A stretch of 64,000 nucleotides of DNA from NCBI RefSeq assembly GCF_050320075.1, contig NZ_CP190018.1, one strand, 5' to 3'. The notes beneath the pieces were generated by a model. The model was given only the letters and a program-made list of their open reading frames with translations. It was not told the DNA's origin and ran no database searches. Origin of the DNA: Escherichia coli (GTDB lineage Bacteria > Pseudomonadota > Gammaproteobacteria > Enterobacterales > Enterobacteriaceae). Shown here piece after piece: positions 1 to 64,000 of this stretch. Numbering within the stretch: the first letter of the stretch is position 1; each line of letters starts with the position of its first letter. The position numbers were made by a program, and so were the translations under genes.

Positions 1-575
1 GAATTGATTTTAGAACTCGCAGGATTCGCGCTATTACTGGCCTTGTGTGATGTTGTATTGTTCCCTTCGCCCGCTCCAGAATCTCCCCAGGTGGAGAAGA
101 CTAAAAAAGTCTTCTCTGTCAGCAACTTAAACAGTTACCTATTTAATTTGCTTAGGAGTTCTACCATTGTGATCCGCCCTTAGTAACTGTCACGTTAAGT
201 TACACGGTGAGATGACAGTATAACCTAACGTTGGCGGCAGTTGCACCTCTCACACCGCGATAGCACAACGTGAAGATAAAGCCCATCCTGGCATTGTAAT
301 GTCATCGACAGACTGAACACACGCATTTAAGCCCGATGTGCGGCCTTGTGGCTGCGTAAACAGGTTTATGGTGATATTGGTCCTTGCAAACCATATGCAA
401 GCTCTATCAGCGTTTCAGCCACGCTCCCAACGGGTACACGGTTATCCTGATAAGGTGTGATCTTTCTGACAATCTGATGAAGTCGCTACGCTCCCGCTTG
501 TTGCTGTATCACCAACGGGGCTTTATGGTTTCTATTGTCTATAATAATCTCACAATTCCCCTGCATGAGGTTGAT

Positions 576-782
576 ATGACTGTTAGCTACAAGATTACTT
601 ATGAGCATAGAGACGGTGATCAAATTAGAATGGAAGAGGTTTTATTCCATTCAGAGCATGAACCAACAAAAGATGAAATTCATGATGCAGTAAGAAAAGA
701 TACTGTGAGATTTAATTCTCCATCTAATGGAGTAACGGCTGTTTCAGGGTTTAAAGTGATTTCGGTTGTCCCTGTTCCATGA
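576..782 (+). CDS. Hypothetical small protein (68 aa)
   Basis: ATG at 576 is preceded by GAGG at 567-570. The longer track ORF from 384 starts in compositionally different sequence with no SD. No motif recognised. Confidence 0.4.
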   Translation: MTVSYKITYEHRDGDQIRMEEVLFHSEHEPTKDEIHDAVRKDTVRFNSPSNGVTAVSGFKVISVVPVP

Positions 783-793
783 ATGGTTATAGA

Positions 794-810
794 AGGGGCT
801 GGAAGCCCCT
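794..810. terminator. Hairpin between convergent genes (AGGGGC-tggaa-GCCCCT)
   Basis: Perfect 6 bp stem lying between the stop at 782 and the stop at 816. There is no strong T-run, so it is weak as an intrinsic terminator. Confidence 0.35.
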
Positions 811-815
811 AATTA

Positions 816-1136
816 TTACTTCTTAATATCGCCAGTGCATTGATATTCGATAGTCACAAGTGTTTGCATACAACCAGATGAAGAAGGTTGTGAACATTGA
901 GAAGTGAATCCACCAAAAGGCTCGGCTCCTGAATATCCCCAAGCGGCACAACGCGCTTTGGCTGCATTCATGCCTTGTTGTGGATCTACAACAGGGCTTT
1001 CAAACATACCGTAAGAATAACTCATCCTAACTGTGCCGTCTGATTTGCTTCCACCAGTTGGAACGAGTTGTTTTTTTGTTGCACATCCAGAAATAATCAA
1101 TGTTGAAGCAAGTAACAGCATTAAACTTTTGCGCAT
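816..1136 (-). CDS. Lipoprotein, possibly YecR-like
   Basis: Signal peptide plus lipobox LIISGC near the N-terminus. Four further Cys in the mature part. The GGSKSDGTV / WGY / FGG pattern resembles my recollection of the YecR family. Confidence 0.75.
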   Translation of the reverse strand: MRKSLMLLLASTLIISGCATKKQLVPTGGSKSDGTVRMSYSYGMFESPVVDPQQGMNAAKARCAAWGYSGAEPFGGFTSQCSQPSSSGCMQTLVTIEYQCTGDIKK

Positions 1137-1280
1137 GTAAATAATCCCAAGAGATAATGGTTATGTATTGATTTAAAGCGTTTTTAGATTAATGCATTAA
1201 CTTAGCAAAATTAAGTCTTTTCTGATTGTTTGCAGAGTAAAAATGAGTTGCTTTCGAAATTATTTCGGATGTTTATTGTA

Positions 1281-1448
1281 TTACGGTTTTTCAAACCGTC
1301 TAACTATTGTCGCTATTGAATGGGCAATAATAGCAAGAGGATTCATTTCGTCATTGGAGGCAACAAAAAGTCGGTAACTAATAGCCACAACGAATGCAGC
1401 AATAACGAGAAAGCGGATAGTGCTAAGATGTTTTGAAGATAAATGCAT
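1281..1448 (-). CDS. Small hydrophobic protein (55 aa, MHLSSKHLSTIRFLVIAAFVVAISYRLF...), candidate membrane peptide
   Basis: Below the track cutoff; translated by hand. SD AGGGGG sits 4 nt upstream of the ATG and can pair with CCCCCT in the 5' UTR. One predicted TM segment. Confidence 0.35.
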   Translation of the reverse strand: MHLSSKHLSTIRFLVIAAFVVAISYRLFVASNDEMNPLAIIAHSIATIVRRFEKP

Positions 1449-1524
1449 AACGCCCCCTAAATGAATGTGAGGGGGATTAAATCATGCAAATTTGTTATGT
1501 GCAATACTGGTAATTTATCCTAAT

Positions 1525-1571
1525 AGTCTACTATTCACCTCAATCTACGTCAACCAATATTTGATGTAGAT
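1525..1571 (-). promoter_or_regulatory. Sigma70-like promoter (TTGACG-17-TAGACT on the minus strand) overlapped by a 29 bp palindrome
   Basis: Minus-strand -35 is at 1548-1553 and -10 at 1525-1530. ATCTACGTCAA-N7-TTGATGTAGAT spans 1543-1571 with one mismatch per 11 bp arm. Confidence 0.4.
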
Positions 1572-1788
1572 TTAATTTTCTTTTAAAAACAATATGTTGC
1601 AATTTGTTGGATTTTTGGGTTAGGTTGTTTTTTGAACGTTTCCATCAAGTGTAAAGATACGTTTAGCCTTCATAGTGAGTTCAGTTACTGTCTTTTTATC
1701 TGAAATCGGCGCAAACGTGATCATCGCTTAACGAGAAGATCAGCGCCGTCAGGTCCACGCGGCGACAACTCTGAAATATCAGGAGGCA

Positions 1789-2346
1789 TTACGCTTCCTG
1801 CTCTTTCTTGATACGTTGCACCGTCTGTGTGCTGACACTGAAATCTTTTGCTACGCTCCGAATTGATCCACCATTCGCGAGAGCGGCAGCAATTCCTGCT
1901 CGATCAATTGCTTTTCCATTACCACGTTTTGCTATACGTCCAGCGGCCTTAGCTGCGGCGATCCCTTCACGTTGACGCTCAAGCATCATTTCACGTTCCA
2001 TTTGTGCCACTGCTGCAAGCACTGTGAGCATCATATTCCCTGCGGGAGAGTTCTTCCCTGTCTTAAAGTCTTCTTTATGGAAATGCACAGACACGCCGCG
2101 CTCTGTTAATTGCTCAACCGTTGCCAGTAGGTCGGCTGTATTACGGCAAAGTCGATCAATGCTGTGAACATGCAAAACATCACCTTCCCGCACATAGTTC
2201 ATCATTGCCTCAAACTGTGGGCGCTGGGTATTTTTGCCTGACGCTTTATCTTCAAAGACTTTATCAAGAGTTACTCCAGCTAATTGACGGTCTGTGTTTT
2301 GTTGGACAGTCGATACCCTAATGTATCCAATATTAGCCATTTTCAT
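1789..2346 (-). CDS. Serine recombinase (resolvase/invertase family) with C-terminal HTH
   Basis: N-terminal IGYIRVSTxxQ catalytic-serine motif, DRLCR motif and C-terminal HTH (IRSVAKDFSVSTQTVQRI). The second ATG at 2340 has better SD spacing. Confidence 0.9.
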   Translation of the reverse strand: MKMANIGYIRVSTVQQNTDRQLAGVTLDKVFEDKASGKNTQRPQFEAMMNYVREGDVLHVHSIDRLCRNTADLLATVEQLTERGVSVHFHKEDFKTGKNSPAGNMMLTVLAAVAQMEREMMLERQREGIAAAKAAGRIAKRGNGKAIDRAGIAAALANGGSIRSVAKDFSVSTQTVQRIKKEQEA

Positions 2347-2365
2347 TTTCCTTCTGTGTTGATTT

Positions 2366-2472
2366 GTGTGTAGTGATTATTGATCGTGTTGATTAGGTGT
2401 GTAAAGGACTTTTTTCACTACGAAATTCGAAGGTTTTTAGTGTGGTGATTTAGCCTGCTTTATCACTACACG
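2366..2472. promoter_or_regulatory. Recombinase upstream control region with inverted GTGTAGTGAT / ATCACTACAC arms and further CACTAC-like half sites. Possible res or operator site.
   Basis: 10 bp perfect inverted repeat at 2368-2377 and 2462-2471. Related motifs TTCACTAC and TAGTGTGGTGA lie in between. Confidence 0.3.
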
Positions 2473-3260
2473 TCTTGCATGAGAATCATGTAGTTACATT
2501 TTGGTAAAATTAGCAAGCTATTAAATAGTGTGTTTATTTTGAAAAAATAATTTTTTGTTGCATTAAAGGAAACTTGTTCAATAAATGATAGAACGTTTAT
2601 TGAGCAACAATTTTGCAGTGATGCGCTATATGCCGCATTACATAAGGCTTTGCTGATGATAATGTAAAAGTGAAGAAAGCTAACATTGCTCTTTTAAGCT
2701 ACTTTTCATTGAATTTTTAGTATGGAATTACATAGGGATAAACTATGAATATTCTATGATTTACACGAGATATTCTTGCTGTTTAATTCCGGCTTTGGAG
2801 ATCAGGCATTCGCAAGAATACGCTAACGCGTTGCCTGAAAAGCCATTGCACATAATAGAGGTGAGCGTATAGCGAACTATCAATGTGATCATTGCACGAA
2901 TGATAATGAGTGGATATAGATTCTATATATCGTTAGATTGTAGTTTGATAGTTAATGTGTAATGTAGATTGTATGAGCGTATAGCGAATGTTAGTTAGAT
3001 CAACAACAAACTAACCTTTAAATCTCTTTTATCTTCTCATAGATATGGCTATGCGTAGCAACCGAAGGTTAGCCAATCATCTCTATGCAGCCGTAAGGCT
3101 GTTTTGCATGTAATAGTTGTTTGTTGTTGTTAGACAGTTACCAATTTATAGATCAGAGATAGATGTGAGCGTTGAGCGATACACTAATCATAACAACATC
3201 TTCTTACTTTTTAGTTAGTTGTTAGTAGGTTATTGTTATGCGCGCTATTAGCGCATGTAT

Positions 3261-3371
3261 AAAGGTATCATTTTTATCTAAAGGGCTTTAGACATTTTTG
3301 ATACCTTTTTCATCTCTAAAAAAGTGTAATTTTTATCTAAAGGGGCTTTAGACATTTTTTACACCTTTTTC
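3261..3371. repeat. Two adjacent near-palindromes of about 48 bp, arranged as a 59 bp direct repeat. Each is centred on TCTAAAG-GG(G)-CTTTAGA.
   Basis: Palindrome cores at 3277-3292 and 3336-3352. Outer arms are AAAGGTATC/GATACCTTT and AAAGTGTAA/TTACACCTTT. Extra TCTAAAG half sites occur near 3411 and 3488. Confidence 0.7.
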
Positions 3372-3515
3372 TGTGCAAGACACTTACCAGTGTGCACAAT
3401 ACTTATGCTTTTCTAAAGCCGGGAATTTTTAAGTTTGATTGATCAATTGTTAACTTTAAAAGTTACTTTTAACAATCACTTAGACGATCTAAAGCCGCAA
3501 TTAACATAATATAAG

Positions 3516-3545
3516 TTGACATGCAAGCACTTTTTACCGTATAGT
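3516..3545 (+). promoter_or_regulatory. Near-consensus sigma70 promoter (TTGACA-18-TATAGT)
   Basis: Hexamers read directly at 3516-3521 and 3540-3545. AT-rich sequence lies upstream. Confidence 0.55.
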
Positions 3546-3551
3546 GCGGGT

Positions 3552-3605
3552 TTCCTACCTACCCAGGAAATGAGTTCCTACCTACCCAGGAAATGAGTTC
3601 CTACA
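3552..3605 (+). repeat. Tandem 23 bp repeat, about 2.3 copies, each unit a hairpin or operator (TTCCT-N8-AGGAA)
   Basis: TTCCTACCTACCCAGGAAATGAG at 3552-3574 is repeated exactly at 3575-3597, with a partial third copy at 3598-3605. The repeat starts at the predicted +1 of the 3516 promoter. Confidence 0.9.
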
Positions 3606-4556
3606 ATACTATAATTAAACTACAATTAAACTATCTTTTATAAATTCTTTTATCTTTTAAAGAATAATTATAGGGATACCCGTTAGGGAGTCTTCGACTA
3701 TCCCTTAATCTATTGGCATTCGCCAGAACCTTGCACAAGTTAGACTGATGCTTGTCATAACAGATAGTTTTTGTTTTTTGTTAGTAGTTAGCTGATCTAT
3801 GTTCGCTTTCCGCTCACAACGAATATGTAATCTACTATGTGCAAATAGCCTACGGCTTGCGTATGGCTAATAGTCTTGCGCTGTGCGCAGAACGATAATT
3901 AACTAACTACCATCTAACGATTGAAATTTACTTGTGCAATAACCTGAGCATAAGCGAATGGTTGTTAGTGTCTATGCGCTGTGCGCTTCAATAGTTCCAT
4001 TGATGAGGCTTACGCCAATCTAACGATCATCAATCTATTTAAGAGAAAATCTATTGTGCAATACTCTGACGAGTGCAATAACCTTGTGTGCTACGCGTTA
4101 GCGATGTTAGCACATAGACACAGACAACAACCAACAACAAACAAAAAAGAAAGAATGGTTTTAGTAGTTGAAGGTTAAATAAGTTTCTACCGCTTAAATC
4201 AAGCCGTAGGCGAGCTAAACGTATATAAGGTAGGGAAACACTTAGCGGTAATAGATTAGCTCGTTATAGAGCTTCTGAGGAGCTTTACAGGTATTTTATA
4301 AGATGTCTGAAATCAGAGTTTATCTATCCACCATCTTTCCATCATCTGATAAATCAAAAATAAGCCCCTTAAATAAGCCTCTGACGAGATAAACAACCTC
4401 TACATAAGGGAATGTATTGTTTTTATCAAAACCCCCGTCAGAGTGCGATTGAGAGCGTTTTAGACAACAGGGAAGAATTGTACCAGAGTAGGCAGCACAA
4501 AAAGCTAAGAAAAATTATAAGAAATTGAAAATGATCAAGTTTTTTATAAAAGAGGG

Positions 4557-4585
4557 TTGACAAAGCCGCCGTTATGTAGTATTGT
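4557..4585 (+). promoter_or_regulatory. Sigma70 promoter of the early operon (TTGACA-17-TATTGT) with an A/T-rich UP-like region
   Basis: Hexamers at 4557-4562 and 4580-4585. The first gene with a strong SD follows about 110 nt later. Confidence 0.6.
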
Positions 4586-4701
4586 AAGTAGGGAGGGGAG
4601 AAACATCTCTCTCCATCTAAATAATCAAATCACAGAACACTGCACTTTGAGCCGTCAGGCTGCAAGGTGTGTTTTTCTTTTATCTAAATAAGGAGTTTTT
4701 T

Positions 4702-4884
4702 ATGAAATGGTATACACCGGAACACGTCGTAGAGGCATTTAAAAAAGGTGAGCTAACACGACATCAAGTAAGGATGAACAGGAACACAGCGCGGCGCTGT
4801 GGTTATCCAGAGCGTGAAAAATGCTTTGACGATGCACTAAAAATTATTGATGAACTGCGTAAGGCAGAAGCAGAGAAAGAATAA
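4702..4884 (+). CDS. Hypothetical protein (60 aa)
   Basis: ATG at 4702 is preceded by AAGGAG. The track ORF start at 4669 is an upstream alternative codon without an SD. Confidence 0.6.
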   Translation: MKWYTPEHVVEAFKKGELTRHQVRMNRNTARRCGYPEREKCFDDALKIIDELRKAEAEKE

Positions 4885-4907
4885 TAACAGGAGAAGGAGA
4901 AAACCAA

Positions 4908-5084
4908 ATGAATATTAATTTTGATTCTGCAACTTATAACGCGTTGTTAAATCGTGCAAAGGCAGAAGGGAAATCAATTCCAAAACTTGTTAATGAATTA
5001 CTAATTACAGTCCTTACAAAGGAGGAACTAAATGAACCAAAACACCAAAACAATTGCCGAAGCAAAAGCGCAATGCCTCAATAA
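4908..5084 (+). CDS. Ribbon-helix-helix (CopG/Arc-like) DNA-binding protein (58 aa)
   Basis: Hand-translated: MNINFDSATYNALLNRAKAEGKSIPKLVNELL..., a beta-strand/helix/helix pattern. AGGAGAAGGAG lies upstream. The 3' end overlaps the next gene. Confidence 0.5.
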   Translation: MNINFDSATYNALLNRAKAEGKSIPKLVNELLITVLTKEELNEPKHQNNCRSKSAMPQ

Positions 5085-5697
5085 GAAAGATAGTAAACAA
5101 ACATATGTAGTAGTTGAACAATGGCTGAAGATGTTTAAAAAGTGGTTCTCACCGTCAGGTAAGGAATACACCGCGACACTTCCAGCCGTTGAAATCTACA
5201 GTTACGTAGCTGGGTTCAATGAACAAGGGCAAGAATGTTACGCCAATCAAAAAACATTAGCTAATATTGGAATGGTTAGTGATCGTCAGGTGCGTAATAT
5301 TATAAATATGTTTATTGATATGGGTGTTCTTTCTGTAGAGGCACGGGACGGGCAAACATCACTCTATAAAGCATTACCCTTTACAGATGCACACATCACA
5401 CCACCGGAAGACGTAAAAACCTCTGTAAACGTAGAACAGCCTGCACCTGAAACACAGGAACCGTTAGAAGCGACACACTCTATTGAGCAGGAAACACAGG
5501 CAGAAATCACGGAACAATCTGATCTTTTTACATGGCTTATTTCCATAGACAGCCAAAAGCCTATGCAAGAAGAAACAGAAAATTTTATAAAACGTGCACT
5601 GACCTCGAAGAGGATAATTCTTGAAGATGATGCTTTTAATGCACTGATGATAGCCCTGAGAAAAGAAAGTGAAATCTATGACTCAATACCATTTTAA
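5032..5697 (+). CDS. Winged-helix protein resembling RepA_N/DnaD-type replication initiators, with an acidic C-terminal half
   Basis: Strong SD AAGGAGG. The segment LPAVEIYSYVAGF...ECYANQKTLANIGMVSDRQVRNIINMFIDMGVLSVEARDGQTSLY fits the initiator wHTH pattern as I recall it. Confidence 0.7.
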   Translation: MNQNTKTIAEAKAQCLNKKDSKQTYVVVEQWLKMFKKWFSPSGKEYTATLPAVEIYSYVAGFNEQGQECYANQKTLANIGMVSDRQVRNIINMFIDMGVLSVEARDGQTSLYKALPFTDAHITPPEDVKTSVNVEQPAPETQEPLEATHSIEQETQAEITEQSDLFTWLISIDSQKPMQEETENFIKRALTSKRIILEDDAFNALMIALRKESEIYDSIPF

Positions 5698-5709
5698 GGA
5701 GAATAAAAA

Positions 5710-5967
5710 ATGAAATACAACCTGACATTAAACAAACGAACATTCGAAATTACAGAAAGCGGCTACACACTGGCAAAACAGCTTGCTGATAGCAATTATG
5801 AGCTACCCGCGATTATCAGCTTTCAGGAGTTACCTCATAGTAAAGAACACACACAGCACTGGTTAAATCACCTGAGCCATTTTGGGGTAATTAAGTATGA
5901 GGCTGTGAATAGTCAGACGTTCCGTTTGCTTGAGATAAGCCCTTTCGAATTGTGGGTGGCGCTGTGA
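5710..5967 (+). CDS. Hypothetical protein (85 aa), possibly winged-helix
   Basis: ORF with SD, lying in the operon. Confidence 0.65.
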   Translation: MKYNLTLNKRTFEITESGYTLAKQLADSNYELPAIISFQELPHSKEHTQHWLNHLSHFGVIKYEAVNSQTFRLLEISPFELWVAL

Positions 5968-6170
5968 CCATATTCGATAGCGAATTTTCACAAGAAACCT
6001 TTCTGCAATATTTACGGGAAAGAACGGGAATGATTCTGTTTGATTCTGAGTTTTCCGGTGTGGTAGGTGAGCAATTTTTATATGCTCTTCTCGATAGCCT
6101 AAGTAAACAAGGATTATTGCAGTATACCAAAACTCATATGAAAGCATTCAGAATCGACTCTGTAGCTTAA
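5964..6170 (+). CDS. Hypothetical protein (about 68 aa) with an internal tandem (I/L)FDSEFS repeat
   Basis: GTG at 5964 overlaps the upstream stop as GTGA, suggesting translational coupling. The track ORF begins at 5952. Confidence 0.55.
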   Translation: MTIFDSEFSQETFLQYLRERTGMILFDSEFSGVVGEQFLYALLDSLSKQGLLQYTKTHMKAFRIDSVA

Positions 6171-6206
6171 AACAAACAACTATCAAACATCTTGAAGGGT
6201 GAAACA

Positions 6207-6347
6207 ATGGAAAGCTTAATATTTTTCTTAGTATTTATGATCGCTTCCTTTTTTAACACTGCAACAAGAAAAACAAAACGAAGGGGAAGCAATGAGCAAG
6301 AAAAAAGGCAAGAAAAACGTAATAACAACTATTGGCGAAGCATGTGA
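6207..6347 (+). CDS. Possible small membrane peptide (46 aa, MESLIFFLVFMIASFF... with a basic tail)
   Basis: Hand-translated. Weak SD AAGGG. Overlaps the next gene out of frame. Confidence 0.2.
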   Translation: MESLIFFLVFMIASFFNTATRKTKRRGSNEQEKRQEKRNNNYWRSM

Positions 6348-6672
6348 TCAGTATGCGTTAAACAATCCTCGCAAATATAATTATGAGCATGATGCACAAC
6401 CAGGCGAGGAATTGATCTTTATACTTGAAGAACCAAGCCCAGAATTAACAGACGAAGAATTATCACTCATTCAAAGTATGGACGGTGTTTACTTTAATCC
6501 GCGCCCACGCAAAACAACGGTTATAGATTCCAGTCTTCTGAAAAGATGGCAGTGTTTGGGTTTTCAGGATATGCACCACTTTAGGGGGTATATGGCTCTT
6601 AACAGTCTGCAATATGCAGGGGTGAGAGAAACCGAATTACTTCTGCTTGATAAAATAAAAATCGACGATTAA
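6292..6672 (+). CDS. Hypothetical protein (126 aa), basic N-terminus
   Basis: ORF with SD (AAGGGGA). No motif recognised. Confidence 0.7.
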   Translation: MSKKKGKKNVITTIGEACDQYALNNPRKYNYEHDAQPGEELIFILEEPSPELTDEELSLIQSMDGVYFNPRPRKTTVIDSSLLKRWQCLGFQDMHHFRGYMALNSLQYAGVRETELLLLDKIKIDD

Positions 6673-6713
6673 CAGCGTTTGCTGAATATAACCCTTAACA
6701 AAAGGAAAATAAA

Positions 6714-6935
6714 ATGATTAACAAAGCAATTTTAGAGACAACCACTTTTCACGATCTTAAACTTCTTTCTGAATGCTTCATAAGCCTGATTGAACGTGCA
6801 CAGGAAGAAAACGATCTCGGTTTACTCGATGATATTATAGACAACATTGCAACTTATAAAATCCCGCTCACTATTGCTATGAAGAAAGCTCGTGAAGCAC
6901 AACAACAATTAGAACAATCAGAGGAAGTGGCATAA
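6714..6935 (+). CDS. Hypothetical acidic helical protein (73 aa)
   Basis: ORF with SD. The stop overlaps the next start as TAATG. Confidence 0.7.
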   Translation: MINKAILETTTFHDLKLLSECFISLIERAQEENDLGLLDDIIDNIATYKIPLTIAMKKAREAQQQLEQSEEVA

Positions 6936-7243
6936 TGAGCGAAGTACACAACGTAACTATTGAAATGATGGATCTGGTTATTGATTTACAGAAAGCAGTA
7001 AACGCGGCTCTGACTTTTCCAAGCGAGCTAACCATCACACAGGCGGTTATTAATCTGGAATCGACGCGGGAAGCACTGCAACTACTTATTGCAGCGTGCG
7101 AAGAGAGCGAAGGTGCACAGATTGAAGCTGATGACCTTTCTAATCTGATCATCGTCATTCATGACACCACTGAAATCATGAAAGAAGCGGTAGCAGATCT
7201 GCAACCCCTCATTAATGAATTAATCGATAAGGCTAACAACTAA
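6935..7243 (+). CDS. Hypothetical strongly acidic helical protein (102 aa)
   Basis: By my count about 19 D/E against 4 K/R. TAATG overlaps at both ends. Confidence 0.7.
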   Translation: MSEVHNVTIEMMDLVIDLQKAVNAALTFPSELTITQAVINLESTREALQLLIAACEESEGAQIEADDLSNLIIVIHDTTEIMKEAVADLQPLINELIDKANN

Positions 7244-7452
7244 TGTCAAAAACTAAACGTGTGCGCCTTCTGGCGCTCACAGAAGAAGGGAAAGCGGGTA
7301 ATTGTTTCACAGTAGGTAAAGTGTATACCGGCTTACTCGACACTTACACCCGCCTGATGCACGTAACCGATGATAACGGTAACGATCAAACAATCGTTTT
7401 AGATGGTAATTGCGTATTTGGTGAGTGGGAACTGACAACCGAAAAAAGTTGA
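7243..7452 (+). CDS. Hypothetical protein (69 aa)
   Basis: Translationally coupled ORF and the last gene of the early operon. Confidence 0.7.
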   Translation: MSKTKRVRLLALTEEGKAGNCFTVGKVYTGLLDTYTRLMHVTDDNGNDQTIVLDGNCVFGEWELTTEKS

Positions 7453-7471
7453 AAATAATTGCATTTACCTA

Positions 7472-7500
7472 TTGACTTTTACTAACAGAAATGTTAGAAT
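7472..7500 (+). promoter_or_regulatory. Sigma70-like promoter (TTGACT-17-TAGAAT)
   Basis: Hexamers at 7472-7477 and 7495-7500, 20 nt after the early-operon stop. Confidence 0.5.
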
Positions 7501-7506
7501 AATAAA

Positions 7507-7749
7507 TGTTGGGTTTGGAATCGAAAATAGGTGTTAGCTGGCGTTAATCCTTCTCCCGATTCTAATCCTACACGAAAGCGGGGTAGACCTCAAGGGGTCG
7601 CGCCCTATCTAACCTATCCCGCTTTCCCTTTACAGTGATTTTTTAGAAATTGTTTCCCTCGTTAATAGTTTCATTTTATTTTCCTTATTGCTTTATCAAA
7701 ATTGTGTCTTAAGAATGCAGGGGCTACGGATTTGGCCCCTCATCTTTTT
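7507..7749 (+). ncRNA. Candidate structured leader or ncRNA 1
   Basis: No ORF longer than 20 codons. A 13 bp stem (7574-7586 with 7614-7626) encloses the AGGG-gtcgcg-CCCT hairpin. Ends at the terminator-like hairpin at 7719-7749. Confidence 0.3.
7719..7749 (+). terminator. Intrinsic terminator-like hairpin (AGGGGC...GCCCCT followed by T5)
   Basis: 6 bp GC stem at 7719-7724 and 7735-7740, with a T-run at 7745-7749. Confidence 0.5.
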
Positions 7750-7869
7750 AACCAACTGCGAAGCATGAAACACTTTCTAAAAACACTGTTTACAGTGTCT
7801 ATAAACCCCGTATAAACAAATAACGGTGTATATCTGTTTCTTGACAACAGTTTTCTACTAAGCTTAAAG

Positions 7870-8290
7870 CTGAATATGTTTTTGTTTGTTGGTGTTTATT
7901 AAGGTGCCAATCTTAGAACGCGAAAGCGTGGATGATCCCCGAAATCATCTCGGCACCGCCTCCTATTAAAATGAGAATCCAAAAGGTTTGAAAGTTAATA
8001 GGTGATTCCTGAAAGTCTGATCGATGCATCCACATTGTGAAAGACAGCGATTAGCCGTCGCACGAATAACAGGTTTATAGATTCCTCTCCAAAGGGGGCG
8101 ACCTCCTAAGCGCCTACTCCCTGTAAGCCTGTTATTCACCCCTCAAGGGTATATAACAATAAGCAATCTTATTCTTATATGTCCTCCTCTTTAAGTTCAT
8201 ATAAACTGCGATTTAGTAACACTCTATAACATCCTTCAAATGTTGTATTCATAAAGCCGGAAGCTTTCCCCTTCCGGTTTTATTTTTATC
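7870..8290 (+). ncRNA. Candidate long structured RNA 2 (about 420 nt). The 5' end is uncertain.
   Basis: A possible promoter is TTGACA at 7841-7846 with a weak -10 TTAAAG. A three-way junction is formed by GGTGCC 7903-7908 with GGCACC 7952-7957, the GNRA hairpin ACGC-GAAA-GCGT at 7918-7929, and GATGAT/ATCATC at 7931-7949. An 8 bp stem pairs 7962-7969 with 7995-8002, and a 10 bp stem pairs 8064-8073 with 8128-8137. A strong terminator sits at 8253-8290. No ORF longer than 20 codons. Confidence 0.4.
8253..8290 (+). terminator. Intrinsic terminator (CCGGAAG-ctttccc-CTTCCGG followed by a T-rich tail)
   Basis: 7 bp GC-rich stem extended by A-U/G-U pairs, then TTTTATTTTTAT. It lies about 40 nt before the first head-module gene. 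Confidence 0.7.
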
Positions 8291-8330
8291 AGCACTAAAC
8301 AAGACTGTTAGGAATAAAGGTAAAGCAATA

Positions 8331-8546
8331 ATGCAAAATCTCATTCTAAAGAATGGTAACGAAGAATTGGTTATCACTGATGAAACATTCAATGCTACGG
8401 CTTATATGCTGGGGATCACTCCCACAGAATTGAAAAAACATTGTGATAAGCTTTTTAAGTCTGCTGATGAACAGAAACCTACTATGCAGGATCTGATTAA
8501 AGCAAAAGCAGAACAAATCAAACAATCCAAAAAAGGAAACTATTAA
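8331..8546 (+). CDS. Hypothetical protein (71 aa), first gene of the head module
   Basis: ORF with SD. No motif recognised. Confidence 0.7.
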   Translation: MQNLILKNGNEELVITDETFNATAYMLGITPTELKKHCDKLFKSADEQKPTMQDLIKAKAEQIKQSKKGNY

Positions 8547-8548
8547 TT

Positions 8549-8920
8549 ATGGCTATTATTAATATGAGCGATCTGTTTCCAGTTCGCAAATCATTTACCG
8601 ATATCGTTTCATATGCAACTGATGAGTTCGGTTGTGTGCAATCTTTTACCGTTGATCTGGCGGTTGATGTTGAATGCGGCGATCTGATTACCAGTGACGG
8701 CGCTGAATATGTAAGCGGCGGCGATGTTCTTGTAGTTGTGTCTGATGCGGTATCCGCTGGCGACGCTAAAACCGTTAACGTGCTGCGTAGCAATGCCGGA
8801 CTGGTTTGCATCAAGTCCGATGCTCTGAATGTTGAAGGCGCTGTGAAAGAAGCTGCTATTGCTGCCCTGGCTGCAAAAGGTTTCCAGATGGCTGGTTTTA
8901 ACACTGTATTCACATCTTAA
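8549..8920 (+). CDS. Head decoration / capsid-cement-like protein (gpD / DUF2190-like)
   Basis: 123 aa, Gly/Ala/Val-rich beta-type protein immediately upstream of the capsid gene. The size, position and G..V......G.....V pattern are typical of decoration proteins. The assignment rests on pattern, not on an alignment. Confidence 0.6.
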   Translation: MAIINMSDLFPVRKSFTDIVSYATDEFGCVQSFTVDLAVDVECGDLITSDGAEYVSGGDVLVVVSDAVSAGDAKTVNVLRSNAGLVCIKSDALNVEGAVKEAAIAALAAKGFQMAGFNTVFTS

Positions 8921-8938
8921 TATAAAGGAATAAAAATA

Positions 8939-9967
8939 ATGATTATTGGTAATGAATCCGTCGATCTGGCTCCGCTGTTTAGTCTGCACGACTCTCGCAA
9001 CTTCCTGTTAACTTCTCTCGACTTTACTGATCCGGTAGGTGTGAGTTCTCATAAAGTGGCTGTTAGCCAACTGGTGGAAACTAACGAATCTCTGTTCAAC
9101 AAAGAAACCTCTCGTTTCTCTTCTGAACATAACGTGACTAAACGTGAACAGGGTAAAGAATTTTTAGTAGAGATCCCCTACTTCCTGCGTGAAGATATGA
9201 TTAAGCCGCAAGACGTGCAAGGCAAACGTAAACCAGGCGCTACCGTTGAAGAAACTCTGACAGATATCTACGCGGAATATGTTGCTAAGCACCACATTGC
9301 TTTCCAGCGTACTAAAGAAAGCGTGCTGGCTGCTTCCCTGTTCTCTGGTCGCACTTACACCCCTAAAACTGATGATGTGCTGATCCAGTGGGGCGATCTG
9401 TTTAGTGTTGTTCCGATGACTGCAACCATCGACGCATCAAGCACCACGCCTTCTATGGTGTTCCAGCAATTCGATCAGATGCATACAGACGTTATTACTA
9501 AAGCACAAAGCCAGGCGGCTGCTGTAGAACGTATCGTTGTATTCTGTAAACCTGCTGCTTTCAACGCTATCCGTTACAGTGCTGGCATGGTTAACGCGTT
9601 CCAGTATGCAAGCCCTACCGATGACGCAAACATCGTTTATAGCGTGCGCTCCCTGCTGCCAGGTGTGACTACCTTCACTATTCCTGGGACTAACATCGAT
9701 ATCGTTAAAGTTACTGATCCGCTGCTGCTGGCTCATATGACTTCTGATGCGGTTGCTGTTCCGAAGTTCGCTAAAGGCTCTAACGTCTATCAGAACATTT
9801 TCAGCGCTCCTTCTTCAACGTTCGACCTGCTGAATTCTGGCGCGGCTGAATATTACAGCTATGCGTTTAGCCCAGCACGTAACGACGCTGTAAACGTAGT
9901 TACTGAGAATAGCCAGATGGTTGTAAACCACGGCGTAGGCTTCACTGTACAGATCACAGTAGCGTAA
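8939..9967 (+). CDS. Major capsid protein, lambda gpE-like family
   Basis: 342 aa, close to the size I recall for gpE (about 341 aa). The IKPQDVQGKRKPG segment resembles the conserved P.D.QG.R..G region of the capsid E family. It follows a decoration-like gene as in lambda D-E. Confidence 0.75.
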   Translation: MIIGNESVDLAPLFSLHDSRNFLLTSLDFTDPVGVSSHKVAVSQLVETNESLFNKETSRFSSEHNVTKREQGKEFLVEIPYFLREDMIKPQDVQGKRKPGATVEETLTDIYAEYVAKHHIAFQRTKESVLAASLFSGRTYTPKTDDVLIQWGDLFSVVPMTATIDASSTTPSMVFQQFDQMHTDVITKAQSQAAAVERIVVFCKPAAFNAIRYSAGMVNAFQYASPTDDANIVYSVRSLLPGVTTFTIPGTNIDIVKVTDPLLLAHMTSDAVAVPKFAKGSNVYQNIFSAPSSTFDLLNSGAAEYYSYAFSPARNDAVNVVTENSQMVVNHGVGFTVQITVA

Positions 9968-10017
9968 TAAAGCGTTAATAGTCGTTTCCTGTGCGACTGG
10001 AAATAAAACAGGCAATA

Positions 10018-10081
10018 AGGGCAAAAGGGATTATTAAACCTGTAGCGCAAATACAGTAAACAATCTCTTTTGCCCTTTTTT
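10018..10081 (+). terminator. Long-stem terminator-like structure after the capsid gene
   Basis: AGGGCAAAAG at 10018-10027 pairs with CTTTTGCCCT at 10067-10076, followed by T5. An inner hairpin lies at 10040-10056. Confidence 0.45.
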
Positions 10082-10120
10082 CGTTTATACCGTCTATTAA
10101 AATATTGTGAGAGAAAAATC

Positions 10121-10312
10121 ATGAGCGAACAAAACAACAATCCAGTTGAGATCCTGAAAGCTGTTTCCACCTTACCGGAAGATATTCTGAATATCTCTCA
10201 AGTGTGTAAGTTTTTAGGGATCTCTAATACTGCTGTACGTCAAAGAATCTTCACTACTGGCTGCTCAGCTATGGAAGCAGTGCAATACTACGTAACAAAA
10301 CAAAACAAATAA
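10121..10312 (+). CDS. Small HTH DNA-binding protein (63 aa). Could be an excisionase/AlpA-like or small-terminase-like recognition protein.
   Basis: The ISQVCKFLGISNTAVRQRI helix-turn-helix. The track ORF start at 10070 lies inside the terminator, so the ATG at 10121 is preferred. Confidence 0.6.
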   Translation: MSEQNNNPVEILKAVSTLPEDILNISQVCKFLGISNTAVRQRIFTTGCSAMEAVQYYVTKQNK

Positions 10313-10330
10313 AAGGTAAAGGAAAATATT

Positions 10331-12172
10331 ATGGATTTAAACATCTCAACCTTAACAAACAAGGTTGTATTTAAAGTTGATTTTGCATCATTACAGAAAG
10401 CAAGGGACGCAGGGAAGAAATTTCAGAAAGAAATGGAAAACCTAACCAATCCAACATTGAAAGGGAAGAAGGCTAAACGAGCTATAGACGAGGCTCATGA
10501 TCTGGTAAAGGCTCGTAAAGCTGCACAGGCTAAAACTGATGCCAAAGCGTCAGACAAGCAAGCTCAAACCGATAAGAAGAACGCTGATAAGGTGGCAAAG
10601 GCAGAAGCTAAAGCGAAGGCTAAAGCCGCTATAGCTGCCGATAAACAGATCCGCGCTAAAGCGACAATAGCAGAGAAAGCAGAGATTAAGCGCCAGCAAG
10701 CTTTCAGACAGCTTGAAGGGATTAAGAAAGGGCGTATGGGCGACGGTATGGACTCCGCCCAATACTACAAAACGTTGCAATACATCAAAGCACAAACGGC
10801 AGCGTATGAGAAAGGCGCTATTAGTCAGGCTAAGATGAATCACCTGATCCGTGATCGTATCACGTTAGAACGCCGTGCGGCTGCTGTAAAAGCTCGCCAG
10901 GTGGCGGCTGATGGCGGTAAATATCCACATATGGCTAAACAGCTTAAAGGCGGTCATATAGGCGGTGGTGTAGGTGCAATGGTGGGCGGTGCCGCTCTCA
11001 CTGCTGCCACTCTCGGCGGTGCTGCGATATTCAATACCGTAACCGATCAGGCAAGCAAGATCACAGACACTAACCGCAAGGCAAAGGCTGTCAACGTAAA
11101 CACTAACGCCCTGTTAGCACTTAATCAGTACGGCTTAGAACACGGTGTCGATAGTTCCGTAGACCAACGTCAAGACAACCTTAAAGACGTTCAAGAGCGT
11201 TTAGGTGAATCCGTAGGGAATACCAAATGGGACGCTAAGAAAGGTCGCTGGGCTGGCGGTAATGGTGCCGTCGATAACATCCTTAATAAATATGGTTGGA
11301 GTCCTGAACAGATTAAAGGTTTCCAGACTGATCCATTAGGTTTCCTGGGCGCTGTAGTGAAAGAAGGAGAACGCCGTGGACTCTCTGATCAGGAGCAGGG
11401 TCACATCCTTGAAGACCTTGGAAATGATTTACAATATTTCCGTGGTGCTTTCAGTCGTAACGGTGAAGAGCTAAATAAAACCATCGTTAAGATGCAAAAA
11501 GCCAATGCCACCTATGCGCAAGCGGATCTTGACGCTGCTGAACGTCTGCAAGCTGTACAGGCTAATATGAATATGGCCTGGGAAGGTAGTAAGAAAGCTA
11601 TCATGACGGGATTCGGTGAAGAGTTCGACGCTCAGGCTGGTGAAGAGTGGGCGCAAATGTTGAAAGATCTCAATCCTCTGTTTAAAGAACTTGGAAGCTC
11701 AACGGCTGAAATGATGAGCGCCTTTGCTGGTGCTGTATCGTGGCTTACTGCTGCATACCAGAATATAAATCCAGAGAACAAACATGAAAACCTTGATTCG
11801 TCCGGTATGTATTATAAGGATTCGTTTGTAGGCGGCATGGTTGATTGGGGTCGTAGTGCTTTAGGCTTATCGCCTATCCCTGGCACGGAAGACAAGCCAA
11901 CGACTGGCGGAACTGCAATTCAGAACTATTCAAGCCCGTCCGATAACGTGCAATCCCTGAAAGAGAACGTTAGCCGTGATCTGAACACTACCCCATCTAT
12001 GACGTATGCGCCAAGCATTGTCGTAAACGTGCCAGAAAGTAAGGTTGATGTGAATATCGCTCCTGATGGTAGTCAGCTTGGATCATACCTCGATTACAAA
12101 GTGGGAAGTATCCAACAAGATTTTGAACGTAGTTTCACGTTGGCGGCTCTGTCTGGGCAAGCACCAAGTTAA
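10331..12172 (+). CDS. Large structural protein, tape-measure-like (Lys/Ala coiled coil plus glycine-zipper hydrophobic segment)
   Basis: 613 aa. The N-terminal KAEAKAKAKAA-type repeats and GGHIGGGVGAMVGGAALTAATLGGAAIF are typical of tape-measure or DNA-pilot proteins. Confidence 0.6.
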   Translation: MDLNISTLTNKVVFKVDFASLQKARDAGKKFQKEMENLTNPTLKGKKAKRAIDEAHDLVKARKAAQAKTDAKASDKQAQTDKKNADKVAKAEAKAKAKAAIAADKQIRAKATIAEKAEIKRQQAFRQLEGIKKGRMGDGMDSAQYYKTLQYIKAQTAAYEKGAISQAKMNHLIRDRITLERRAAAVKARQVAADGGKYPHMAKQLKGGHIGGGVGAMVGGAALTAATLGGAAIFNTVTDQASKITDTNRKAKAVNVNTNALLALNQYGLEHGVDSSVDQRQDNLKDVQERLGESVGNTKWDAKKGRWAGGNGAVDNILNKYGWSPEQIKGFQTDPLGFLGAVVKEGERRGLSDQEQGHILEDLGNDLQYFRGAFSRNGEELNKTIVKMQKANATYAQADLDAAERLQAVQANMNMAWEGSKKAIMTGFGEEFDAQAGEEWAQMLKDLNPLFKELGSSTAEMMSAFAGAVSWLTAAYQNINPENKHENLDSSGMYYKDSFVGGMVDWGRSALGLSPIPGTEDKPTTGGTAIQNYSSPSDNVQSLKENVSRDLNTTPSMTYAPSIVVNVPESKVDVNIAPDGSQLGSYLDYKVGSIQQDFERSFTLAALSGQAPS

Positions 12173-12230
12173 TGATAAAGAGAATGTTTAATCACCATTT
12201 AAAACACTCTTATAAGGAATTAAGCATATA

Positions 12231-12257
12231 AGAGGCTCCCATTACAAGGAAGCCTCT
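12231..12257. terminator. Hairpin between convergent genes (AGAGGCT...AGCCTCT)
   Basis: 7 bp stem followed by TTATT. It sits between the stop at 12172 and the integrase stop at 12280. Confidence 0.45.
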
Positions 12258-12279
12258 TTATTGCGCCTATGGCGTTGTT

Positions 12280-13455
12280 TTAAGCCTTAAAATCAATATT
12301 TAATTCATATCTTACTAATTCTACATATTCAGCTAATTCTGGAATGCTTGCCCCTTGTGAGTAGGTGCGAAAGGCTTCTGTTTTAGCTCTCTGCTCTGTA
12401 TGTCCGGTAATGGCACCGATCCGCTGTTCAGGCACTCCGGCACGATCAAGACAAGTGATAAACATCCCGCGCAAGCTGTGAAAGCATTGTCTATTTGTAG
12501 CGATTGGCAAGACGCTACGACGTAAACGTGAGAACGCTTGAGAATAGAACGGGCCTTTCTTACCGTCGATTCTTTTTACTTTGTTCGAGTGAGGGAACAA
12601 ATATTCACCATAATTATGATTTAAATATTCATCGACAATAATCGATAGTCTCGAATGTATCGGAACGTGCCTGATCCCTGCTTTAGTCTTACTTTTGCTG
12701 ATATAAAAACAGCGTATTCCTTCCACAGTTACAACCTCTGACTTTTTCAGACTTGCCAGTTCGTCTAATCTGCATCCTGAAAACAAGCCCATTAAAATAA
12801 TATTTCTGATCTCCGGCTCCGCTGCATCAAGTAGCTTTTGCATTTGTTCAGGTGTAAACGGTTGATAACTCTCGATTGTGCGACGTGCTTCGAGATTATG
12901 ACCGTGAAAAGGGTTACTGTCTGGTATTCCGTCATAACGGCGTTTAGCAAATTCATAGAGCGATCCTAAGCATGTAAGCCAGTTTTGACGAGATTGATCG
13001 GCTGCTCCTCGTTGCTTCTGGTCATCTAAGAATACTGTTACAAGCCGTCTGCCTATTTTCTCAATATGAATATCATCTTTCTGAATGCTTTGTAAAAATA
13101 GCTCAACGGCCCTTGCTGATTTCTGTAGTGTTGAGTATGAACGACGCTCTCTGTAGCATTCGGCGTATTCGTCACGTATTAAGCATAGGGAAGGCGATGC
13201 ATAACCGCGTTTTACGGCTCTTTGCGTGTTTTTATTGGCCCTTGCCTCTGAATGTAAGGATTCAATAGCTTGTTGTAACCTCCTTTCGGGGTTATCAGGA
13301 TTATGTTTCCGCTTTAGTTCCTCCCATTCTAATAATAGATGGTTTCTGAATCTTCTCGCCTCATTCAGATCTCGTGTAGATGTGCTTTTTCTCCACAACT
13401 TGTAAGGGTAAAGATGACGTAAGTATTTAGGAACAAAAATCGGTGATGCTGCCAA
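12280..13455 (-). CDS. int: Tyrosine recombinase/integrase, 5'-truncated. The first about 5 codons of the open frame are IS1 end sequence.
   Basis: The C-terminal catalytic motifs HSLRG, GH and RTY are present. The N-terminal arm motif (VPKYL...KSTSTRDLNEARRF) begins abruptly. The ORF start (TTG at 13453-13455) lies inside the IS1 IRL, which begins at 13442. Confidence 0.85.
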   Translation of the reverse strand: MAASPIFVPKYLRHLYPYKLWRKSTSTRDLNEARRFRNHLLLEWEELKRKHNPDNPERRLQQAIESLHSEARANKNTQRAVKRGYASPSLCLIRDEYAECYRERRSYSTLQKSARAVELFLQSIQKDDIHIEKIGRRLVTVFLDDQKQRGAADQSRQNWLTCLGSLYEFAKRRYDGIPDSNPFHGHNLEARRTIESYQPFTPEQMQKLLDAAEPEIRNIILMGLFSGCRLDELASLKKSEVVTVEGIRCFYISKSKTKAGIRHVPIHSRLSIIVDEYLNHNYGEYLFPHSNKVKRIDGKKGPFYSQAFSRLRRSVLPIATNRQCFHSLRGMFITCLDRAGVPEQRIGAITGHTEQRAKTEAFRTYSQGASIPELAEYVELVRYELNIDFKA

Positions 13456-13496
13456 CTTACTGATTTAGTGTATGATGGTGTTTTTGAGGTGCTCCA

Positions 13497-13772
13497 GTGG
13501 CTTCTGTTTCTATCAGCTGTCCCTCCTGTTCAGCTACTGACGGGGTGGTGCGTAACGGCAAAAGCACCGCCGGACATCAGCGCTATCTCTGCTCTCACTG
13601 CCGTAAAACATGGCAACTGCAGTTCACTTACACCGCTTCTCAACCCGGTACGCACCAGAAAATCATTGATATGGCCATGAATGGCGTTGGATGCCGGGCA
13701 ACCGCCCGCATTATGGGCGTTGGCCTCAACACGATTTTCCGCCATTTAAAAAACTCAGGCCGCAGTCGGTAA
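13497..13772 (+). CDS. insA: IS1 InsA
   Basis: 91 aa, [40 protein letters not shown]..., recognised. Confidence 0.95.
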
Positions 13773-14194
13773 CCTCGCGCATACAGCCGGGCAGTGACGT
13801 CATCGTCTGCGCGGAAATGGACGAACAGTGGGGATACGTCGGGGCTAAATCGCGCCAGCGCTGGCTGTTTTACGCGTATGACAGGCTCCGGAAGACGGTT
13901 GTTGCGCACGTATTCGGTGAACGCACTATGGCGACGCTGGGGCGTCTTATGAGCCTGCTGTCACCCTTTGACGTGGTGATATGGATGACGGATGGCTGGC
14001 CGCTGTATGAATCCCGCCTGAAGGGAAAGCTGCACGTAATCAGCAAGCGATATACGCAGCGAATTGAGCGGCATAACCTGAATCTGAGGCAGCACCTGGC
14101 ACGGCTGGGACGGAAGTCGCTGTCGTTCTCAAAATCGGTGGAGCTGCATGACAAAGTCATCGGGCATTATCTGAACATAAAACACTATCAATAA
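13691..14194 (+). CDS. insB: IS1 InsB' frame, expressed as the InsAB' transposase by -1 frameshifting
   Basis: 167 aa frame overlapping insA. The slippery TTAAAAAAC motif lies at 13746-13754. Confidence 0.9.
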
Positions 14195-14478
14195 GTTGGA
14201 GTCATTACCCTTTGGCTATGAATAATTCTGATTTGACGAATCCAGAGGACTTATAGATCACTGTCTCCGGTTTAATAACTTGAATATAATCTAATTCTAA
14301 TATTTTAAACGCCTAATGATTTTTCAACACGGGTGTTATTCTGCTTACGCAAAAATTTTATTTTTAATTATATTTCATTATTATTTCATCAATGTATTCT
14401 TTGGATTTTGCTTATAATAATAATGGAAGGGATGATTATAAATGAATGCGTTATTGCATTTACACTCAGGATGAATAT

Positions 14479-15111
14479 ATGGGAAAGATTAAAATTGTAG
14501 TTTCAGATCAGCAGCCGTTTATGATTGATGGGATAATTGGATTTCTCGGACATTATCCCGATTTATATGAGGTTGTTGGGGGCTATAAAGATCTGAAGAA
14601 AGCTATCGCGGAGTGTAACAAATCTGCAGCCCAAATATTTATTTTAGGAGAATTTGCAGGTGGAATGATGGGGTCCGAACTCATAAAATGGGTTAAATCG
14701 CATAAAATAGATGCTCATATTATTACATTTGTAGCAAAAATGCCGTATATTGATTCAATAAAATTGCTTGAAGCCGGTGCGAAAGGATGCGTATGGAAAA
14801 CCAGTCATCCGGCGAAACTAAATCGCGCTATTGATTCGATTAGTAATGGTTACACTTATTTTGATAGTGTACATATGGATTGTGAAAAAATATCTTCAAG
14901 ATATTCCTCTGATAATCAACTTACAAATCGTGAGTCTGAAATACTACAACTCATAGCTGATGGGAAAACAAACAAAGAAATCGCTAATTTCTTGCAGTTA
15001 AGCAGGAAAACAGTCGAAACTCATAGACTCAATATCATGAAGAAATTAGATGTTCACAGTGGTATCGAGTTGATCAAAACAGCTTTACGTATGGGTGTTT
15101 GCACTATATAA
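14479..15111 (+). CDS. ygeK: LuxR/NarL-type response regulator
   Basis: Receiver-like N-terminus plus a C-terminal LuxR HTH ([22 protein letters not shown]). 210 aa from the ATG at 14479. Confidence 0.85.
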
Positions 15112-15129
15112 AAAAAAGAGGCTTTAGGT

Positions 15130-15633
15130 TTATTTTGCTAAAGCCTTACGCTTGTCTATTTCATTAAGTCTGGTATATACAACATATATTTTTTTTGCAT
15201 ATTGCAGCCTCTTTTTTTTGTTTTCCATTGCAAAACCCGCGTTATATGTCCCCAGACATTGCCACGTTACCCCACAACGTGAAAAATGATTATATAAAAT
15301 CTCGGTCCCTATTTTAATGTTCAGACAGGGGTTATCTAACAAATCTCGTCCATCTTTTATTATTCCACGTTTTTTTAACATGGGAATGTGCATCTGGTTT
15401 ATCTGCATTAAACCATAATCAACACTCTTTATATTGTTTTTCTTATCCCTGTTTTTGCCGATGCTATCATTTTTTAAATTACTTTCAACAAGAGCGATAG
15501 CTTTGATCAAATTTGGTTCGATTCTGAAAATTGATCCTGCTTCATTAAAGCAAGCGCTACTGGCGAAAGACATTTTTGTAATTAATATAGAAAACATGAA
15601 GATGGATAAGATTTTAACTTTGGGTAAGCGCAT
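15130..15633 (-). CDS. pbl: IagB/IpgF-like lytic transglycosylase
   Basis: Signal peptide plus the SLT motifs LVESN, YGLMQIN and TYNAG. Confidence 0.85.
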   Translation of the reverse strand: MRLPKVKILSIFMFSILITKMSFASSACFNEAGSIFRIEPNLIKAIALVESNLKNDSIGKNRDKKNNIKSVDYGLMQINQMHIPMLKKRGIIKDGRDLLDNPCLNIKIGTEILYNHFSRCGVTWQCLGTYNAGFAMENKKKRLQYAKKIYVVYTRLNEIDKRKALAK

Positions 15634-15716
15634 ATATTTTTATGTGTAGGATTGAAGGAAAGGAACGAGATACTAATATATTCAGTATCTCGTTAATCAT
15701 TTAAGTGGTCAATTAT

Positions 15717-15935
15717 CTACCATTCCAGTTCATAGTAAGGAGAGATAGGATTATCTTTCGAATACATATCATTTTGAAAAGATGCCATCCATGTTGAAAC
15801 TATAAATGCTTGTATTTGATCTGTATCAGTAGTACTGGTGGTGATGTGTTTATCTAATGAAACGACTTCATCACCCGTTGCGGTTGCTATATTTAAACTT
15901 TGAGAAAAATTATTCATATTGATTGGATTAGTCAT
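15717..15935 (-). CDS. ygeI: Small ETT2 protein
   Basis: 72 aa from MTNPINMNNF. The position matches K-12 ygeI. Confidence 0.7.
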   Translation of the reverse strand: MTNPINMNNFSQSLNIATATGDEVVSLDKHITTSTTDTDQIQAFIVSTWMASFQNDMYSKDNPISPYYELEW

Positions 15936-16102
15936 AAAATTCCCTTTTTTATTTGTCCAGGCCAATAGCCTATACACAATACTTTTTAATCTAGAGTATT
16001 TGATATATATTGCAATAAGGTAATTATCTTAGATGTTTTCATCTCTGTTGTTGACATAACCAGTTGCATACATCTAAACAATAAAATTGCGACAATAAAG
16101 AT

Positions 16103-17479
16103 TTATCGCATACAAATTCTCGTCAGTTGCTTTAGTTTCAAAATGTTGTCAATTATAACTCGATGGCTTTCACTCGAAGTTTCTTTATAGTAGAGTTTCA
16201 TGTTGCTTTTGAGCGGGTTAGGCACATACATATCTACACACTCTTTTATCACAACTGCTTTTCGTCTTCTGGGTTCGAGTTGTAGTGATTTGTCTATACA
16301 AATCCTTGCCTCTTCAATTCTTTCATTATGAAAATTGACAAGTGCTCTATAGTAGTAGAGAGAGGCTATATCAGTTGTGTGTATCTTAGCCTGTTCAAAT
16401 AAGATATGAGATACTTTTGCTTGTCCAGACAGACCAGTTATCAGTCCCATAATAGCTAAAATTTTTCCATCGACATTGGTTATGTCTGATACATAATGTA
16501 AAAGCTCTAATGCTTTTTGAGCAGCAAGTTCAAGTTCATACTTTCCATGAAGTGCCAAAGACATATGGCATTCCGCTAGCAGACAATAACATTCTATTTT
16601 TAGCGTCTGTATATCACTTTTATTTTGTAATCCATCAAATATAGCCATAGCCCTGTAAATGCTTTCAGGAGTAAACTCGTAAAGTTCTTTCTTACCAGCC
16701 AACAGTTCATCTGATAAATAATGATTCTTATAACCTTGGTCCGGTTTAGCTAATCTTACAGAACGCTCTGGATTATGTACCGTTTGAAGGATATTATCTA
16801 TAATAAATTGTGATGTGTTATGTAGTTCATCAACAGGAAGATGATTACTGGCGATGAGGAAAAGATTTTTAGCGTCGATCAGTTCAATGTATAAAGTTTT
16901 CACCGCGTTATTCTGGTTTATTCTTCCTGTAACGAAATAATCTGGCTTGAATCTTCTCAAAAATGAATTTTGCGATATGTGATCATTACAAAAATTTGTC
17001 GCAGCCATCGGATAGGTATAAAGGCCATCGATTTTTTTATTCGAAATGTTTTGCACTAATTCCTGATTAAGTATTAATGGATCCAGAGTATTCAATGAAG
17101 TGGTGAAAGGAAATATAGCTATGGAATAGTCTGAAGTGTTATCTTCATTTATTTTAGTTTTGAAAACCTGTCCACTGAAACGATAACCTTTCCGGTAGAT
17201 TGTTTCTATGCAACGATCATAGCCAATTTTTTCAAAAATGCAGCGCAAAGAATAGATACATCTTGTCAGGGACTCGTCACTTACAATAATATTTTTCCAT
17301 ACTGATTCGATGATCATATCTTTCAGGACAACATGACCAGCGGATTCAAGTAATACGATCAATACTCCTAACTCTTTCGGTGGAATATAAATCTGCTCAT
17401 TTCCTTGAGTAAGAATTCCATCTTCCGTGAGCGTTAATCCCTCGAGAAAATGATATGAGAATTTATTTTCTAAGTCCAT
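16103..17479 (-). CDS. ygeH: HilA-like transcriptional regulator (OmpR-type wHTH plus TPR)
   Basis: 458 aa. N-terminal winged helix ([10 protein letters not shown]...YRKGYRF) and a helical-repeat C-terminus. Confidence 0.9.
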
Positions 17480-17813
17480 TAGTTATCCTCTATGAAAAAA
17501 TTGGTTTCTTGCATCCTGCATAAGCAATAGAAATTGTGGCTATTCATATTTATGTGTCATTAATGCTACAGGAGTTTACATTCGACATATCTATGATTGT
17601 GTTCACTAATTTATCTTAGGAATTCAGTGATGTAATCTGAAATAGCCTTATTCAATTTTGATAAAATAGATTGTTCTCTAACGCGTTGAAAAATAGTAAT
17701 TTATAGTGTGTTCTTAACTGTTTTAAGATGTTGATTTAAGAAAACATAAGAGAAGCTGGTCATAGTGGTTAACTGCACTATAACCAGCAATTTTTACCAA
17801 ATGCTTGTAATGC

Positions 17814-18305
17814 TTAGCCATTATCTTCTGAATTATCGGTTAAGAGTTCAATATATGCCTGCGCTTTGCTCTTAACACTTTCATCCTCACAATTGTTAAT
17901 AATATGATAGAAACATTGCATTGCGTTATCGATATTTTTAGCCCCAATTTGACATTGACCCATACGATAAATAACTGAATAGTCATCATACGGGGAGTAA
18001 TTGTAACTTAGTTTGTAAAGGTCATATGCTTGTTGATATTTCTTTTTTGACTGGCATACTGATGCAAAACCTTTTAGATATTCATGATTTTCGAACGCAT
18101 AAATGCACAGAAATTTATAATAAATTTCTGCGTCCGTTATATTACCTTTTTCATGGTAGTCGAATGCATATGCATATATTCTATCAAGGATATCAGGAGT
18201 CAATCCATGTAGTAATGCCAGATTTTCTCCTTGTGATAATGCGTGTTTTAGTTGACTTGCCCATTCATCACTGTTATTGAATATTTCAAGTGTATCTGTG
18301 CTCAT
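17814..18305 (-). CDS. ygeG: SicA/LcrH-class type III secretion chaperone (TPR)
   Basis: 163 aa from MSTDTLEIFN with TPR-like repeats. The track ORF extends upstream to 18428. Confidence 0.85.
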   Translation of the reverse strand: MSTDTLEIFNNSDEWASQLKHALSQGENLALLHGLTPDILDRIYAYAFDYHEKGNITDAEIYYKFLCIYAFENHEYLKGFASVCQSKKKYQQAYDLYKLSYNYSPYDDYSVIYRMGQCQIGAKNIDNAMQCFYHIINNCEDESVKSKAQAYIELLTDNSEDNG

Positions 18306-18528
18306 AATATTCCTCTGTGATGTGTTTCGTGATGCTAAATTATTATTAATTGACTCATTATTTTTTGCATTTATCTTTTTTGAATTATGAGTTTTAAGCT
18401 TGCATTGCTTAAGGGTATATTGGTTCATTATTAGTAAAAATACTGACCACTATAAACCAATAATGTCATTAGTTTTTTTCTAATATTCACCTTATTAGTT
18501 ATCTTATTTACGACATTTCATAAATGCC

Positions 18529-19020
18529 TTAATATGCATGACCTTGATTCATATTATCAATTTCCCTTTTTTCGATGAAAATTAAAAAGGGGATTTTTGC
18601 GAAGGGTAGTAAGTCGTCTAGTTTTTTTTCTTTATTATGTCTGGTGACGAGGGGGGATAGAACGTCGGTGCATATAGTAGAGAATTTATTCAGGTCTAAA
18701 TTATTCTCTATTTTGGCCAGTTTTATGAGTTCATTTGTAGCCATACTCATTAAATCATCTGTTATCGGAAATTTATATATGCTCATAGCCGATAATATTG
18801 CTTGCTGAATTATTTCTTCAGAAATATCCGCTATCTTTATTGACAAATCATGTGTTAGATATTTTCCTCCAAGAGATTCTTGTTCAATATAATTTAAACC
18901 AGACCTCATCGTAATTTTAACTGGATTCACGTATTTCTCTTCATTTTTCTTATTTTTGTTCTCCTGATCAGGAACTAATGGTTGCAGTGGTAGGCTATTA
19001 TTAATATTTCGTGGCTTCAT
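18529..19020 (-). CDS. ygeF: ETT2 hypothetical protein
   Basis: 163 aa ORF in the conserved position. Confidence 0.7.
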   Translation of the reverse strand: MKPRNINNSLPLQPLVPDQENKNKKNEEKYVNPVKITMRSGLNYIEQESLGGKYLTHDLSIKIADISEEIIQQAILSAMSIYKFPITDDLMSMATNELIKLAKIENNLDLNKFSTICTDVLSPLVTRHNKEKKLDDLLPFAKIPFLIFIEKREIDNMNQGHAY

Positions 19021-19449
19021 TTTACATTTCTCTCATTTGATTAGAGCAAAATCCGAATTCGCAGCTTCTGATAATGTCAAATATCACCTTTTCTCATGCT
19101 TTATTCTATCAAAAATCGCTCATTTTTACTTTTTTTACCATAATGTTACTTAGTGGCATCGGCAATTTACATAACTTACATGTTGTTTTTTATATCCTGA
19201 AAAAACAGATAGATAGTGTGCACACTCGAAATGATATTGGTAACATAAATAGCTTTATTCGTGACAAACATCTCAAAAGATTTCCTTTATTATTTTCGAA
19301 ATTCATTTGATCAAGGTTATCACCTTATGGAGACGTTACGTAGAATGACTATATTTGTTATCGGCACATTAGGGGTATTAAATTTAGTATTGATGGAAGG
19401 TGATTATTGAACAGTAACATCGAGTCACGGTCAAAATGTGAGGTATATA

Positions 19450-19875
19450 ATGGACATTGAGTTTTCGCAGATTCATGAAATGGTCTATATGCATGATATT
19501 GTAAATTCGGACTCGAAAAAGAAACCAAGGATTCCGTTAAAAAAATTCCTTAATGCTGAGAAAGTTCTCACGCAAACAACATCATGGGTACTAAATTCAA
19601 GATATGTGAATGTTAATTCTGTCAGTAAAGTCAACGTAAAGAGTAAAGTTAAAAACAGTTATATCTCACGATCTGTCAATGATGAGTTTAGTTTAACAGA
19701 TGATGAAATCAATTCTTTTAAAGAAACGTTAGTCCTTTCCTCTATTGATTCTCTAAGTAAACTGGTTCTTAATAATCCTCTTTCTGTATTGTTTACATCG
19801 ACTGTACGAAGGAATAATAATAGAGCTAAGATGAATGTTGAGTTCGACTCATGGATTTGCACCAGATGTTGTTGA
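19450..19875 (+). CDS. yqeK: ETT2 hypothetical protein
   Basis: 141 aa from [10 protein letters not shown] in the conserved position. Confidence 0.65.
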
Positions 19876-20023
19876 TACATGATATTTTGCATTGCAAGGT
19901 GATATCTAAAATGAAAGATGTTGATCAAAACTTTGATGCTTTATACTGGCATATACTACAAGCATATTTAATTTTATTGTTTTATGATTAACGAGGTTCC
20001 ATCTTTTTATTATCTATTTAAGT

Positions 20024-20506
20024 TTACCTTGCACAATGCATTATTGCTCTGTTACCAATACTCAAAATAAAAGCATGCTTACCTTGCTTTAGTATATTAT
20101 AGCTTACACTTTTTTCTGGAAAGACATAAAAATCAGGAATAAGTTCTGCAAGTCTATCATCATCGACTTGATCCATGATCTCAAATTTATTAACTTTCTT
20201 TGATGTTAAATGGGCTGTGTCATAGTTTTCAATCCATGTGTATTCAATATTTCGCCGTATTGACTTACTTTCTCTGTTACCTTGTTGCCAGGTTCCGCTC
20301 AACGCAACAGTTCCTGTTTTATTTTTTTGGTTATACATAAAGTCGATGGTAAGATTTGCTCGCCCCTTGTCATTAAAAATTACCCAATTTGCAGTGCATG
20401 TTTCATTATATATCATTTTTTCTGCAGTATAAGAGTAAACAATGAAGAGAATAAACCCACTGATAAAAACTAAAATAAATAATAAGTTTTTTTTATAATC
20501 AATCAC
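20024..20506 (-). CDS. yqeJ: Small single-pass membrane/periplasmic protein
   Basis: N-terminal TM (LLFILVFISGFILFIVYSY). A GTG start at 20506 or 20518 overlaps the end of yqeI. Confidence 0.75.
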   Translation of the reverse strand: MIDYKKNLLFILVFISGFILFIVYSYTAEKMIYNETCTANWVIFNDKGRANLTIDFMYNQKNKTGTVALSGTWQQGNRESKSIRRNIEYTWIENYDTAHLTSKKVNKFEIMDQVDDDRLAELIPDFYVFPEKSVSYNILKQGKHAFILSIGNRAIMHCAR

Positions 20507-21308
20507 GATTAACCTCACGGTAAGACAGGGTTAAACAGCCTGCCACTTCATGTTGGTTATAGTTTTTATTGCATGCCATAACAATCATCCCTGGTGAGGA
20601 TTTTGCAAGAGGGAAGTATAACCACGGATATTTTTTACAGTTAATCCCCGAATCCAGTATCCGTGTCTTATATTTATCGAACTCTTTCAACCCATCAATT
20701 GTATCTTCTGTCACATTAAAATGGCAGCCATTAATTTCCGCAACAGTCTTGTAATCCTTGAAGAATGGCTTCGGTTGATTATTATTCCATAGCCAATGTG
20801 CAGAATATACGCCTATAGCAAATATGCTCAACATAATTAGATAACTTTTTATATGTTTGAGGATTTTGTTATTGAAATTGTTTGCGCCACCAATGCTCTC
20901 TTTGTACCCCGCATTACCTTTTATGGCAGGTGGGGCATTGTGTGTATGTGCGTCTGTTGAAGAGTTTATTACATGATTTTGTATGTTAATGTCATTATGA
21001 ATCTTGAATCCTCTTCTCGGCACGGTTGCAATAAGCGAGTGGGTGGTATCACCAACAGCGCGAAATCCGCGTCTGATAATGGATATGTTCTGATATAACG
21101 TGTTAGTTGGCACACGCATACCTTCTTCTTCCCAGACTCTGGTGAAAAAATCTTGTTGTGCAACCACATCAGGAAAAGCTTCAAGTAGAAGTGATAAACA
21201 ACGACTGGCTGGCGTTGTCAGAACGACGTTAAGATCGGCGTTATGTACCGATATTAATTTTCGGTGCTCAGGCCAGAACTCGATATTATCGTTAATAATC
21301 CAGTACAT
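20499..21308 (-). CDS. yqeI: ToxR/CadC-like membrane-anchored transcriptional regulator
   Basis: N-terminal OmpR-type wHTH (TVPRRGFKI), a central TM (IMLSIFAIGVYSAHWLW) and a periplasmic C-terminus. Confidence 0.85.
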   Translation of the reverse strand: MYWIINDNIEFWPEHRKLISVHNADLNVVLTTPASRCLSLLLEAFPDVVAQQDFFTRVWEEEGMRVPTNTLYQNISIIRRGFRAVGDTTHSLIATVPRRGFKIHNDINIQNHVINSSTDAHTHNAPPAIKGNAGYKESIGGANNFNNKILKHIKSYLIMLSIFAIGVYSAHWLWNNNQPKPFFKDYKTVAEINGCHFNVTEDTIDGLKEFDKYKTRILDSGINCKKYPWLYFPLAKSSPGMIVMACNKNYNQHEVAGCLTLSYREVNRD

Positions 21309-21641
21309 ACGTCAATAGACACTAAATCAATCAAAATGGAAATCACATAGTTTGCTAAGTATATTGGTATTTACGGCATAAATATATATTAATTTTATAT
21401 TTATCATAATGATTGAAATGAGGCTTTAATGTCGCAACGTAAAACTTTACGTAAATTAACATGATTAACATTTATGCCACTATTGTTTGTAAATTCATAT
21501 TTCGTAATGCTTCTGAATTTTTCGTGTGATGGTTTTAAATACCATGTTGTTTACTCTTGGGGTTACTGCTTATTTGTAAAATACGGGCATTTCAATAGAT
21601 GCCCGTATAAGCAGAGTATGATTCTGGCAGATTATTTAGTA

Positions 21642-22274
21642 TCAATGTTGGACCGAATGTGAACGAATAAATAACTCGTTTATTTTACCACCCATTCTCT
21701 TTTCGATTCGTTGCTTGTACGCGTAGATGCTACGGATATCCATATCCAGAACTTCAGCAATCTGATATGGATTATAACCAGAAACCATATATCCCATTAT
21801 GGTGAATTCCATCTGAGTTAATGTATTCCCTCTGGTAAATGATAAATAACGACCAATAAATAGTTGTCTGATCTTTTCATTGGCAACATCAAGACCATCA
21901 TCATTATATATGACAGCAGATATTGCAGAGTTGTGTTTTCGCCAGTAGTTAGCTAACGATTGCATATTGCGGTCGCTGACTAAAACAATCCCCATGTCAG
22001 TACTTGCAAGATAGTCAATCCAGTCTTTTTCAAGGAATAGACGTAAAAAACTTACTGAAAAATCGACAAAAATATATCCGCTTAATCTCGCATTGTGGTT
22101 TTTTGTTAAAATACCTTCCACCACACCACGATTAAAATATGAACTTTCTTCGGGCCACATACAAAAACACGAGTTTGCGCAATACTGCAAACGCGGTGAC
22201 TCTTCTGGCATTATTTGGCAATGCATTGAGCAACTATTGCATGTAAGACTTTTATAACGACTACAAAGCCCCAT
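21642..22274 (-). CDS. yqeH: LuxR-type HTH regulator
   Basis: C-terminal LTQMEFTIMGYMVSGYNPYQIAEVLDMDIRSIYAYKQRI. 210 aa from the internal ATG. Confidence 0.8.
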   Translation of the reverse strand: MGLCSRYKSLTCNSCSMHCQIMPEESPRLQYCANSCFCMWPEESSYFNRGVVEGILTKNHNARLSGYIFVDFSVSFLRLFLEKDWIDYLASTDMGIVLVSDRNMQSLANYWRKHNSAISAVIYNDDGLDVANEKIRQLFIGRYLSFTRGNTLTQMEFTIMGYMVSGYNPYQIAEVLDMDIRSIYAYKQRIEKRMGGKINELFIRSHSVQH

Positions 22275-22733
22275 GTTAAGAACCTCCCTATCCGTATATA
22301 ATTGCATAATTTCATTGGTTATTGATGATGTCAATACACCATGATTTTGTAAATTTGCTGGGAAAAATTGCGATTAATCTGAATTTGCTATAATTCTGAG
22401 TAAAGCATTTAAAAATGCATTTCTCGTTATTAAATATGATTATGTTTCACTGATTTAATCTTACCTGGTTGATGGTGGTTCAGATAACTATCTCATGGTA
22501 TGAGAATATCTATATCGCAAATTGTTTTTGAATGACCAGAAGATATCTTGCGAATCTAAGTTATGCATCTTAAATAGTCTTATTTAAGATGTTCAGATCT
22601 CTTTGTGTGTTTAACTAACTGATAATACTAGGATATGACGAGAGAAGTGATAGAGCGGAGTTATAACAAATGAACATTATGAAAACTGGAATGGTTCAAA
22701 ATTGTAGCAATTTTGAACCATTCACAATGGATA

Positions 22734-23963
22734 TTAGCTAAAGAACATTACCGATACGCACAGGATACCCACGATCAGCGTAATCAGATTTCCGATGGAA
22801 CGCCAGGGTTTAAGCGCCGGGATGAGATACGTTGACAGCGTAGGCATGATGAAAAGTATCATGGCAATGAGCGGGCCGCTGATCGCGTAAATCATCGAAA
22901 TCGCGTTCGGGTTAATGCAACAAACAATGAAGGTAATCAGCGATACCAACATAATTGATAGTGCGCGGTTAAATGCACGACTTTTCTTTACACCAACCTG
23001 CTGTAGTGTTGTTTTGACGACCTCTGTGGCACCTTCAATAACGCCAAAGTACGTACCCAGGAATGATTTCGACATCGCAACTACTGCGACAATAATCCCG
23101 GAAATTGACAACCATGCTGGGGCGTTCGGCAGCATAGAAAGCGCCGATAAAATGGTAACCCCTTCTTCTTTAGCCGCTTCAATATACGAAGGTGGAATAG
23201 AAAGCAGGCAGCTAAAGACAAAGAACAGTACACTTATGCAGATGATGAGATAAGCGACTTTCATAATTTTTTTGCATTTATCCATAGCATGTTCGCCATA
23301 TTTTTCACGTCTGTCTATGGCAAACGTAGAAATAATGGGCGTATGGCTAAAGGCGAAAACCATCACGGGAATCGATATCCATATCTGGTGAAGGGTATTC
23401 TGATTGAACTCTACCTGGGTAGTTAATAGATCAGGTTGCCAACTACCGACCAGGTAAATAGAAAGAAATAAGAAATAGGCAATCAATGGGAATACCAAAA
23501 ATCCCATTACCCGAATAGTGGCATGGCGTCCCATCAGAAAAATGAGATTCAGGATTAATACAACACCCAGACTCACCAACATACGGATGCGAAGATCAAT
23601 AACCATATGCTTTGCCAGCTGTTCCGTAAGTGAGTTGGTAATTGCCACGGCATATATCAACACGACGACAAAAAAGGCGATGAAGTACAGCGTGGTAATC
23701 AGATTACCAATCTTCTTGCCATAGTAGTGTGTTACCGCGCCCGTTATCCCTTCACCTGCTGATGTTTTTGATGAGAGGATGAACTGGCATAAGGCTTTAT
23801 GTGGCCAATATGTTAAAGGCCAGGCGACCAGAGCAGTAATAAACAGGACCACAGCCCCTGCCGAACCTAACTGAATAGGAAGGAAGAGCGTGCCTGCACC
23901 AACGGCTGTGCCGTAGAGCGCGAAACTCCACAGAGTTTCTTCTTTTGACCAAATATTAGACAT
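22734..23963 (-). CDS. yqeG: HAAAP-family (SdaC/TdcC-like) amino-acid transporter
   Basis: 409 aa polytopic membrane protein, recognised. Confidence 0.9.
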   Translation of the reverse strand: MSNIWSKEETLWSFALYGTAVGAGTLFLPIQLGSAGAVVLFITALVAWPLTYWPHKALCQFILSSKTSAGEGITGAVTHYYGKKIGNLITTLYFIAFFVVVLIYAVAITNSLTEQLAKHMVIDLRIRMLVSLGVVLILNLIFLMGRHATIRVMGFLVFPLIAYFLFLSIYLVGSWQPDLLTTQVEFNQNTLHQIWISIPVMVFAFSHTPIISTFAIDRREKYGEHAMDKCKKIMKVAYLIICISVLFFVFSCLLSIPPSYIEAAKEEGVTILSALSMLPNAPAWLSISGIIVAVVAMSKSFLGTYFGVIEGATEVVKTTLQQVGVKKSRAFNRALSIMLVSLITFIVCCINPNAISMIYAISGPLIAMILFIMPTLSTYLIPALKPWRSIGNLITLIVGILCVSVMFFS

Positions 23964-24217
23964 TATCTGAACGTATCATCTACAAATTAAACAAAATGGA
24001 GGGCAATTTACCATAAACCAGGTTAAGTATGGGAGATTAACGCCCTTTCTACCTCTCTATTGGTGGGTTAGTGGTTGCAAACCTTACGTGCCAGTTATGT
24101 CTCTGACTGCTGGTCAGGCGTATTTCCTTTGTGATAAAAATCACTTTTTTTAAACAATTAAGATAACTGTAATTAACAATCATTTACTATTGCACTGTTA
24201 ATTGGTGCGAGGTTGTG

Positions 24218-25399
24218 ATGAAAGACGTTGTGATTGTCGGGGCGTTACGGACACCTATCGGCTGCTTTCGTGGTGCGTTAGCGGGTCATTCCGCCGTGGA
24301 ACTTGGCAGCCTGGTCGTGAAAGCATTAATAGAACGTACCGGTGTTTCTGCATATGCGGTGGATGAAGTGATTCTTGGTCAGGTGTTGACTGCAGGGGCA
24401 GGGCAGAATCCGGCAAGGCAATCGGCTATTAAAGGTGGTCTTCCTAATAGCGTTTCTGCAATCACGATTAATGACGTTTGCGGTTCCGGGCTTAAAGCAC
24501 TGCATCTGGCTACTCAGGCGATACAGTGTGGCGAGGCTGATATTGTCATCGCCGGTGGTCAGGAAAACATGAGTCGCGCACCACATGTTCTGACTGATAG
24601 CCGCACCGGTGCACAGCTTGGCAATAGCCAGTTGGTTGACAGTCTTGTGCACGATGGGTTGTGGGATGCCTTCAATGATTATCATATTGGTGTCACCGCC
24701 GAAAATCTGGCTCGCGAATATGGCATCAGCCGTCAGTTGCAGGATGCTTACGCACTTAGCTCGCAACAAAAAGCGCGAGCGGCGATTGACGCCGGACGAT
24801 TTAAAGATGAGATCGTCCCGGTAATGACCCAAAGTAACGGTCAGACGTTGGTTGTTGATACCGATGAACAGCCACGCACTGACGCCAGTGCAGAAGGCTT
24901 AGCCCGTTTAAATCCTTCATTTGATAGTCTCGGCTCTGTGACAGCGGGTAATGCATCATCCATAAACGATGGCGCAGCTGCAGTAATGATGATGAGCGAA
25001 GCCAAAGCACGAGCGTTGAATTTACCCGTGCTGGCCCGCATCCGCGCATTTGCCAGTGTTGGTGTAGATCCGGCATTGATGGGAATTGCGCCGGTGTATG
25101 CGACCCGCCGTTGCCTGGAGCGTGTTGGCTGGCAGTTGGCTGATGTCGATCTTATCGAGGCTAATGAAGCGTTTGCTGCACAGGCGCTTTCGGTTGGCAA
25201 GATGCTTGAATGGGATGAGCGTCGGGTCAATGTCAATGGTGGCGCGATCGCACTCGGTCACCCAATAGGCGCTTCCGGTTGCCGAATCCTCGTTTCTCTG
25301 GTTCATGAAATGGTGAAACGTAATGCCCGCAAAGGACTGGCTACGCTTTGTATCGGCGGGGGCCAGGGCGTGGCATTGACCATTGAACGTGACGAATAG
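24218..25399 (+). CDS. yqeF: Acetyl-CoA acetyltransferase (thiolase II)
   Basis: Thiolase motifs (INDVCGSGLKA, GGGQGVA). 393 aa from the ATG at 24218. Confidence 0.9.
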   Translation: MKDVVIVGALRTPIGCFRGALAGHSAVELGSLVVKALIERTGVSAYAVDEVILGQVLTAGAGQNPARQSAIKGGLPNSVSAITINDVCGSGLKALHLATQAIQCGEADIVIAGGQENMSRAPHVLTDSRTGAQLGNSQLVDSLVHDGLWDAFNDYHIGVTAENLAREYGISRQLQDAYALSSQQKARAAIDAGRFKDEIVPVMTQSNGQTLVVDTDEQPRTDASAEGLARLNPSFDSLGSVTAGNASSINDGAAAVMMMSEAKARALNLPVLARIRAFASVGVDPALMGIAPVYATRRCLERVGWQLADVDLIEANEAFAAQALSVGKMLEWDERRVNVNGGAIALGHPIGASGCRILVSLVHEMVKRNARKGLATLCIGGGQGVALTIERDE

Positions 25400-25554
25400 C
25401 TCTGCATTTCCTCCTTACCGATAAATATCAGCCGTCATTAATCTGTTGAATAATGGTGGCTGGCGAGTCGACATACATTTTCAGGGCTCCCTGATTTTTC
25501 CATTCTCATGACATATTCGTGATCGACACTGCACTTTTTTCAGTCCTTAACTTA

Positions 25555-25641
25555 AAAATGAAACATTGTTTTATTTTTAATTGAAAACCCTATCCCGTGG
25601 GCATATCATCCCCTTATAGAGAAAACGAAACAGCGTTTCAC
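25555..25641. promoter_or_regulatory. kduI control region with two KdgR-box-like palindromes
   Basis: AAAATGAAACATTGTTTTATTTTT at 25555-25578 and GAAAACGAAACAGCGTTTCAC at 25621-25641 resemble the KdgR operator consensus as I recall it. Confidence 0.5.
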
Positions 25642-25685
25642 TATCGTTTTCTATTTTCACGCTTCACTGATTATCGGAGGTTGAT

Positions 25686-26522
25686 GTGGACGTAAGACAG
25701 AGCATCCACAGTGCGCATGCAAAAACGCTGGATACCCAGGGGCTGCGCAATGAATTTTTGGTTGAAAAGGTATTTGTCGCCGATGAGTACACCATGGTTT
25801 ACAGCCACATTGACCGTATAATTGTTGGCGGCATTATGCCGGTAACTAAAACGGTTTCCGTTGGCGGGGAAGTTGGTAAACAACTCGGCGTAAGCTATTT
25901 CCTGGAACGTCGCGAGTTAGGTGTTATCAATATTGGCGGTGCCGGTACGATTACTGTCGATGGTCAATGCTATGAAATCGGTCACCGCGACGCCCTGTAT
26001 GTTGGTAAAGGTGCAAAAGAAGTTGTCTTTGCCAGTATTGATACCGCCACTCCGGCGAAGTTTTATTACAATTGCGCACCCGCGCATACGACGTATCCCA
26101 CCAAAAAAGTCACACCGGACGAAGTATCTCCAGTCACGTTAGGCGATAACCTCACCAGTAACCGTCGCACGATTAACAAATATTTTGTCCCGGATGTACT
26201 GGAAACCTGCCAATTGAGTATGGGGCTGACGGAGCTGGCTCCGGGTAACTTGTGGAACACCATGCCGTGTCACACCCACGAGCGCCGGATGGAAGTTTAT
26301 TTCTATTTCAATATGGATGATGACGCCTGCGTTTTCCACATGATGGGGCAGCCGCAAGAAACGCGTCATATTGTGATGCATAACGAGCAGGCGGTGATCT
26401 CCCCGAGCTGGTCGATCCATTCCGGTGTCGGAACCAAAGCTTATACCTTTATCTGGGGCATGGTCGGTGAAAACCAGGTCTTTGATGATATGGACCATGT
26501 GGCCGTTAAAGATTTGCGCTAG
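25686..26522 (+). CDS. kduI: 5-dehydro-4-deoxy-D-glucuronate isomerase
   Basis: 278 aa, sequence recognised. GTG start. Confidence 0.95.
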
Positions 26523-26551
26523 TTGTGGGCATAAACGAATAAGGTATTGTT

Positions 26552-27313
26552 ATGATTTTAAGTGCATTTTCTCTCGAAGGTAAAGTTGCGGTCGTCACTG
26601 GTTGTGATACTGGACTGGGTCAGGGGATGGCGTTGGGGCTGGCGCAAGCGGGCTGTGACATTGTTGGCATTAACATCGTTGAACCGACTGAAACCATCAA
26701 GCAGGTCACGGCGCTGGGGCGTCGTTTTTTAAGCCTGACCGCCGATCTGCGAAAGATTGATGGCATTCCAGCACTGCTGGATCGCGCGGTAGCTGAGTTT
26801 GGTCATATTGATATCCTGGTGAATAACGCCGGATTGATTCGGCGCGAAGATGCTCTCGAGTTCAGCGAAAAAGACTGGGACGATGTCATGAACCTGAATA
26901 TCAAGAGCGTATTCTTCATGTCTCAGGCAGCGGCGAAACACTTTATCGCGCAAGGCAATGGCGGCAAGATTATCAATATCGCGTCAATGCTCTCCTTCCA
27001 GGGCGGGATCCGTGTGCCTTCTTATACCGCATCAAAAAGCGGCGTGATGGGCGTGACGCGATTGATGGCGAATGAATGGGCTAAACACAACATTAATGTT
27101 AATGCGATAGCTCCGGGTTACATGGCAACCAACAATACTCAACAACTACGGGCAGATGAACAACGTAGCGCGGAAATTCTCGACCGCATTCCAGCTGGCC
27201 GTTGGGGACTGCCGAGTGACCTGATGGGGCCGGTAGTGTTCCTTGCCTCCAGCGCTTCAGATTATGTGAATGGTTATACCATTGCCGTGGATGGCGGTTG
27301 GCTGGCTCGTTAA
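26552..27313 (+). CDS. kduD: 2-dehydro-3-deoxy-D-gluconate 5-dehydrogenase (SDR)
   Basis: 253 aa with the TGCDTGLG Rossmann motif and YxxxK. Recognised. Confidence 0.95.
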   Translation: MILSAFSLEGKVAVVTGCDTGLGQGMALGLAQAGCDIVGINIVEPTETIKQVTALGRRFLSLTADLRKIDGIPALLDRAVAEFGHIDILVNNAGLIRREDALEFSEKDWDDVMNLNIKSVFFMSQAAAKHFIAQGNGGKIINIASMLSFQGGIRVPSYTASKSGVMGVTRLMANEWAKHNINVNAIAPGYMATNNTQQLRADEQRSAEILDRIPAGRWGLPSDLMGPVVFLASSASDYVNGYTIAVDGGWLAR

Positions 27314-27335
27314 TTCATTTCTCTTACTTTTATGA

Positions 27336-27359
27336 CCCTGCCGCATGGCAGGGTTTTTT
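27336..27359 (+). terminator. kduD intrinsic terminator
   Basis: CCCTGCC-gcat-GGCAGGG followed by T6. Confidence 0.85.
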
Positions 27360-27627
27360 ATACCTGTAGATCATCATAATCCATATCATGGTTATGAAAT
27401 AATCCATATCAATTATCAATTAATGAACTTTATGAATTTTATCTGCTTTAAAATTAGGTGGTTAATAATAATCTCAATTATTCAACTTAATTTGAAAATT
27501 GGAATATCCATCACATAACGACATGTCGTAGCAATTTAATCCATATTTATGCTATTTCCGACCTGACACCTGTGTGAATTGTTCACGTATTTTTTCACTA
27601 TGTCTTACTCTCTGCTGGCAGGAAAAA

Positions 27628-29046
27628 ATGGTTACTATCAATACGGAATCTGCTTTAACGCCACGTCCTCTGCGGGATACGCGGCGTATGAATATGTTTG
27701 TTTCGGTAGCTGCTGCGGTCGCAGGATTGTTATTTGGTCTTGATATCGGCGTAATCGCCGGAGCGTTGCCGTTCATTACCGATCACTTTGTGCTGACCAG
27801 CCGTTTGCAGGAATGGGTGGTCAGTAGCATGATGCTCGGCGCGGCAATTGGTGCGCTGTTTAATGGTTGGCTGTCGTTCCGCCTGGGGCGTAAATACAGC
27901 CTGATGGCGGGGGCCATCCTGTTTGTGCTCGGCTCGATAGGGTCCGCTTTTGCGACCAGCGTAGAGATGTTAATCGCCGCTCGTGTGGTGCTGGGCATTG
28001 CTGTCGGGATCGCGTCTTACACCGCTCCTCTGTATCTTTCTGAAATGGCCAGTGAAAACGTTCGCGGTAAGATGATCAGTATGTACCAGTTGATGGTCAC
28101 ACTCGGCATCGTGCTGGCGTTTTTATCCGATACAGCGTTCAGTTATAGCGGTAACTGGCGCGCAATGTTGGGGGTTCTTGCTTTACCAGCAGTCCTGCTG
28201 ATTATTCTGGTTGTCTTCCTGCCAAATAGCCCGCGCTGGCTGGCGGAAAAAGGGCGTCATATTGAGGCGGAAGAAGTATTGCGTATGCTGCGCGATACGT
28301 CGGAAAAAGCGCGAGAAGAACTCAACGAAATTCGTGAAAGCCTGAAGTTAAAACAGGGCGGTTGGGCACTGTTTAAGATCAACCGTAACGTCCGTCGTGC
28401 TGTATTTCTCGGTATGTTGTTGCAGGCGATGCAGCAGTTTACCGGTATGAACATCATCATGTACTACGCGCCGCGTATCTTCAAAATGGCGGGCTTTACG
28501 ACCACAGAACAACAGATGATTGCGACTCTGGTCGTGGGGCTGACCTTTATGTTCGCCACCTTCATTGCGGTCTTTACGGTAGATAAAGCAGGGCGTAAGC
28601 CGGCTCTGAAAATTGGTTTCAGCGTGATGGCGTTAGGCACTCTGGTGCTGGGTTACTGCCTGATGCAGTTTGATAACGGTACGGCTTCCAGTGGCTTGTC
28701 CTGGCTCTCTGTTGGCATGACGATGATGTGTATTGCCGGTTATGCGATGAGCGCCGCGCCAGTGGTGTGGATCTTGTGCTCTGAAATTCAGCCGCTGAAA
28801 TGCCGCGATTTTGGCATCACCTGCTCAACGACGACAAACTGGGTGTCGAATATGATTATCGGCGCGACCTTCCTGACACTGCTTGATAGCATTGGCGCTG
28901 CCGGTACATTCTGGCTCTACACTGCGCTGAACATTGCGTTTGTGGGCATCACTTTCTGGCTCATTCCGGAAACCAAAAATGTCACCCTGGAACATATCGA
29001 ACGCAAACTGATGGCAGGCGAGAAGTTGAGAAATATCGGCGTCTGA
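27628..29046 (+). CDS. araE: Arabinose:H+ symporter (MFS)
   Basis: 472 aa from [12 protein letters not shown]. Recognised. Confidence 0.95.
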
Positions 29047-29052
29047 TTTCAC

Positions 29053-29085
29053 GGGCCGGATGTGCTGTACATCCGGCCCTTTTTT
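29053..29085 (+). terminator. araE intrinsic terminator
   Basis: GGGCCGGATGT...ACATCCGGCCC followed by T6. Confidence 0.8.
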
Positions 29086-29795
29086 GTGCACAGAAAACCC
29101 CCAGCTAGGCTGGGGGTTCCGGAAAGCTTTCAGCTTTGAGCCAGTTATTCAAACCCCTTTTGATTTGTTAAAACACCTTGCGGTCTGGCAACTGCAAGTG
29201 TCAAACAAGAAATCAAAAGGGGGTCCCAATGGGGGACGAAAAGAGCTTAGCGCACACCCGCTGGAACTGTAAATATCACATAGTTTTTGCGCCGAAATAC
29301 CGAAGACTGGCGTTTTACGGAGAGAAGCGTAGGGCGATAGGCAGTATTTTGAGAAAGCTGTGTGAGTGGAAAAGCGTACGGATTCTGGAAGCAGAGTGCC
29401 GCGCAGATCATATCCATATGCTTGTGGAAATCCCACCCAAAATGAGCGTATCCGGCTTTATGGGATATCTGAAAGGGAAAAGCAGTCTGATGCTTTACGA
29501 GCAGTTTGGGGATTTGAAATTCAAATACAGAAACAGGGAGTTCTGGTGCCGAGGGTACTATGTCGATACGGTGGGTAAGAACACGGCGAAGATACAGGAC
29601 TACATAAAGCACCAGCTTGAAGAGGATAAAATGGGGGAGCAGTTATCGATTCCATATCCGGGCAGCCCGTTTACGGGCCGTAAGTAACGAAGTTGAATGC
29701 AAATGTCAGATCGTATGCGCCTGTTAGGGCGCGGCTGGTAACAGAGCCTTACAGGCGCATTTGAAAAACCTCCGGCTATGCCGGAGGATATTTAT
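29086..29795 (+). mobile_element. IS200: IS200-type element (IS200/IS605 family). The ends are approximate.
   Basis: Left-end perfect hairpin at 29096-29118. A long stem occludes the tnpA RBS (CCCCTTTTGATTT...AAATCAAAAGGGG). A 152 aa Y1 transposase is present, and right-end hairpins lie at about 29718-29790. Confidence 0.8.
29229..29687 (+). CDS. tnpA: IS200 TnpA (Y1/HUH transposase)
   Basis: MGDEKSLAHTRWNCKYHIVFAPKYRR..., HIHMLV (the HUH motif) and GYYVDTVG. 152 aa. Confidence 0.9.
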   Translation: MGDEKSLAHTRWNCKYHIVFAPKYRRLAFYGEKRRAIGSILRKLCEWKSVRILEAECRADHIHMLVEIPPKMSVSGFMGYLKGKSSLMLYEQFGDLKFKYRNREFWCRGYYVDTVGKNTAKIQDYIKHQLEEDKMGEQLSIPYPGSPFTGRK

Positions 29796-29885
29796 TCGTT
29801 AATAGAGATTGGGCACCTGGCCGTTGAGGCGTTTGTCTCGTTCCTTATTCAGCCTTGTTGCGGTAACACACATCAGGAGAGAGGA

Positions 29886-30578
29886 ATGAAAACAATTGGT
29901 TTGCTGGGAGGAATGAGTTGGGAATCCACTATTCCTTATTATCGTCTGATTAATGAAGGTATTAAACAGCGGCTTGGTGGGCTTCACTCTGCGCAAGTGC
30001 TGCTACATAGCGTCGATTTTCATGAAATAGAAGAGTGCCAGCGTCGCGGCGAGTGGGACAAAACCGGGGACATTTTGGCTGAGGCGGCGCTTGGCTTACA
30101 GCGGGCGGGCGCAGAAGGCATTGTGTTATGTACCAATACGATGCACAAAGTGGCGGATGCCATTGAGTCTCGTTGCTCTCTGCCTTTCTTACACATTGCG
30201 GATGCCACCGGACGTGCAATTACCGGGGCCGGGATGACTCGTGTGGCGCTGCTGGGTACGCGTTACACCATGGAACAGGATTTTTATCGCGGGCGGCTGA
30301 CGGAACAATTTTCCATCAACTGTCTCATTCCTGAAGCGGATGAACGGGCGAAAATTAATCAGATTATTTTTGAAGAACTGTGTCTGGGGCAATTTACCGA
30401 AGCGTCACGCACTTATTATGCGCAAGTGATTGCTCGCCTTGCAGAACAGGGCGCACAGGGCGTCATTTTTGGCTGTACGGAAATTGGTTTACTGGTGCCA
30501 GAAGAGCGCAGTGTTCTGCCTGTGTTTGATACCGCGGCGATCCATGCCGAGGATGCTGTCGCTTTTATGCTGTCGTAG
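29886..30578 (+). CDS. ygeA: Asp/Glu racemase-family amino-acid racemase
   Basis: 230 aa from [15 protein letters not shown]. Recognised. Confidence 0.9.
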
Positions 30579-31500
30579 CTGACGACAAAATAGCGTCAAG
30601 AGAAGTGACCAGTTTCGGTAATCCCGCTTGTAAATGCTCACTAAACGCCTGAACCAGCGCTGATGACGGGCGGTGCAGGGGGCGGATCAGGCTGACGGTG
30701 AACGGAACCGCAATACTGAACCGCCGCACCACTAAACCGCTTGCCGCATAATCCAGTGCGGTGAGCGGGTTAACCACCGAAACACCTACCCCCGCCCGTA
30801 CCATTGCGCAGACTGACGCGGCGCTGTGGGTTTCTACGATCATGCGTCGTTTAACCTGATGTTCAGTAAACAATTGATCCAGCAACTGGCGATAGCTGTC
30901 AGTACGGGAAAGGCTGATGTAGTTCTCACTGTGAAAATCTTCTGGCGTTAATATCTCTTTTGCCGCCAGCGGATGACCCGGAGGTAACACACACACTTCA
31001 TCTAAAGAGAGTAATTCGGTACGTTCTGTTCCCGCAGGCGTATGGAGCGTCTCAGTGAGCCCTAAATCATGACGCTGGGCCGAGAGCCACTCTTCAAGTA
31101 GAGGTGATTCCTGGGGCACGATATTTAAGCTGACATCGGGATAACGTGCCAGAAAGGGTTGCAGGAGCTGCGGTAAAAAAGATTGCGAAAAGACCGGCAG
31201 GCAGGCTATAGACAGTTCTCCCTGGCGAAACTCGCGCAGACTTTCTGCGGCGCTGACAATGCGATCCAGTCCGTACCAGGATCGTTGCACTTCTTCAAAC
31301 AGACGCAGTCCTTGCACGGTAGGATGTAATCGTCCACGTACGCGCTCAAACAATTTCAGCCCGATCACCTTCTCAAAGCGCGCCAGTTCGCGGCTGACTG
31401 TTGGCTGTGAGGTGTGTAGCAGGTGTGCCGCCTCAGTCAGGCTTCCGGCGGTCATTACCGCATGAAAAATTTCAATATGACGTAAGTTAACGGCGGCCAT
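30565..31500 (-). CDS. lysR: LysR transcriptional activator of lysA
   Basis: 311 aa LTTR, divergent from lysA. Confidence 0.95.
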
Positions 31501-31621
31501 TAGCGCTCTCTCGCAATCCGGTAATCCATATCATTTTTGCATAGACTCAACATAAATCGATATTTTTTATTCTTTTTATGATGTGGCGTAATCATAAAAA
31601 AGCACTTATCTGGAGTTTGTT

Positions 31622-32884
31622 ATGCCACATTCACTGTTCAGCACCGATACCGACCTCACCGCCGAAAATCTGCTGCGTTTGCCCGCAGAATTTGGCTGCC
31701 CGGTGTGGGCCTACGATGCGCAAATTATTCGTCGGCAGATTGCAGCGCTGAAACAGTTTGATGTGGTGCGCTTCGCACAGAAAGCCTGTTCCAATATTCA
31801 TATTTTGCGCTTAATGCGTGAGCAGGGCGTGAAAGTGGATTCCGTCTCGTTAGGCGAAATAGAGCGTGCGTTGGCGGCGGGTTACAATCCGCAAACGCAC
31901 CCCGATGATATTGTTTTTACGGCAGATGTTATCGATCAGGCGACGCTTGAACGCGTCAGTGAATTGCAAATTCCGGTGAATGCGGGTTCTGTTGATATGC
32001 TCGACCAACTGGGTCAGGTTTCGCCAGGGCATCGGGTATGGCTGCGTGTTAATCCGGGGTTTGGTCACGGGCATAGCCAAAAAACCAATACTGGTGGCGA
32101 AAACAGCAAGCACGGTATCTGGTACACCGATCTGCCCGCCGCACTGGACGTGATACAACGTCATCATCTACAGCTGGTCGGCATTCACATGCACATTGGT
32201 TCTGGCGTTGATTATGCCCATCTGGAACAGGTATGTGGTGCTATGGTGCGTCTGGTCCTCGAATTCGGTCAGGATTTACAGGCTATTTCTGCGGGTGGTG
32301 GGCTTTCTATTCCTTATCAACAGGGTGAAGAGGCGGTTGATACCGAACATTATTATGGTCTGTGGAATGCCGCGCGTGAGCAAATCGCCCGCCATTTGGG
32401 CCACCCTGTGAAACTGGAAATTGAACCGGGTCGCTTCCTGGTAGCGCAGTCTGGCGTGTTAATTACTCAGGTGCGGAGCGTCAAACAAATGGGTAGCCGC
32501 CACTTTGTGCTGGTTGATGCCGGGTTTAACGATCTGATGCGCCCGGCAATGTACGGTAGTTACCACCATATCAGTGCCCTGGCAGCTGATGGTCGTTCTC
32601 TGGAACACGCACCAACGGTGGAAACCGTCGTCGCCGGGCCGTTATGTGAATCGGGCGATGTCTTTACCCAGCAGGAAGGGGGAAATGTTGAAACCCGCGC
32701 CTTGCCGGAAGTGAAGGCGGGTGATTATCTGGTATTGCATGATACGGGGGCATATGGCGCATCAATGTCATCCAACTACAATAGCCGTCCGCTGTTACCA
32801 GAAGTTCTGTTTGATAATGGTCAGGCGCGGTTAATTCGCCGTCGCCAGACCATCGAAGAATTACTGGCACTGGAATTGCTTTAA
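31622..32884 (+). CDS. lysA: Diaminopimelate decarboxylase
   Basis: 420 aa, recognised. Confidence 0.95.
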   Translation: MPHSLFSTDTDLTAENLLRLPAEFGCPVWAYDAQIIRRQIAALKQFDVVRFAQKACSNIHILRLMREQGVKVDSVSLGEIERALAAGYNPQTHPDDIVFTADVIDQATLERVSELQIPVNAGSVDMLDQLGQVSPGHRVWLRVNPGFGHGHSQKTNTGGENSKHGIWYTDLPAALDVIQRHHLQLVGIHMHIGSGVDYAHLEQVCGAMVRLVLEFGQDLQAISAGGGLSIPYQQGEEAVDTEHYYGLWNAAREQIARHLGHPVKLEIEPGRFLVAQSGVLITQVRSVKQMGSRHFVLVDAGFNDLMRPAMYGSYHHISALAADGRSLEHAPTVETVVAGPLCESGDVFTQQEGGNVETRALPEVKAGDYLVLHDTGAYGASMSSNYNSRPLLPEVLFDNGQARLIRRRQTIEELLALELL

Positions 32885-32890
32885 CTGCGG

Positions 32891-33922
32891 TTAGTCGCTG
32901 GTTGCATGATGACTTGCCTCCAGCGACGGAGTTGACACTGAATGGCGACGTACCAGCGTCGGACTAAAGACATTAGTGATTTCCGGGAGAGGGCGATTAT
33001 CCGCCAGTGCCAAAGCCAGTTCGGCAGCCTGCGTCGCCATCGTCACGATTGGGTAACGCACGGTGGTCAGGCGCGGACGCACATAGCGTGACACCAGCAC
33101 ATCATCAAAGCCAATTAACGAAATCTCACCCGGTACATCAATACCATTATCATTGAGAACGCCCATCGCACCCGCCGCCATTGAATCGTTATAACAGGCT
33201 ACCGCAGTGAAATTTCTGCCTCGTCCCAAAAGCTCGGTCATTGCCTGTTCGCCGCCGCTTTCGTCTGGTTCGCCAAATGTCACCAGCCGGTCATTGGCCG
33301 CAATACCACTTTCAGCAAGGGCATCGTAATACCCTTGCAGACGATCTTCGGCGTCAGAAATAGAGTGGTTAGAACACAGATAACCAATGCGGGTATGACC
33401 TTGCTGAATTAAATGACGCGTTGCCAGCCAGGCACCGTAACGATCGTCCAGAGCAATACAACGGTTTTCAAAGCCAGGCAGGATACGGTTGATCAGCACC
33501 ATACCGGGCATTTGTTTCATTAATGAGGCTAAATCGGCATCCGGTATCATTTTGGCATGGACGACCAACGCAGCACAGCGATGGCGGATCAGTTGCTCAA
33601 TAGCCTGACGCTCTTTTTGTTCGTTGTGGTAACCGTTGCCAATCAATAAAAAATTACCAGTGTGATAAGCCACCTGTTCGACCGCTTTCACCATTGCACC
33701 GAAAAACGGATCGGAAACATCACCAACGACCAGACCGACCGTTTCAGTGGTCTGCTGCGCCAGCGCACGGGCGTTGGCGTTCGGGTGATAGCTAAGAGAC
33801 TCCATTGCACTATGCACAGCAAGCCGGGAAGCTTCGCTGGCTTTGGGTGAATTATTAATGACGCGGGAAACGGTGGCGACTGAAACGCCTGCCAGTCGGG
33901 CTACATCCTTTATGGTCGCCAT
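32891..33922 (-). CDS. galR: Galactose repressor (LacI family)
   Basis: 343 aa, MATIKDVARLAGVSVATVSRV. Confidence 0.95.
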   Translation of the reverse strand: MATIKDVARLAGVSVATVSRVINNSPKASEASRLAVHSAMESLSYHPNANARALAQQTTETVGLVVGDVSDPFFGAMVKAVEQVAYHTGNFLLIGNGYHNEQKERQAIEQLIRHRCAALVVHAKMIPDADLASLMKQMPGMVLINRILPGFENRCIALDDRYGAWLATRHLIQQGHTRIGYLCSNHSISDAEDRLQGYYDALAESGIAANDRLVTFGEPDESGGEQAMTELLGRGRNFTAVACYNDSMAAGAMGVLNDNGIDVPGEISLIGFDDVLVSRYVRPRLTTVRYPIVTMATQAAELALALADNRPLPEITNVFSPTLVRRHSVSTPSLEASHHATSD

Positions 33923-34135
33923 GAAAATACCTTAGTGGGTAAACGCTTACATTCTTTCAGTGTTACGGAAAACGCCCGTTGGTTCAAGGGGTGGCGTGTT
34001 TTCATCGTGGGAATGTGAGCCAAACGCAAATAAGTAAGACAAAAAAAGAGATTGCAAACCTTTGGTTACACTTTGCGAAACGCTGTTGCGATTGACCGCT
34101 GGTGGCGTTTGGCTTCAGGTTGCTAAAGTGGTGAT

Positions 34136-34218
34136 CCCAGAGGTATTGATAGGTGAAGTCAACTTCGGGTTGAGCACATGAATTACACCAGCCTGCGCAG
34201 ATGCGCAGGTTTTTTTTT
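34136..34218 (+). ncRNA. omrB: OmrB small RNA
   Basis: Starts CCCAGAGGTATTGATAGGTGAAGTC and ends with the GCCTGCGCAGATGCGCAGG-T9 terminator. It matches my recollection of OmrB, and it lies between galR and aas. Confidence 0.9.
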
Positions 34219-34332
34219 GCCGGTCATCAATCTGTAACAGTAACCGACAATTTACACACCTCGTTGCATTTCCCTTCATTCCTTTGCGTTTTCTCACTGG
34301 CGAAGAGTCGTCGTGCAGACCACAATCAAGAT

Positions 34333-34420
34333 CCCAGAGGTATTGATTGGTGAGATTATTCGGTACGCTCTTCGTACCCTGTCTCTTGCACCAACCTGCG
34401 CGGATGCGCAGGTTTTTTTT
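34333..34420 (+). ncRNA. omrA: OmrA small RNA
   Basis: Starts CCCAGAGGTATTGATTGGTGAGATTATTCGG and ends with the CCTGCGCGGATGCGCAGG-T8 terminator. 88 nt. Confidence 0.9.
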
Positions 34421-34486
34421 CGCACCTAATTTACTGTCGCTCGCGTTCTTTATCTCGTGTAATCTCCCTCCATTCGCTTTTACTGA

Positions 34487-37853
<3,367 letters not shown>

Positions 37854-37884
37854 TATTTAACGCCGGTTTTAACCGGCGTTAATC

Positions 37885-38925
37885 TTATGGTGCCGGATAA
37901 GTATAAACCTGATGTACCGCTTCAATTTCAGCTAATACGTCTTCGCTTAACTCCAGATGCAAACTTTCGACGTTAGTTTTCAGCTGCTCCATCGTGGTTG
38001 CGCCCAGCAGAGTGCTGGCAACAAACGGTTGACGGCGTACAAAAGCGAGCGCCATCTGAGCAGGATCCAGGCCATGACGTCTGGCGATATCAACATACGC
38101 CGCGACGGCTTTTTGCGTTTGCTCACCGCTATAGCGGGTGAAGCGACTAAAGAGCGTATTACGTGCGCCAGCGGGTTTTGCACCATTGAGATATTTCCCG
38201 GTCAGTGTGCCGAAACCCAGGCACGAATAGGCCAGCAGTTCGACCCCTTCATACTGGCTGACTTCTGCCAGACCTACTTCAAAACTGCGGTTTAACAGGC
38301 TGTAGGGGTTCTGAATGGTGACAATACGCGGCAGATCGTGTTTGTCCGCCAGATGCAGGTAGCGCATTACGCCAAATGCAGTTTCGTTCGACACGCCGAT
38401 ATAACGAATTTTTCCCGCGCGTTGGTACTCTGCCAGTGCGTCCAGCGTATCCAGCAGCGAAACCGCAGGCGCAGAATCTGTCCAGCTATAACCGAGTTTG
38501 CCGAAGCAGTTGGTTGGGCGCTGCGGCCAGTGCACCTGATAGAGATCGAGGTAATCAGTCTGCAGACGCTTGAGGCTGTCATGCAGCGCTTCGCGGATAT
38601 TCTTCCGATCCAGCGCCTGATCCGGGCGGATGCCCTTGTCATTATTGCGCGACGGTCCGCTCACTTTGGAGGCGATAATTAACTTTTCGCGGCTGCCATG
38701 TTTCGCCAGCCAGTTGCCGACGTAGGTTTCAGTCAACCCTTGCGTTTCGGGGCGCGGAGGTACTGGGTACATTTCGGCAACGTCGATAAGGTTAATGCCC
38801 TGAGCGACGGCATAGTCGAGTTGTGCGTGGGCGTCGGCTTCGCTGTTCTGTTCACCAAACGTCATCGTGCCAAGCCCCAGCGTGCTGACTTCCAGCGAAC
38901 TGTGGGGTATACGGTGATATTGCAT
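37885..38925 (-). CDS. tas: Aldo-keto reductase Tas
   Basis: 346 aa, recognised. Confidence 0.95.
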   Translation of the reverse strand: MQYHRIPHSSLEVSTLGLGTMTFGEQNSEADAHAQLDYAVAQGINLIDVAEMYPVPPRPETQGLTETYVGNWLAKHGSREKLIIASKVSGPSRNNDKGIRPDQALDRKNIREALHDSLKRLQTDYLDLYQVHWPQRPTNCFGKLGYSWTDSAPAVSLLDTLDALAEYQRAGKIRYIGVSNETAFGVMRYLHLADKHDLPRIVTIQNPYSLLNRSFEVGLAEVSQYEGVELLAYSCLGFGTLTGKYLNGAKPAGARNTLFSRFTRYSGEQTQKAVAAYVDIARRHGLDPAQMALAFVRRQPFVASTLLGATTMEQLKTNVESLHLELSEDVLAEIEAVHQVYTYPAP

Positions 38926-39032
38926 AGCCGTTTCCTTTTTATAATCACGACATAAGGAATATAAAAATGGCAGAGGGAAGGGAAAAGGGAAAGAGAAAAA
39001 TCTTAAGGCCAGCCGGATGCTGACCTTATTAG

Positions 39033-39251
39033 TTAACGTTCAATAATTTGCGAAACATCATCACGGTTAATTTGCATCGCGTTACCTTGCTGATCGTGAT
39101 AACTCACCAGCCCGGTATCATCATCAATTTCAGGTTTTCCATCGGTCAAAATCATACGGCCATCTTTGGTCGCCATGACGTAATCACTGGAACACCCGGA
39201 AACAGCAAACGCCAGTCCGACTGCAGAAATTATTACTGCCCATTTTTTCAT
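39033..39251 (-). CDS. ygdR: Small lipoprotein
   Basis: 72 aa with the lipobox FAVSGC. Confidence 0.9.
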
Positions 39252-39388
39252 CCGGTTATCCTCATTTGGCCCACCTATGATAATAGTCTGTTTATAAACC
39301 GACGTTATATATCTTGAAAGCAGGAAAATCTTAAACTGTGAGGGGAACAGGAGTGAGTACGCCCTCCCGCAGGAGAGCGTACGGAGTA

Positions 39389-40102
39389 TCAGAGCGGGTT
39401 CTTTTTGTTGCGAATAAGGTTGAGGCTTTCAACCGCAATAGAGAAGAACATCGCGAAGTAGATGTAACCTTTCGGTACGTGGATGTCGAAACTTTCCAGA
39501 ATCAGGGTAAAGCCCACCAGAATCAGGAAAGAGAGCGCCAGCATTTTTACCGAAGGATGGCGCTCGACAAAATCACCAATCGAACGCGCAGCGAACATCA
39601 TCACGCCTACGGCAATTACCACGGCTGCCATCATAATAAACAGGTGATCTGACAGACCCACAGCGGTAATCACTGAATCGAGGCTGAAGATAATATCCAG
39701 CAGCATAATCTGCACGATAGCGCCGAGGAATGATGAAACGCGTGTTTTCAGCCCTTCTTCTTCACCTTCGATGGATTCGTGGATTTCCTTGCTGGCTTTC
39801 CAGATAAGGAACAAGCCACCCAGAAGCAGAATCAAATCACGGGCGGAAATTTCCTGACTGAATATTGTAAAAAGCGGATTCGTCAGGCGCGTAACCCAGG
39901 CGATGGATGCCAGCAGCGCCAGACGCATAACCATGGCTCCCGCCAACCCCAGACGGCGCGCATGAGCACGTTGTGCTGTGGGAAGCTTTGCCACCACCAG
40001 AGAAAGGAAAATAATATTGTCGATCCCAAGAACGATCTCCAGCAGCGTCAGCGTACCGAGCGCAAGCCAGGCGTTAGGATCGGTTATCCATGCAAATAAC
40101 AT
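39389..40102 (-). CDS. ygdQ: TerC-family membrane protein
   Basis: 237 aa polytopic protein. Confidence 0.9.
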
Positions 40103-40170
40103 CTAAAAAGCCCTGCCAAAAAAATGAAGCGGTAATTATATGCCCGGAAAGCGGCAGGTCAAAGCGATGG

Positions 40171-40860
40171 CTACTGGATCAGAAAATGACGGGCCAGTAG
40201 TGCACTGGTGAAATTCTTCTTCAAATAAAAGCCGCGTGGCAGCGTCAGAATCCGTTCGCCCCGGGCACCAATGGCTTCGGTAAGTGCTTTCGCATTCGCT
40301 GCTTTCGGTCGTATCTGTAAATATTCCCCGTGACGAGCGGTAATCCGCTCAACCTGACCGAGAACAATCATATCCATTAATTCTTCCCAGTCTTCGCGTA
40401 GCTGTCGGTCTTCCTCTTCATTCGGGCTCCACAGTAACGGTGATCCTACGCGACGCTGCGCCAGCGGGATGCTGCGCTCGCCTTCAACCGGTATCCACAG
40501 TACGCGTTTGAGCTTGTGGCGTACGTGGCTGGTTTCCCAGGTCACCCCGCTATTACCCGTTAACGGGGCAACACAAACGAATGTTGTTTCCAGCGGACGA
40601 CCAAGACTATCCACAGGGATAGTTTTAAGTTCCACGCCCAGGGCAGCAAAATCTTGCTCAGGTTTACTTCCTGCGCTGGCACCTAGCCAGATCTCCAGTA
40701 ACACGCCAATCCAGCCCTTATCGCGTTTTAAATTCTCTGGTGTAACCAGCCCGGCAAGTGCCGCCAGTTCTCCCAATGTATAACCAGAAAGTTGCTGTGC
40801 TTGCGCTAACAACTGTTCTTCAGTTTCGGGAGGAGAGAGCAGTGGGCGAGGTTGGGACAT
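40171..40860 (-). CDS. mutH: Mismatch-repair endonuclease MutH
   Basis: 229 aa, recognised. Confidence 0.95.
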
Positions 40861-41045
40861 GTCACGATACCTTGGTTAAAAAATAAACAGCAATTATGTG
40901 CCGAATATTCGTAGTGTAACTTTTTCCACATGCGTTGTTCAATTCTCTGATTTATATTGCTTTTTAGGCTTCCTGTAATCGAGTTGCGCAACACTGCAAC
41001 GGGTTTTCCAAATCTGGTCACTGAAAATAAACAGGATCTTACACC

Positions 41046-41192
41046 ATGTTATCCACAGAAAGCTGGGATAACTGTGAAAAACCTCCACTACTGTTTCCAT
41101 TTACAGCCTTGACGTGCGACGAAACTCCAGTTTTTAGTGGTTCAGTGCTTAACTTAGTGGCACATTCTGTGGATAAATACCGCATTGGTTGA
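41046..41192 (+). CDS. ygdT: Small protein YgdT (48 aa)
   Basis: Hand-translated as MLSTESWDNCEKPPLLFPFTALTCDETPVF.... The position between mutH and rppH is as in K-12. Confidence 0.55.
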   Translation: MLSTESWDNCEKPPLLFPFTALTCDETPVFSGSVLNLVAHSVDKYRIG

Positions 41193-41544
41193 TCTTTCGC
41201 CAACCCGTAAATGAGAGGTGTGACCTGGGTCACGAATTACTCTTTTTTATTACTAAAATTACATGTAATGCATTGACTGATAATGAATATTTTAAAATGT
41301 CTATATCGGGCTTATTCAGAATGCTCCGGGTTTTCCCGTAGTAATTCCGTAGTTCTTCACAACTCTATCCACAGAAAAGGTGAATAAAAACGGCTATCCA
41401 CCCCTTCCTCTGTTTATAACTCTGCACATAACTGTGAGTTATTCAATTGTTATTAGTGTGTAATGCCCTGCAGAGAGTGGTTTACCGTCTTCCTGGAGTA
41501 TGAAACAATCATTCGTATATAAAGCTTTATTTTGAGGTAGTCCG

Positions 41545-42075
41545 GTGATTGATGACGATGGCTACCGCCCAAACGTAGGTATCGTGATTTGTAATCGCCA
41601 GGGGCAGGTAATGTGGGCCCGGCGATTTGGTCAGCACTCCTGGCAATTTCCGCAAGGCGGAATCAACCCCGGAGAATCCGCAGAGCAGGCGATGTACCGT
41701 GAATTGTTTGAAGAAGTAGGATTAAGCCGTAAAGACGTTCGAATCCTTGCTTCAACGCGTAACTGGTTGCGCTACAAATTACCGAAACGTTTGGTGCGTT
41801 GGGACACGAAGCCGGTTTGTATCGGCCAAAAACAAAAATGGTTTCTCTTGCAGCTGGTGAGCGGCGATGCAGAAATCAATATGCAAACCAGCAGTACACC
41901 AGAGTTTGACGGCTGGCGATGGGTAAGTTACTGGTATCCGGTCAGACAGGTGGTGTCATTTAAACGTGATGTCTACCGTAGGGTAATGAAAGAGTTCGCG
42001 AGTGTGGTGATGTCACTGCAGGAAAATACGCCAAAACCACAAAACGCATCTGCTTATCGACGTAAAAGAGGTTAA
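41545..42075 (+). CDS. rppH: RNA pyrophosphohydrolase (Nudix)
   Basis: 176 aa with the Nudix box [25 protein letters not shown] start. Confidence 0.95.
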
Positions 42076-42087
42076 GTCACGCCAATT

Positions 42088-44334
42088 ATGCTCACTCGCC
42101 TGCGCGAAATAGTCGAAAAGGTAGCCAGCGCACCACGCCTGAATGAGGCGTTAAATATTCTGGTTACCGACATCTGTCTTGCGATGGATACCGAGGTCTG
42201 TTCGGTTTACCTTGCCGATCATGATCGACGTTGTTACTACCTGATGGCGACCCGGGGGCTGAAAAAACCACGCGGTCGCACTGTAACGCTCGCGTTTGAT
42301 GAAGGGATCGTCGGCCTGGTTGGCAGGCTGGCGGAACCGATAAACCTTGCAGATGCGCAAAAGCACCCCAGCTTCAAATACATCCCCTCCGTAAAAGAAG
42401 AACGTTTCCGCGCGTTTTTAGGCGTACCAATTATTCAACGTCGCCAGTTGCTTGGTGTACTGGTGGTACAGCAACGAGAGTTGCGCCAGTATGACGAAAG
42501 TGAAGAATCCTTCCTGGTGACGCTTGCCACTCAGATGGCAGCTATTCTTTCTCAGTCGCAGTTGACTGCCTTGTTTGGACAATATCGCCAGACGCGAATC
42601 CGTGCATTACCGGCAGCGCCTGGTGTGGCGATTGCCGAAGGCTGGCAGGATGCCACGTTACCTTTAATGGAACAGGTGTATCAGGCATCAACGCTGGATC
42701 CGGCTCTGGAACGCGAACGACTGACCGGGGCGCTGGAAGAAGCGGCAAACGAGTTTCGCCGCTACAGCAAACGCTTTGCCGCCGGTGCACAAAAAGAAAC
42801 GGCGGCTATTTTCGATCTTTACTCGCACCTGCTTTCGGACACCCGGCTGCGGCGCGAATTGTTTGCCGAGGTTGATAAAGGCTCGGTGGCAGAGTGGGCG
42901 GTAAAAACGGTCATTGAAAAATTTGCCGAACAGTTTGCCGCGCTAAGCGATAACTATCTCAAAGAGCGGGCTGGCGATTTACGTGCGCTGGGGCAGCGAT
43001 TGCTGTTTCATCTTGATGACGCTAATCAAGGGCCGAACGCCTGGCCGGAACGTTTCATTCTGGTGGCAGATGAACTGTCAGCGACAACGCTTGCTGAGCT
43101 GCCCCAGGATCGCTTAGTCGGTGTTGTCGTACGCGATGGCGCAGCCAACTCCCATGCTGCGATCATGGTACGTGCGCTGGGGATCCCTACCGTGATGGGC
43201 GCGGATATTCAGCCTTCGGTGCTGCATCGTCGGACGCTGATTGTCGATGGTTATCGCGGTGAATTGCTGGTCGATCCGGAGCCGGTACTGCTGCAAGAAT
43301 ATCAGCGGCTAATTAGTGAAGAGATTGAGCTTAGCCGTCTGGCGGAAGATGACGTCAATTTACCCGCGCAGTTAAAAAGTGGCGAGCGTATAAAAGTCAT
43401 GCTCAATGCCGGTTTAAGCCCGGAACATGAAGAAAAACTGGGCAGCCGTATTGATGGCATAGGACTTTATCGCACTGAAATCCCATTCATGCTGCAAAGT
43501 GGTTTTCCGTCGGAAGAAGAACAGGTGGCGCAGTATCAGGGGATGCTGCAAATGTTCAATGATAAACCCGTCACCTTGCGTACGCTGGATGTCGGAGCAG
43601 ATAAGCAGCTGCCTTACATGCCGATCAGCGAAGAGAATCCATGCCTGGGTTGGCGTGGGATTCGCATTACGCTCGATCAGCCGGAGATCTTCTTGATCCA
43701 GGTGCGGGCGATGCTGCGTGCTAATGCCGCTACGGGCAACCTGAATATTCTGTTGCCGATGGTCACCAGCCTCGATGAAGTTGACGAAGCACGCCGCCTG
43801 ATTGAACGTGCCGGACGTGAAGTCGAGGAGATGATCGGTTACGAAATTCCCAAACCACGTATCGGCATCATGCTGGAAGTGCCGTCAATGGTATTTATGC
43901 TGCCGCATCTGGCAAAGCGGGTCGATTTCATCTCTGTTGGCACCAACGATCTGACTCAATACATCCTGGCCGTTGATCGCAACAATACCCGGGTGGCGAA
44001 CATTTATGACAGTCTTCATCCTGCAATGTTACGAGCTCTGGCGATGATCGCCCGGGAAGCGGAAATACATGGTATCGATCTCCGTTTGTGCAGTGAAATG
44101 GCGGGCGATCCCATGTGCGTGGCAATCCTCATTGGGCTTGGGTATCGCCATCTGTCTATGAACGGACGTTCTGTAGCGCGCGTAAAATACCTACTGCGGC
44201 GCATTGATTATGCCGAAGCAGAAAATCTTGCGCAGCGTAGTCTGGAAGCGCAACTGGCGACCGAAGTTCGCCATCAGGTTGCAGCCTTTATGGAGCGTCG
44301 CGGCATGGGCGGGTTGATTCGCGGAGGGTTATAG
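42088..44334 (+). CDS. ptsP: PTS-Ntr enzyme I (GAF-EI)
   Basis: 748 aa, recognised. Confidence 0.95.
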   Translation: MLTRLREIVEKVASAPRLNEALNILVTDICLAMDTEVCSVYLADHDRRCYYLMATRGLKKPRGRTVTLAFDEGIVGLVGRLAEPINLADAQKHPSFKYIPSVKEERFRAFLGVPIIQRRQLLGVLVVQQRELRQYDESEESFLVTLATQMAAILSQSQLTALFGQYRQTRIRALPAAPGVAIAEGWQDATLPLMEQVYQASTLDPALERERLTGALEEAANEFRRYSKRFAAGAQKETAAIFDLYSHLLSDTRLRRELFAEVDKGSVAEWAVKTVIEKFAEQFAALSDNYLKERAGDLRALGQRLLFHLDDANQGPNAWPERFILVADELSATTLAELPQDRLVGVVVRDGAANSHAAIMVRALGIPTVMGADIQPSVLHRRTLIVDGYRGELLVDPEPVLLQEYQRLISEEIELSRLAEDDVNLPAQLKSGERIKVMLNAGLSPEHEEKLGSRIDGIGLYRTEIPFMLQSGFPSEEEQVAQYQGMLQMFNDKPVTLRTLDVGADKQLPYMPISEENPCLGWRGIRITLDQPEIFLIQVRAMLRANAATGNLNILLPMVTSLDEVDEARRLIERAGREVEEMIGYEIPKPRIGIMLEVPSMVFMLPHLAKRVDFISVGTNDLTQYILAVDRNNTRVANIYDSLHPAMLRALAMIAREAEIHGIDLRLCSEMAGDPMCVAILIGLGYRHLSMNGRSVARVKYLLRRIDYAEAENLAQRSLEAQLATEVRHQVAAFMERRGMGGLIRGGL

Positions 44335-44484
44335 CGCGGATCATATACATATCTTTTAACGGTATCCGGCAACCAGCCAGGTCCCCTTGTGCTATTATTC
44401 GCACCTTTGGAGCGCCTGAAACCTGCGGCGCGCATTTCAATCGCTGTTCTCTTTCAGCGAAATAACAAGAACTTGTGGTGACAG

Positions 44485-45360
44485 ATGACCAGTAGCTATC
44501 TGCATTTTCCGGAGTTTGATCCGGTCATTTTCTCAATAGGACCCGTAGCGCTTCACTGGTACGGCCTGATGTATCTGGTGGGTTTCATTTTTGCAATGTG
44601 GCTGGCAACACGTCGGGCGAATCGTCCGGGCAGCGGCTGGACCAAAAATGAAGTTGAAAACTTACTCTATGCGGGCTTCCTCGGCGTCTTCCTCGGTGGA
44701 CGTATTGGTTATGTTCTGTTCTACAATTTCCCGCAGTTTATGGCCGATCCGCTGTATCTGTTCCGTGTCTGGGACGGCGGCATGTCTTTCCACGGTGGCC
44801 TGATTGGCGTTATCGTGGTGATGATTATCTTCGCCCGCCGTACTAAACGTTCCTTCTTCCAGGTCTCTGATTTTATCGCACCACTCATTCCGTTTGGTCT
44901 TGGCGCCGGGCGTCTGGGCAATTTTATTAACGGTGAATTGTGGGGCCGCGTTGACCCGAACTTCCCGTTTGCCATGCTGTTCCCTGGCTCCCGTACAGAA
45001 GATATTTTGCTGCTGCAAACCAACCCGCAGTGGCAATCCATTTTCGACACTTACGGTGTGCTGCCGCGCCACCCATCACAGCTTTACGAGCTGCTGCTGG
45101 AAGGTGTGGTGCTGTTTATTATCCTCAACCTGTATATTCGTAAACCGCGCCCAATGGGAGCAGTCTCAGGCTTGTTCCTGATTGGCTACGGCGCGTTTCG
45201 CATCATTGTTGAGTTTTTCCGCCAGCCCGACGCGCAGTTTACCGGTGCCTGGGTGCAGTACATCAGCATGGGGCAAATTCTTTCCATCCCGATGATTGTC
45301 GCGGGTGTGATCATGATGGTCTGGGCATATCGTCGCAGCCCACAGCAACACGTTTCCTGA
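44485..45360 (+). CDS. lgt: Prolipoprotein diacylglyceryl transferase
   Basis: 291 aa, recognised. Confidence 0.95.
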
Positions 45361-45366
45361 GGAACC

Positions 45367-46161
45367 ATGAAACAGTATTTAGAACTGATGCAAAAAGTGC
45401 TCGACGAAGGCACACAGAAAAACGACCGTACCGGAACCGGAACGCTTTCCATTTTTGGTCATCAGATGCGTTTTAACCTGCAGGATGGATTCCCGCTGGT
45501 GACAACTAAACGTTGCCACCTGCGTTCCATCATCCATGAACTGCTGTGGTTTCTGCAGGGCGACACTAACATTGCTTATCTACACGAAAACAATGTCACC
45601 ATCTGGGACGAATGGGCCGATGAAAACGGCGACCTCGGGCCAGTGTATGGTAAACAGTGGCGCGCCTGGCCAACGCCAGATGGTCGTCATATTGACCAGA
45701 TCACTACGGTACTGAACCAGCTGAAAAACGACCCGGATTCGCGCCGCATTATTGTTTCAGCGTGGAACGTAGGCGAACTGGATAAAATGGCGCTGGCACC
45801 GTGCCATGCATTCTTCCAGTTCTATGTGGCAGACGGCAAACTCTCTTGCCAGCTTTATCAGCGCTCCTGTGACGTCTTCCTCGGCCTGCCGTTCAACATT
45901 GCCAGCTACGCGTTACTGGTGCATATGATGGCGCAGCAGTGCGATCTGGAAGTGGGTGATTTTGTCTGGACCGGTGGCGACACGCACCTGTACAGCAATC
46001 ATATGGATCAAACTCATCTGCAATTAAGCCGCGAACCGCGTCCGCTGCCGAAGTTGATTATCAAACGTAAACCCGAATCCATCTTCGACTACCGTTTCGA
46101 AGACTTTGAGATTGAAGGATACGATCCACATCCGGGCATTAAAGCGCCGGTGGCTATCTAA
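45367..46161 (+). CDS. thyA: Thymidylate synthase
   Basis: 264 aa, recognised, including the catalytic PCH motif ([12 protein letters not shown]). Confidence 0.97.
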
Positions 46162-46182
46162 TTACGAAACATCCTGCCAGAG

Positions 46183-46210
46183 CCGACGCCAGTGTGCGTC
46201 GGTTTTTTTT
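46183..46210 (+). terminator. thyA intrinsic terminator
   Basis: CCGACGC-cagtgt-GCGTCGG followed by T8. Confidence 0.8.
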
Positions 46211-46345
46211 ACCCTCCGTTAAATTCTTCGAGACGCCTTCCCGAAATTTTGCAACCTCCTGCAACGGCGTAAATAGTCCGGAAGATGCGCCGAAGAAATA
46301 GAAACTGGCCCTCGTCTTTTTTTCTCCTCGCTCCATACTGCCGGC

Positions 46346-46816
46346 ATGAAAACACAACGTGGTTATACGCTGATTGAAACGCTGGTCGCGATGCTGATTC
46401 TGGTCATGCTAAGCGCAAGTGGACTCTATGGCTGGCAATACTGGCAGCAGTCGCAACGGCTATGGCAAACCGCCAGCCAGGCGCGGGACTATTTGCTCTA
46501 TTTACGTGAAGATGCCAACTGGCATAACCGCGACCACAGTATCAGTGTTATCAGGGAGGGGACGTTATGGTGCCTTGTGAGTTCCGCTGCTGGGGCCAAT
46601 ACCTGCCATGGCAGTTCACCATTGGTCTTTGTGCCACGCTGGCCCGAAGTCGAAATGAGCGACCTGACACCTTCGCTTGCTTTCTTTGGCCTACGCAATA
46701 CCGCATGGGCCGGGCATATTCGCTTCAAAAACTCAACGGGCGAGTGGTGGCTGGTGGTTTCGCCGTGGGGAAGACTCCGGCTTTGTCAGCAAGGAGAAAC
46801 AGAAGGATGCCTGTAA
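46346..46816 (+). CDS. ppdA: Prepilin-type N-terminal-cleavage protein
   Basis: 156 aa with the [12 protein letters not shown] class III signal. Confidence 0.9.
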
Positions 46817-47370
46817 AAGAGCTAGGTTTTTCTCTGCTGGAAGTGTTGATTGCTATGGCGATCAGTAGCGTATTGTTGCTGGGGGCAGCACGCTTTCTGC
46901 CTGCGTTACAGCGTGAAAGTTTAACGAGCACCCGTAAGCTGGCGCTGGAAGATGAAATCTGGCTGCGGGTATTTACCGTTGCGAAGCATCTCCAGAGGGC
47001 GGGTTATTGTCATGGCAGCTGTACCGGCGAAGGGCTGGAAATTGTCGGACAGGGTGACTGTGTCATTGTGCAGTGGGATGCGAACAGTAACGGTATCTGG
47101 GATCGCGAACCGGTAAAAGAGTCCGACCAGATTGGATTTCGTCTGAAGGAGCATGTGCTGGAAACGCTACGCGGTGCGACATCCTGTGAAGGTAAGGGCT
47201 GGGATAAAGTCACTAATCCGGATGCCATCATTATCGACACTTTTCAGGTCGTACGTCAGGATGTCAGCGGCTTCTCGCCGGTGTTGACGGTTAATATGCG
47301 TGCTGCCAGTAAGTCTGAACCGCAAACCGTGGTGGATGCCAGCTATAGCGTGACAGGATTCAACCTGTGA
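46807..47370 (+). CDS. ppdB: Prepilin-type protein
   Basis: 187 aa from [17 protein letters not shown]. The track ORF extends upstream. Confidence 0.9.
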
Positions 47371-47774
47371 ACCGCGAAAAGGGTGTTTCGTCACTGGCTC
47401 TGGTCCTGATGCTGCTGGTTTTGGGTAGCTTGCTATTACAAGGAATGAGTCAGCAGGATCGCAGTTTTGCCTCTCGCGTGAGCATGGAAAGTCAGTCATT
47501 GCGCCGCCAGGCCATTGTTCAGTCGGCGCTGGAGTGGGGAAAAATGCACTCCTGGCAGACGCAGCCCGCAGTTCAGTGCTTACTGTACGCTGCCACCGGT
47601 GCCCGGGTTTGTCTGCGTTTATTGGCAGATAATGAGGCCTTATTGATTGCCGGTTATGAAGGCGTTTCGTTGTGGCGAACAGGCGAAGTCATCGATGGAA
47701 ACATTGTTTTTTCGCCACGCGGCTGGAGCGATTTTTGTCCGCTGAAAGAGAGGGCGTTATGTCAGCTTCCTTGA
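47367..47774 (+). CDS. ygdB: Pseudopilin-like protein
   Basis: 135 aa. Overlaps the ppdB stop. Confidence 0.85.
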
Positions 47775-48082
47775 AGAATCAACAAGGCTTTAGCCTCCCG
47801 GAGGTGATGTTGGCAATGGTGCTGATGGTGATGATTGTCACTGCGTTATCGGGTTTCCAGCGAACATTAATGAACAGTCTTGCCAGTAGAAACCAGTACC
47901 AACAGCTCTGGCGGCATGGCTGGCAGCAAACGCAACTGCGTGCGATTTCGCCACCTGCCCACTGGCAGGTCAACCGAATGCAGACATCGCAAGCGGGATG
48001 TGTCAGCATCAGCGTTACGCTAGTTTCACCCGGGGGCAGAGAAGGCGAGATGACCCGCCTGCATTGCCCGAATCGTCAGTAG
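47759..48082 (+). CDS. ppdC: Prepilin-type protein
   Basis: 107 aa from [20 protein letters not shown]. Confidence 0.85.
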
Positions 48083-48094
48083 TCAGGAGCCGCT

Positions 48095-51000
48095 ATGTTA
48101 AGGGTCTACCATTCCAATCGTCTGGACGTGCTGGAAGCGTTGATGGAGTTTATTGTCGAACGCGAACGGCTGGACGATCCTTTCGAACCAGAGATGATTC
48201 TGGTGCAAAGTACCGGTATGGCGCAGTGGCTGCAAATGACCCTGTCGCAAAAGTTTGGTATTGCGGCAAATATTGATTTTCCGCTGCCAGCGAGCTTTAT
48301 ATGGGATATGTTCGTCCGGGTGTTACCGGAGATCCCCAAAGAGAGTGCCTTTAACAAACAGAGCATGAGCTGGAAACTGATGACTCTGCTGCCGCAACTG
48401 TTGGAGCGCGAAGACTTTACCCTGTTGCGGCATTATCTGACTGACGATAGCGACAAGCGAAAACTGTTCCAGCTTTCTTCAAAAGCGGCGGACCTGTTTG
48501 ACCAGTATCTGGTCTATCGTCCGGACTGGCTGGCACAGTGGGAAACAGGACATTTGGTTGAAGGGCTGGGAGAAGCACAGGCTTGGCAAGCGCCGTTGTG
48601 GAAGGCGTTGGTGGAATATACCCATCAACTCGGGCAACCGCGCTGGCACCGCGCCAATCTCTATCAGCGCTTTATCGAAACGCTGGAGTCCGCGACGACC
48701 TGCCCCCCGGGGCTACCTTCGCGCGTCTTTATATGCGGTATTTCCGCGTTACCGCCTGTTTATCTCCAGGCGCTACAGGCGCTGGGTAAACATATTGAAA
48801 TCCATCTCCTGTTTACCAACCCCTGCCGTTATTACTGGGGCGACATTAAAGATCCTGCTTATCTGGCGAAACTGCTGACTCGTCAGCGTCGACACAGTTT
48901 TGAAGATCGCGAATTACCGCTATTTCGCGACAGCGAAAATGCCGGGCAGCTCTTTAACAGCGATGGTGAACAGGATGTCGGCAACCCGCTGCTGGCCTCA
49001 TGGGGCAAGCTTGGGCGCGACTACATTTATCTCCTTTCTGATCTGGAGGGCAGCCAGGAGCTGGACGCCTTTGTCGATGTCACGCCAGATAACCTGCTGC
49101 ATAACATTCAGTCTGACATTCTGGAACTTGAAAACTGCGCTGTTGCGGGTGTGAATATCGAAGAGTTTTCCCGTAGCGATAACAAACGCCTGCTTGATCC
49201 ACTGGATAACAGTATCACCTTCCACGTTTGCCATAGCCCGCAGCGTGAAGTTGAAGTTTTACACGATCGCCTGCTGGCAATGCTGGAGGAAGACCCGACA
49301 TTGACTCCGCGCGACATCATCGTGATGGTGGCCGACATCGACAGCTACAGTCCGTTTATTCAGGCAGTGTTTGGTAGCGCACCTGCGGATCGTTACCTAC
49401 CTTACGCCATTTCCGACCGTCGGGCGCGGCAGTCGCATCCTGTACTTGAAGCGTTTATCAGCCTGTTATCGTTGCCAGACAGCCGCTTTGTGTCGGAGGA
49501 CGTTCTGGCATTACTGGATGTGCCGGTGCTGGCGGCGCGGTTTGACATCACCGAAGAAGGGCTGCGTTATTTACGCCAGTGGGTCAACGAATCCGGCATT
49601 CGTTGGGGGATAGATGACGACAACGTTCGCGAGCTGGAACTCCCCGCTACCGGTCAACACACCTGGCGGTTTGGCCTGACGCGCATGTTGCTGGGCTACG
49701 CGATGGAGAGTGCGCAGGGCGAGTGGCAATCGGTTCTACCTTATGATGAATCGAGCGGCTTAATTGCAGAACTGGTGGGGCATCTGGCTTCACTGCTAAT
49801 GCAGCTAAACATCTGGCGTCGCGGGCTGGCGCAGGAGCGTCCGCTGGAAGAGTGGTTGCCGGTTTGTCGCGATATGCTCAACGCCTTCTTCCTGCCGGAT
49901 GCGGAAACCGAAGCGGCGATGACGCTGATCGAACAACAATGGCAGGCGATTATCGCCGAAGGTTTAGGTGCGCAGTATGGCGACGCGGTGCCGCTGTCAC
50001 TATTGCGTGATGAACTGGCACAGCGCCTGGATCAGGAACGTATCAGCCAGCGTTTTCTCGCCGGGCCGGTTAACATTTGTACTCTGATGCCAATGCGTTC
50101 CATCCCATTCAAAGTGGTTTGCCTGCTGGGAATGAACGACGGCGTTTATCCACGCCAGCTTGCGCCATTGGGCTTTGACCTGATGAGCCAGAAACCGAAG
50201 CGTGGCGACCGTAGTCGTCGCGATGACGACCGCTATCTGTTCCTGGAAGCGTTAATTTCCGCGCAGCAAAAACTCTATATCAGCTATATCGGGCGTTCTA
50301 TTAAGGATAACAGTGAACGTTTCCCGTCGGTACTGGTGCAGGAACTGATCGACTACATCGGGCAAAGCCATTATCTACCGGGCGATGAAGCGCTCAACTG
50401 TGATGAAAGCGAGGCAAGGGTAAAAGCGCATCTTACTTGCCTCCATACCCGGATGCCGTTTGATCCGCAAAACTACCAGCCAGGCGAACGACAAAGCTAT
50501 GCTCGTGAATGGCTACCTGCGGCCAGCCAGGCTGGTAAAGCACATTCTGAATTTGTTCAGCCGCTGCCGTTTACCTTACCGGAAACCGTGCCGCTGGAAA
50601 CGCTACAACGATTCTGGGCACATCCGGTACGGGCGTTCTTCCAGATGCGTTTGCAGGTGAACTTCCGTACTGAAGACAGCGAAATCCCCGACACCGAGCC
50701 ATTTATTCTGGAAGGGCTTAGCCGTTATCAAATCAATCAGCAGTTATTGAATGCACTGGTTGAGCAGGATGATGCCGAACGCTTGTTCCGCCGCTTCCGG
50801 GCGGCAGGGGATTTACCGTATGGCGCTTTTGGTGAAATTTTCTGGGAAACACAGTGCCAGGAGATGCAGCAGCTTGCCGACAGAGTTATTGCCTGTCGCC
50901 AGCCGGGGCAGAGTATGGAAATTGATCTCGCCTGCAACGGTGTGCAGATAACTGGCTGGTTGCCGCAGGTGCAGCCGGATGGCCTGTTGCGCTGGCGTCC

Positions 51001-51463
51001 CTCTTTATTAAGTGTGGCGCAGGGAATGCAACTTTGGCTGGAACACCTTGTCTACTGTGCCAGCGGTGGTAATGGTGAAAGTCGCCTTTTTCTACGCAAA
51101 GACGGCGAGTGGCGTTTTCCGCCGCTTGCAGCCGAACAGGCTTTGCATTACCTCTCACAACTGATTGAGGGGTATCGTGAAGGAATGTCCGCGCCATTGC
51201 TGGTGTTACCTGAAAGTGGCGGCGCGTGGCTAAAAACCTGTTATGACGCGCAAAACGATGCCATGCTGGATGACGATTCCACGTTACAAAAAGCCCGTAC
51301 GAAATTCCTTCAGGCTTACGAAGGCAACATGATGGTGCGTGGCGAAGGTGATGATATCTGGTATCAACGGCTCTGGCGGCAATTAACACCAGAGACAATG
51401 GAGGCCATCGTTGAACAGTCGCAACGTTTCCTGTTACCGCTGTTTCGCTTTAATCAGTCATGA
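48095..51463 (+). CDS. recC: Exodeoxyribonuclease V gamma subunit
   Basis: 1122 aa, recognised. Confidence 0.97.
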   Translation: MLRVYHSNRLDVLEALMEFIVERERLDDPFEPEMILVQSTGMAQWLQMTLSQKFGIAANIDFPLPASFIWDMFVRVLPEIPKESAFNKQSMSWKLMTLLPQLLEREDFTLLRHYLTDDSDKRKLFQLSSKAADLFDQYLVYRPDWLAQWETGHLVEGLGEAQAWQAPLWKALVEYTHQLGQPRWHRANLYQRFIETLESATTCPPGLPSRVFICGISALPPVYLQALQALGKHIEIHLLFTNPCRYYWGDIKDPAYLAKLLTRQRRHSFEDRELPLFRDSENAGQLFNSDGEQDVGNPLLASWGKLGRDYIYLLSDLEGSQELDAFVDVTPDNLLHNIQSDILELENCAVAGVNIEEFSRSDNKRLLDPLDNSITFHVCHSPQREVEVLHDRLLAMLEEDPTLTPRDIIVMVADIDSYSPFIQAVFGSAPADRYLPYAISDRRARQSHPVLEAFISLLSLPDSRFVSEDVLALLDVPVLAARFDITEEGLRYLRQWVNESGIRWGIDDDNVRELELPATGQHTWRFGLTRMLLGYAMESAQGEWQSVLPYDESSGLIAELVGHLASLLMQLNIWRRGLAQERPLEEWLPVCRDMLNAFFLPDAETEAAMTLIEQQWQAIIAEGLGAQYGDAVPLSLLRDELAQRLDQERISQRFLAGPVNICTLMPMRSIPFKVVCLLGMNDGVYPRQLAPLGFDLMSQKPKRGDRSRRDDDRYLFLEALISAQQKLYISYIGRSIKDNSERFPSVLVQELIDYIGQSHYLPGDEALNCDESEARVKAHLTCLHTRMPFDPQNYQPGERQSYAREWLPAASQAGKAHSEFVQPLPFTLPETVPLETLQRFWAHPVRAFFQMRLQVNFRTEDSEIPDTEPFILEGLSRYQINQQLLNALVEQDDAERLFRRFRAAGDLPYGAFGEIFWETQCQEMQQLADRVIACRQPGQSMEIDLACNGVQITGWLPQVQPDGLLRWRPSLLSVAQGMQLWLEHLVYCASGGNGESRLFLRKDGEWRFPPLAAEQALHYLSQLIEGYREGMSAPLLVLPESGGAWLKTCYDAQNDAMLDDDSTLQKARTKFLQAYEGNMMVRGEGDDIWYQRLWRQLTPETMEAIVEQSQRFLLPLFRFNQS

Positions 51464-51638
51464 GTGCTGTATAAAAATTGCGCAATATATCTGCTTGCTT
51501 TATGATGCGCACCAGTCACGGACTGATGGATATATAGACATAGGCTGACTCGTGCAGCACAAGATTAAATTCTGGCAGATGATTTGCGTTAACCTGTTGA
51601 ATCTGGCCAGAAAATAAAGTTGATTATGAGGTCCGTGA

Positions 51639-54527
51639 ATGCCCCGCAGCACCTGGTTCAAAGCATTATTGTTGTTTGTTGCCCTTTGGGCACCCTTAAG
51701 TCAGGCAGAAACGGGATGGCAGCCGATTCAGGAAACCATCCGTAAAAGTGATAAAGATAACCGCCAGTATCAGGCTATACGTCTGGATAACGGTATGGTG
51801 GTCTTGCTGGTTTCTGATCCGCAGGCGGTTAAATCGCTCTCGGCGCTGGTAGTGCCCGTTGGGTCGCTGGAAGATCCCGAGGCGTACCAGGGGCTGGCAC
51901 ATTACCTTGAACATATGAGTCTGATGGGGTCGAAAAAGTACCCGCAGGCTGACAGTCTGGCCGAATATCTCAAAATGCACGGCGGCAGTCACAATGCCAG
52001 CACGGCACCGTATCGCACGGCTTTCTATCTGGAAGTTGAGAACGACGCCTTGCCCGGTGCGGTAGACCGCCTGGCGGACGCTATTGCAGAACCCTTGCTC
52101 GACAAGAAATACGCCGAACGTGAACGTAATGCAGTGAATGCCGAATTAACCATGGCGCGTACGCGTGACGGGATGCGCATGGCACAGGTCAGCGCAGAAA
52201 CCATTAACCCGGCACACCCCGGTTCAAAGTTTTCTGGTGGTAACCTCGAAACTTTAAGCGACAAACCCGGAAATCCGGTACAGCAGGCGCTGAAAGATTT
52301 CCACGAGAAGTACTATTCCGCCAATCTGATGAAGGCGGTTATTTACAGCAATAAACCGCTGCCGGAGTTGGCAAAAATGGCGGCGGACACCTTTGGTCGC
52401 GTGCCGAACAAAGAGAGCAAAAAACCGGAAATCACCGTGCCGGTAGTCACCGACGCGCAAAAGGGCATTATCATTCATTACGTCCCGGCGCTGCCGCGTA
52501 AAGTTCTGCGCGTTGAGTTTCGCATCGATAACAATTCAGCGAAGTTCCGTAGTAAAACGGATGAATTGATTACCTATCTGATCGGTAATCGCAGCCCAGG
52601 TACACTTTCTGACTGGCTGCAAAAGCAGGGATTAGTTGAGGGCATTAGCGCCAATTCCGATCCTATCGTCAACGGCAACAGCGGCGTATTAGCGATCTCT
52701 GCGTCTTTAACCGATAAAGGTCTGGCGAATCGCGATCAGGTTGTGGCGGCCATTTTTAGCTACCTCAATCTGTTACGCGAAAAAGGGATTGATAAACAAT
52801 ACTTCGATGAACTGGCGAATGTGCTGGATATCGACTTCCGTTATCCGTCAATCACCCGTGATATGGATTACGTCGAATGGCTGGCAGATACCATGATTCG
52901 CGTTCCTGTTGAGCATACGCTGGATGCAGTCAATATTGCCGATCGGTACGACGCTAAAGCAGTAAAAGAACGCCTGGCGATGATGACGCCGCAGAATGCG
53001 CGTATCTGGTATATCAGCCCGAAAGAGCCGCACAACAAAACGGCTTACTTTGTCGATGCGCCGTATCAGGTCGATAAAATTAGCGCACAAACTTTCGCTG
53101 ACTGGCAGAAAAAAGCCGCCGACATTGCGCTCTCTTTGCCAGAGCTTAACCCCTATATTCCTGACGATTTCTCGCTGATTAAGTCAGAGAAGAAATATGA
53201 CCATCCAGAGCTGATTGTTGATGAGTCGAATCTGCGTGTGGTGTATGCGCCAAGCCGTTATTTTTCCAGCGAACCCAAAGCTGATGTCAGCCTGATTTTG
53301 CGTAACCCGAAAGCCATGGACAGCGCCCGCAATCAGGTGATGTTTGCGCTCAATGATTATCTCGCAGGGCTGGCGCTTGATCAGTTAAGCAACCAGGCGT
53401 CGGTTGGTGGCATAAGTTTTTCCACCAATGCTAACAACGGCCTTATGGTTAATGCCAATGGTTACACCCAGCGCCTGCCGCAGCTGTTCCAGGCATTGCT
53501 CGAGGGGTACTTTAGCTATACCGCTACGGAAGATCAGCTTGAGCAGGCGAAGTCCTGGTATAACCAGATGATGGATTCTGCAGAAAAGGGCAAAGCGTTC
53601 GAGCAGGCGATTATGCCCGCCCAGATGCTCTCGCAAGTGCCGTACTTCTCGCGAGATGAACGGCGCAAAATTTTGCCCTCCATTACTTTGAAAGAGGTGC
53701 TGGCCTATCGCGACGCCTTAAAATCAGGGGCTCGACCAGAGTTTATGGTTATTGGCAACATGACCGAAGCCCAGGCAACAACGCTGGCACGCGATGTGCA
53801 AAAACAGTTGGGCGCTGATGGTTCGGAGTGGTGTCGTAACAAAGATGTCGTGGTCGATAAAAAACAATCCGTCATCTTTGAAAAAGCCGGTAACAGCACC
53901 GACTCCGCACTGGCAGCGGTATTTGTACCGACTGGCTACGATGAATACACCAGCTCAGCCTATAGCTCTCTGTTGGGGCAGATCGTACAGCCGTGGTTCT
54001 ACAATCAGTTGCGTACCGAAGAACAGTTGGGCTATGCCGTGTTTGCGTTTCCAATGAGCGTGGGGCGTCAGTGGGGCATGGGCTTCCTGTTGCAAAGCAA
54101 TGATAAACAGCCTTCATTCTTGTGGGAGCGTTACAAGGCGTTTTTCCCAACCGCAGAGGCAAAATTGCGGACGATGAAGCCAGAAGAGTTTGCGCAAATC
54201 CAGCAGGCGGTAATAACCCAGATGCTGCAGGCACCGCAAACGCTCGGCGAAGAAGCATCGAAGTTAAGTAAAGATTTCGATCGCGGCAATATGCGCTTCG
54301 ATTCGCGTGATAAAATCGTGGCCCAGATAAAACTGCTGACGCCGCAAAAACTTGCTGATTTCTTCCATCAGGCGGTGGTCGAGCCGCAAGGCATGGCTAT
54401 TCTGTCGCAGATTTCTGGCAGCCAGAACGGGAAAGCCGAATATGTGCATCCTGAAGGCTGGAAAGTGTGGGAGAACGTCAGCGCGTTGCAGCAAACAATG
54501 CCCCTGATGAGTGAAAAGAATGAGTGA
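51639..54527 (+). CDS. ptrA: Protease III (pitrilysin)
   Basis: 962 aa with a signal peptide and the inverted zinc motif HYLEH. Confidence 0.97.
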   Translation: MPRSTWFKALLLFVALWAPLSQAETGWQPIQETIRKSDKDNRQYQAIRLDNGMVVLLVSDPQAVKSLSALVVPVGSLEDPEAYQGLAHYLEHMSLMGSKKYPQADSLAEYLKMHGGSHNASTAPYRTAFYLEVENDALPGAVDRLADAIAEPLLDKKYAERERNAVNAELTMARTRDGMRMAQVSAETINPAHPGSKFSGGNLETLSDKPGNPVQQALKDFHEKYYSANLMKAVIYSNKPLPELAKMAADTFGRVPNKESKKPEITVPVVTDAQKGIIIHYVPALPRKVLRVEFRIDNNSAKFRSKTDELITYLIGNRSPGTLSDWLQKQGLVEGISANSDPIVNGNSGVLAISASLTDKGLANRDQVVAAIFSYLNLLREKGIDKQYFDELANVLDIDFRYPSITRDMDYVEWLADTMIRVPVEHTLDAVNIADRYDAKAVKERLAMMTPQNARIWYISPKEPHNKTAYFVDAPYQVDKISAQTFADWQKKAADIALSLPELNPYIPDDFSLIKSEKKYDHPELIVDESNLRVVYAPSRYFSSEPKADVSLILRNPKAMDSARNQVMFALNDYLAGLALDQLSNQASVGGISFSTNANNGLMVNANGYTQRLPQLFQALLEGYFSYTATEDQLEQAKSWYNQMMDSAEKGKAFEQAIMPAQMLSQVPYFSRDERRKILPSITLKEVLAYRDALKSGARPEFMVIGNMTEAQATTLARDVQKQLGADGSEWCRNKDVVVDKKQSVIFEKAGNSTDSALAAVFVPTGYDEYTSSAYSSLLGQIVQPWFYNQLRTEEQLGYAVFAFPMSVGRQWGMGFLLQSNDKQPSFLWERYKAFFPTAEAKLRTMKPEEFAQIQQAVITQMLQAPQTLGEEASKLSKDFDRGNMRFDSRDKIVAQIKLLTPQKLADFFHQAVVEPQGMAILSQISGSQNGKAEYVHPEGWKVWENVSALQQTMPLMSEKNE

Positions 54528-57500
54528 TGTCGCCGAGACACTAGATCCTTTGCGCTTGCCCTTACAGGGCGAGCGCCTGATTGAAGCCTCTGCCGGCACA
54601 GGCAAAACCTTTACGATTGCGGCGCTCTATTTGCGCCTGTTACTTGGACTAGGCGGTTCTGCCGCCTTTCCCCGCCCGCTGACCGTTGAAGAACTGCTGG
54701 TGGTCACCTTTACCGAGGCTGCCACGGCAGAATTGCGCGGTCGTATCCGTAGCAATATCCATGAGTTGCGCATCGCCTGTCTGCGTGAAACCACCGACAA
54801 TCCACTGTACGAACGCCTGCTGGAAGAGATCGACGATAAAGCGCAAGCCGCGCAGTGGTTGTTGTTAGCCGAACGGCAGATGGATGAAGCGGCAGTCTTT
54901 ACTATTCACGGTTTTTGCCAGCGCATGCTCAACCTGAATGCCTTTGAATCCGGCATGCTGTTTGAGCAGCAGCTGATTGAAGATGAGTCTCTGCTACGCT
55001 ACCAGGCCTGCGCCGATTTCTGGCGTCGCCACTGCTACCCGCTGCCGCGTGAAATTGCCCAGGTGGTCTTTGAAACCTGGAAAGGGCCGCAGGCGTTGCT
55101 GCGCGATATTAATCGTTATCTGCAAGGCGAAGCACCGGTTATCAAAGCACCGCCGCCCGATGATGAAACGCTGGCTTCCCGCCACGCGCAAATTGTGGCG
55201 CGTATCGACGCCGTAAAACAGCAGTGGCGCGACGCGGTGGGTGAACTGGATGCGCTGATCGAATCTTCTGGTATTGATCGACGCAAGTTTAACCGTAGCA
55301 ATCAGGCTAAATGGATCGACAAGATCAGCGCCTGGGCAGAAGAAGAGACCAACAGTTATCAGTTACCGGAGTCGCTGGAAAAATTCTCTCAGCGTTTCTT
55401 AGAAGATCGCACGAAAGCCGGGGGGGAAACCCCGCGACATCCACTGTTTGAGGCGATCGATCAACTGCTTGCAGAACCATTGTCGATCCGCGATCTGCTG
55501 ATAACCCGCGCATTGGCTGAGATCCGCGAAACAGTAGCGCGTGAAAAACGCCGCCGTGGCGAATTGGGTTTTGATGACATGTTAAGTCGGCTCGATTCCG
55601 CGCTGCGTAGCGAAAGCGGCGAGGTGTTGGCAGCGGCGATCCGTACGCGATTCCCGGTGGCAATGATCGATGAATTTCAGGATACCGACCCCCAGCAGTA
55701 CCGAATTTTTCGCCGTATCTGGCACCATCAGCCGGAAACCGCATTGTTGCTGATTGGCGACCCGAAACAGGCCATATATGCATTCCGGGGTGCGGATATC
55801 TTCACTTATATGAAGGCGCGTAGCGAAGTTCACGCCCACTACACTTTAGATACCAACTGGCGCTCCGCACCAGGAATGGTGAACAGCGTGAATAAGCTTT
55901 TCAGTCAGACTGATGACGCGTTCATGTTTCGCGAAATTCCTTTTATTCCAGTGAAATCAGCCGGGAAAAATCAGGCGTTACGTTTTGTGTTTAAAGGTGA
56001 AACGCAGCCTGCGATGAAAATGTGGCTGATGGAAGGCGAAAGCTGCGGCGTTGGCGACTATCAAAGTACCATGGCGCAGGTATGTGCTGCGCAAATCCGC
56101 GACTGGCTACAAGCCGGACAGCGGGGCGAAGCGTTGCTGATGAACGGCGACGACGCGCGTCCGGTGCGTGCTTCGGACATCAGTGTGCTGGTGCGCAGCC
56201 GCCAGGAGGCCGCCCAGGTGCGCGACGCCTTAACGTTGCTGGAAATCCCTTCCGTTTACCTTTCGAACCGCGACAGTGTTTTTGAAACTCTGGAAGCGCA
56301 GGAAATGCTTTGGTTGTTGCAGGCGGTGATGACGCCCGAACGTGAGAACACCCTGCGTAGTGCGCTGGCAACGTCAATGATGGGGCTGAACGCGCTGGAT
56401 ATCGAAACGCTGAACAATGACGAACATGCGTGGGATGCGGTAGTCGAAGAGTTCGATGGTTATCGGCAAATCTGGCGCAAACGTGGCGTTATGCCGATGC
56501 TGCGGGCGCTGATGTCGGCGCGTAACATTGCTGAAAACTTGCTGGCAACGGCAGGCGGTGAGCGGCGTCTTACCGATATCTTGCATATCAGCGAACTGCT
56601 ACAAGAAGCCGGAACGCAGCTGGAAAGTGAACATGCGCTGGTACGCTGGTTATCGCAACATATCCTCGAGCCAGACAGTAATGCCTCCAGCCAACAAATG
56701 CGCCTCGAAAGTGATAAACATCTGGTGCAGATTGTCACGATCCATAAATCAAAAGGGCTGGAATATCCGCTGGTCTGGTTGCCATTTATTACCAATTTCC
56801 GCGTCCAGGATCAGGCGTTCTATCACGATCGCCACTCGTTTGAGGCTGTTCTGGATCTTAATGCTGCGCCAGAAAGCGTCGACCTCGCGGAGGCCGAACG
56901 TCTGGCGGAAGATCTGCGTTTGCTTTACGTGGCGCTGACGCGTTCGGTTTGGCATTGCAGTCTCGGCGTTGCACCGCTGGTGCGCCGTCGTGGCGATAAA
57001 AAAGGTGACACCGACGTCCACCAAAGTGCGCTCGGGCGTTTGCTGCAAAAAGGGGAACCGCAAGATGCGGCAGGGCTTCGCACCTGTATTGAAGCGTTAT
57101 GCGATGATGATATTGCCTGGCAAACGGCACAAACGGGTGATAACCAGCCCTGGCAGGTTAATGATGCTATAACTGCAGAACTGAATGCGAGGACACTACA
57201 ACGATTGCCCGGCGATAACTGGCGTGTCACCAGCTACTCCGGTTTGCAGCAGCGTGGTCACGGTATCGCTCAGGATCTGATGCCACGGCTGGATGTTGAT
57301 GCCGCAGGCGTGGTCAGCGTCGTTGAAGAACCGACGTTAACACCGCATCAGTTCCCGCGCGGTGCGTCACCGGGGACATTCTTGCACAGTTTGTTTGAAG
57401 ACCTCGATTTTACCCAGCCGGTTGACCCGAACTGGGTACAGGAAAAACTGGAACTCGGCGGCTTTGAATCGCAGTGGGAACCGGTGTTGACCGAGTGGAT

Positions 57501-58062
57501 CACGGCTGTCCTCCAGGCACCTCTCAATGAAACGGGTGTTAGCCTGAGTCAGCTTTCCGACCGCGATAAACAGGTGGAGATGGAGTTTTACCTGCCGATT
57601 AGTGAACCGCTCATCGCCAGCCAGCTTGATGCACTAATTCGCCAGTTTGATCCGCTATCCGCTGGCTGCCCGCCGCTGGAGTTCATGCAGGTACGCGGCA
57701 TGTTAAAAGGCTTTATCGACCTGGTATTCCGCCACGAAGGGCGTTATTACCTGCTCGACTATAAATCCAACTGGCTGGGTGAAGACAGTTCGGCTTACAC
57801 CCAACAGGCTATGGCAGCGGCGATGCAGGCACACCGCTATGATCTGCAATATCAGCTTTATACCCTGGCGCTGCACCGTTATCTGCGCCATCGCATTGCT
57901 GATTACGACTATGATCGTCACTTTGGCGGCGTTATCTATCTGTTCCTGCGTGGCGTTGATAAAGAACATCCGCAACAAGGGATTTACACAACCCGACCCA
58001 ACGCCGGGTTGATTGACCTGATGGATGAGATGTTTGCCGGTATGACCCTGGAGGAGGCGTAA
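54520..58062 (+). CDS. recB: Exodeoxyribonuclease V beta subunit
   Basis: 1180 aa from [10 protein letters not shown] with Walker A GTGKT. Overlaps the end of ptrA. Confidence 0.97.
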
Positions 58063-59888
58063 TGAAATTGCAAAAGCAATTACTGGAAGCTGTGGAGCAC
58101 AAACAGCTACGCCCGCTGGATGTGCAATTTGCCCTGACCGTGGCGGGAGATGAACATCCTGCCGTCACCCTCGCGGCAGCCCTGTTAAGCCACGACGCCG
58201 GAGAAGGGCATGTCTGTTTACCGCTCTCACGACTGGAAAATAACGAGGCGTCGCATCCGCTGTTGGCGACCTGTGTCAGTGAAATCGGTGAGTTACAAAA
58301 TTGGGAAGAATGCTTGCTGGCTTCACAAGCGGTCAGCCGGGGAGATGAACCAACGCCGATGATCCTCTGTGGCGATCGTCTTTATTTGAATCGCATGTGG
58401 TGTAACGAGCGCACAGTGGCACGCTTTTTCAACGAAGTGAATCATGCCATTGAGGTTGATGAAGCTCTACTGGCGCAAACCCTGGACAAACTTTTTCCAG
58501 TAAGCGATGAAATTAACTGGCAAAAAGTTGCGGCGGCAGTGGCGCTGACGCGGCGGATCTCGGTGATTTCCGGCGGCCCTGGCACCGGTAAAACGACCAC
58601 CGTAGCGAAGTTGCTGGCAGCGTTAATTCAAATGGCCGACGGCGAACGCTGCCGTATCCGTTTGGCTGCACCAACGGGTAAAGCTGCCGCGCGCTTAACC
58701 GAATCTCTCGGCAAGGCTTTGCGACAGTTACCGCTGACCGATGAACAAAAGAAACGCATTCCGGAAGATGCCAGTACTTTGCATCGATTGCTGGGTGCAC
58801 AGCCGGGTAGCCAGCGTTTACGTCATCATGCCGGTAACCCGCTGCATCTTGATGTGCTGGTGGTAGATGAAGCGTCAATGATCGATCTGCCTATGATGTC
58901 GAGACTGATCGACGCCTTGCCCGATCATGCGCGAGTGATCTTTCTCGGCGATCGTGATCAACTGGCCTCGGTTGAGGCTGGGGCTGTGCTGGGCGATATT
59001 TGTGCTTATGCCAATGCCGGCTTTACCGCCGAGCGTGCCGGGCAGCTAAGCCGCCTGACGGGAACTCACGTTCCGGCAGGAACTGGCACAGAAGCGGCAT
59101 CTTTGCGCGACAGTCTCTGCCTGCTGCAAAAAAGCTATCGTTTCGGCAGCGATTCTGGCATTGGTCAGTTAGCTGCGGCGATCAACCGTGGTGATAAAAC
59201 GGCAGTGAAAACCGTTTTTCAGCAGGATTTTTCTGATATCGAAAAACGGCTTTTACAGAGCGGCGAAGATTATATTGCGATGCTTGAGGAAGCTCTTGCG
59301 GGTTATGGACGTTATCTGGATCTGCTGCAAGCGCGTGCCGAGCCGGATTTAATCATTCAGGCGTTCAATGAGTACCAACTTTTGTGCGCCCTGCGGGAAG
59401 GGCCATTTGGCGTGGCTGGACTGAATGAGCGAATTGAGCAGTTTATGCAACAGAAGCGCAAAATTCATCGTAATCCGCACTCTCGTTGGTACGAAGGCCG
59501 ACCGGTGATGATTGCCCGTAATGACAGCGCGCTTGGGTTGTTTAATGGCGATATCGGTATCGCTCTGGATCGTGGGCAGGGGACGCGCGTCTGGTTTGCG
59601 ATGCCGGACGGCAATATTAAGTCTGTGCAACCGAGTCGCTTGCCAGAGCACGAAACTACGTGGGCGATGACGGTACATAAATCGCAGGGATCGGAGTTCG
59701 ACCATGCGGCGTTGATTTTACCGAGCCAACGCACGCCGGTAGTAACACGAGAGCTGGTTTACACTGCGGTAACCCGCGCGCGTCGACGTTTGTCGCTGTA
59801 TGCCGATGAGCGTATTTTGAGTGCGGCAATCGCCACGCGCACTGAGCGGCGCAGTGGTCTGGCGGCATTGTTTAGTTCGCGGGAATAA
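58062..59888 (+). CDS. recD: Exodeoxyribonuclease V alpha subunit
   Basis: 608 aa with Walker [10 protein letters not shown]. The start overlaps the recB stop. Confidence 0.97.
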
Positions 59889-59896
59889 ACGTAATT

Positions 59897-59937
59897 GCCG
59901 GATGCGACGCACGGGTGTTACGCATGTCGCATCCGGC
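59897..59937. repeat. REP/BIME-like inverted repeat serving as a bidirectional terminator between recD and argA
   Basis: GCCGGATGCGAC at 59897-59908 pairs with GTCGCATCCGGC at 59926-59937. Confidence 0.6.
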
Positions 59938-59949
59938 GATTTTCATCGC

Positions 59950-61281
59950 TTACCCCAAATCCGCCATCAACACTTTGGATTTACGCTGGTAGTTGTACAA
60001 CTGCTTTTTGCTCTCGGGCAGTAAATCAATATCCACTGGGGTAAATCCACGTTCCTGGAACCAGTGAATACTGCGCGTGGTCAGCACAAATAATTTGCTT
60101 AAGCCGCTCTGCTTCGCCTGAGCGGCAATGCGTTCCAGCAGAACCTCGCCCCGTGATGAACTGCGGTAATCCGGGTGAACTGCCACACAGGCCATTTCCC
60201 CAATCTTCTCTTCCGGGAACGGATAGAGCGCGGCGCAGGCAATAGTCGTGTTATCGCGCTGAATAATGGTGAATTTGTCGATTTCCATCTCCAGCTGCTC
60301 GCGAGAACGGCGCACCAGAATACCTTGCTGCTCCAGCGGGCGAATCAACTCCAGAATACCGCCAATATCGTTGATTGTTGCGCGACGAATCTGCTCGGCG
60401 CTTTCCATCACAATCTGCGTACCGATACCGTCGCGTGAGAACAACTCTTGCAACAGCGCGCCATCTTCCTGATAACTGATTAAATGACAGCGACGCACGC
60501 CGCTGCGGCAGGCTTTCACTGCGCCACGCAAAAAGCGCACCGTACCGGAGTTGTAATCACCTTTCTCTTCCTGGGCTTCTACCCGTGCTTGCGCTTCGTT
60601 AGGGAAAAGTTCGGAGACAATATCACCGTCGTCATTAGTGACGCCCTGGGAAGAGCAAAAACCAATCATCTTTTCAGCTTTCAGTTTGATGGCCAGTTGA
60701 GTGGCAATCTCTTCCGAGGTCAGATTAAAGCTCTCGCCAGTGACTGAAACAGCGACCGGCCCCATTAGCACTATTGCACCGCTGTCCAGTTGACGATGGA
60801 TCGCGTCTTCATCAATCCGCCGGATACGCCCGCTATGGCAGTAATCCACGCCGTCATCGACGCCCAGCGGCTGGGCAATAATAAAATTGCCACTAACGAC
60901 GTTGATATGCGCGCCCTGCAGCGGCGTGTTATTGAGACTCATCGACAGGCGAGCAGTAATATCCAGTTGCAATGTTCCCGCAGCCTGCTTCACCAGTTCC
61001 AATGTTTTGGCGTCGGTCACACGTATATTCTTGTGATACAGCGGTTCGTGGTGATGCGCAGCCAGATTTGCGTCGATCTGCGGACGTGCGCCATAGACTA
61101 CCACCAGACGGATGCCGAGGCTGTGCAACAACCCGATATCATTAACGATACTGGAGAAATTCTCATGCTCAATGGCTTCACCGCCGAGCATGATGACAAA
61201 CGTTTTTCCCCGGTGGGTATTGATATAGGGAACCGAATGGCGGAATCCCTCGACCAGCTCGGTTTTACGTTCCTTTACCAC
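59950..61281 (-). CDS. argA: N-acetylglutamate synthase
   Basis: 443 aa from a GTG ([31 protein letters not shown]). The track ORF extends 22 codons upstream. Confidence 0.95.
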
Positions 61282-61292
61282 GGCACACCTCT

Positions 61293-61333
61293 TTGCATGA
61301 TTATTCGAAATTAGTGTATTTTTATTCTGTTTT
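61293..61333 (-). promoter_or_regulatory. Tandem ARG boxes (ArgR operator) upstream of argA
   Basis: The minus strand reads AGAATAAAAATACACT-AAT-TTCGAATAATCATGCA, two 18 bp boxes resembling TGAAT-N8-ATTCA and 3 bp apart. Confidence 0.5.
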
Positions 61334-61512
61334 TTCGCAGGGTGCAAGTGTAAATTTTATGCGAGAGCGACTTTTTTATCAGTAATGCCGTGAATATAAA
61401 AAGAATGTTTACCGTTTATTAGATGACAGATTATGCGTCTTTCGCTAAAGTTTCCGGTCAAATTAGTCGTTTACTTGTTACACAGCTTAGATTTCTTTTG
61501 CTCGGGAGAGGC

Positions 61513-62766
61513 ATGTCAGGATCCAACACTGCAATCAGCCGTCGTCGTTTACTGCAAGGCGCGGGTGCCATGTGGCTATTGAGCGTAAGTCAGGTCAGTC
61601 TGGCTGCGGTCAGCCAGGTCGTGGCGGTGCGCGTCTGGCCTGCGTCCAGCTACACCCGCGTGACGGTAGAATCAAATCGTCAGCTGAAATATAAGCAGTT
61701 CGCGTTGAGTAACCCGGAACGCGTGGTGGTGGATATCGAAGATGTAAACCTGAACTCGGTACTCAAGGGGATGGCGGCACAAATTCGTGCAGACGACCCG
61801 TTCATCAAGTCGGCGCGCGTCGGGCAATTTGACCCGCAAACCGTACGCATGGTTTTTGAATTAAAGCAAAACGTAAAACCGCAGCTGTTTGCCCTTGCGC
61901 CGGTCGCCGGGTTTAAAGAGCGTCTGGTGATGGACCTCTATCCGGCCAATGCACAGGATATGCAGGACCCGCTGCTGGCGCTGCTGGAGGATTACAACAA
62001 AGGCGACCTCGAAAAGCAGGTGCCGCCAGCGCAAAGTGGTCCACAACCAGGTAAAGCAGGGCGCGATCGTCCGATTGTCATTATGCTTGACCCTGGCCAC
62101 GGTGGCGAAGACTCCGGTGCGGTGGGGAAATACAAAACGCGCGAAAAAGACGTGGTATTGCAAATAGCTCGCCGTTTGCGCTCTCTGATCGAGAAAGAGG
62201 GCAATATGAAGGTGTACATGACGCGCAATGAAGACATCTTCATTCCGTTGCAAGTGCGCGTAGCAAAAGCCCAGAAACAGCGTGCTGACCTGTTTGTCTC
62301 TATCCATGCCGACGCCTTTACCAGTCGTCAGCCGAGCGGTTCCTCTGTGTTTGCGCTCTCAACCAAAGGTGCAACCAGTACTGCGGCAAAATATCTGGCA
62401 CAAACCCAGAACGCCTCGGACTTGATTGGTGGCGTGAGCAAAAGCGGTGACCGCTATGTCGACCACACCATGTTCGATATGGTGCAGTCGCTGACCATTG
62501 CCGACAGCCTGAAGTTTGGTAAAGCGGTGCTGAATAAGCTCGGGAAAATCAACAAGCTGCATAAAAATCAAGTTGAACAGGCCGGGTTTGCCGTACTAAA
62601 GGCACCAGATATTCCCTCCATTCTGGTCGAAACGGCGTTTATCAGTAACGTTGAGGAAGAACGTAAACTGAAAACGGCGACTTTCCAGCAGGAAGTTGCG
62701 GAGTCTATTCTTGCGGGGATTAAAGCGTATTTTGCCGATGGGGCGACGCTGGCGAGAAGGGGATGA
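61513..62766 (+). CDS. amiC: N-acetylmuramoyl-L-alanine amidase AmiC (Tat-exported)
   Basis: 417 aa from [18 protein letters not shown], which carries the twin-arginine signal. Recognised. Confidence 0.95.
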
Positions 62767-62767
62767 T

Positions 62768-62794
62768 AAAAAGGCGCTGAATGGCGCTTTTTTT
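62768..62794 (+). terminator. amiC terminator
   Basis: AAAAAGGCGC-tgaatg-GCGCTTTTTTT. Confidence 0.65.
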
Positions 62795-62840
62795 ATAGGA
62801 GAACAGAAACAAAAAAACACCCGTTAGGGTGTTCAATAAT

Positions 62841-62917
<77 letters not shown>

Positions 62918-62949
62918 TCACCGTACTGCTTTATTTCATCAAATTTGAT

Positions 62950-63026
<77 letters not shown>

Positions 63027-63059
63027 TCACCGTACTGCTTTACTTCATCAAATTTTAAT

Positions 63060-63136
<77 letters not shown>

Positions 63137-63344
63137 TCCGTGGATGCGCACTATACTCCGCTCGCGTTTTCATGCAACCTTTTTTTTACCCCGATCACGG
63201 ATTCGGCATGATTTTGAACAAAAACAAATCACTAAAGCCTATTTTTTGTGCAAAATTTGCGTCAGGGAGAGGCTGCTCATTTCATTAAACGCGGCGGTTT
63301 GTTATCTTCGTTGCGCCTTATTTTTTAACCTGAAGAAGAGAACA

Positions 63345-64000
63345 ATGAAAGGACGTTGGGTAAAGTACCTTCTTATGGGCACGGTTGTGGCAATGCTTGC
63401 CGCCTGCTCTTCCAAACCAACCGATCGCGGACAGCAATATAAAGACGGGAAATTTACCCAGCCTTTCTCTCTGGTGAACCAGCCAGATGCCGTTGGCGCG
63501 CCGATTAACGCCGGTGATTTTGCCGAGCAAATTAACCATATCCGTAATTCGTCACCGCGTCTGTATGGCAACCAGAGTAATGTTTATAACGCGGTGCAAG
63601 AGTGGCTGCGCGCAGGCGGTGATACCCGCAATATGCGCCAGTTCGGCATTGATGCCTGGCAGATGGAAGGTGCCGACAACTATGGTAACGTGCAGTTTAC
63701 AGGCTATTACACGCCGGTAATTCAGGCGCGCCATACCCGCCAGGGCGAGTTCCAGTATCCTATTTACCGTATGCCGCCAAAACGTGGTCGTCTGCCGTCT
63801 CGTGCGGAGATCTACGCGGGGGCATTGAGCGATAAATACATCCTCGCTTACAGCAACTCCCTGATGGATAACTTCATTATGGATGTGCAGGGTAGCGGGT
63901 ATATTGACTTTGGTGATGGCAGTCCGCTTAACTTTTTCAGCTATGCAGGGAAAAACGGTCATGCATATCGCAGCATTGGTAAGGTGCTGATCGACCGTGG
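63345..64000 (+). CDS. mltA: Membrane-bound lytic murein transglycosylase A, 5' part (runs off the window)
   Basis: Hand-translated as MKGRWVKYLLMGTVVAMLAACSSKPTDRGQQYKDGKF..., with the lipobox LAAC. Absent from the track because there is no stop in the window. Confidence 0.9.
   Translation, partial: MKGRWVKYLLMGTVVAMLAACSSKPTDRGQQYKDGKFTQPFSLVNQPDAVGAPINAGDFAEQINHIRNSSPRLYGNQSNVYNAVQEWLRAGGDTRNMRQFGIDAWQMEGADNYGNVQFTGYYTPVIQARHTRQGEFQYPIYRMPPKRGRLPSRAEIYAGALSDKYILAYSNSLMDNFIMDVQGSGYIDFGDGSPLNFFSYAGKNGHAYRSIGKVLIDR

Follow-up and report, generated by a model that had tools for sequence, protein, structure and literature searches.

A mobile element of Enterobacterales with its own capsid and tape-measure genes: a probable satellite family of virulent Stephanstirmvirinae phages

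Results

Analysis of a 64,000-nucleotide stretch of an Escherichia coli contig (NZ_CP190018.1; hereafter the window) showed that a five-gene virion cassette belongs to a discrete mobile element of 12.3–14.3 kb, about 13.5 kb, which encodes a capsid shell and a tape measure. We consider it probable that this element represents a new family of satellites that would build small heads and their own tail core and be packaged by the terminase of a helper phage. Sequence homology points to virulent Stephanstirmvirinae, both the phi92/Justusliebigvirus and the phAPEC8/Phapecoctavirus groups, as the likely helpers.

Head and tail proteins of the cassette

The five co-oriented open reading frames were found exactly as originally described, and RefSeq has the same five genes in an identical strain. 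Ribosome-binding sites are present as predicted, but they are of the AAGG/AAAGG type and moderate, not strong. The first gene (8331–8546, + strand) encodes a 71-aa protein that occupies the position of the phage scaffold gene and carries a conserved C-terminal basic helix motif, common to 57 distinct positional homologues. Pfam/PHROG-type profile searches gave no family match for it, and its likeness to the scaffold C-terminus, when tested, was not statistically significant. The 123-aa product of the second gene (8549–8920, +) is a capsid decoration (cement) protein with dN/dS of 0.15–0.17; both its fold and its gene position immediately 5′ of the major capsid protein (MCP) gene agree with the gpD-like decoration protein that had been proposed. 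The third gene (8939–9967, +) encodes an HK97-fold MCP of 342 aa. It matches Pfam Phage_cap_E at 43.6 bits against a cut-off of 22.9, as expected of a gpE-like capsid, and the profile of its family, searched against the PDB, matches phi92 gp124 (E = 6.7e-20, over 3–342), described as a canonical HK97 fold (PMC13450770), as well as the MCPs of PhiTE and Sf14. Its identity to the MCPs of Stephanstirmvirinae is 21–26% (24–26% full-length) and its dN/dS is 0.09–0.14. Values of 0.09–0.17 in the capsid and decoration genes indicate that these genes are under selection and are not decaying.

The largest protein (613 aa; 10331–12172, +) is a homologue of the phi92 tape measure gp134 (PHROG 16051, 2.1e-64; PDB 21vq_V, 1.3e-46), the C-terminus of which was resolved docked in the phi92 baseplate (PMC13450770). 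BLASTP aligned its residues 216–613 with a phage tape-measure protein (TMP) at 2e-49, and an N-terminal motif and a C-terminal ...LTL..SGQ motif are common to the element and phage proteins; the termini are thus conserved and the middle has diverged. The Lys/Ala-rich stretch and the glycine zipper noticed earlier are present: residues 36–200 contain 17% Lys and 22% Ala, and the zipper lies at about 205–233. Between a tape measure and a DNA-pilot protein, which the original prediction had left side by side, the homology decides for a myophage tape measure, and with both termini conserved the pilot and scaffold identities were dropped. In many relatives a tube initiator, 60–78% identical to phi92 gp135, lies next to the TMP gene, and the TMP start of one relative is 85% identical to that of the phage over 87 bp. 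Since the largest gene encodes a tail protein, the label "head-only" given to the module was a misnomer; with a tube initiator beside the TMP in many relatives, the module is better called a head shell plus tail core.

The 63-aa protein encoded between the MCP and the TMP (10121–10312, +; the frame also opens at TTG 10070) belongs to the tail cassette. A helix-turn-helix (HTH) in this protein is possible, with only sub-threshold Pfam matches (E = 0.07–0.09, residues 23–44). Positional homologues occur in all relatives examined, and the gene co-segregates with the tape-measure gene, with a recombination break at 10137. We found no support for the small-terminase-like role suggested for the protein.

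Boundaries, forms and distribution of the element

Element sizes are tightly clustered (12.3–14.3 kb, mean 13.6, sd 0.5, n = 10). The elements are bounded by direct att repeats at tRNA-Gly, tRNA-Leu or within a LysR-family gene; in strain H3, a 13.56-kb element lies at the 3′ end of tRNA-Gly(CCC) glyU between copies of a 22-bp direct repeat. Alignment with this glyU 3′ end placed the left boundary of the window copy at an att remnant, TTCCCTTCGCCCGCTCCA (61–78, +), while bases 1–60 come from a different island that has integrated at this tRNA-Gly site as well. At the right, comparison with H3 showed that the tyrosine integrase (12280–13455, −; Pfam Phage_integrase) is 5′-truncated by IS1 (391 aa vs. 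406 aa): its first 15 codons and attR are lost, and there is no second att copy in the window. Crippled by IS1, the window copy can probably no longer excise; relatives' copies elsewhere keep intact att sites.

Other forms of the element were also found. An E. coli contig of 13,683 bp with a 111-bp terminal overlap represents a circular form of 13,572 bp without integrase but with a helicase, and a Pantoea contig of 14.1 kb carries ParA. Element-size metagenome contigs ended in chromosomal flanks and were not circular, and the search found no small-capsid particle or virome contig. The element was matched in 564 of 5426 complete E. coli genomes (~10%), and the family is spread across Enterobacterales, in at least ten genera including Klebsiella, Enterobacter, Citrobacter and Pantoea. 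The minimal gene set, its order and its size recur in these genera, with protein identities of 40–97% and dN/dS of 0.1–0.2. Most of the genes are hypothetical according to annotation pipelines.

The element is marked as mobile by att repeats, by its integrase or plasmid form, and by a helicase or replication-initiator-like protein, and its virion set is incomplete, with only 3–4 genes. As originally noted for the cassette, genes for a portal, terminase, scaffold, sheath or tube were found neither in the window nor in 33 related loci together with their 10-kb flanks, and every relative among more than 100 loci is without them. No head-tail adaptor was detected in the window or the 33 relatives, and no open reading frame is large or similar enough for a portal, terminase, tube, sheath, baseplate or lysis gene. 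Across the 33 loci, only homologues of the MCP, the TMP and the tube initiator occur out of 22 phi92 structural proteins. The original prediction had staked itself on the cassette having virion functions and on relatives without their own portal, terminase and protease, and both were found. The cassette is a conserved virion module, kept under selection, incomplete by design and carried on a small mobile island, which fits a helper-dependent element with its own shell. To this extent the capsid swapping originally proposed is supported; the accompanying redirection of head size is something we infer only.

Other regions of the element

The left-end cargo (384–1448) differs from relative to relative; in the window it comprises a 132-aa ORF (+), a gene for a YecR-like lipoprotein (816–1136, −; Pfam YecR, 1.8e-23) and a 55-aa ORF (−). 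A 185-aa serine recombinase of the resolvase/invertase family (1789–2346, −; Pfam Resolvase, 1e-38) is 28% identical to a phage invertase, and the Klebsiella, Citrobacter and Pantoea relatives have a tyrosine recombinase of 185–205 aa in its place. Next to it lies an ORF-poor, repeat-rich region of 2.3 kb (2347–4668; 35% GC) with promoters at 3516–3545 and 4557–4585 and a 23-bp tandem repeat at 3552–3597. Every relative has an equivalent gap of ~1.1–2 kb, and positions 2782–3547 are 82% identical to a plasmid form (L045). This region may serve as an origin or in regulation.

Nine small genes form an early/replication block (4702–7452, +). They include a 58-aa ORF (4908–5084, +) that is RHH-like by eye, a replication-initiator-like HTH protein (5032–5697, +) with HTH_36 and PHROG replication-initiator matches, and a 69-aa protein (7243–7452, +) with 42% identity to a Phapecoctavirus ORF. 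The core protein p126 (6292–6672, +), shared across the family and present in almost all loci with dN/dS of 0.11, gave no fold match. Directly 5′ of the head genes lies a highly structured intergenic region (7453–8330, +; RNA fold z = −9.1), which contains a promoter (7472–7500) and two intrinsic terminators (7719–7750 and 8251–8290) and for which Rfam returned no family. Every relative examined has terminators ahead of its head module and of its tail module.

A DNA site shared with phage genome termini

A candidate packaging (terminase-cleavage) site of 56 bp lies at 1726–1781 (+) and reads GCTTAACGnGA-N37-AAATATCA. The motif is single-copy at the same relative position in E. coli relatives, in an E. 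coli plasmid form (L046) and in three other genera. In the phages it occurs once per genome and straddles the terminal-repeat boundary, i.e., the physical genome end: it spans the annotated boundary of the direct terminal repeat (DTR) of phi92 (290–346 vs. DTR 1–343) and the measured end of the 328-bp DTR of WPEC4. The motif type of the window matches only 64 of 50,697 records, of Phapecoctavirus type, and, where the ends are resolved, is no more than about 350 bp away from them. Variants in the elements are of the phi92 type (40/40 nt) or the phAPEC8 type; a third type had no phage match, and no copy of the motif was detected in the elements of K. pneumoniae, C. freundii and Pantoea. Only the right DTR boundary is copied in the element, and the left one is absent. 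Packaging specificity would more plausibly reside in this DNA site, homologous to a phage genome terminus, than in the 63-aa protein.

Other evidence also links the element to Stephanstirmvirinae. Matches to the MCP and the TMP sit in the same genomes of these lytic, 150-kb phages, while many records of Pseudomonas phages have a match to the MCP alone. A 167-bp stretch (4894–5060) is 95% DNA-identical to an early gene of Justusliebigvirus VEcB, a match found in 2 of the 50,697 phage records. Like the phi92 module (gp122–gp135), the element and its relatives have homologous cement–MCP and TMP–tube-initiator pairs in the same order, and several small genes are shared with Stephanstirmvirinae in addition to the DTR-boundary motif. 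In contrast, some 20 additional structural genes lie between and beside these pairs in phi92, whose head is T=13 and whose genome measures 148.6 kb, and the MCPs have diverged widely. As the likely helpers are virulent phages and not the prophages originally suggested, co-occurring helper prophages should not be expected.

Discussion

Comparison with known satellites

The element resembles the cf-PICIs of Enterobacteriaceae, small integrative satellites that make capsids of their own HK97-type protein without remodelling those of the helper, and that take other virion parts from their helpers, which are temperate phages. cf-PICIs, however, encode everything needed for the head and its packaging (portal, protease/scaffold, head-tail adaptors and connector, TerS/TerL) but lack tail genes, the latter being "forbidden" in SatelliteFinder (PMC10085698). 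For the head, the element has only the MCP and cement genes, to which tail-core genes are added; no portal, terminase or adaptor was found in the window or the 33 relatives. The PICI model of the same study comprises an integrase, an AlpA/Stl regulator, a primase-replicase, a capsid-morphogenesis gene and TerS, with tail genes forbidden (PMC10085698); Pfam/PHROG searches of the element gave no TerS or primase match, and a tail gene (TMP) is present. The P4 core consists of seven genes (integrase, Psu, delta, Sid, AlpA, epsilon and the alpha primase; PMC10085698), of which Pfam and PHROG scans found only the integrase, with no primase, Psu or Sid.

With P4 (helper P2) and the SaPIs (helper 80alpha), the element shares a small genome (11–15 kb in these satellites) and, as a candidate only, a helper-matched packaging site, and P4 too has a decoration protein, Psu. 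The SaPI protein CpmB is reportedly an internal scaffold of ~72 aa, comparable to the 71-aa protein in both size and location. These satellites redirect the helper's coat protein, unlike the element, and have no MCP or TMP. The PLE of Vibrio cholerae is an island of similar size class that depends on a large virulent myophage, ICP1. The head of ICP1 is T=13; PLE uses small capsids, formed with an external scaffold, TcaP, and exploits the packaging machinery of its helper. The small capsids are made of ICP1 coat protein (PMC12846349). Unlike the element, PLE has no MCP, cement protein or TMP of its own; the two are unrelated in sequence, and the markers of PLE are specific to Vibrio.

Proposed mechanism and alternatives

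We propose that the element stays silent, its head and tail cassettes sitting behind intrinsic terminators, until infection by a helper, when it would excise or replicate with its own integrase and initiator. The capsid and cement proteins, perhaps with the 71-aa protein as a small scaffold, would form a shell of T=3/T=4 class. Scaled from phi92, a T=4 shell would hold ~25 kb and a T=3 shell ~16.5 kb, so that a 13.5-kb genome under-fills T=4. Genome size and gene content suggest that the shell assembles on the helper portal and assembly factors; co-assembly of the MCP with the portal, scaffold and protease of the helper is nevertheless uncertain because the MCP is only 21–26% identical to those of the helpers. 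The helper terminase may recognize and cut the 56-bp site, which mimics the DTR boundary in sequence and position. The satellite TMP, accompanied by the tube initiator in many relatives, would keep helper-compatible ends and seed tails made of helper hub, tube, sheath and fibres; it may also block helper tail assembly or DNA delivery. Against the satellite reading we count the unexplained need for a private tape measure, the under-filled T=4 shell, the copying of one DTR boundary alone, the elements and the motif type for which the phage-terminus match fails, and the search that turned up neither a small-capsid particle nor a virome contig.

An anti-phage defence island, in which the diverged MCP, cement, TMP and tube initiator serve as dominant-negative decoys against Stephanstirmvirinae and the element is never packaged, is in our view unlikely. 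The homologues are indeed confined to one phage group, a TMP with conserved ends and a divergent middle could enter helper tails, one relative carries an Imm_superinfect gene, and blockage of tail assembly by satellites and islands has precedents in the Tai systems (PMC11364771). Yet a decoy needs no cement match, full-length conserved MCP, terminus site, replication module or constrained size; PADLOC returned zero matches for the element, and interference and satellite transfer can coexist.

Decay of a prophage or phage-plasmid from a formerly complete virion set might be read from the IS1 damage in the window copy and the annotation of most genes as hypothetical. We regard it as very improbable, since the same minimal set, order and size persist under dN/dS of 0.1–0.2 in at least ten genera, att sites are intact in other copies, no relative keeps a portal or terminase, and the related phages are virulent with no known lysogeny. 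Least probable of all is an autonomous minimal virus or GTA-like producer: capsid, cement and tape measure are encoded by the element itself, as are replication and integration, but none of its ORFs is a candidate for portal, terminase, tube, sheath, baseplate or lysis, and a tape measure is functionless without a tail tube.

For the satellite reading, a more far-reaching version seems to us evenly balanced. Here a widespread class of satellites of virulent 150-kb coliphages would replace the helper's MCP, cement, tape measure and tube initiator with their own, steal its portal, terminase, tube, sheath and baseplate, and be packaged by a terminal-repeat-site mimic, with interchangeable integrative and plasmid forms and independently shuffled head and tail cassettes.

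Significance

We know of few satellites of strictly lytic phages, among which PLE/ICP1, confined to Vibrio, is the paradigm, and of no earlier satellite that supplies its own tape measure. The family, previously undescribed, occurs in roughly a tenth of E. coli genomes as well as in Klebsiella, Enterobacter and Citrobacter, and would, if the proposal is true, provide a tractable E. coli model. Encoding only a shell and a tail core would then solve the capsid-size problem in a new way. Current satellite finders, which forbid tail genes, would reject such elements. Phages of the putative helper types (phAPEC8-, phi92- and Klebsiella phi92-like) are the broad-host-range phages in therapy development, and a resident satellite could cut the yield of a therapy phage or move genes between clinical strains. 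The shared 56-bp motif provides a testable candidate for the packaging/cleavage site of Stephanstirmvirinae.

Proteins of the five-gene cassette

ORF calling recovered all five genes of the original prediction, which encode proteins of 71 aa (8331-8546), 123 aa (8549-8920), 342 aa (8939-9967), 63 aa (10121-10312), and 613 aa (10331-12172). In RefSeq, one is named major capsid protein and the other four carry the label hypothetical protein. Their ribosome-binding sites, predicted to be strong Shine-Dalgarno sequences, are of AAGG/AAAGG type and only moderate. The 342-aa protein had been proposed as a gpE-like capsid protein with the HK97 fold, and profile matches identify it as an HK97-type major capsid protein. 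It scored 43.6 bits against Pfam Phage_cap_E (cut-off 22.9) and also matched PHROG 29, and a profile of the element capsid family matched the solved gp124 of the lytic myophage phi92 end to end (E 6.7e-20) as well as the PhiTE and Sf14 capsid proteins in the PDB. The 123-aa cement protein was assigned solely through fold search, and sequence comparison with phi92 gp123 gave no similarity. For the 71-aa protein, zero Pfam or PHROG matches were obtained. By eye, its C-terminal motif looks like a phage scaffold C-terminus; since an HMM of this motif failed to recover the scaffold among 4711 phage ORFs, we do not claim homology. The dN/dS values of the capsid protein (0.09–0.14), the cement protein (0.15–0.17), and p126, a family-wide core protein at 6292-6672 that gave no fold match (0.11), indicate that these are working genes. 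Every host of the capsid and cement proteins belongs to Enterobacterales: E. coli (several variants), E. albertii, Klebsiella, Citrobacter, Enterobacter, Cronobacter, Kluyvera, Pluralibacter, Buttiauxella, Scandinavium, Pseudenterobacter, Dryocola, Serratia, Pantoea, and Winslowiella.

The predicted Lys/Ala-rich region of the 613-aa protein lies at residues 36–200 (17% K, 22% A), and the glycine zipper is also present. Its reading as a tape measure held, as the protein is a homologue of the phi92 tape measure gp134: it matched PHROG 16051 (E 2e-64) and PDB chain 21vq_V, i.e., phi92 gp134 (E 1.3e-46), and in BLASTP its residues 216–613 aligned with gp134 252–657 at 28% identity (E 2e-49). This full-length homology to a myophage tape measure rules out the other suggestions, a pilot protein of tailless phages or a scaffold. 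An extreme N-terminal motif and a C-terminal "...LTL..SGQ..." motif are common to the 613-aa protein and the phage tape measures, while the middle has diverged. The C-terminus is the portion of the tape measure observed docked inside the phi92 baseplate (PMC13450770). As to the small HTH protein proposed at 10121-10312, HTH matches were indeed found at residues 23–44 of the 63-aa product, yet all of them were sub-threshold; no similarity to phi92 gp133 was detected. Alignment of the window with a circular E. coli relative (L045) showed 91% identity over 5742-10137 and divergence from the exact start of the 63-aa gene. Head and tail cassettes have thus been swapped as separate units and, judging from this breakpoint, the 63-aa gene travels together with the tape-measure gene.

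Relationship to Stephanstirmvirinae phages

The tape measure matched 134 of 50,697 phage records and the capsid protein 263. For both proteins, the Escherichia, Klebsiella, and related matches sit in the same 142–161 kb Stephanstirmvirinae-type genomes; the capsid protein alone is found in 137 Pseudomonas phage records besides. The Stephanstirmvirinae relatives are lytic; phi92, whose head is T=13, carries direct terminal repeats of 343 bp on its 148.6-kb genome. Two complete phage genomes, Justusliebigvirus VEcB and Phapecoctavirus 536P1, served for local comparison. Positions 4894-5060 of the window showed 95% DNA identity (167 bp) to a small early phage gene present in two phage records only, VEcB and PaulScherrer/Bas60 (bas60_0101), both Justusliebigvirus. 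An unannotated 58-aa ORF lies here (4908-5084), overlapping the start of a replication-initiator-like gene; it had no Pfam hit and is ribbon-helix-helix-like by eye. In addition, the 69-aa protein encoded at 7243-7452 shared 42% identity with an ORF of 536P1, the element recombinase (1789-2346, minus strand) resembles a phage invertase, and the start of the tape-measure gene in one relative showed 85% DNA identity to phage over 87 bp. Such recent DNA exchange implies that the elements and Stephanstirmvirinae phages come together in the same cells.

A terminus-like site

A 56-bp module, GCTTAACGnGA-N37-AAATATCA, was found at 1726-1781, just 3′ of the recombinase gene. One copy per element, in an equivalent position throughout, is present in the E. 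coli variants, the plasmid form, and the elements of Buttiauxella, Pseudenterobacter, and Citrobacter sp.; metagenome copies of the element hold further variants of it. Phages likewise carry it once per genome. In phi92 it spans 290–346, across the annotated end of the left direct terminal repeat (DTR) at 343, and the terminal repeat of WPEC4, measured at 328 bp, has its last base within the same GCGTT|AAGC core. A 91-bp segment of the window matched 64 phage records only, all phAPEC8-like, and wherever the record preserves the physical genome ends, it maps to within about 350 bp of each of them. Elements of E. coli inserted in a LysR-family gene carry the phi92 site type (40/40 nt identical), and the site in the window is close to the phAPEC8 type (23/24 in the core); by these comparisons the site variants track phage genus. 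We read the candidate site as a mimic of a terminase cleavage/recognition site. Three observations limit this reading: no counterpart of the phage left DTR boundary was found in the elements, the elements of K. pneumoniae, C. freundii, and Pantoea gave no match to the 56-bp motif, and a third site type (Citrobacter, Buttiauxella, Pseudenterobacter) had no phage match.

Gene order, absent functions, and control regions

Gene order is conserved among the relatives. A small minus-strand recombinase is followed by an ORF-poor region of ~1.1–2 kb and by early/replication genes including p126; then come a terminator, the genes of the ~70-aa, cement, and capsid proteins, a second terminator, the ~63-aa protein and the tape measure (with a Dit-like protein next in many relatives), and finally the integrase. 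To catalog the structural genes we ran 22 phi92 structural proteins, from the large terminase to gp140, by tblastn against the window and against 33 related loci taken with their 10-kb flanks. Matches were limited to three phi92 proteins, namely the capsid protein (21–24% identity), the tape measure (26–41%), and gp135 (37–78%), the hexameric tail-tube initiator of phi92, which the window copy does not encode. No portal, terminase, scaffold, adaptor, sheath, tube, or hub was found in any relative in this search. Portal and terminase genes in relatives would have counted against the original prediction, and this search found none.

The ORF-poor stretch of the window (2347-4668; 2.3 kb, 35% GC) adjoins the resolvase/invertase-family gene and contains numerous short hairpins, long-range imperfect inverted repeats (e.g., 2821-2954 vs. 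3896-4103), and a near-consensus promoter (3516-3545) with an exact 23-bp tandem repeat (3552-3597) behind it. Every relative has an equivalent gap of ~1.1–2 kb, and the recombinase beside it is of the serine type in E. coli and of a tyrosine type (185–205 aa) in Klebsiella, Citrobacter, and Pantoea. No k-mers of this region are conserved across genera. It could represent an invertible switch, an origin, or a large RNA. The intergenic region before the head cassette (7453-8330) holds a promoter (7472-7500) and intrinsic terminators at 7719-7750 and 8251-8290, and its folding is far above that of shuffled controls (z = −9.1), with perfect stems of 13–17 bp. Neither non-coding region (~2347-4700 and ~7400-8400) had a phage DNA match or an Rfam family. 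Each of the two cassettes is preceded by a terminator in all relatives examined, that of the head cassette being 40–60 nt away, and this arrangement suggests control by antitermination or read-through. In the window, the terminator between the cassettes lies at about 10040-10090.

Element borders, forms, and distribution

Borders could be defined for elements at several integration sites. In E. coli H3 the element (13.56 kb) is bounded by a 22-bp direct repeat that consists of the 3′ end of the tRNA-Gly(CCC) gene glyU; the K. pneumoniae element is at tRNA-Gly (24-bp repeat, 13.9 kb), that of C. freundii at tRNA-Leu (41-bp repeat, 14.3 kb), and that of another lineage of E. coli within a LysR-family gene (52-bp repeat, 12.3 kb). 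Five more att-bounded copies on metagenome contigs measured 13.05–13.99 kb, and the mean size was 13.6 kb (sd 0.5, n = 10). At the tRNA-Leu site of C. freundii, a P4-like satellite (integrase, AlpA, DUF5375, primase; 15544-21032 of locus L007) is present in tandem with the element.

The circular relative L045 (E. coli GCA_032660145.1, contig 61), a non-integrative form of the element, is a 13,683-bp contig with a 111-bp exact terminal overlap, giving a 13,572-bp circle. It has no integrase, and its tape-measure gene is split across the contig ends. Its genes include those for a 495-aa DEAD/DEAH helicase, a tube initiator, and a superinfection-immunity protein like T4 Imm. At the protein level, 97–98% identity links its head cassette to that of the window, and its tail cassette is of another type. 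A 14.1-kb Pantoea contig has ParA and no large integrase.

By megablast, the family was matched in 564 of 5426 complete E. coli genomes, every time on the chromosome and never on a plasmid, and the variant of the window is carried by 54. The family was absent from PLSDB plasmids. None of the element-size metagenome contigs was circular, their ends being chromosomal flanks, and metagenomes yielded no copy that was circular or derived from a virome; IMG/VR matches were prophage-style calls from isolate genomes. A PADLOC scan gave zero defense matches. Full-text search, covering some journals only, retrieved no description of the family, so an earlier description is possible.

A candidate satellite of lytic myophages

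The element carries helper-specific homologues and a terminus-like site, bears signatures of mobility, has both cassettes insulated by terminators, and keeps within a narrow size range. We consider it probable that it is a satellite with Stephanstirmvirinae phages as helpers. Such a satellite would be induced on infection, and a small shell would be built from its capsid and cement proteins on the helper portal and assembly factors. The helper terminase would package the element DNA, and tails would nucleate on the element tape measure, alone or together with its tube initiator, and draw on the helper hub, tube, sheath, and fibers. When the phi92 capacity is scaled by T^1.5, a T=3 shell would hold ~16.5 kb and a T=4 shell ~25 kb, and the shell class is therefore uncertain. 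A private tape measure may serve to disturb the assembly of helper tails, to give the small head a tail that fits it, or to evade injection blocks, the last being suggested by the Imm_superinfect gene beside the tail cassette of one relative.

The same phage-like proteins could act purely as decoys in a defense island. We regard this as unlikely, for it leaves the cement protein, the terminus site, the replication module, and the size constraint unexplained. That the cassette is what remains of a prophage is very improbable, being contradicted by conservation and selection across genera, and the gene content contradicts an autonomous virus, to which we assign the least weight of all. Among known satellites, P4-like satellites, PICIs, and cf-PICIs are each defined by a gene set that the element does not have, and the SatelliteFinder PICI and cf-PICI models class a tail gene as "forbidden" (PMC10085698). 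The proposed satellite comes closest in its workings to cf-PICIs, through possession of its own capsid protein, and to PLE, through its virulent myophage helper. PLE also forms small heads from a T=13 helper, akin to those proposed here. Yet shell and tail-core genes combined without portal or terminase match neither cf-PICIs nor PLE.

The copy in the window

Positions 4000-13500 are 100% identical to E. coli strain YZLc1-3, and the first ~24 kb of the window form a low-GC island region adjoining ETT2 remnants. The left att remnant lies at 61-78. These 18 bp alone are left at a junction without tRNA-Gly; in the window strain, a different island sits at the glyU tRNA site upstream of the element (window 1-60; locus L001, 1-4060). 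The right end was destroyed by an IS1 (~13460-14260) that abuts the integrase gene, and attR and the first 15 integrase codons are gone. The copy is probably not excisable. Strain H3 retains an adjoining part of the ETT2 type III secretion island that was likewise lost to the IS1. On the minus strand at 62841-63136, three tRNA-Met(CAT) genes lie in tandem, distant from and unrelated to the element.

Follow-up and report, generated by a model that had tools for sequence, protein, structure and literature searches.

An IS1 element at a deletion junction between a phage-derived island and an ETT2 remnant in Escherichia coli

The window, a 64,000-nt stretch of Escherichia coli DNA (NZ_CP190018.1), carries a phage-derived island, a complete IS1 and the regulator end of the ETT2 locus side by side. 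The island encodes a YecR lipoprotein, a serine invertase, a replication-initiator-like protein, an E-family major capsid protein, a tape-measure-like protein and a tyrosine integrase, the gene for which abuts IS1. The extent of IS1 and its inverted repeats were read directly from the sequence; its two frames are open reading frames, and the ETT2 remnant was delimited from open reading frames and comparison with other genomes. The features are as follows.

61-78, plus strand: left att repeat, TTCCCTTCGCCCGCTCCA, 18 bp of the 3' end of the glyU tRNA
79-13441: phage-derived island, 13.4 kb, 41% G+C, with its right-hand 166 bp missing
132-142, plus strand: candidate arm-type integrase site, the 11-mer CAGTTACCTAT
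12280-13455, minus strand: hybrid ORF of 391 aa with a TTG start inside the left inverted repeat (IRL) of IS1
12280-13441, minus strand: integrase remnant, consisting of native codons 21-406, the stop codon and the last two bases of codon 20
13442-13455, minus strand: 14 nt of the IS1 IRL that provide the TTG start and residues M-A-A-S-P of the hybrid ORF
13433-13441, plus strand: left flanking 9-mer, ACAAAAATC, at a junction common to assemblies with three different right-hand partners
13442-14209, plus strand: complete, intact IS1 of the IS1B type, 768 bp
13442-13464, plus strand: IRL of IS1, GGTGATGCTGCCAACTTACTGAT
13497-13772: insA of IS1
13691-14194: insB' frame of IS1
13748-13754: A6C motif of IS1, AAAAAAC, for the programmed -1 frameshift
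14187-14209: right inverted repeat (IRR) of IS1, an imperfect inverted copy of the IRL ending in ...GAGTCATTACC
14210-14218, plus strand: right flanking 9-mer, CTTTGGCTA, unlike the left one and corresponding to Ec-FL1-1X (L012) position 39881
14210-22334: ETT2 remnant, regulator end
14446/14479-15111, plus strand: ygeK

The element has the hallmarks of the IS1 family, namely a length of ~768 bp, imperfect terminal inverted repeats of ~23 bp and the insA and insB' frames with the A6C motif, and it is the only IS1 copy within the window. It is 99.1-100% identical to copies annotated as IS1A or IS1B in other genomes; the copy in YZLc1-3, annotated as an IS1B family transposase with a programmed frameshift, is one base off. 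The left 9-mer differs from the right one, with 0 of 9 bases shared in register, and thus there is no target-site duplication at the IS1 of the window. Direct reading therefore bears out the complete element with differing flanks that a sequence-only reading of this DNA had described. As a control, eight further IS1 copies were taken from the corresponding chromosomal region of E. coli genomes other than this one. In six of them the duplication, of 8-9 bp, is perfect; the remaining two are TOE3, another deletion junction, and YZLc1-3, which has the window's own junction. Shifting the ends of IS1 to regain a duplication is ruled out: both flanks match an IS1-free genome base for base right up to 13441 and 14210, where native sequence resumes exactly, and this fixes the ends of the element. 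The missing duplication is accounted for by a later deletion and is no argument against the element being IS1.

The state before the deletion is preserved in Ec-FL1-1X, an IS1-free genome in which the two window flanks are colinear, in the same orientation and 19,480 bp apart (L012 breakpoints between 20400 and 20401 and between 39880 and 39881). This spacing upholds the earlier claim that IS1 did not simply insert at this site. The missing 19,480 bp consist of 59 nt of integrase coding sequence, an 85-nt spacer, the 22-bp attR and 19,314 bp of ETT2, from the GH15 gene through the gene upstream of ygeK. The order in Ec-FL1-1X is glyU-island-attR-GH15...ygeK, with a complete ETT2, and the predicted pre-deletion junction of attR with GH15 is found in 118 complete genomes. 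The end of the island originally lay 166 bp from the left breakpoint. Since island and ETT2 were already neighbours, the event was a local deletion of 19.5 kb and did not bring distant loci together. The proposal that an IS1-mediated event joined two formerly separate sequences here therefore holds, with the refinement that these lay close together. Flanks colinear with an IS-free reference and one IS at the scar are among the hallmarks of an IS-mediated adjacent deletion.

The ETT2 side of the junction can be compared with 266917_2 (L006), which is 99.94% identical to the window over 20.8 kb right of IS1 and carries a complete ETT2 straight after glyU, in the order GH15 gene, ghoT-like gene, eivF, sctC, sctV, sctN, epa, epr, orgA, a hypothetical gene and ygeK. 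Both 266917_2 and Ec-FL1-1X have the full eiv/epa/epr set between glyU and ygeK. None of these apparatus genes is present in the window, and the end of ETT2 nearest to glyU has gone as well, as the sequence-only reading had recognized; only the part from ygeK to yqeH is left. The remnant starts 236 nt before the longest ygeK ORF, or 269 nt before the RefSeq-annotated start; it comprises ygeK, a pbl/ygeJ-like lytic transglycosylase gene, ygeI, ygeH, ygeG, yqeK, yqeJ, yqeI and yqeH, and is followed by yqeG, yqeF, kduID, araE, lysRA and further core genes. The region around ygeK is a hot spot for IS1 in other lineages, with four independent insertions either in ygeK itself or within ~350 bp on its upstream side (APEC20/16, LD27-1, 24AR0142 and SW071618), each at a position different from that in the window and each with its own duplication.

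On the island side, IS1 takes the place of the 5' end of the integrase gene. The native integrase has 406 aa and a GTG start; the window copy is without residues 1-20 (MSIKSQAYLFKRKDGIWMFQ) and otherwise 100% identical to the copy in O26:H11. The loss of the N-terminal start, correctly noticed from the sequence, is thus one of 20 residues only, and the open frame does begin in the IS1 inverted repeat, where 14 nt encode M-A-A-S-P from the TTG. Orthologues from Klebsiella, Citrobacter, Enterobacter and Cronobacter (66-80% identity), which cover 98-99% of the native integrase, all begin 20 aa upstream of the junction and have a conserved N-terminal motif, Y8-L9...G15-x-W17-x-F19-Q20. They rule out a natural start near the IS1 junction, so the objection that homologues might begin there fails. 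A few shorter database entries (P0009, P0013 and P0120) begin later, at internal methionines.

The Pfam domain DUF6538 matches residues 8-61 of the native integrase with 37.4 bits, and the truncated protein scores 23.0 bits (cut-off 27). The native integrase is predicted to possess an N-terminal arm-type DNA-binding domain made of a three-stranded sheet and a helix, and a model of this domain finds its best match in the arm-binding domains of the lambda and HPI integrases. The model assigns the lost residues to strand 1 and the greater part of strand 2 in the putative arm-binding domain. The catalytic part is recognized by PF00589 with 48.5 bits, and its R/K/H-x-x-R/H/Y columns are intact in the window: R244, K269/271, H341, R344, H367 and Y380 are invariant in 17 sequences, the window copy included. 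The best Foldseek match of the integrase is full-length lambda Int. The native promoter and start codon are gone from the window. No properly spaced Shine-Dalgarno sequence lies before the substitute TTG (the bases directly upstream are ...AAATCAGTAAG), and a promoter scan for an outward promoter able to drive the hybrid ORF gave nothing above chance. Judged from these bases, expression of the truncated integrase appears doubtful.

The island is present in 213 of 5426 complete E. coli genomes and lies directly after the tRNA-Gly gene glyU in Ec-FL1-1X and in the O26:H11 strain FORC_028. In IS1-free copies, both ends carry a direct repeat of 22 bp from the 3' end of the tRNA, TCGATTCCCTTCGCCCGCTCCA (L001, L003-L005 and L012). 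The expectation of an integrase beside glyU proved wrong; the gene is situated at the far (attR) end and reads away from attR, which in IS1-free copies is found 85 nt upstream of the integrase start codon. The boundaries of the island in the window no longer both carry the repeat, as the right one falls within the deleted 166 bp. The int-proximal att site has therefore gone, as had been asserted, and the proposed alignment with IS1-free genomes recovered both this attR and the missing integrase N-terminus in Ec-FL1-1X. In the reconstructed attP, the candidate arm-type site has one copy to either side of the core; its int-side copy, between int and attR in IS1-free islands, falls in the DNA deleted from the window. 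What comes before the left att repeat (61-78) is not the tRNA but the right end of a different, P4-like island. YZLc1-3, the matching complete genome, has this P4-like island, with an integrase, a DUF927 primase and other genes, between glyU and the phage-derived island; thus, the two islands form a tandem array at glyU in which the island of the window is the second. An Rfam search of window positions 1-15000 gave no matches.

The exact hybrid protein was looked up in public assemblies and is present in at least 52 index blocks of them. On contigs long enough to cross IS1, the identical left junction, ...GGAACAAAAATC followed by IS1, is joined to three different right-hand sequences. One partner is the site upstream of ygeK at L006 position 20001, found in the window, in YZLc1-3 and in two similar contigs. 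Another, in GCA_050489405.1, is the eivI/J region at 266917_2 (L006) position 10440, which makes this variant a 9.9-kb deletion nested within that of the window. The last, in GCA_050489245.1, is a region with TetR/MFS/TetR genes, an IS6-family transposase gene and a class A beta-lactamase gene. Across 10.9 kb of island and IS1, none of these assemblies has more than 1 SNP relative to the window. One left junction with right endpoints at L006 10440 and L006 20001 constitutes a nested series, and three right-hand partners in near-identical assemblies argue that the left junction is anchored and older, and that events spread rightwards from a resident IS1.

The IS1 copies themselves do not follow the right-hand junctions. 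The window IS1 and the one at the eivI/J junction share 100% identity, and a SNP at window position 13703 reads C in these two and T in YZLc1-3 and in the variant with the tet region. This incongruence suggests recombination or conversion between IS1 copies. The window junction occurs in 1 of 5426 complete genomes and otherwise in a tight clade of draft assemblies; its rarity among complete genomes argues that it is recent.

We lean slightly towards a history in which IS1 inserted into the integrase at codon 20/21 and later produced an adjacent deletion by intramolecular transposition from its IRR end. The ancestor would have had the order glyU-(island A)-island B-attR-complete ETT2, with island B being the phage-derived island of the window. 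IS1 would have entered codon 20/21 of the island B integrase gene, presumably duplicating ACAAAAATC, and the right end of this resident copy would then have attacked an AT-rich site a short way upstream of ygeK, at a distance of 19.5 kb. Intramolecular replicative transposition of this kind would lose the intervening DNA, keep one IS1 and leave no duplication. The lack of a duplication, the exact IS1 ends and the colinearity of flanks that lie 19,480 bp apart without IS1 support this course. So do the full ETT2 of the closely similar 266917_2, the attR-GH15 junction in 118 complete genomes, the identity of the window IS1 with that at the eivI/J junction and the rarity of the window junction. 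Adjacent deletion classically shows itself in nested deletions that have the IS-proximal endpoint in common. The same pattern is given for nested IS-anchored deletions elsewhere (PMC11708052), and the anchored left junction, as read from the assemblies, would favour adjacent deletion. No relative with IS1 in int and a duplication of ACAAAAATC was found in 5426 complete genomes and two JGI metagenome scans, and the JGI metagenome scans revealed no IS1 upstream of ygeK with a duplication of CTTTGGCTA.

A RecA-dependent crossover between the resident IS1 in int and a second, directly oriented IS1 upstream of ygeK, flanked by duplicated CTTTGGCTA, would likewise delete the DNA in between and leave one hybrid IS1 with non-matching flanks. 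We consider this course quite conceivable while leaning against it. The hot spot at ygeK, with its four duplication-bearing insertions in other lineages, makes a second IS1 there plausible; the YZLc1-3 chromosome has ~22 IS1 matches, the incongruent SNP at 13703 suggests exchange between copies, and recombination between IS copies is named as a common cause of missing duplications (PMC11708052). However, this course calls for three separate insertions, one per right-hand site and all in the same orientation, within a clade that has almost not diverged, and no genome with an IS1 at exactly CTTTGGCTA emerged from the complete genomes, the fetched IS1 copies and the JGI metagenome scan. An incoming IS1 that inserted and deleted 19.5 kb in one step, with no earlier resident copy, would also leave a single IS1 without a duplication, and insertion with deletion has been proposed for IS5 and IS481 (PMC11708052); such an event would have had to strike one base pair in int three times independently and is very improbable here. 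Decay of the duplication after a simple insertion, or an assembly that collapsed reads across IS1, can be imagined for any such locus and is hardly credible for this one. IS1-free genomes have its flanks at a distance of 19,480 bp from each other, the two 9-mers agree at 0 of 9 bases, the 99.6-100% identity of the flanks to relatives leaves no time for a duplication to decay, and an independent complete genome and two further contigs show the same junction.

Classical IS1-promoted deletions, those of the gal region, were reportedly described by Reif and Saedler in 1975. Adjacent deletion, our preferred reading, resembles these classical events in that a single IS is kept, the deletion proceeds from the exact IS end, no duplication is present and the deletions form a nested set; unlike them, the deletions described here are known as natural variants in genome assemblies alone. 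The general model of IS adjacent deletion has been summarised (PMC11708052). For IS150 in the Lenski long-term experiment, duplications accompanied 0 of 14 deletion-associated events versus 69 of 69 simple insertions, and the IS came first and the flanking deletion after, sometimes growing stepwise (PMC11708052). The duplications at six of eight control copies and the nested 9.9-kb and 19.5-kb deletions parallel that case. IS150 differs in belonging to the IS3 family rather than to IS1, and the order of events was watched over time in that experiment.

The mutational attrition of ETT2 is said to have been treated by Ren et al. in 2004. ETT2 beside glyU exists in many deletion isoforms (PMC11068852, PMC3977695), which are without apparatus genes and keep regulators such as ygeH, ygeK and yqeI (PMC11068852). 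The window has one more deletion isoform of this known kind, and no description of it was found in the literature searched. It is unlike the described isoforms in that its deletion has an endpoint outside ETT2, in the integrase of the neighbouring island, so that one event both eroded ETT2 and very probably disabled a mobile element. What is new is one int-IS1 junction with three right-hand partners; IS1-mediated deletion and the attrition of ETT2 are already textbook. No new mechanism is involved and no open question is changed, and the locus illustrates ordinary IS-driven genome erosion.

This deletion has left the island a single att repeat and has taken from its integrase gene the promoter, the start codon and half of the predicted beta-sheet of the arm-binding domain. 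One att site and a damaged integrase gene should abolish self-excision, and the island has very probably lost autonomous excision. The P4-like neighbour can still excise on its own via glyU and the repeat at 61-78, without freeing the phage-derived island. A copy of the Yersinia high-pathogenicity island in E. coli that is without one flanking repeat is a fixed island. The island in the window is likewise a tRNA-integrated element with a heterobivalent integrase of the lambda/HPI type that has lost one direct repeat; it differs from the high-pathogenicity island in that its loss is very recent (1 of 5426 complete genomes), it is 99-100% identical to mobile copies, and its immobilisation is our inference.

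The other island genes look intact, as would follow from recent trapping, with the junction confined to a near-clonal clade. The island is 99-100% identical to the copy in O26:H11, a strain whose backbone differs by ~6% at ygeK. Recent trapping is therefore a sufficient reading, and retention for another function is not required. A bolder scenario strikes us as unlikely: the IS1 in the integrase would be a live rearrangement hub in a near-clonal, poultry-associated lineage, eroding ETT2 stepwise (9.9 and then 19.5 kb) and having captured the tet/beta-lactamase region into the chromosome, and, separately, the capsid-encoding, satellite-like island or an arm-less integrase translated from the TTG supplied by IS1 would be kept for a host-beneficial function.

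A single IS1 had two effects, the removal of structural genes of a degenerate secretion system and, very probably, the fixation of a recently mobile phage-like island in the chromosome. The near-identical relatives with the nested deletion and the resistance region form a small natural series that can be used to time and order IS1-driven events. The junction also bears on annotation: RefSeq labels the 391-aa hybrid ORF as an intact 'tyrosine-type recombinase/integrase', a misleading label, as the ORF is really an N-terminally truncated gene fused to IS1 codons.

IS1 (window 13442-14209) lies on the scar of a 19.5-kb deletion between the integrase at the attR end of the phage-derived 13.4-kb island and the ETT2 remnant. 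The same island is present in ZJ3920, MSI001 and TOE3, each with an IS1 a few hundred bp or less from the attR end and with ETT2 partly or wholly gone. The three arrangements are distinct: in ZJ3920 IS1 interrupts yqeG and is flanked by a duplication; in MSI001 it sits 21 bp beyond attR, also with a duplication; and in TOE3 the order is int-IS1-yqeG and the element has no duplication. Across lineages, this locus has repeatedly been eroded in association with IS1.

The left junction, int|IS1, creates a hybrid integrase ORF, which RefSeq (WP_252148749.1) labels as an ordinary "tyrosine-type recombinase/integrase", with no flag for truncation or for fusion to IS1 sequence:

Window 12280-13455, minus strand: 391-aa hybrid integrase ORF, also found in YZLc1-3 (L002 19139-20314)

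What follows this junction on the right varies among near-identical relatives. In GCA_050489245.1 the DNA beyond it encodes TetR/MFS/TetR, a transposase of the IS6 family and a class A beta-lactamase of 291 aa; thus, a chromosomal resistance region is joined to this same IS1, with a far boundary lying beyond the end of the contig. At a SNP within IS1 (window 13703) the window shares a C with GCA_050489405.1, the relative with the eivI/J region as right partner, and YZLc1-3 and GCA_050489245.1 have T. The base does not track the type of right-hand junction, a pattern hinting that copies of IS1 have undergone gene conversion, or that the history of the variants is more complicated.

To the right of IS1, the ygeK ORF (window 14446-15111) is intact in this lineage, and its protein is identical to that of 266917_2 and Ec-FL1-1X, two genomes with full ETT2. 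The annotations of K-12-like, O26 and several further genomes place an internal stop in ygeK. In the window the gene now has IS1 236-269 nt upstream, oriented towards it.

At its other end, the phage-derived island adjoins a second, P4-like island (window 1-78, position 1 falling within its right end) that separates it from the tRNA gene glyU, so that the two form a tandem array at a single tRNA. In YZLc1-3 the P4-like island carries:

L011 29462-48900: integrase, AntA/B, Icd-like protein, DUF927 primase, SSB, ProQ/FinO and PerC genes
L011 29462-48900: three large hypothetical ORFs (843, 686 and 918 aa), which might be defence cargo

In O26:H11 FORC_028 the DNA on the right of attR belongs to another island, bounded at its far end by a third glyU repeat, indicating that tandem combinations at glyU vary between lineages:

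L001 18894-27844: 535-aa site-specific integrase, DUF4145, Rha, IS66

Within the phage-derived island, ~2.3 kb (window 2347-4668) upstream of a replication-initiator-like gene contains few ORFs and many short direct and inverted repeats, including:

3552-3597: exact tandem 23-mer
3280/3340: 32-nt repeat

An Rfam search of this stretch returned zero matches. A T-rich run at ~3767 varies in length relative to other copies of the island, and the stretch could be the site of an origin or iterons.
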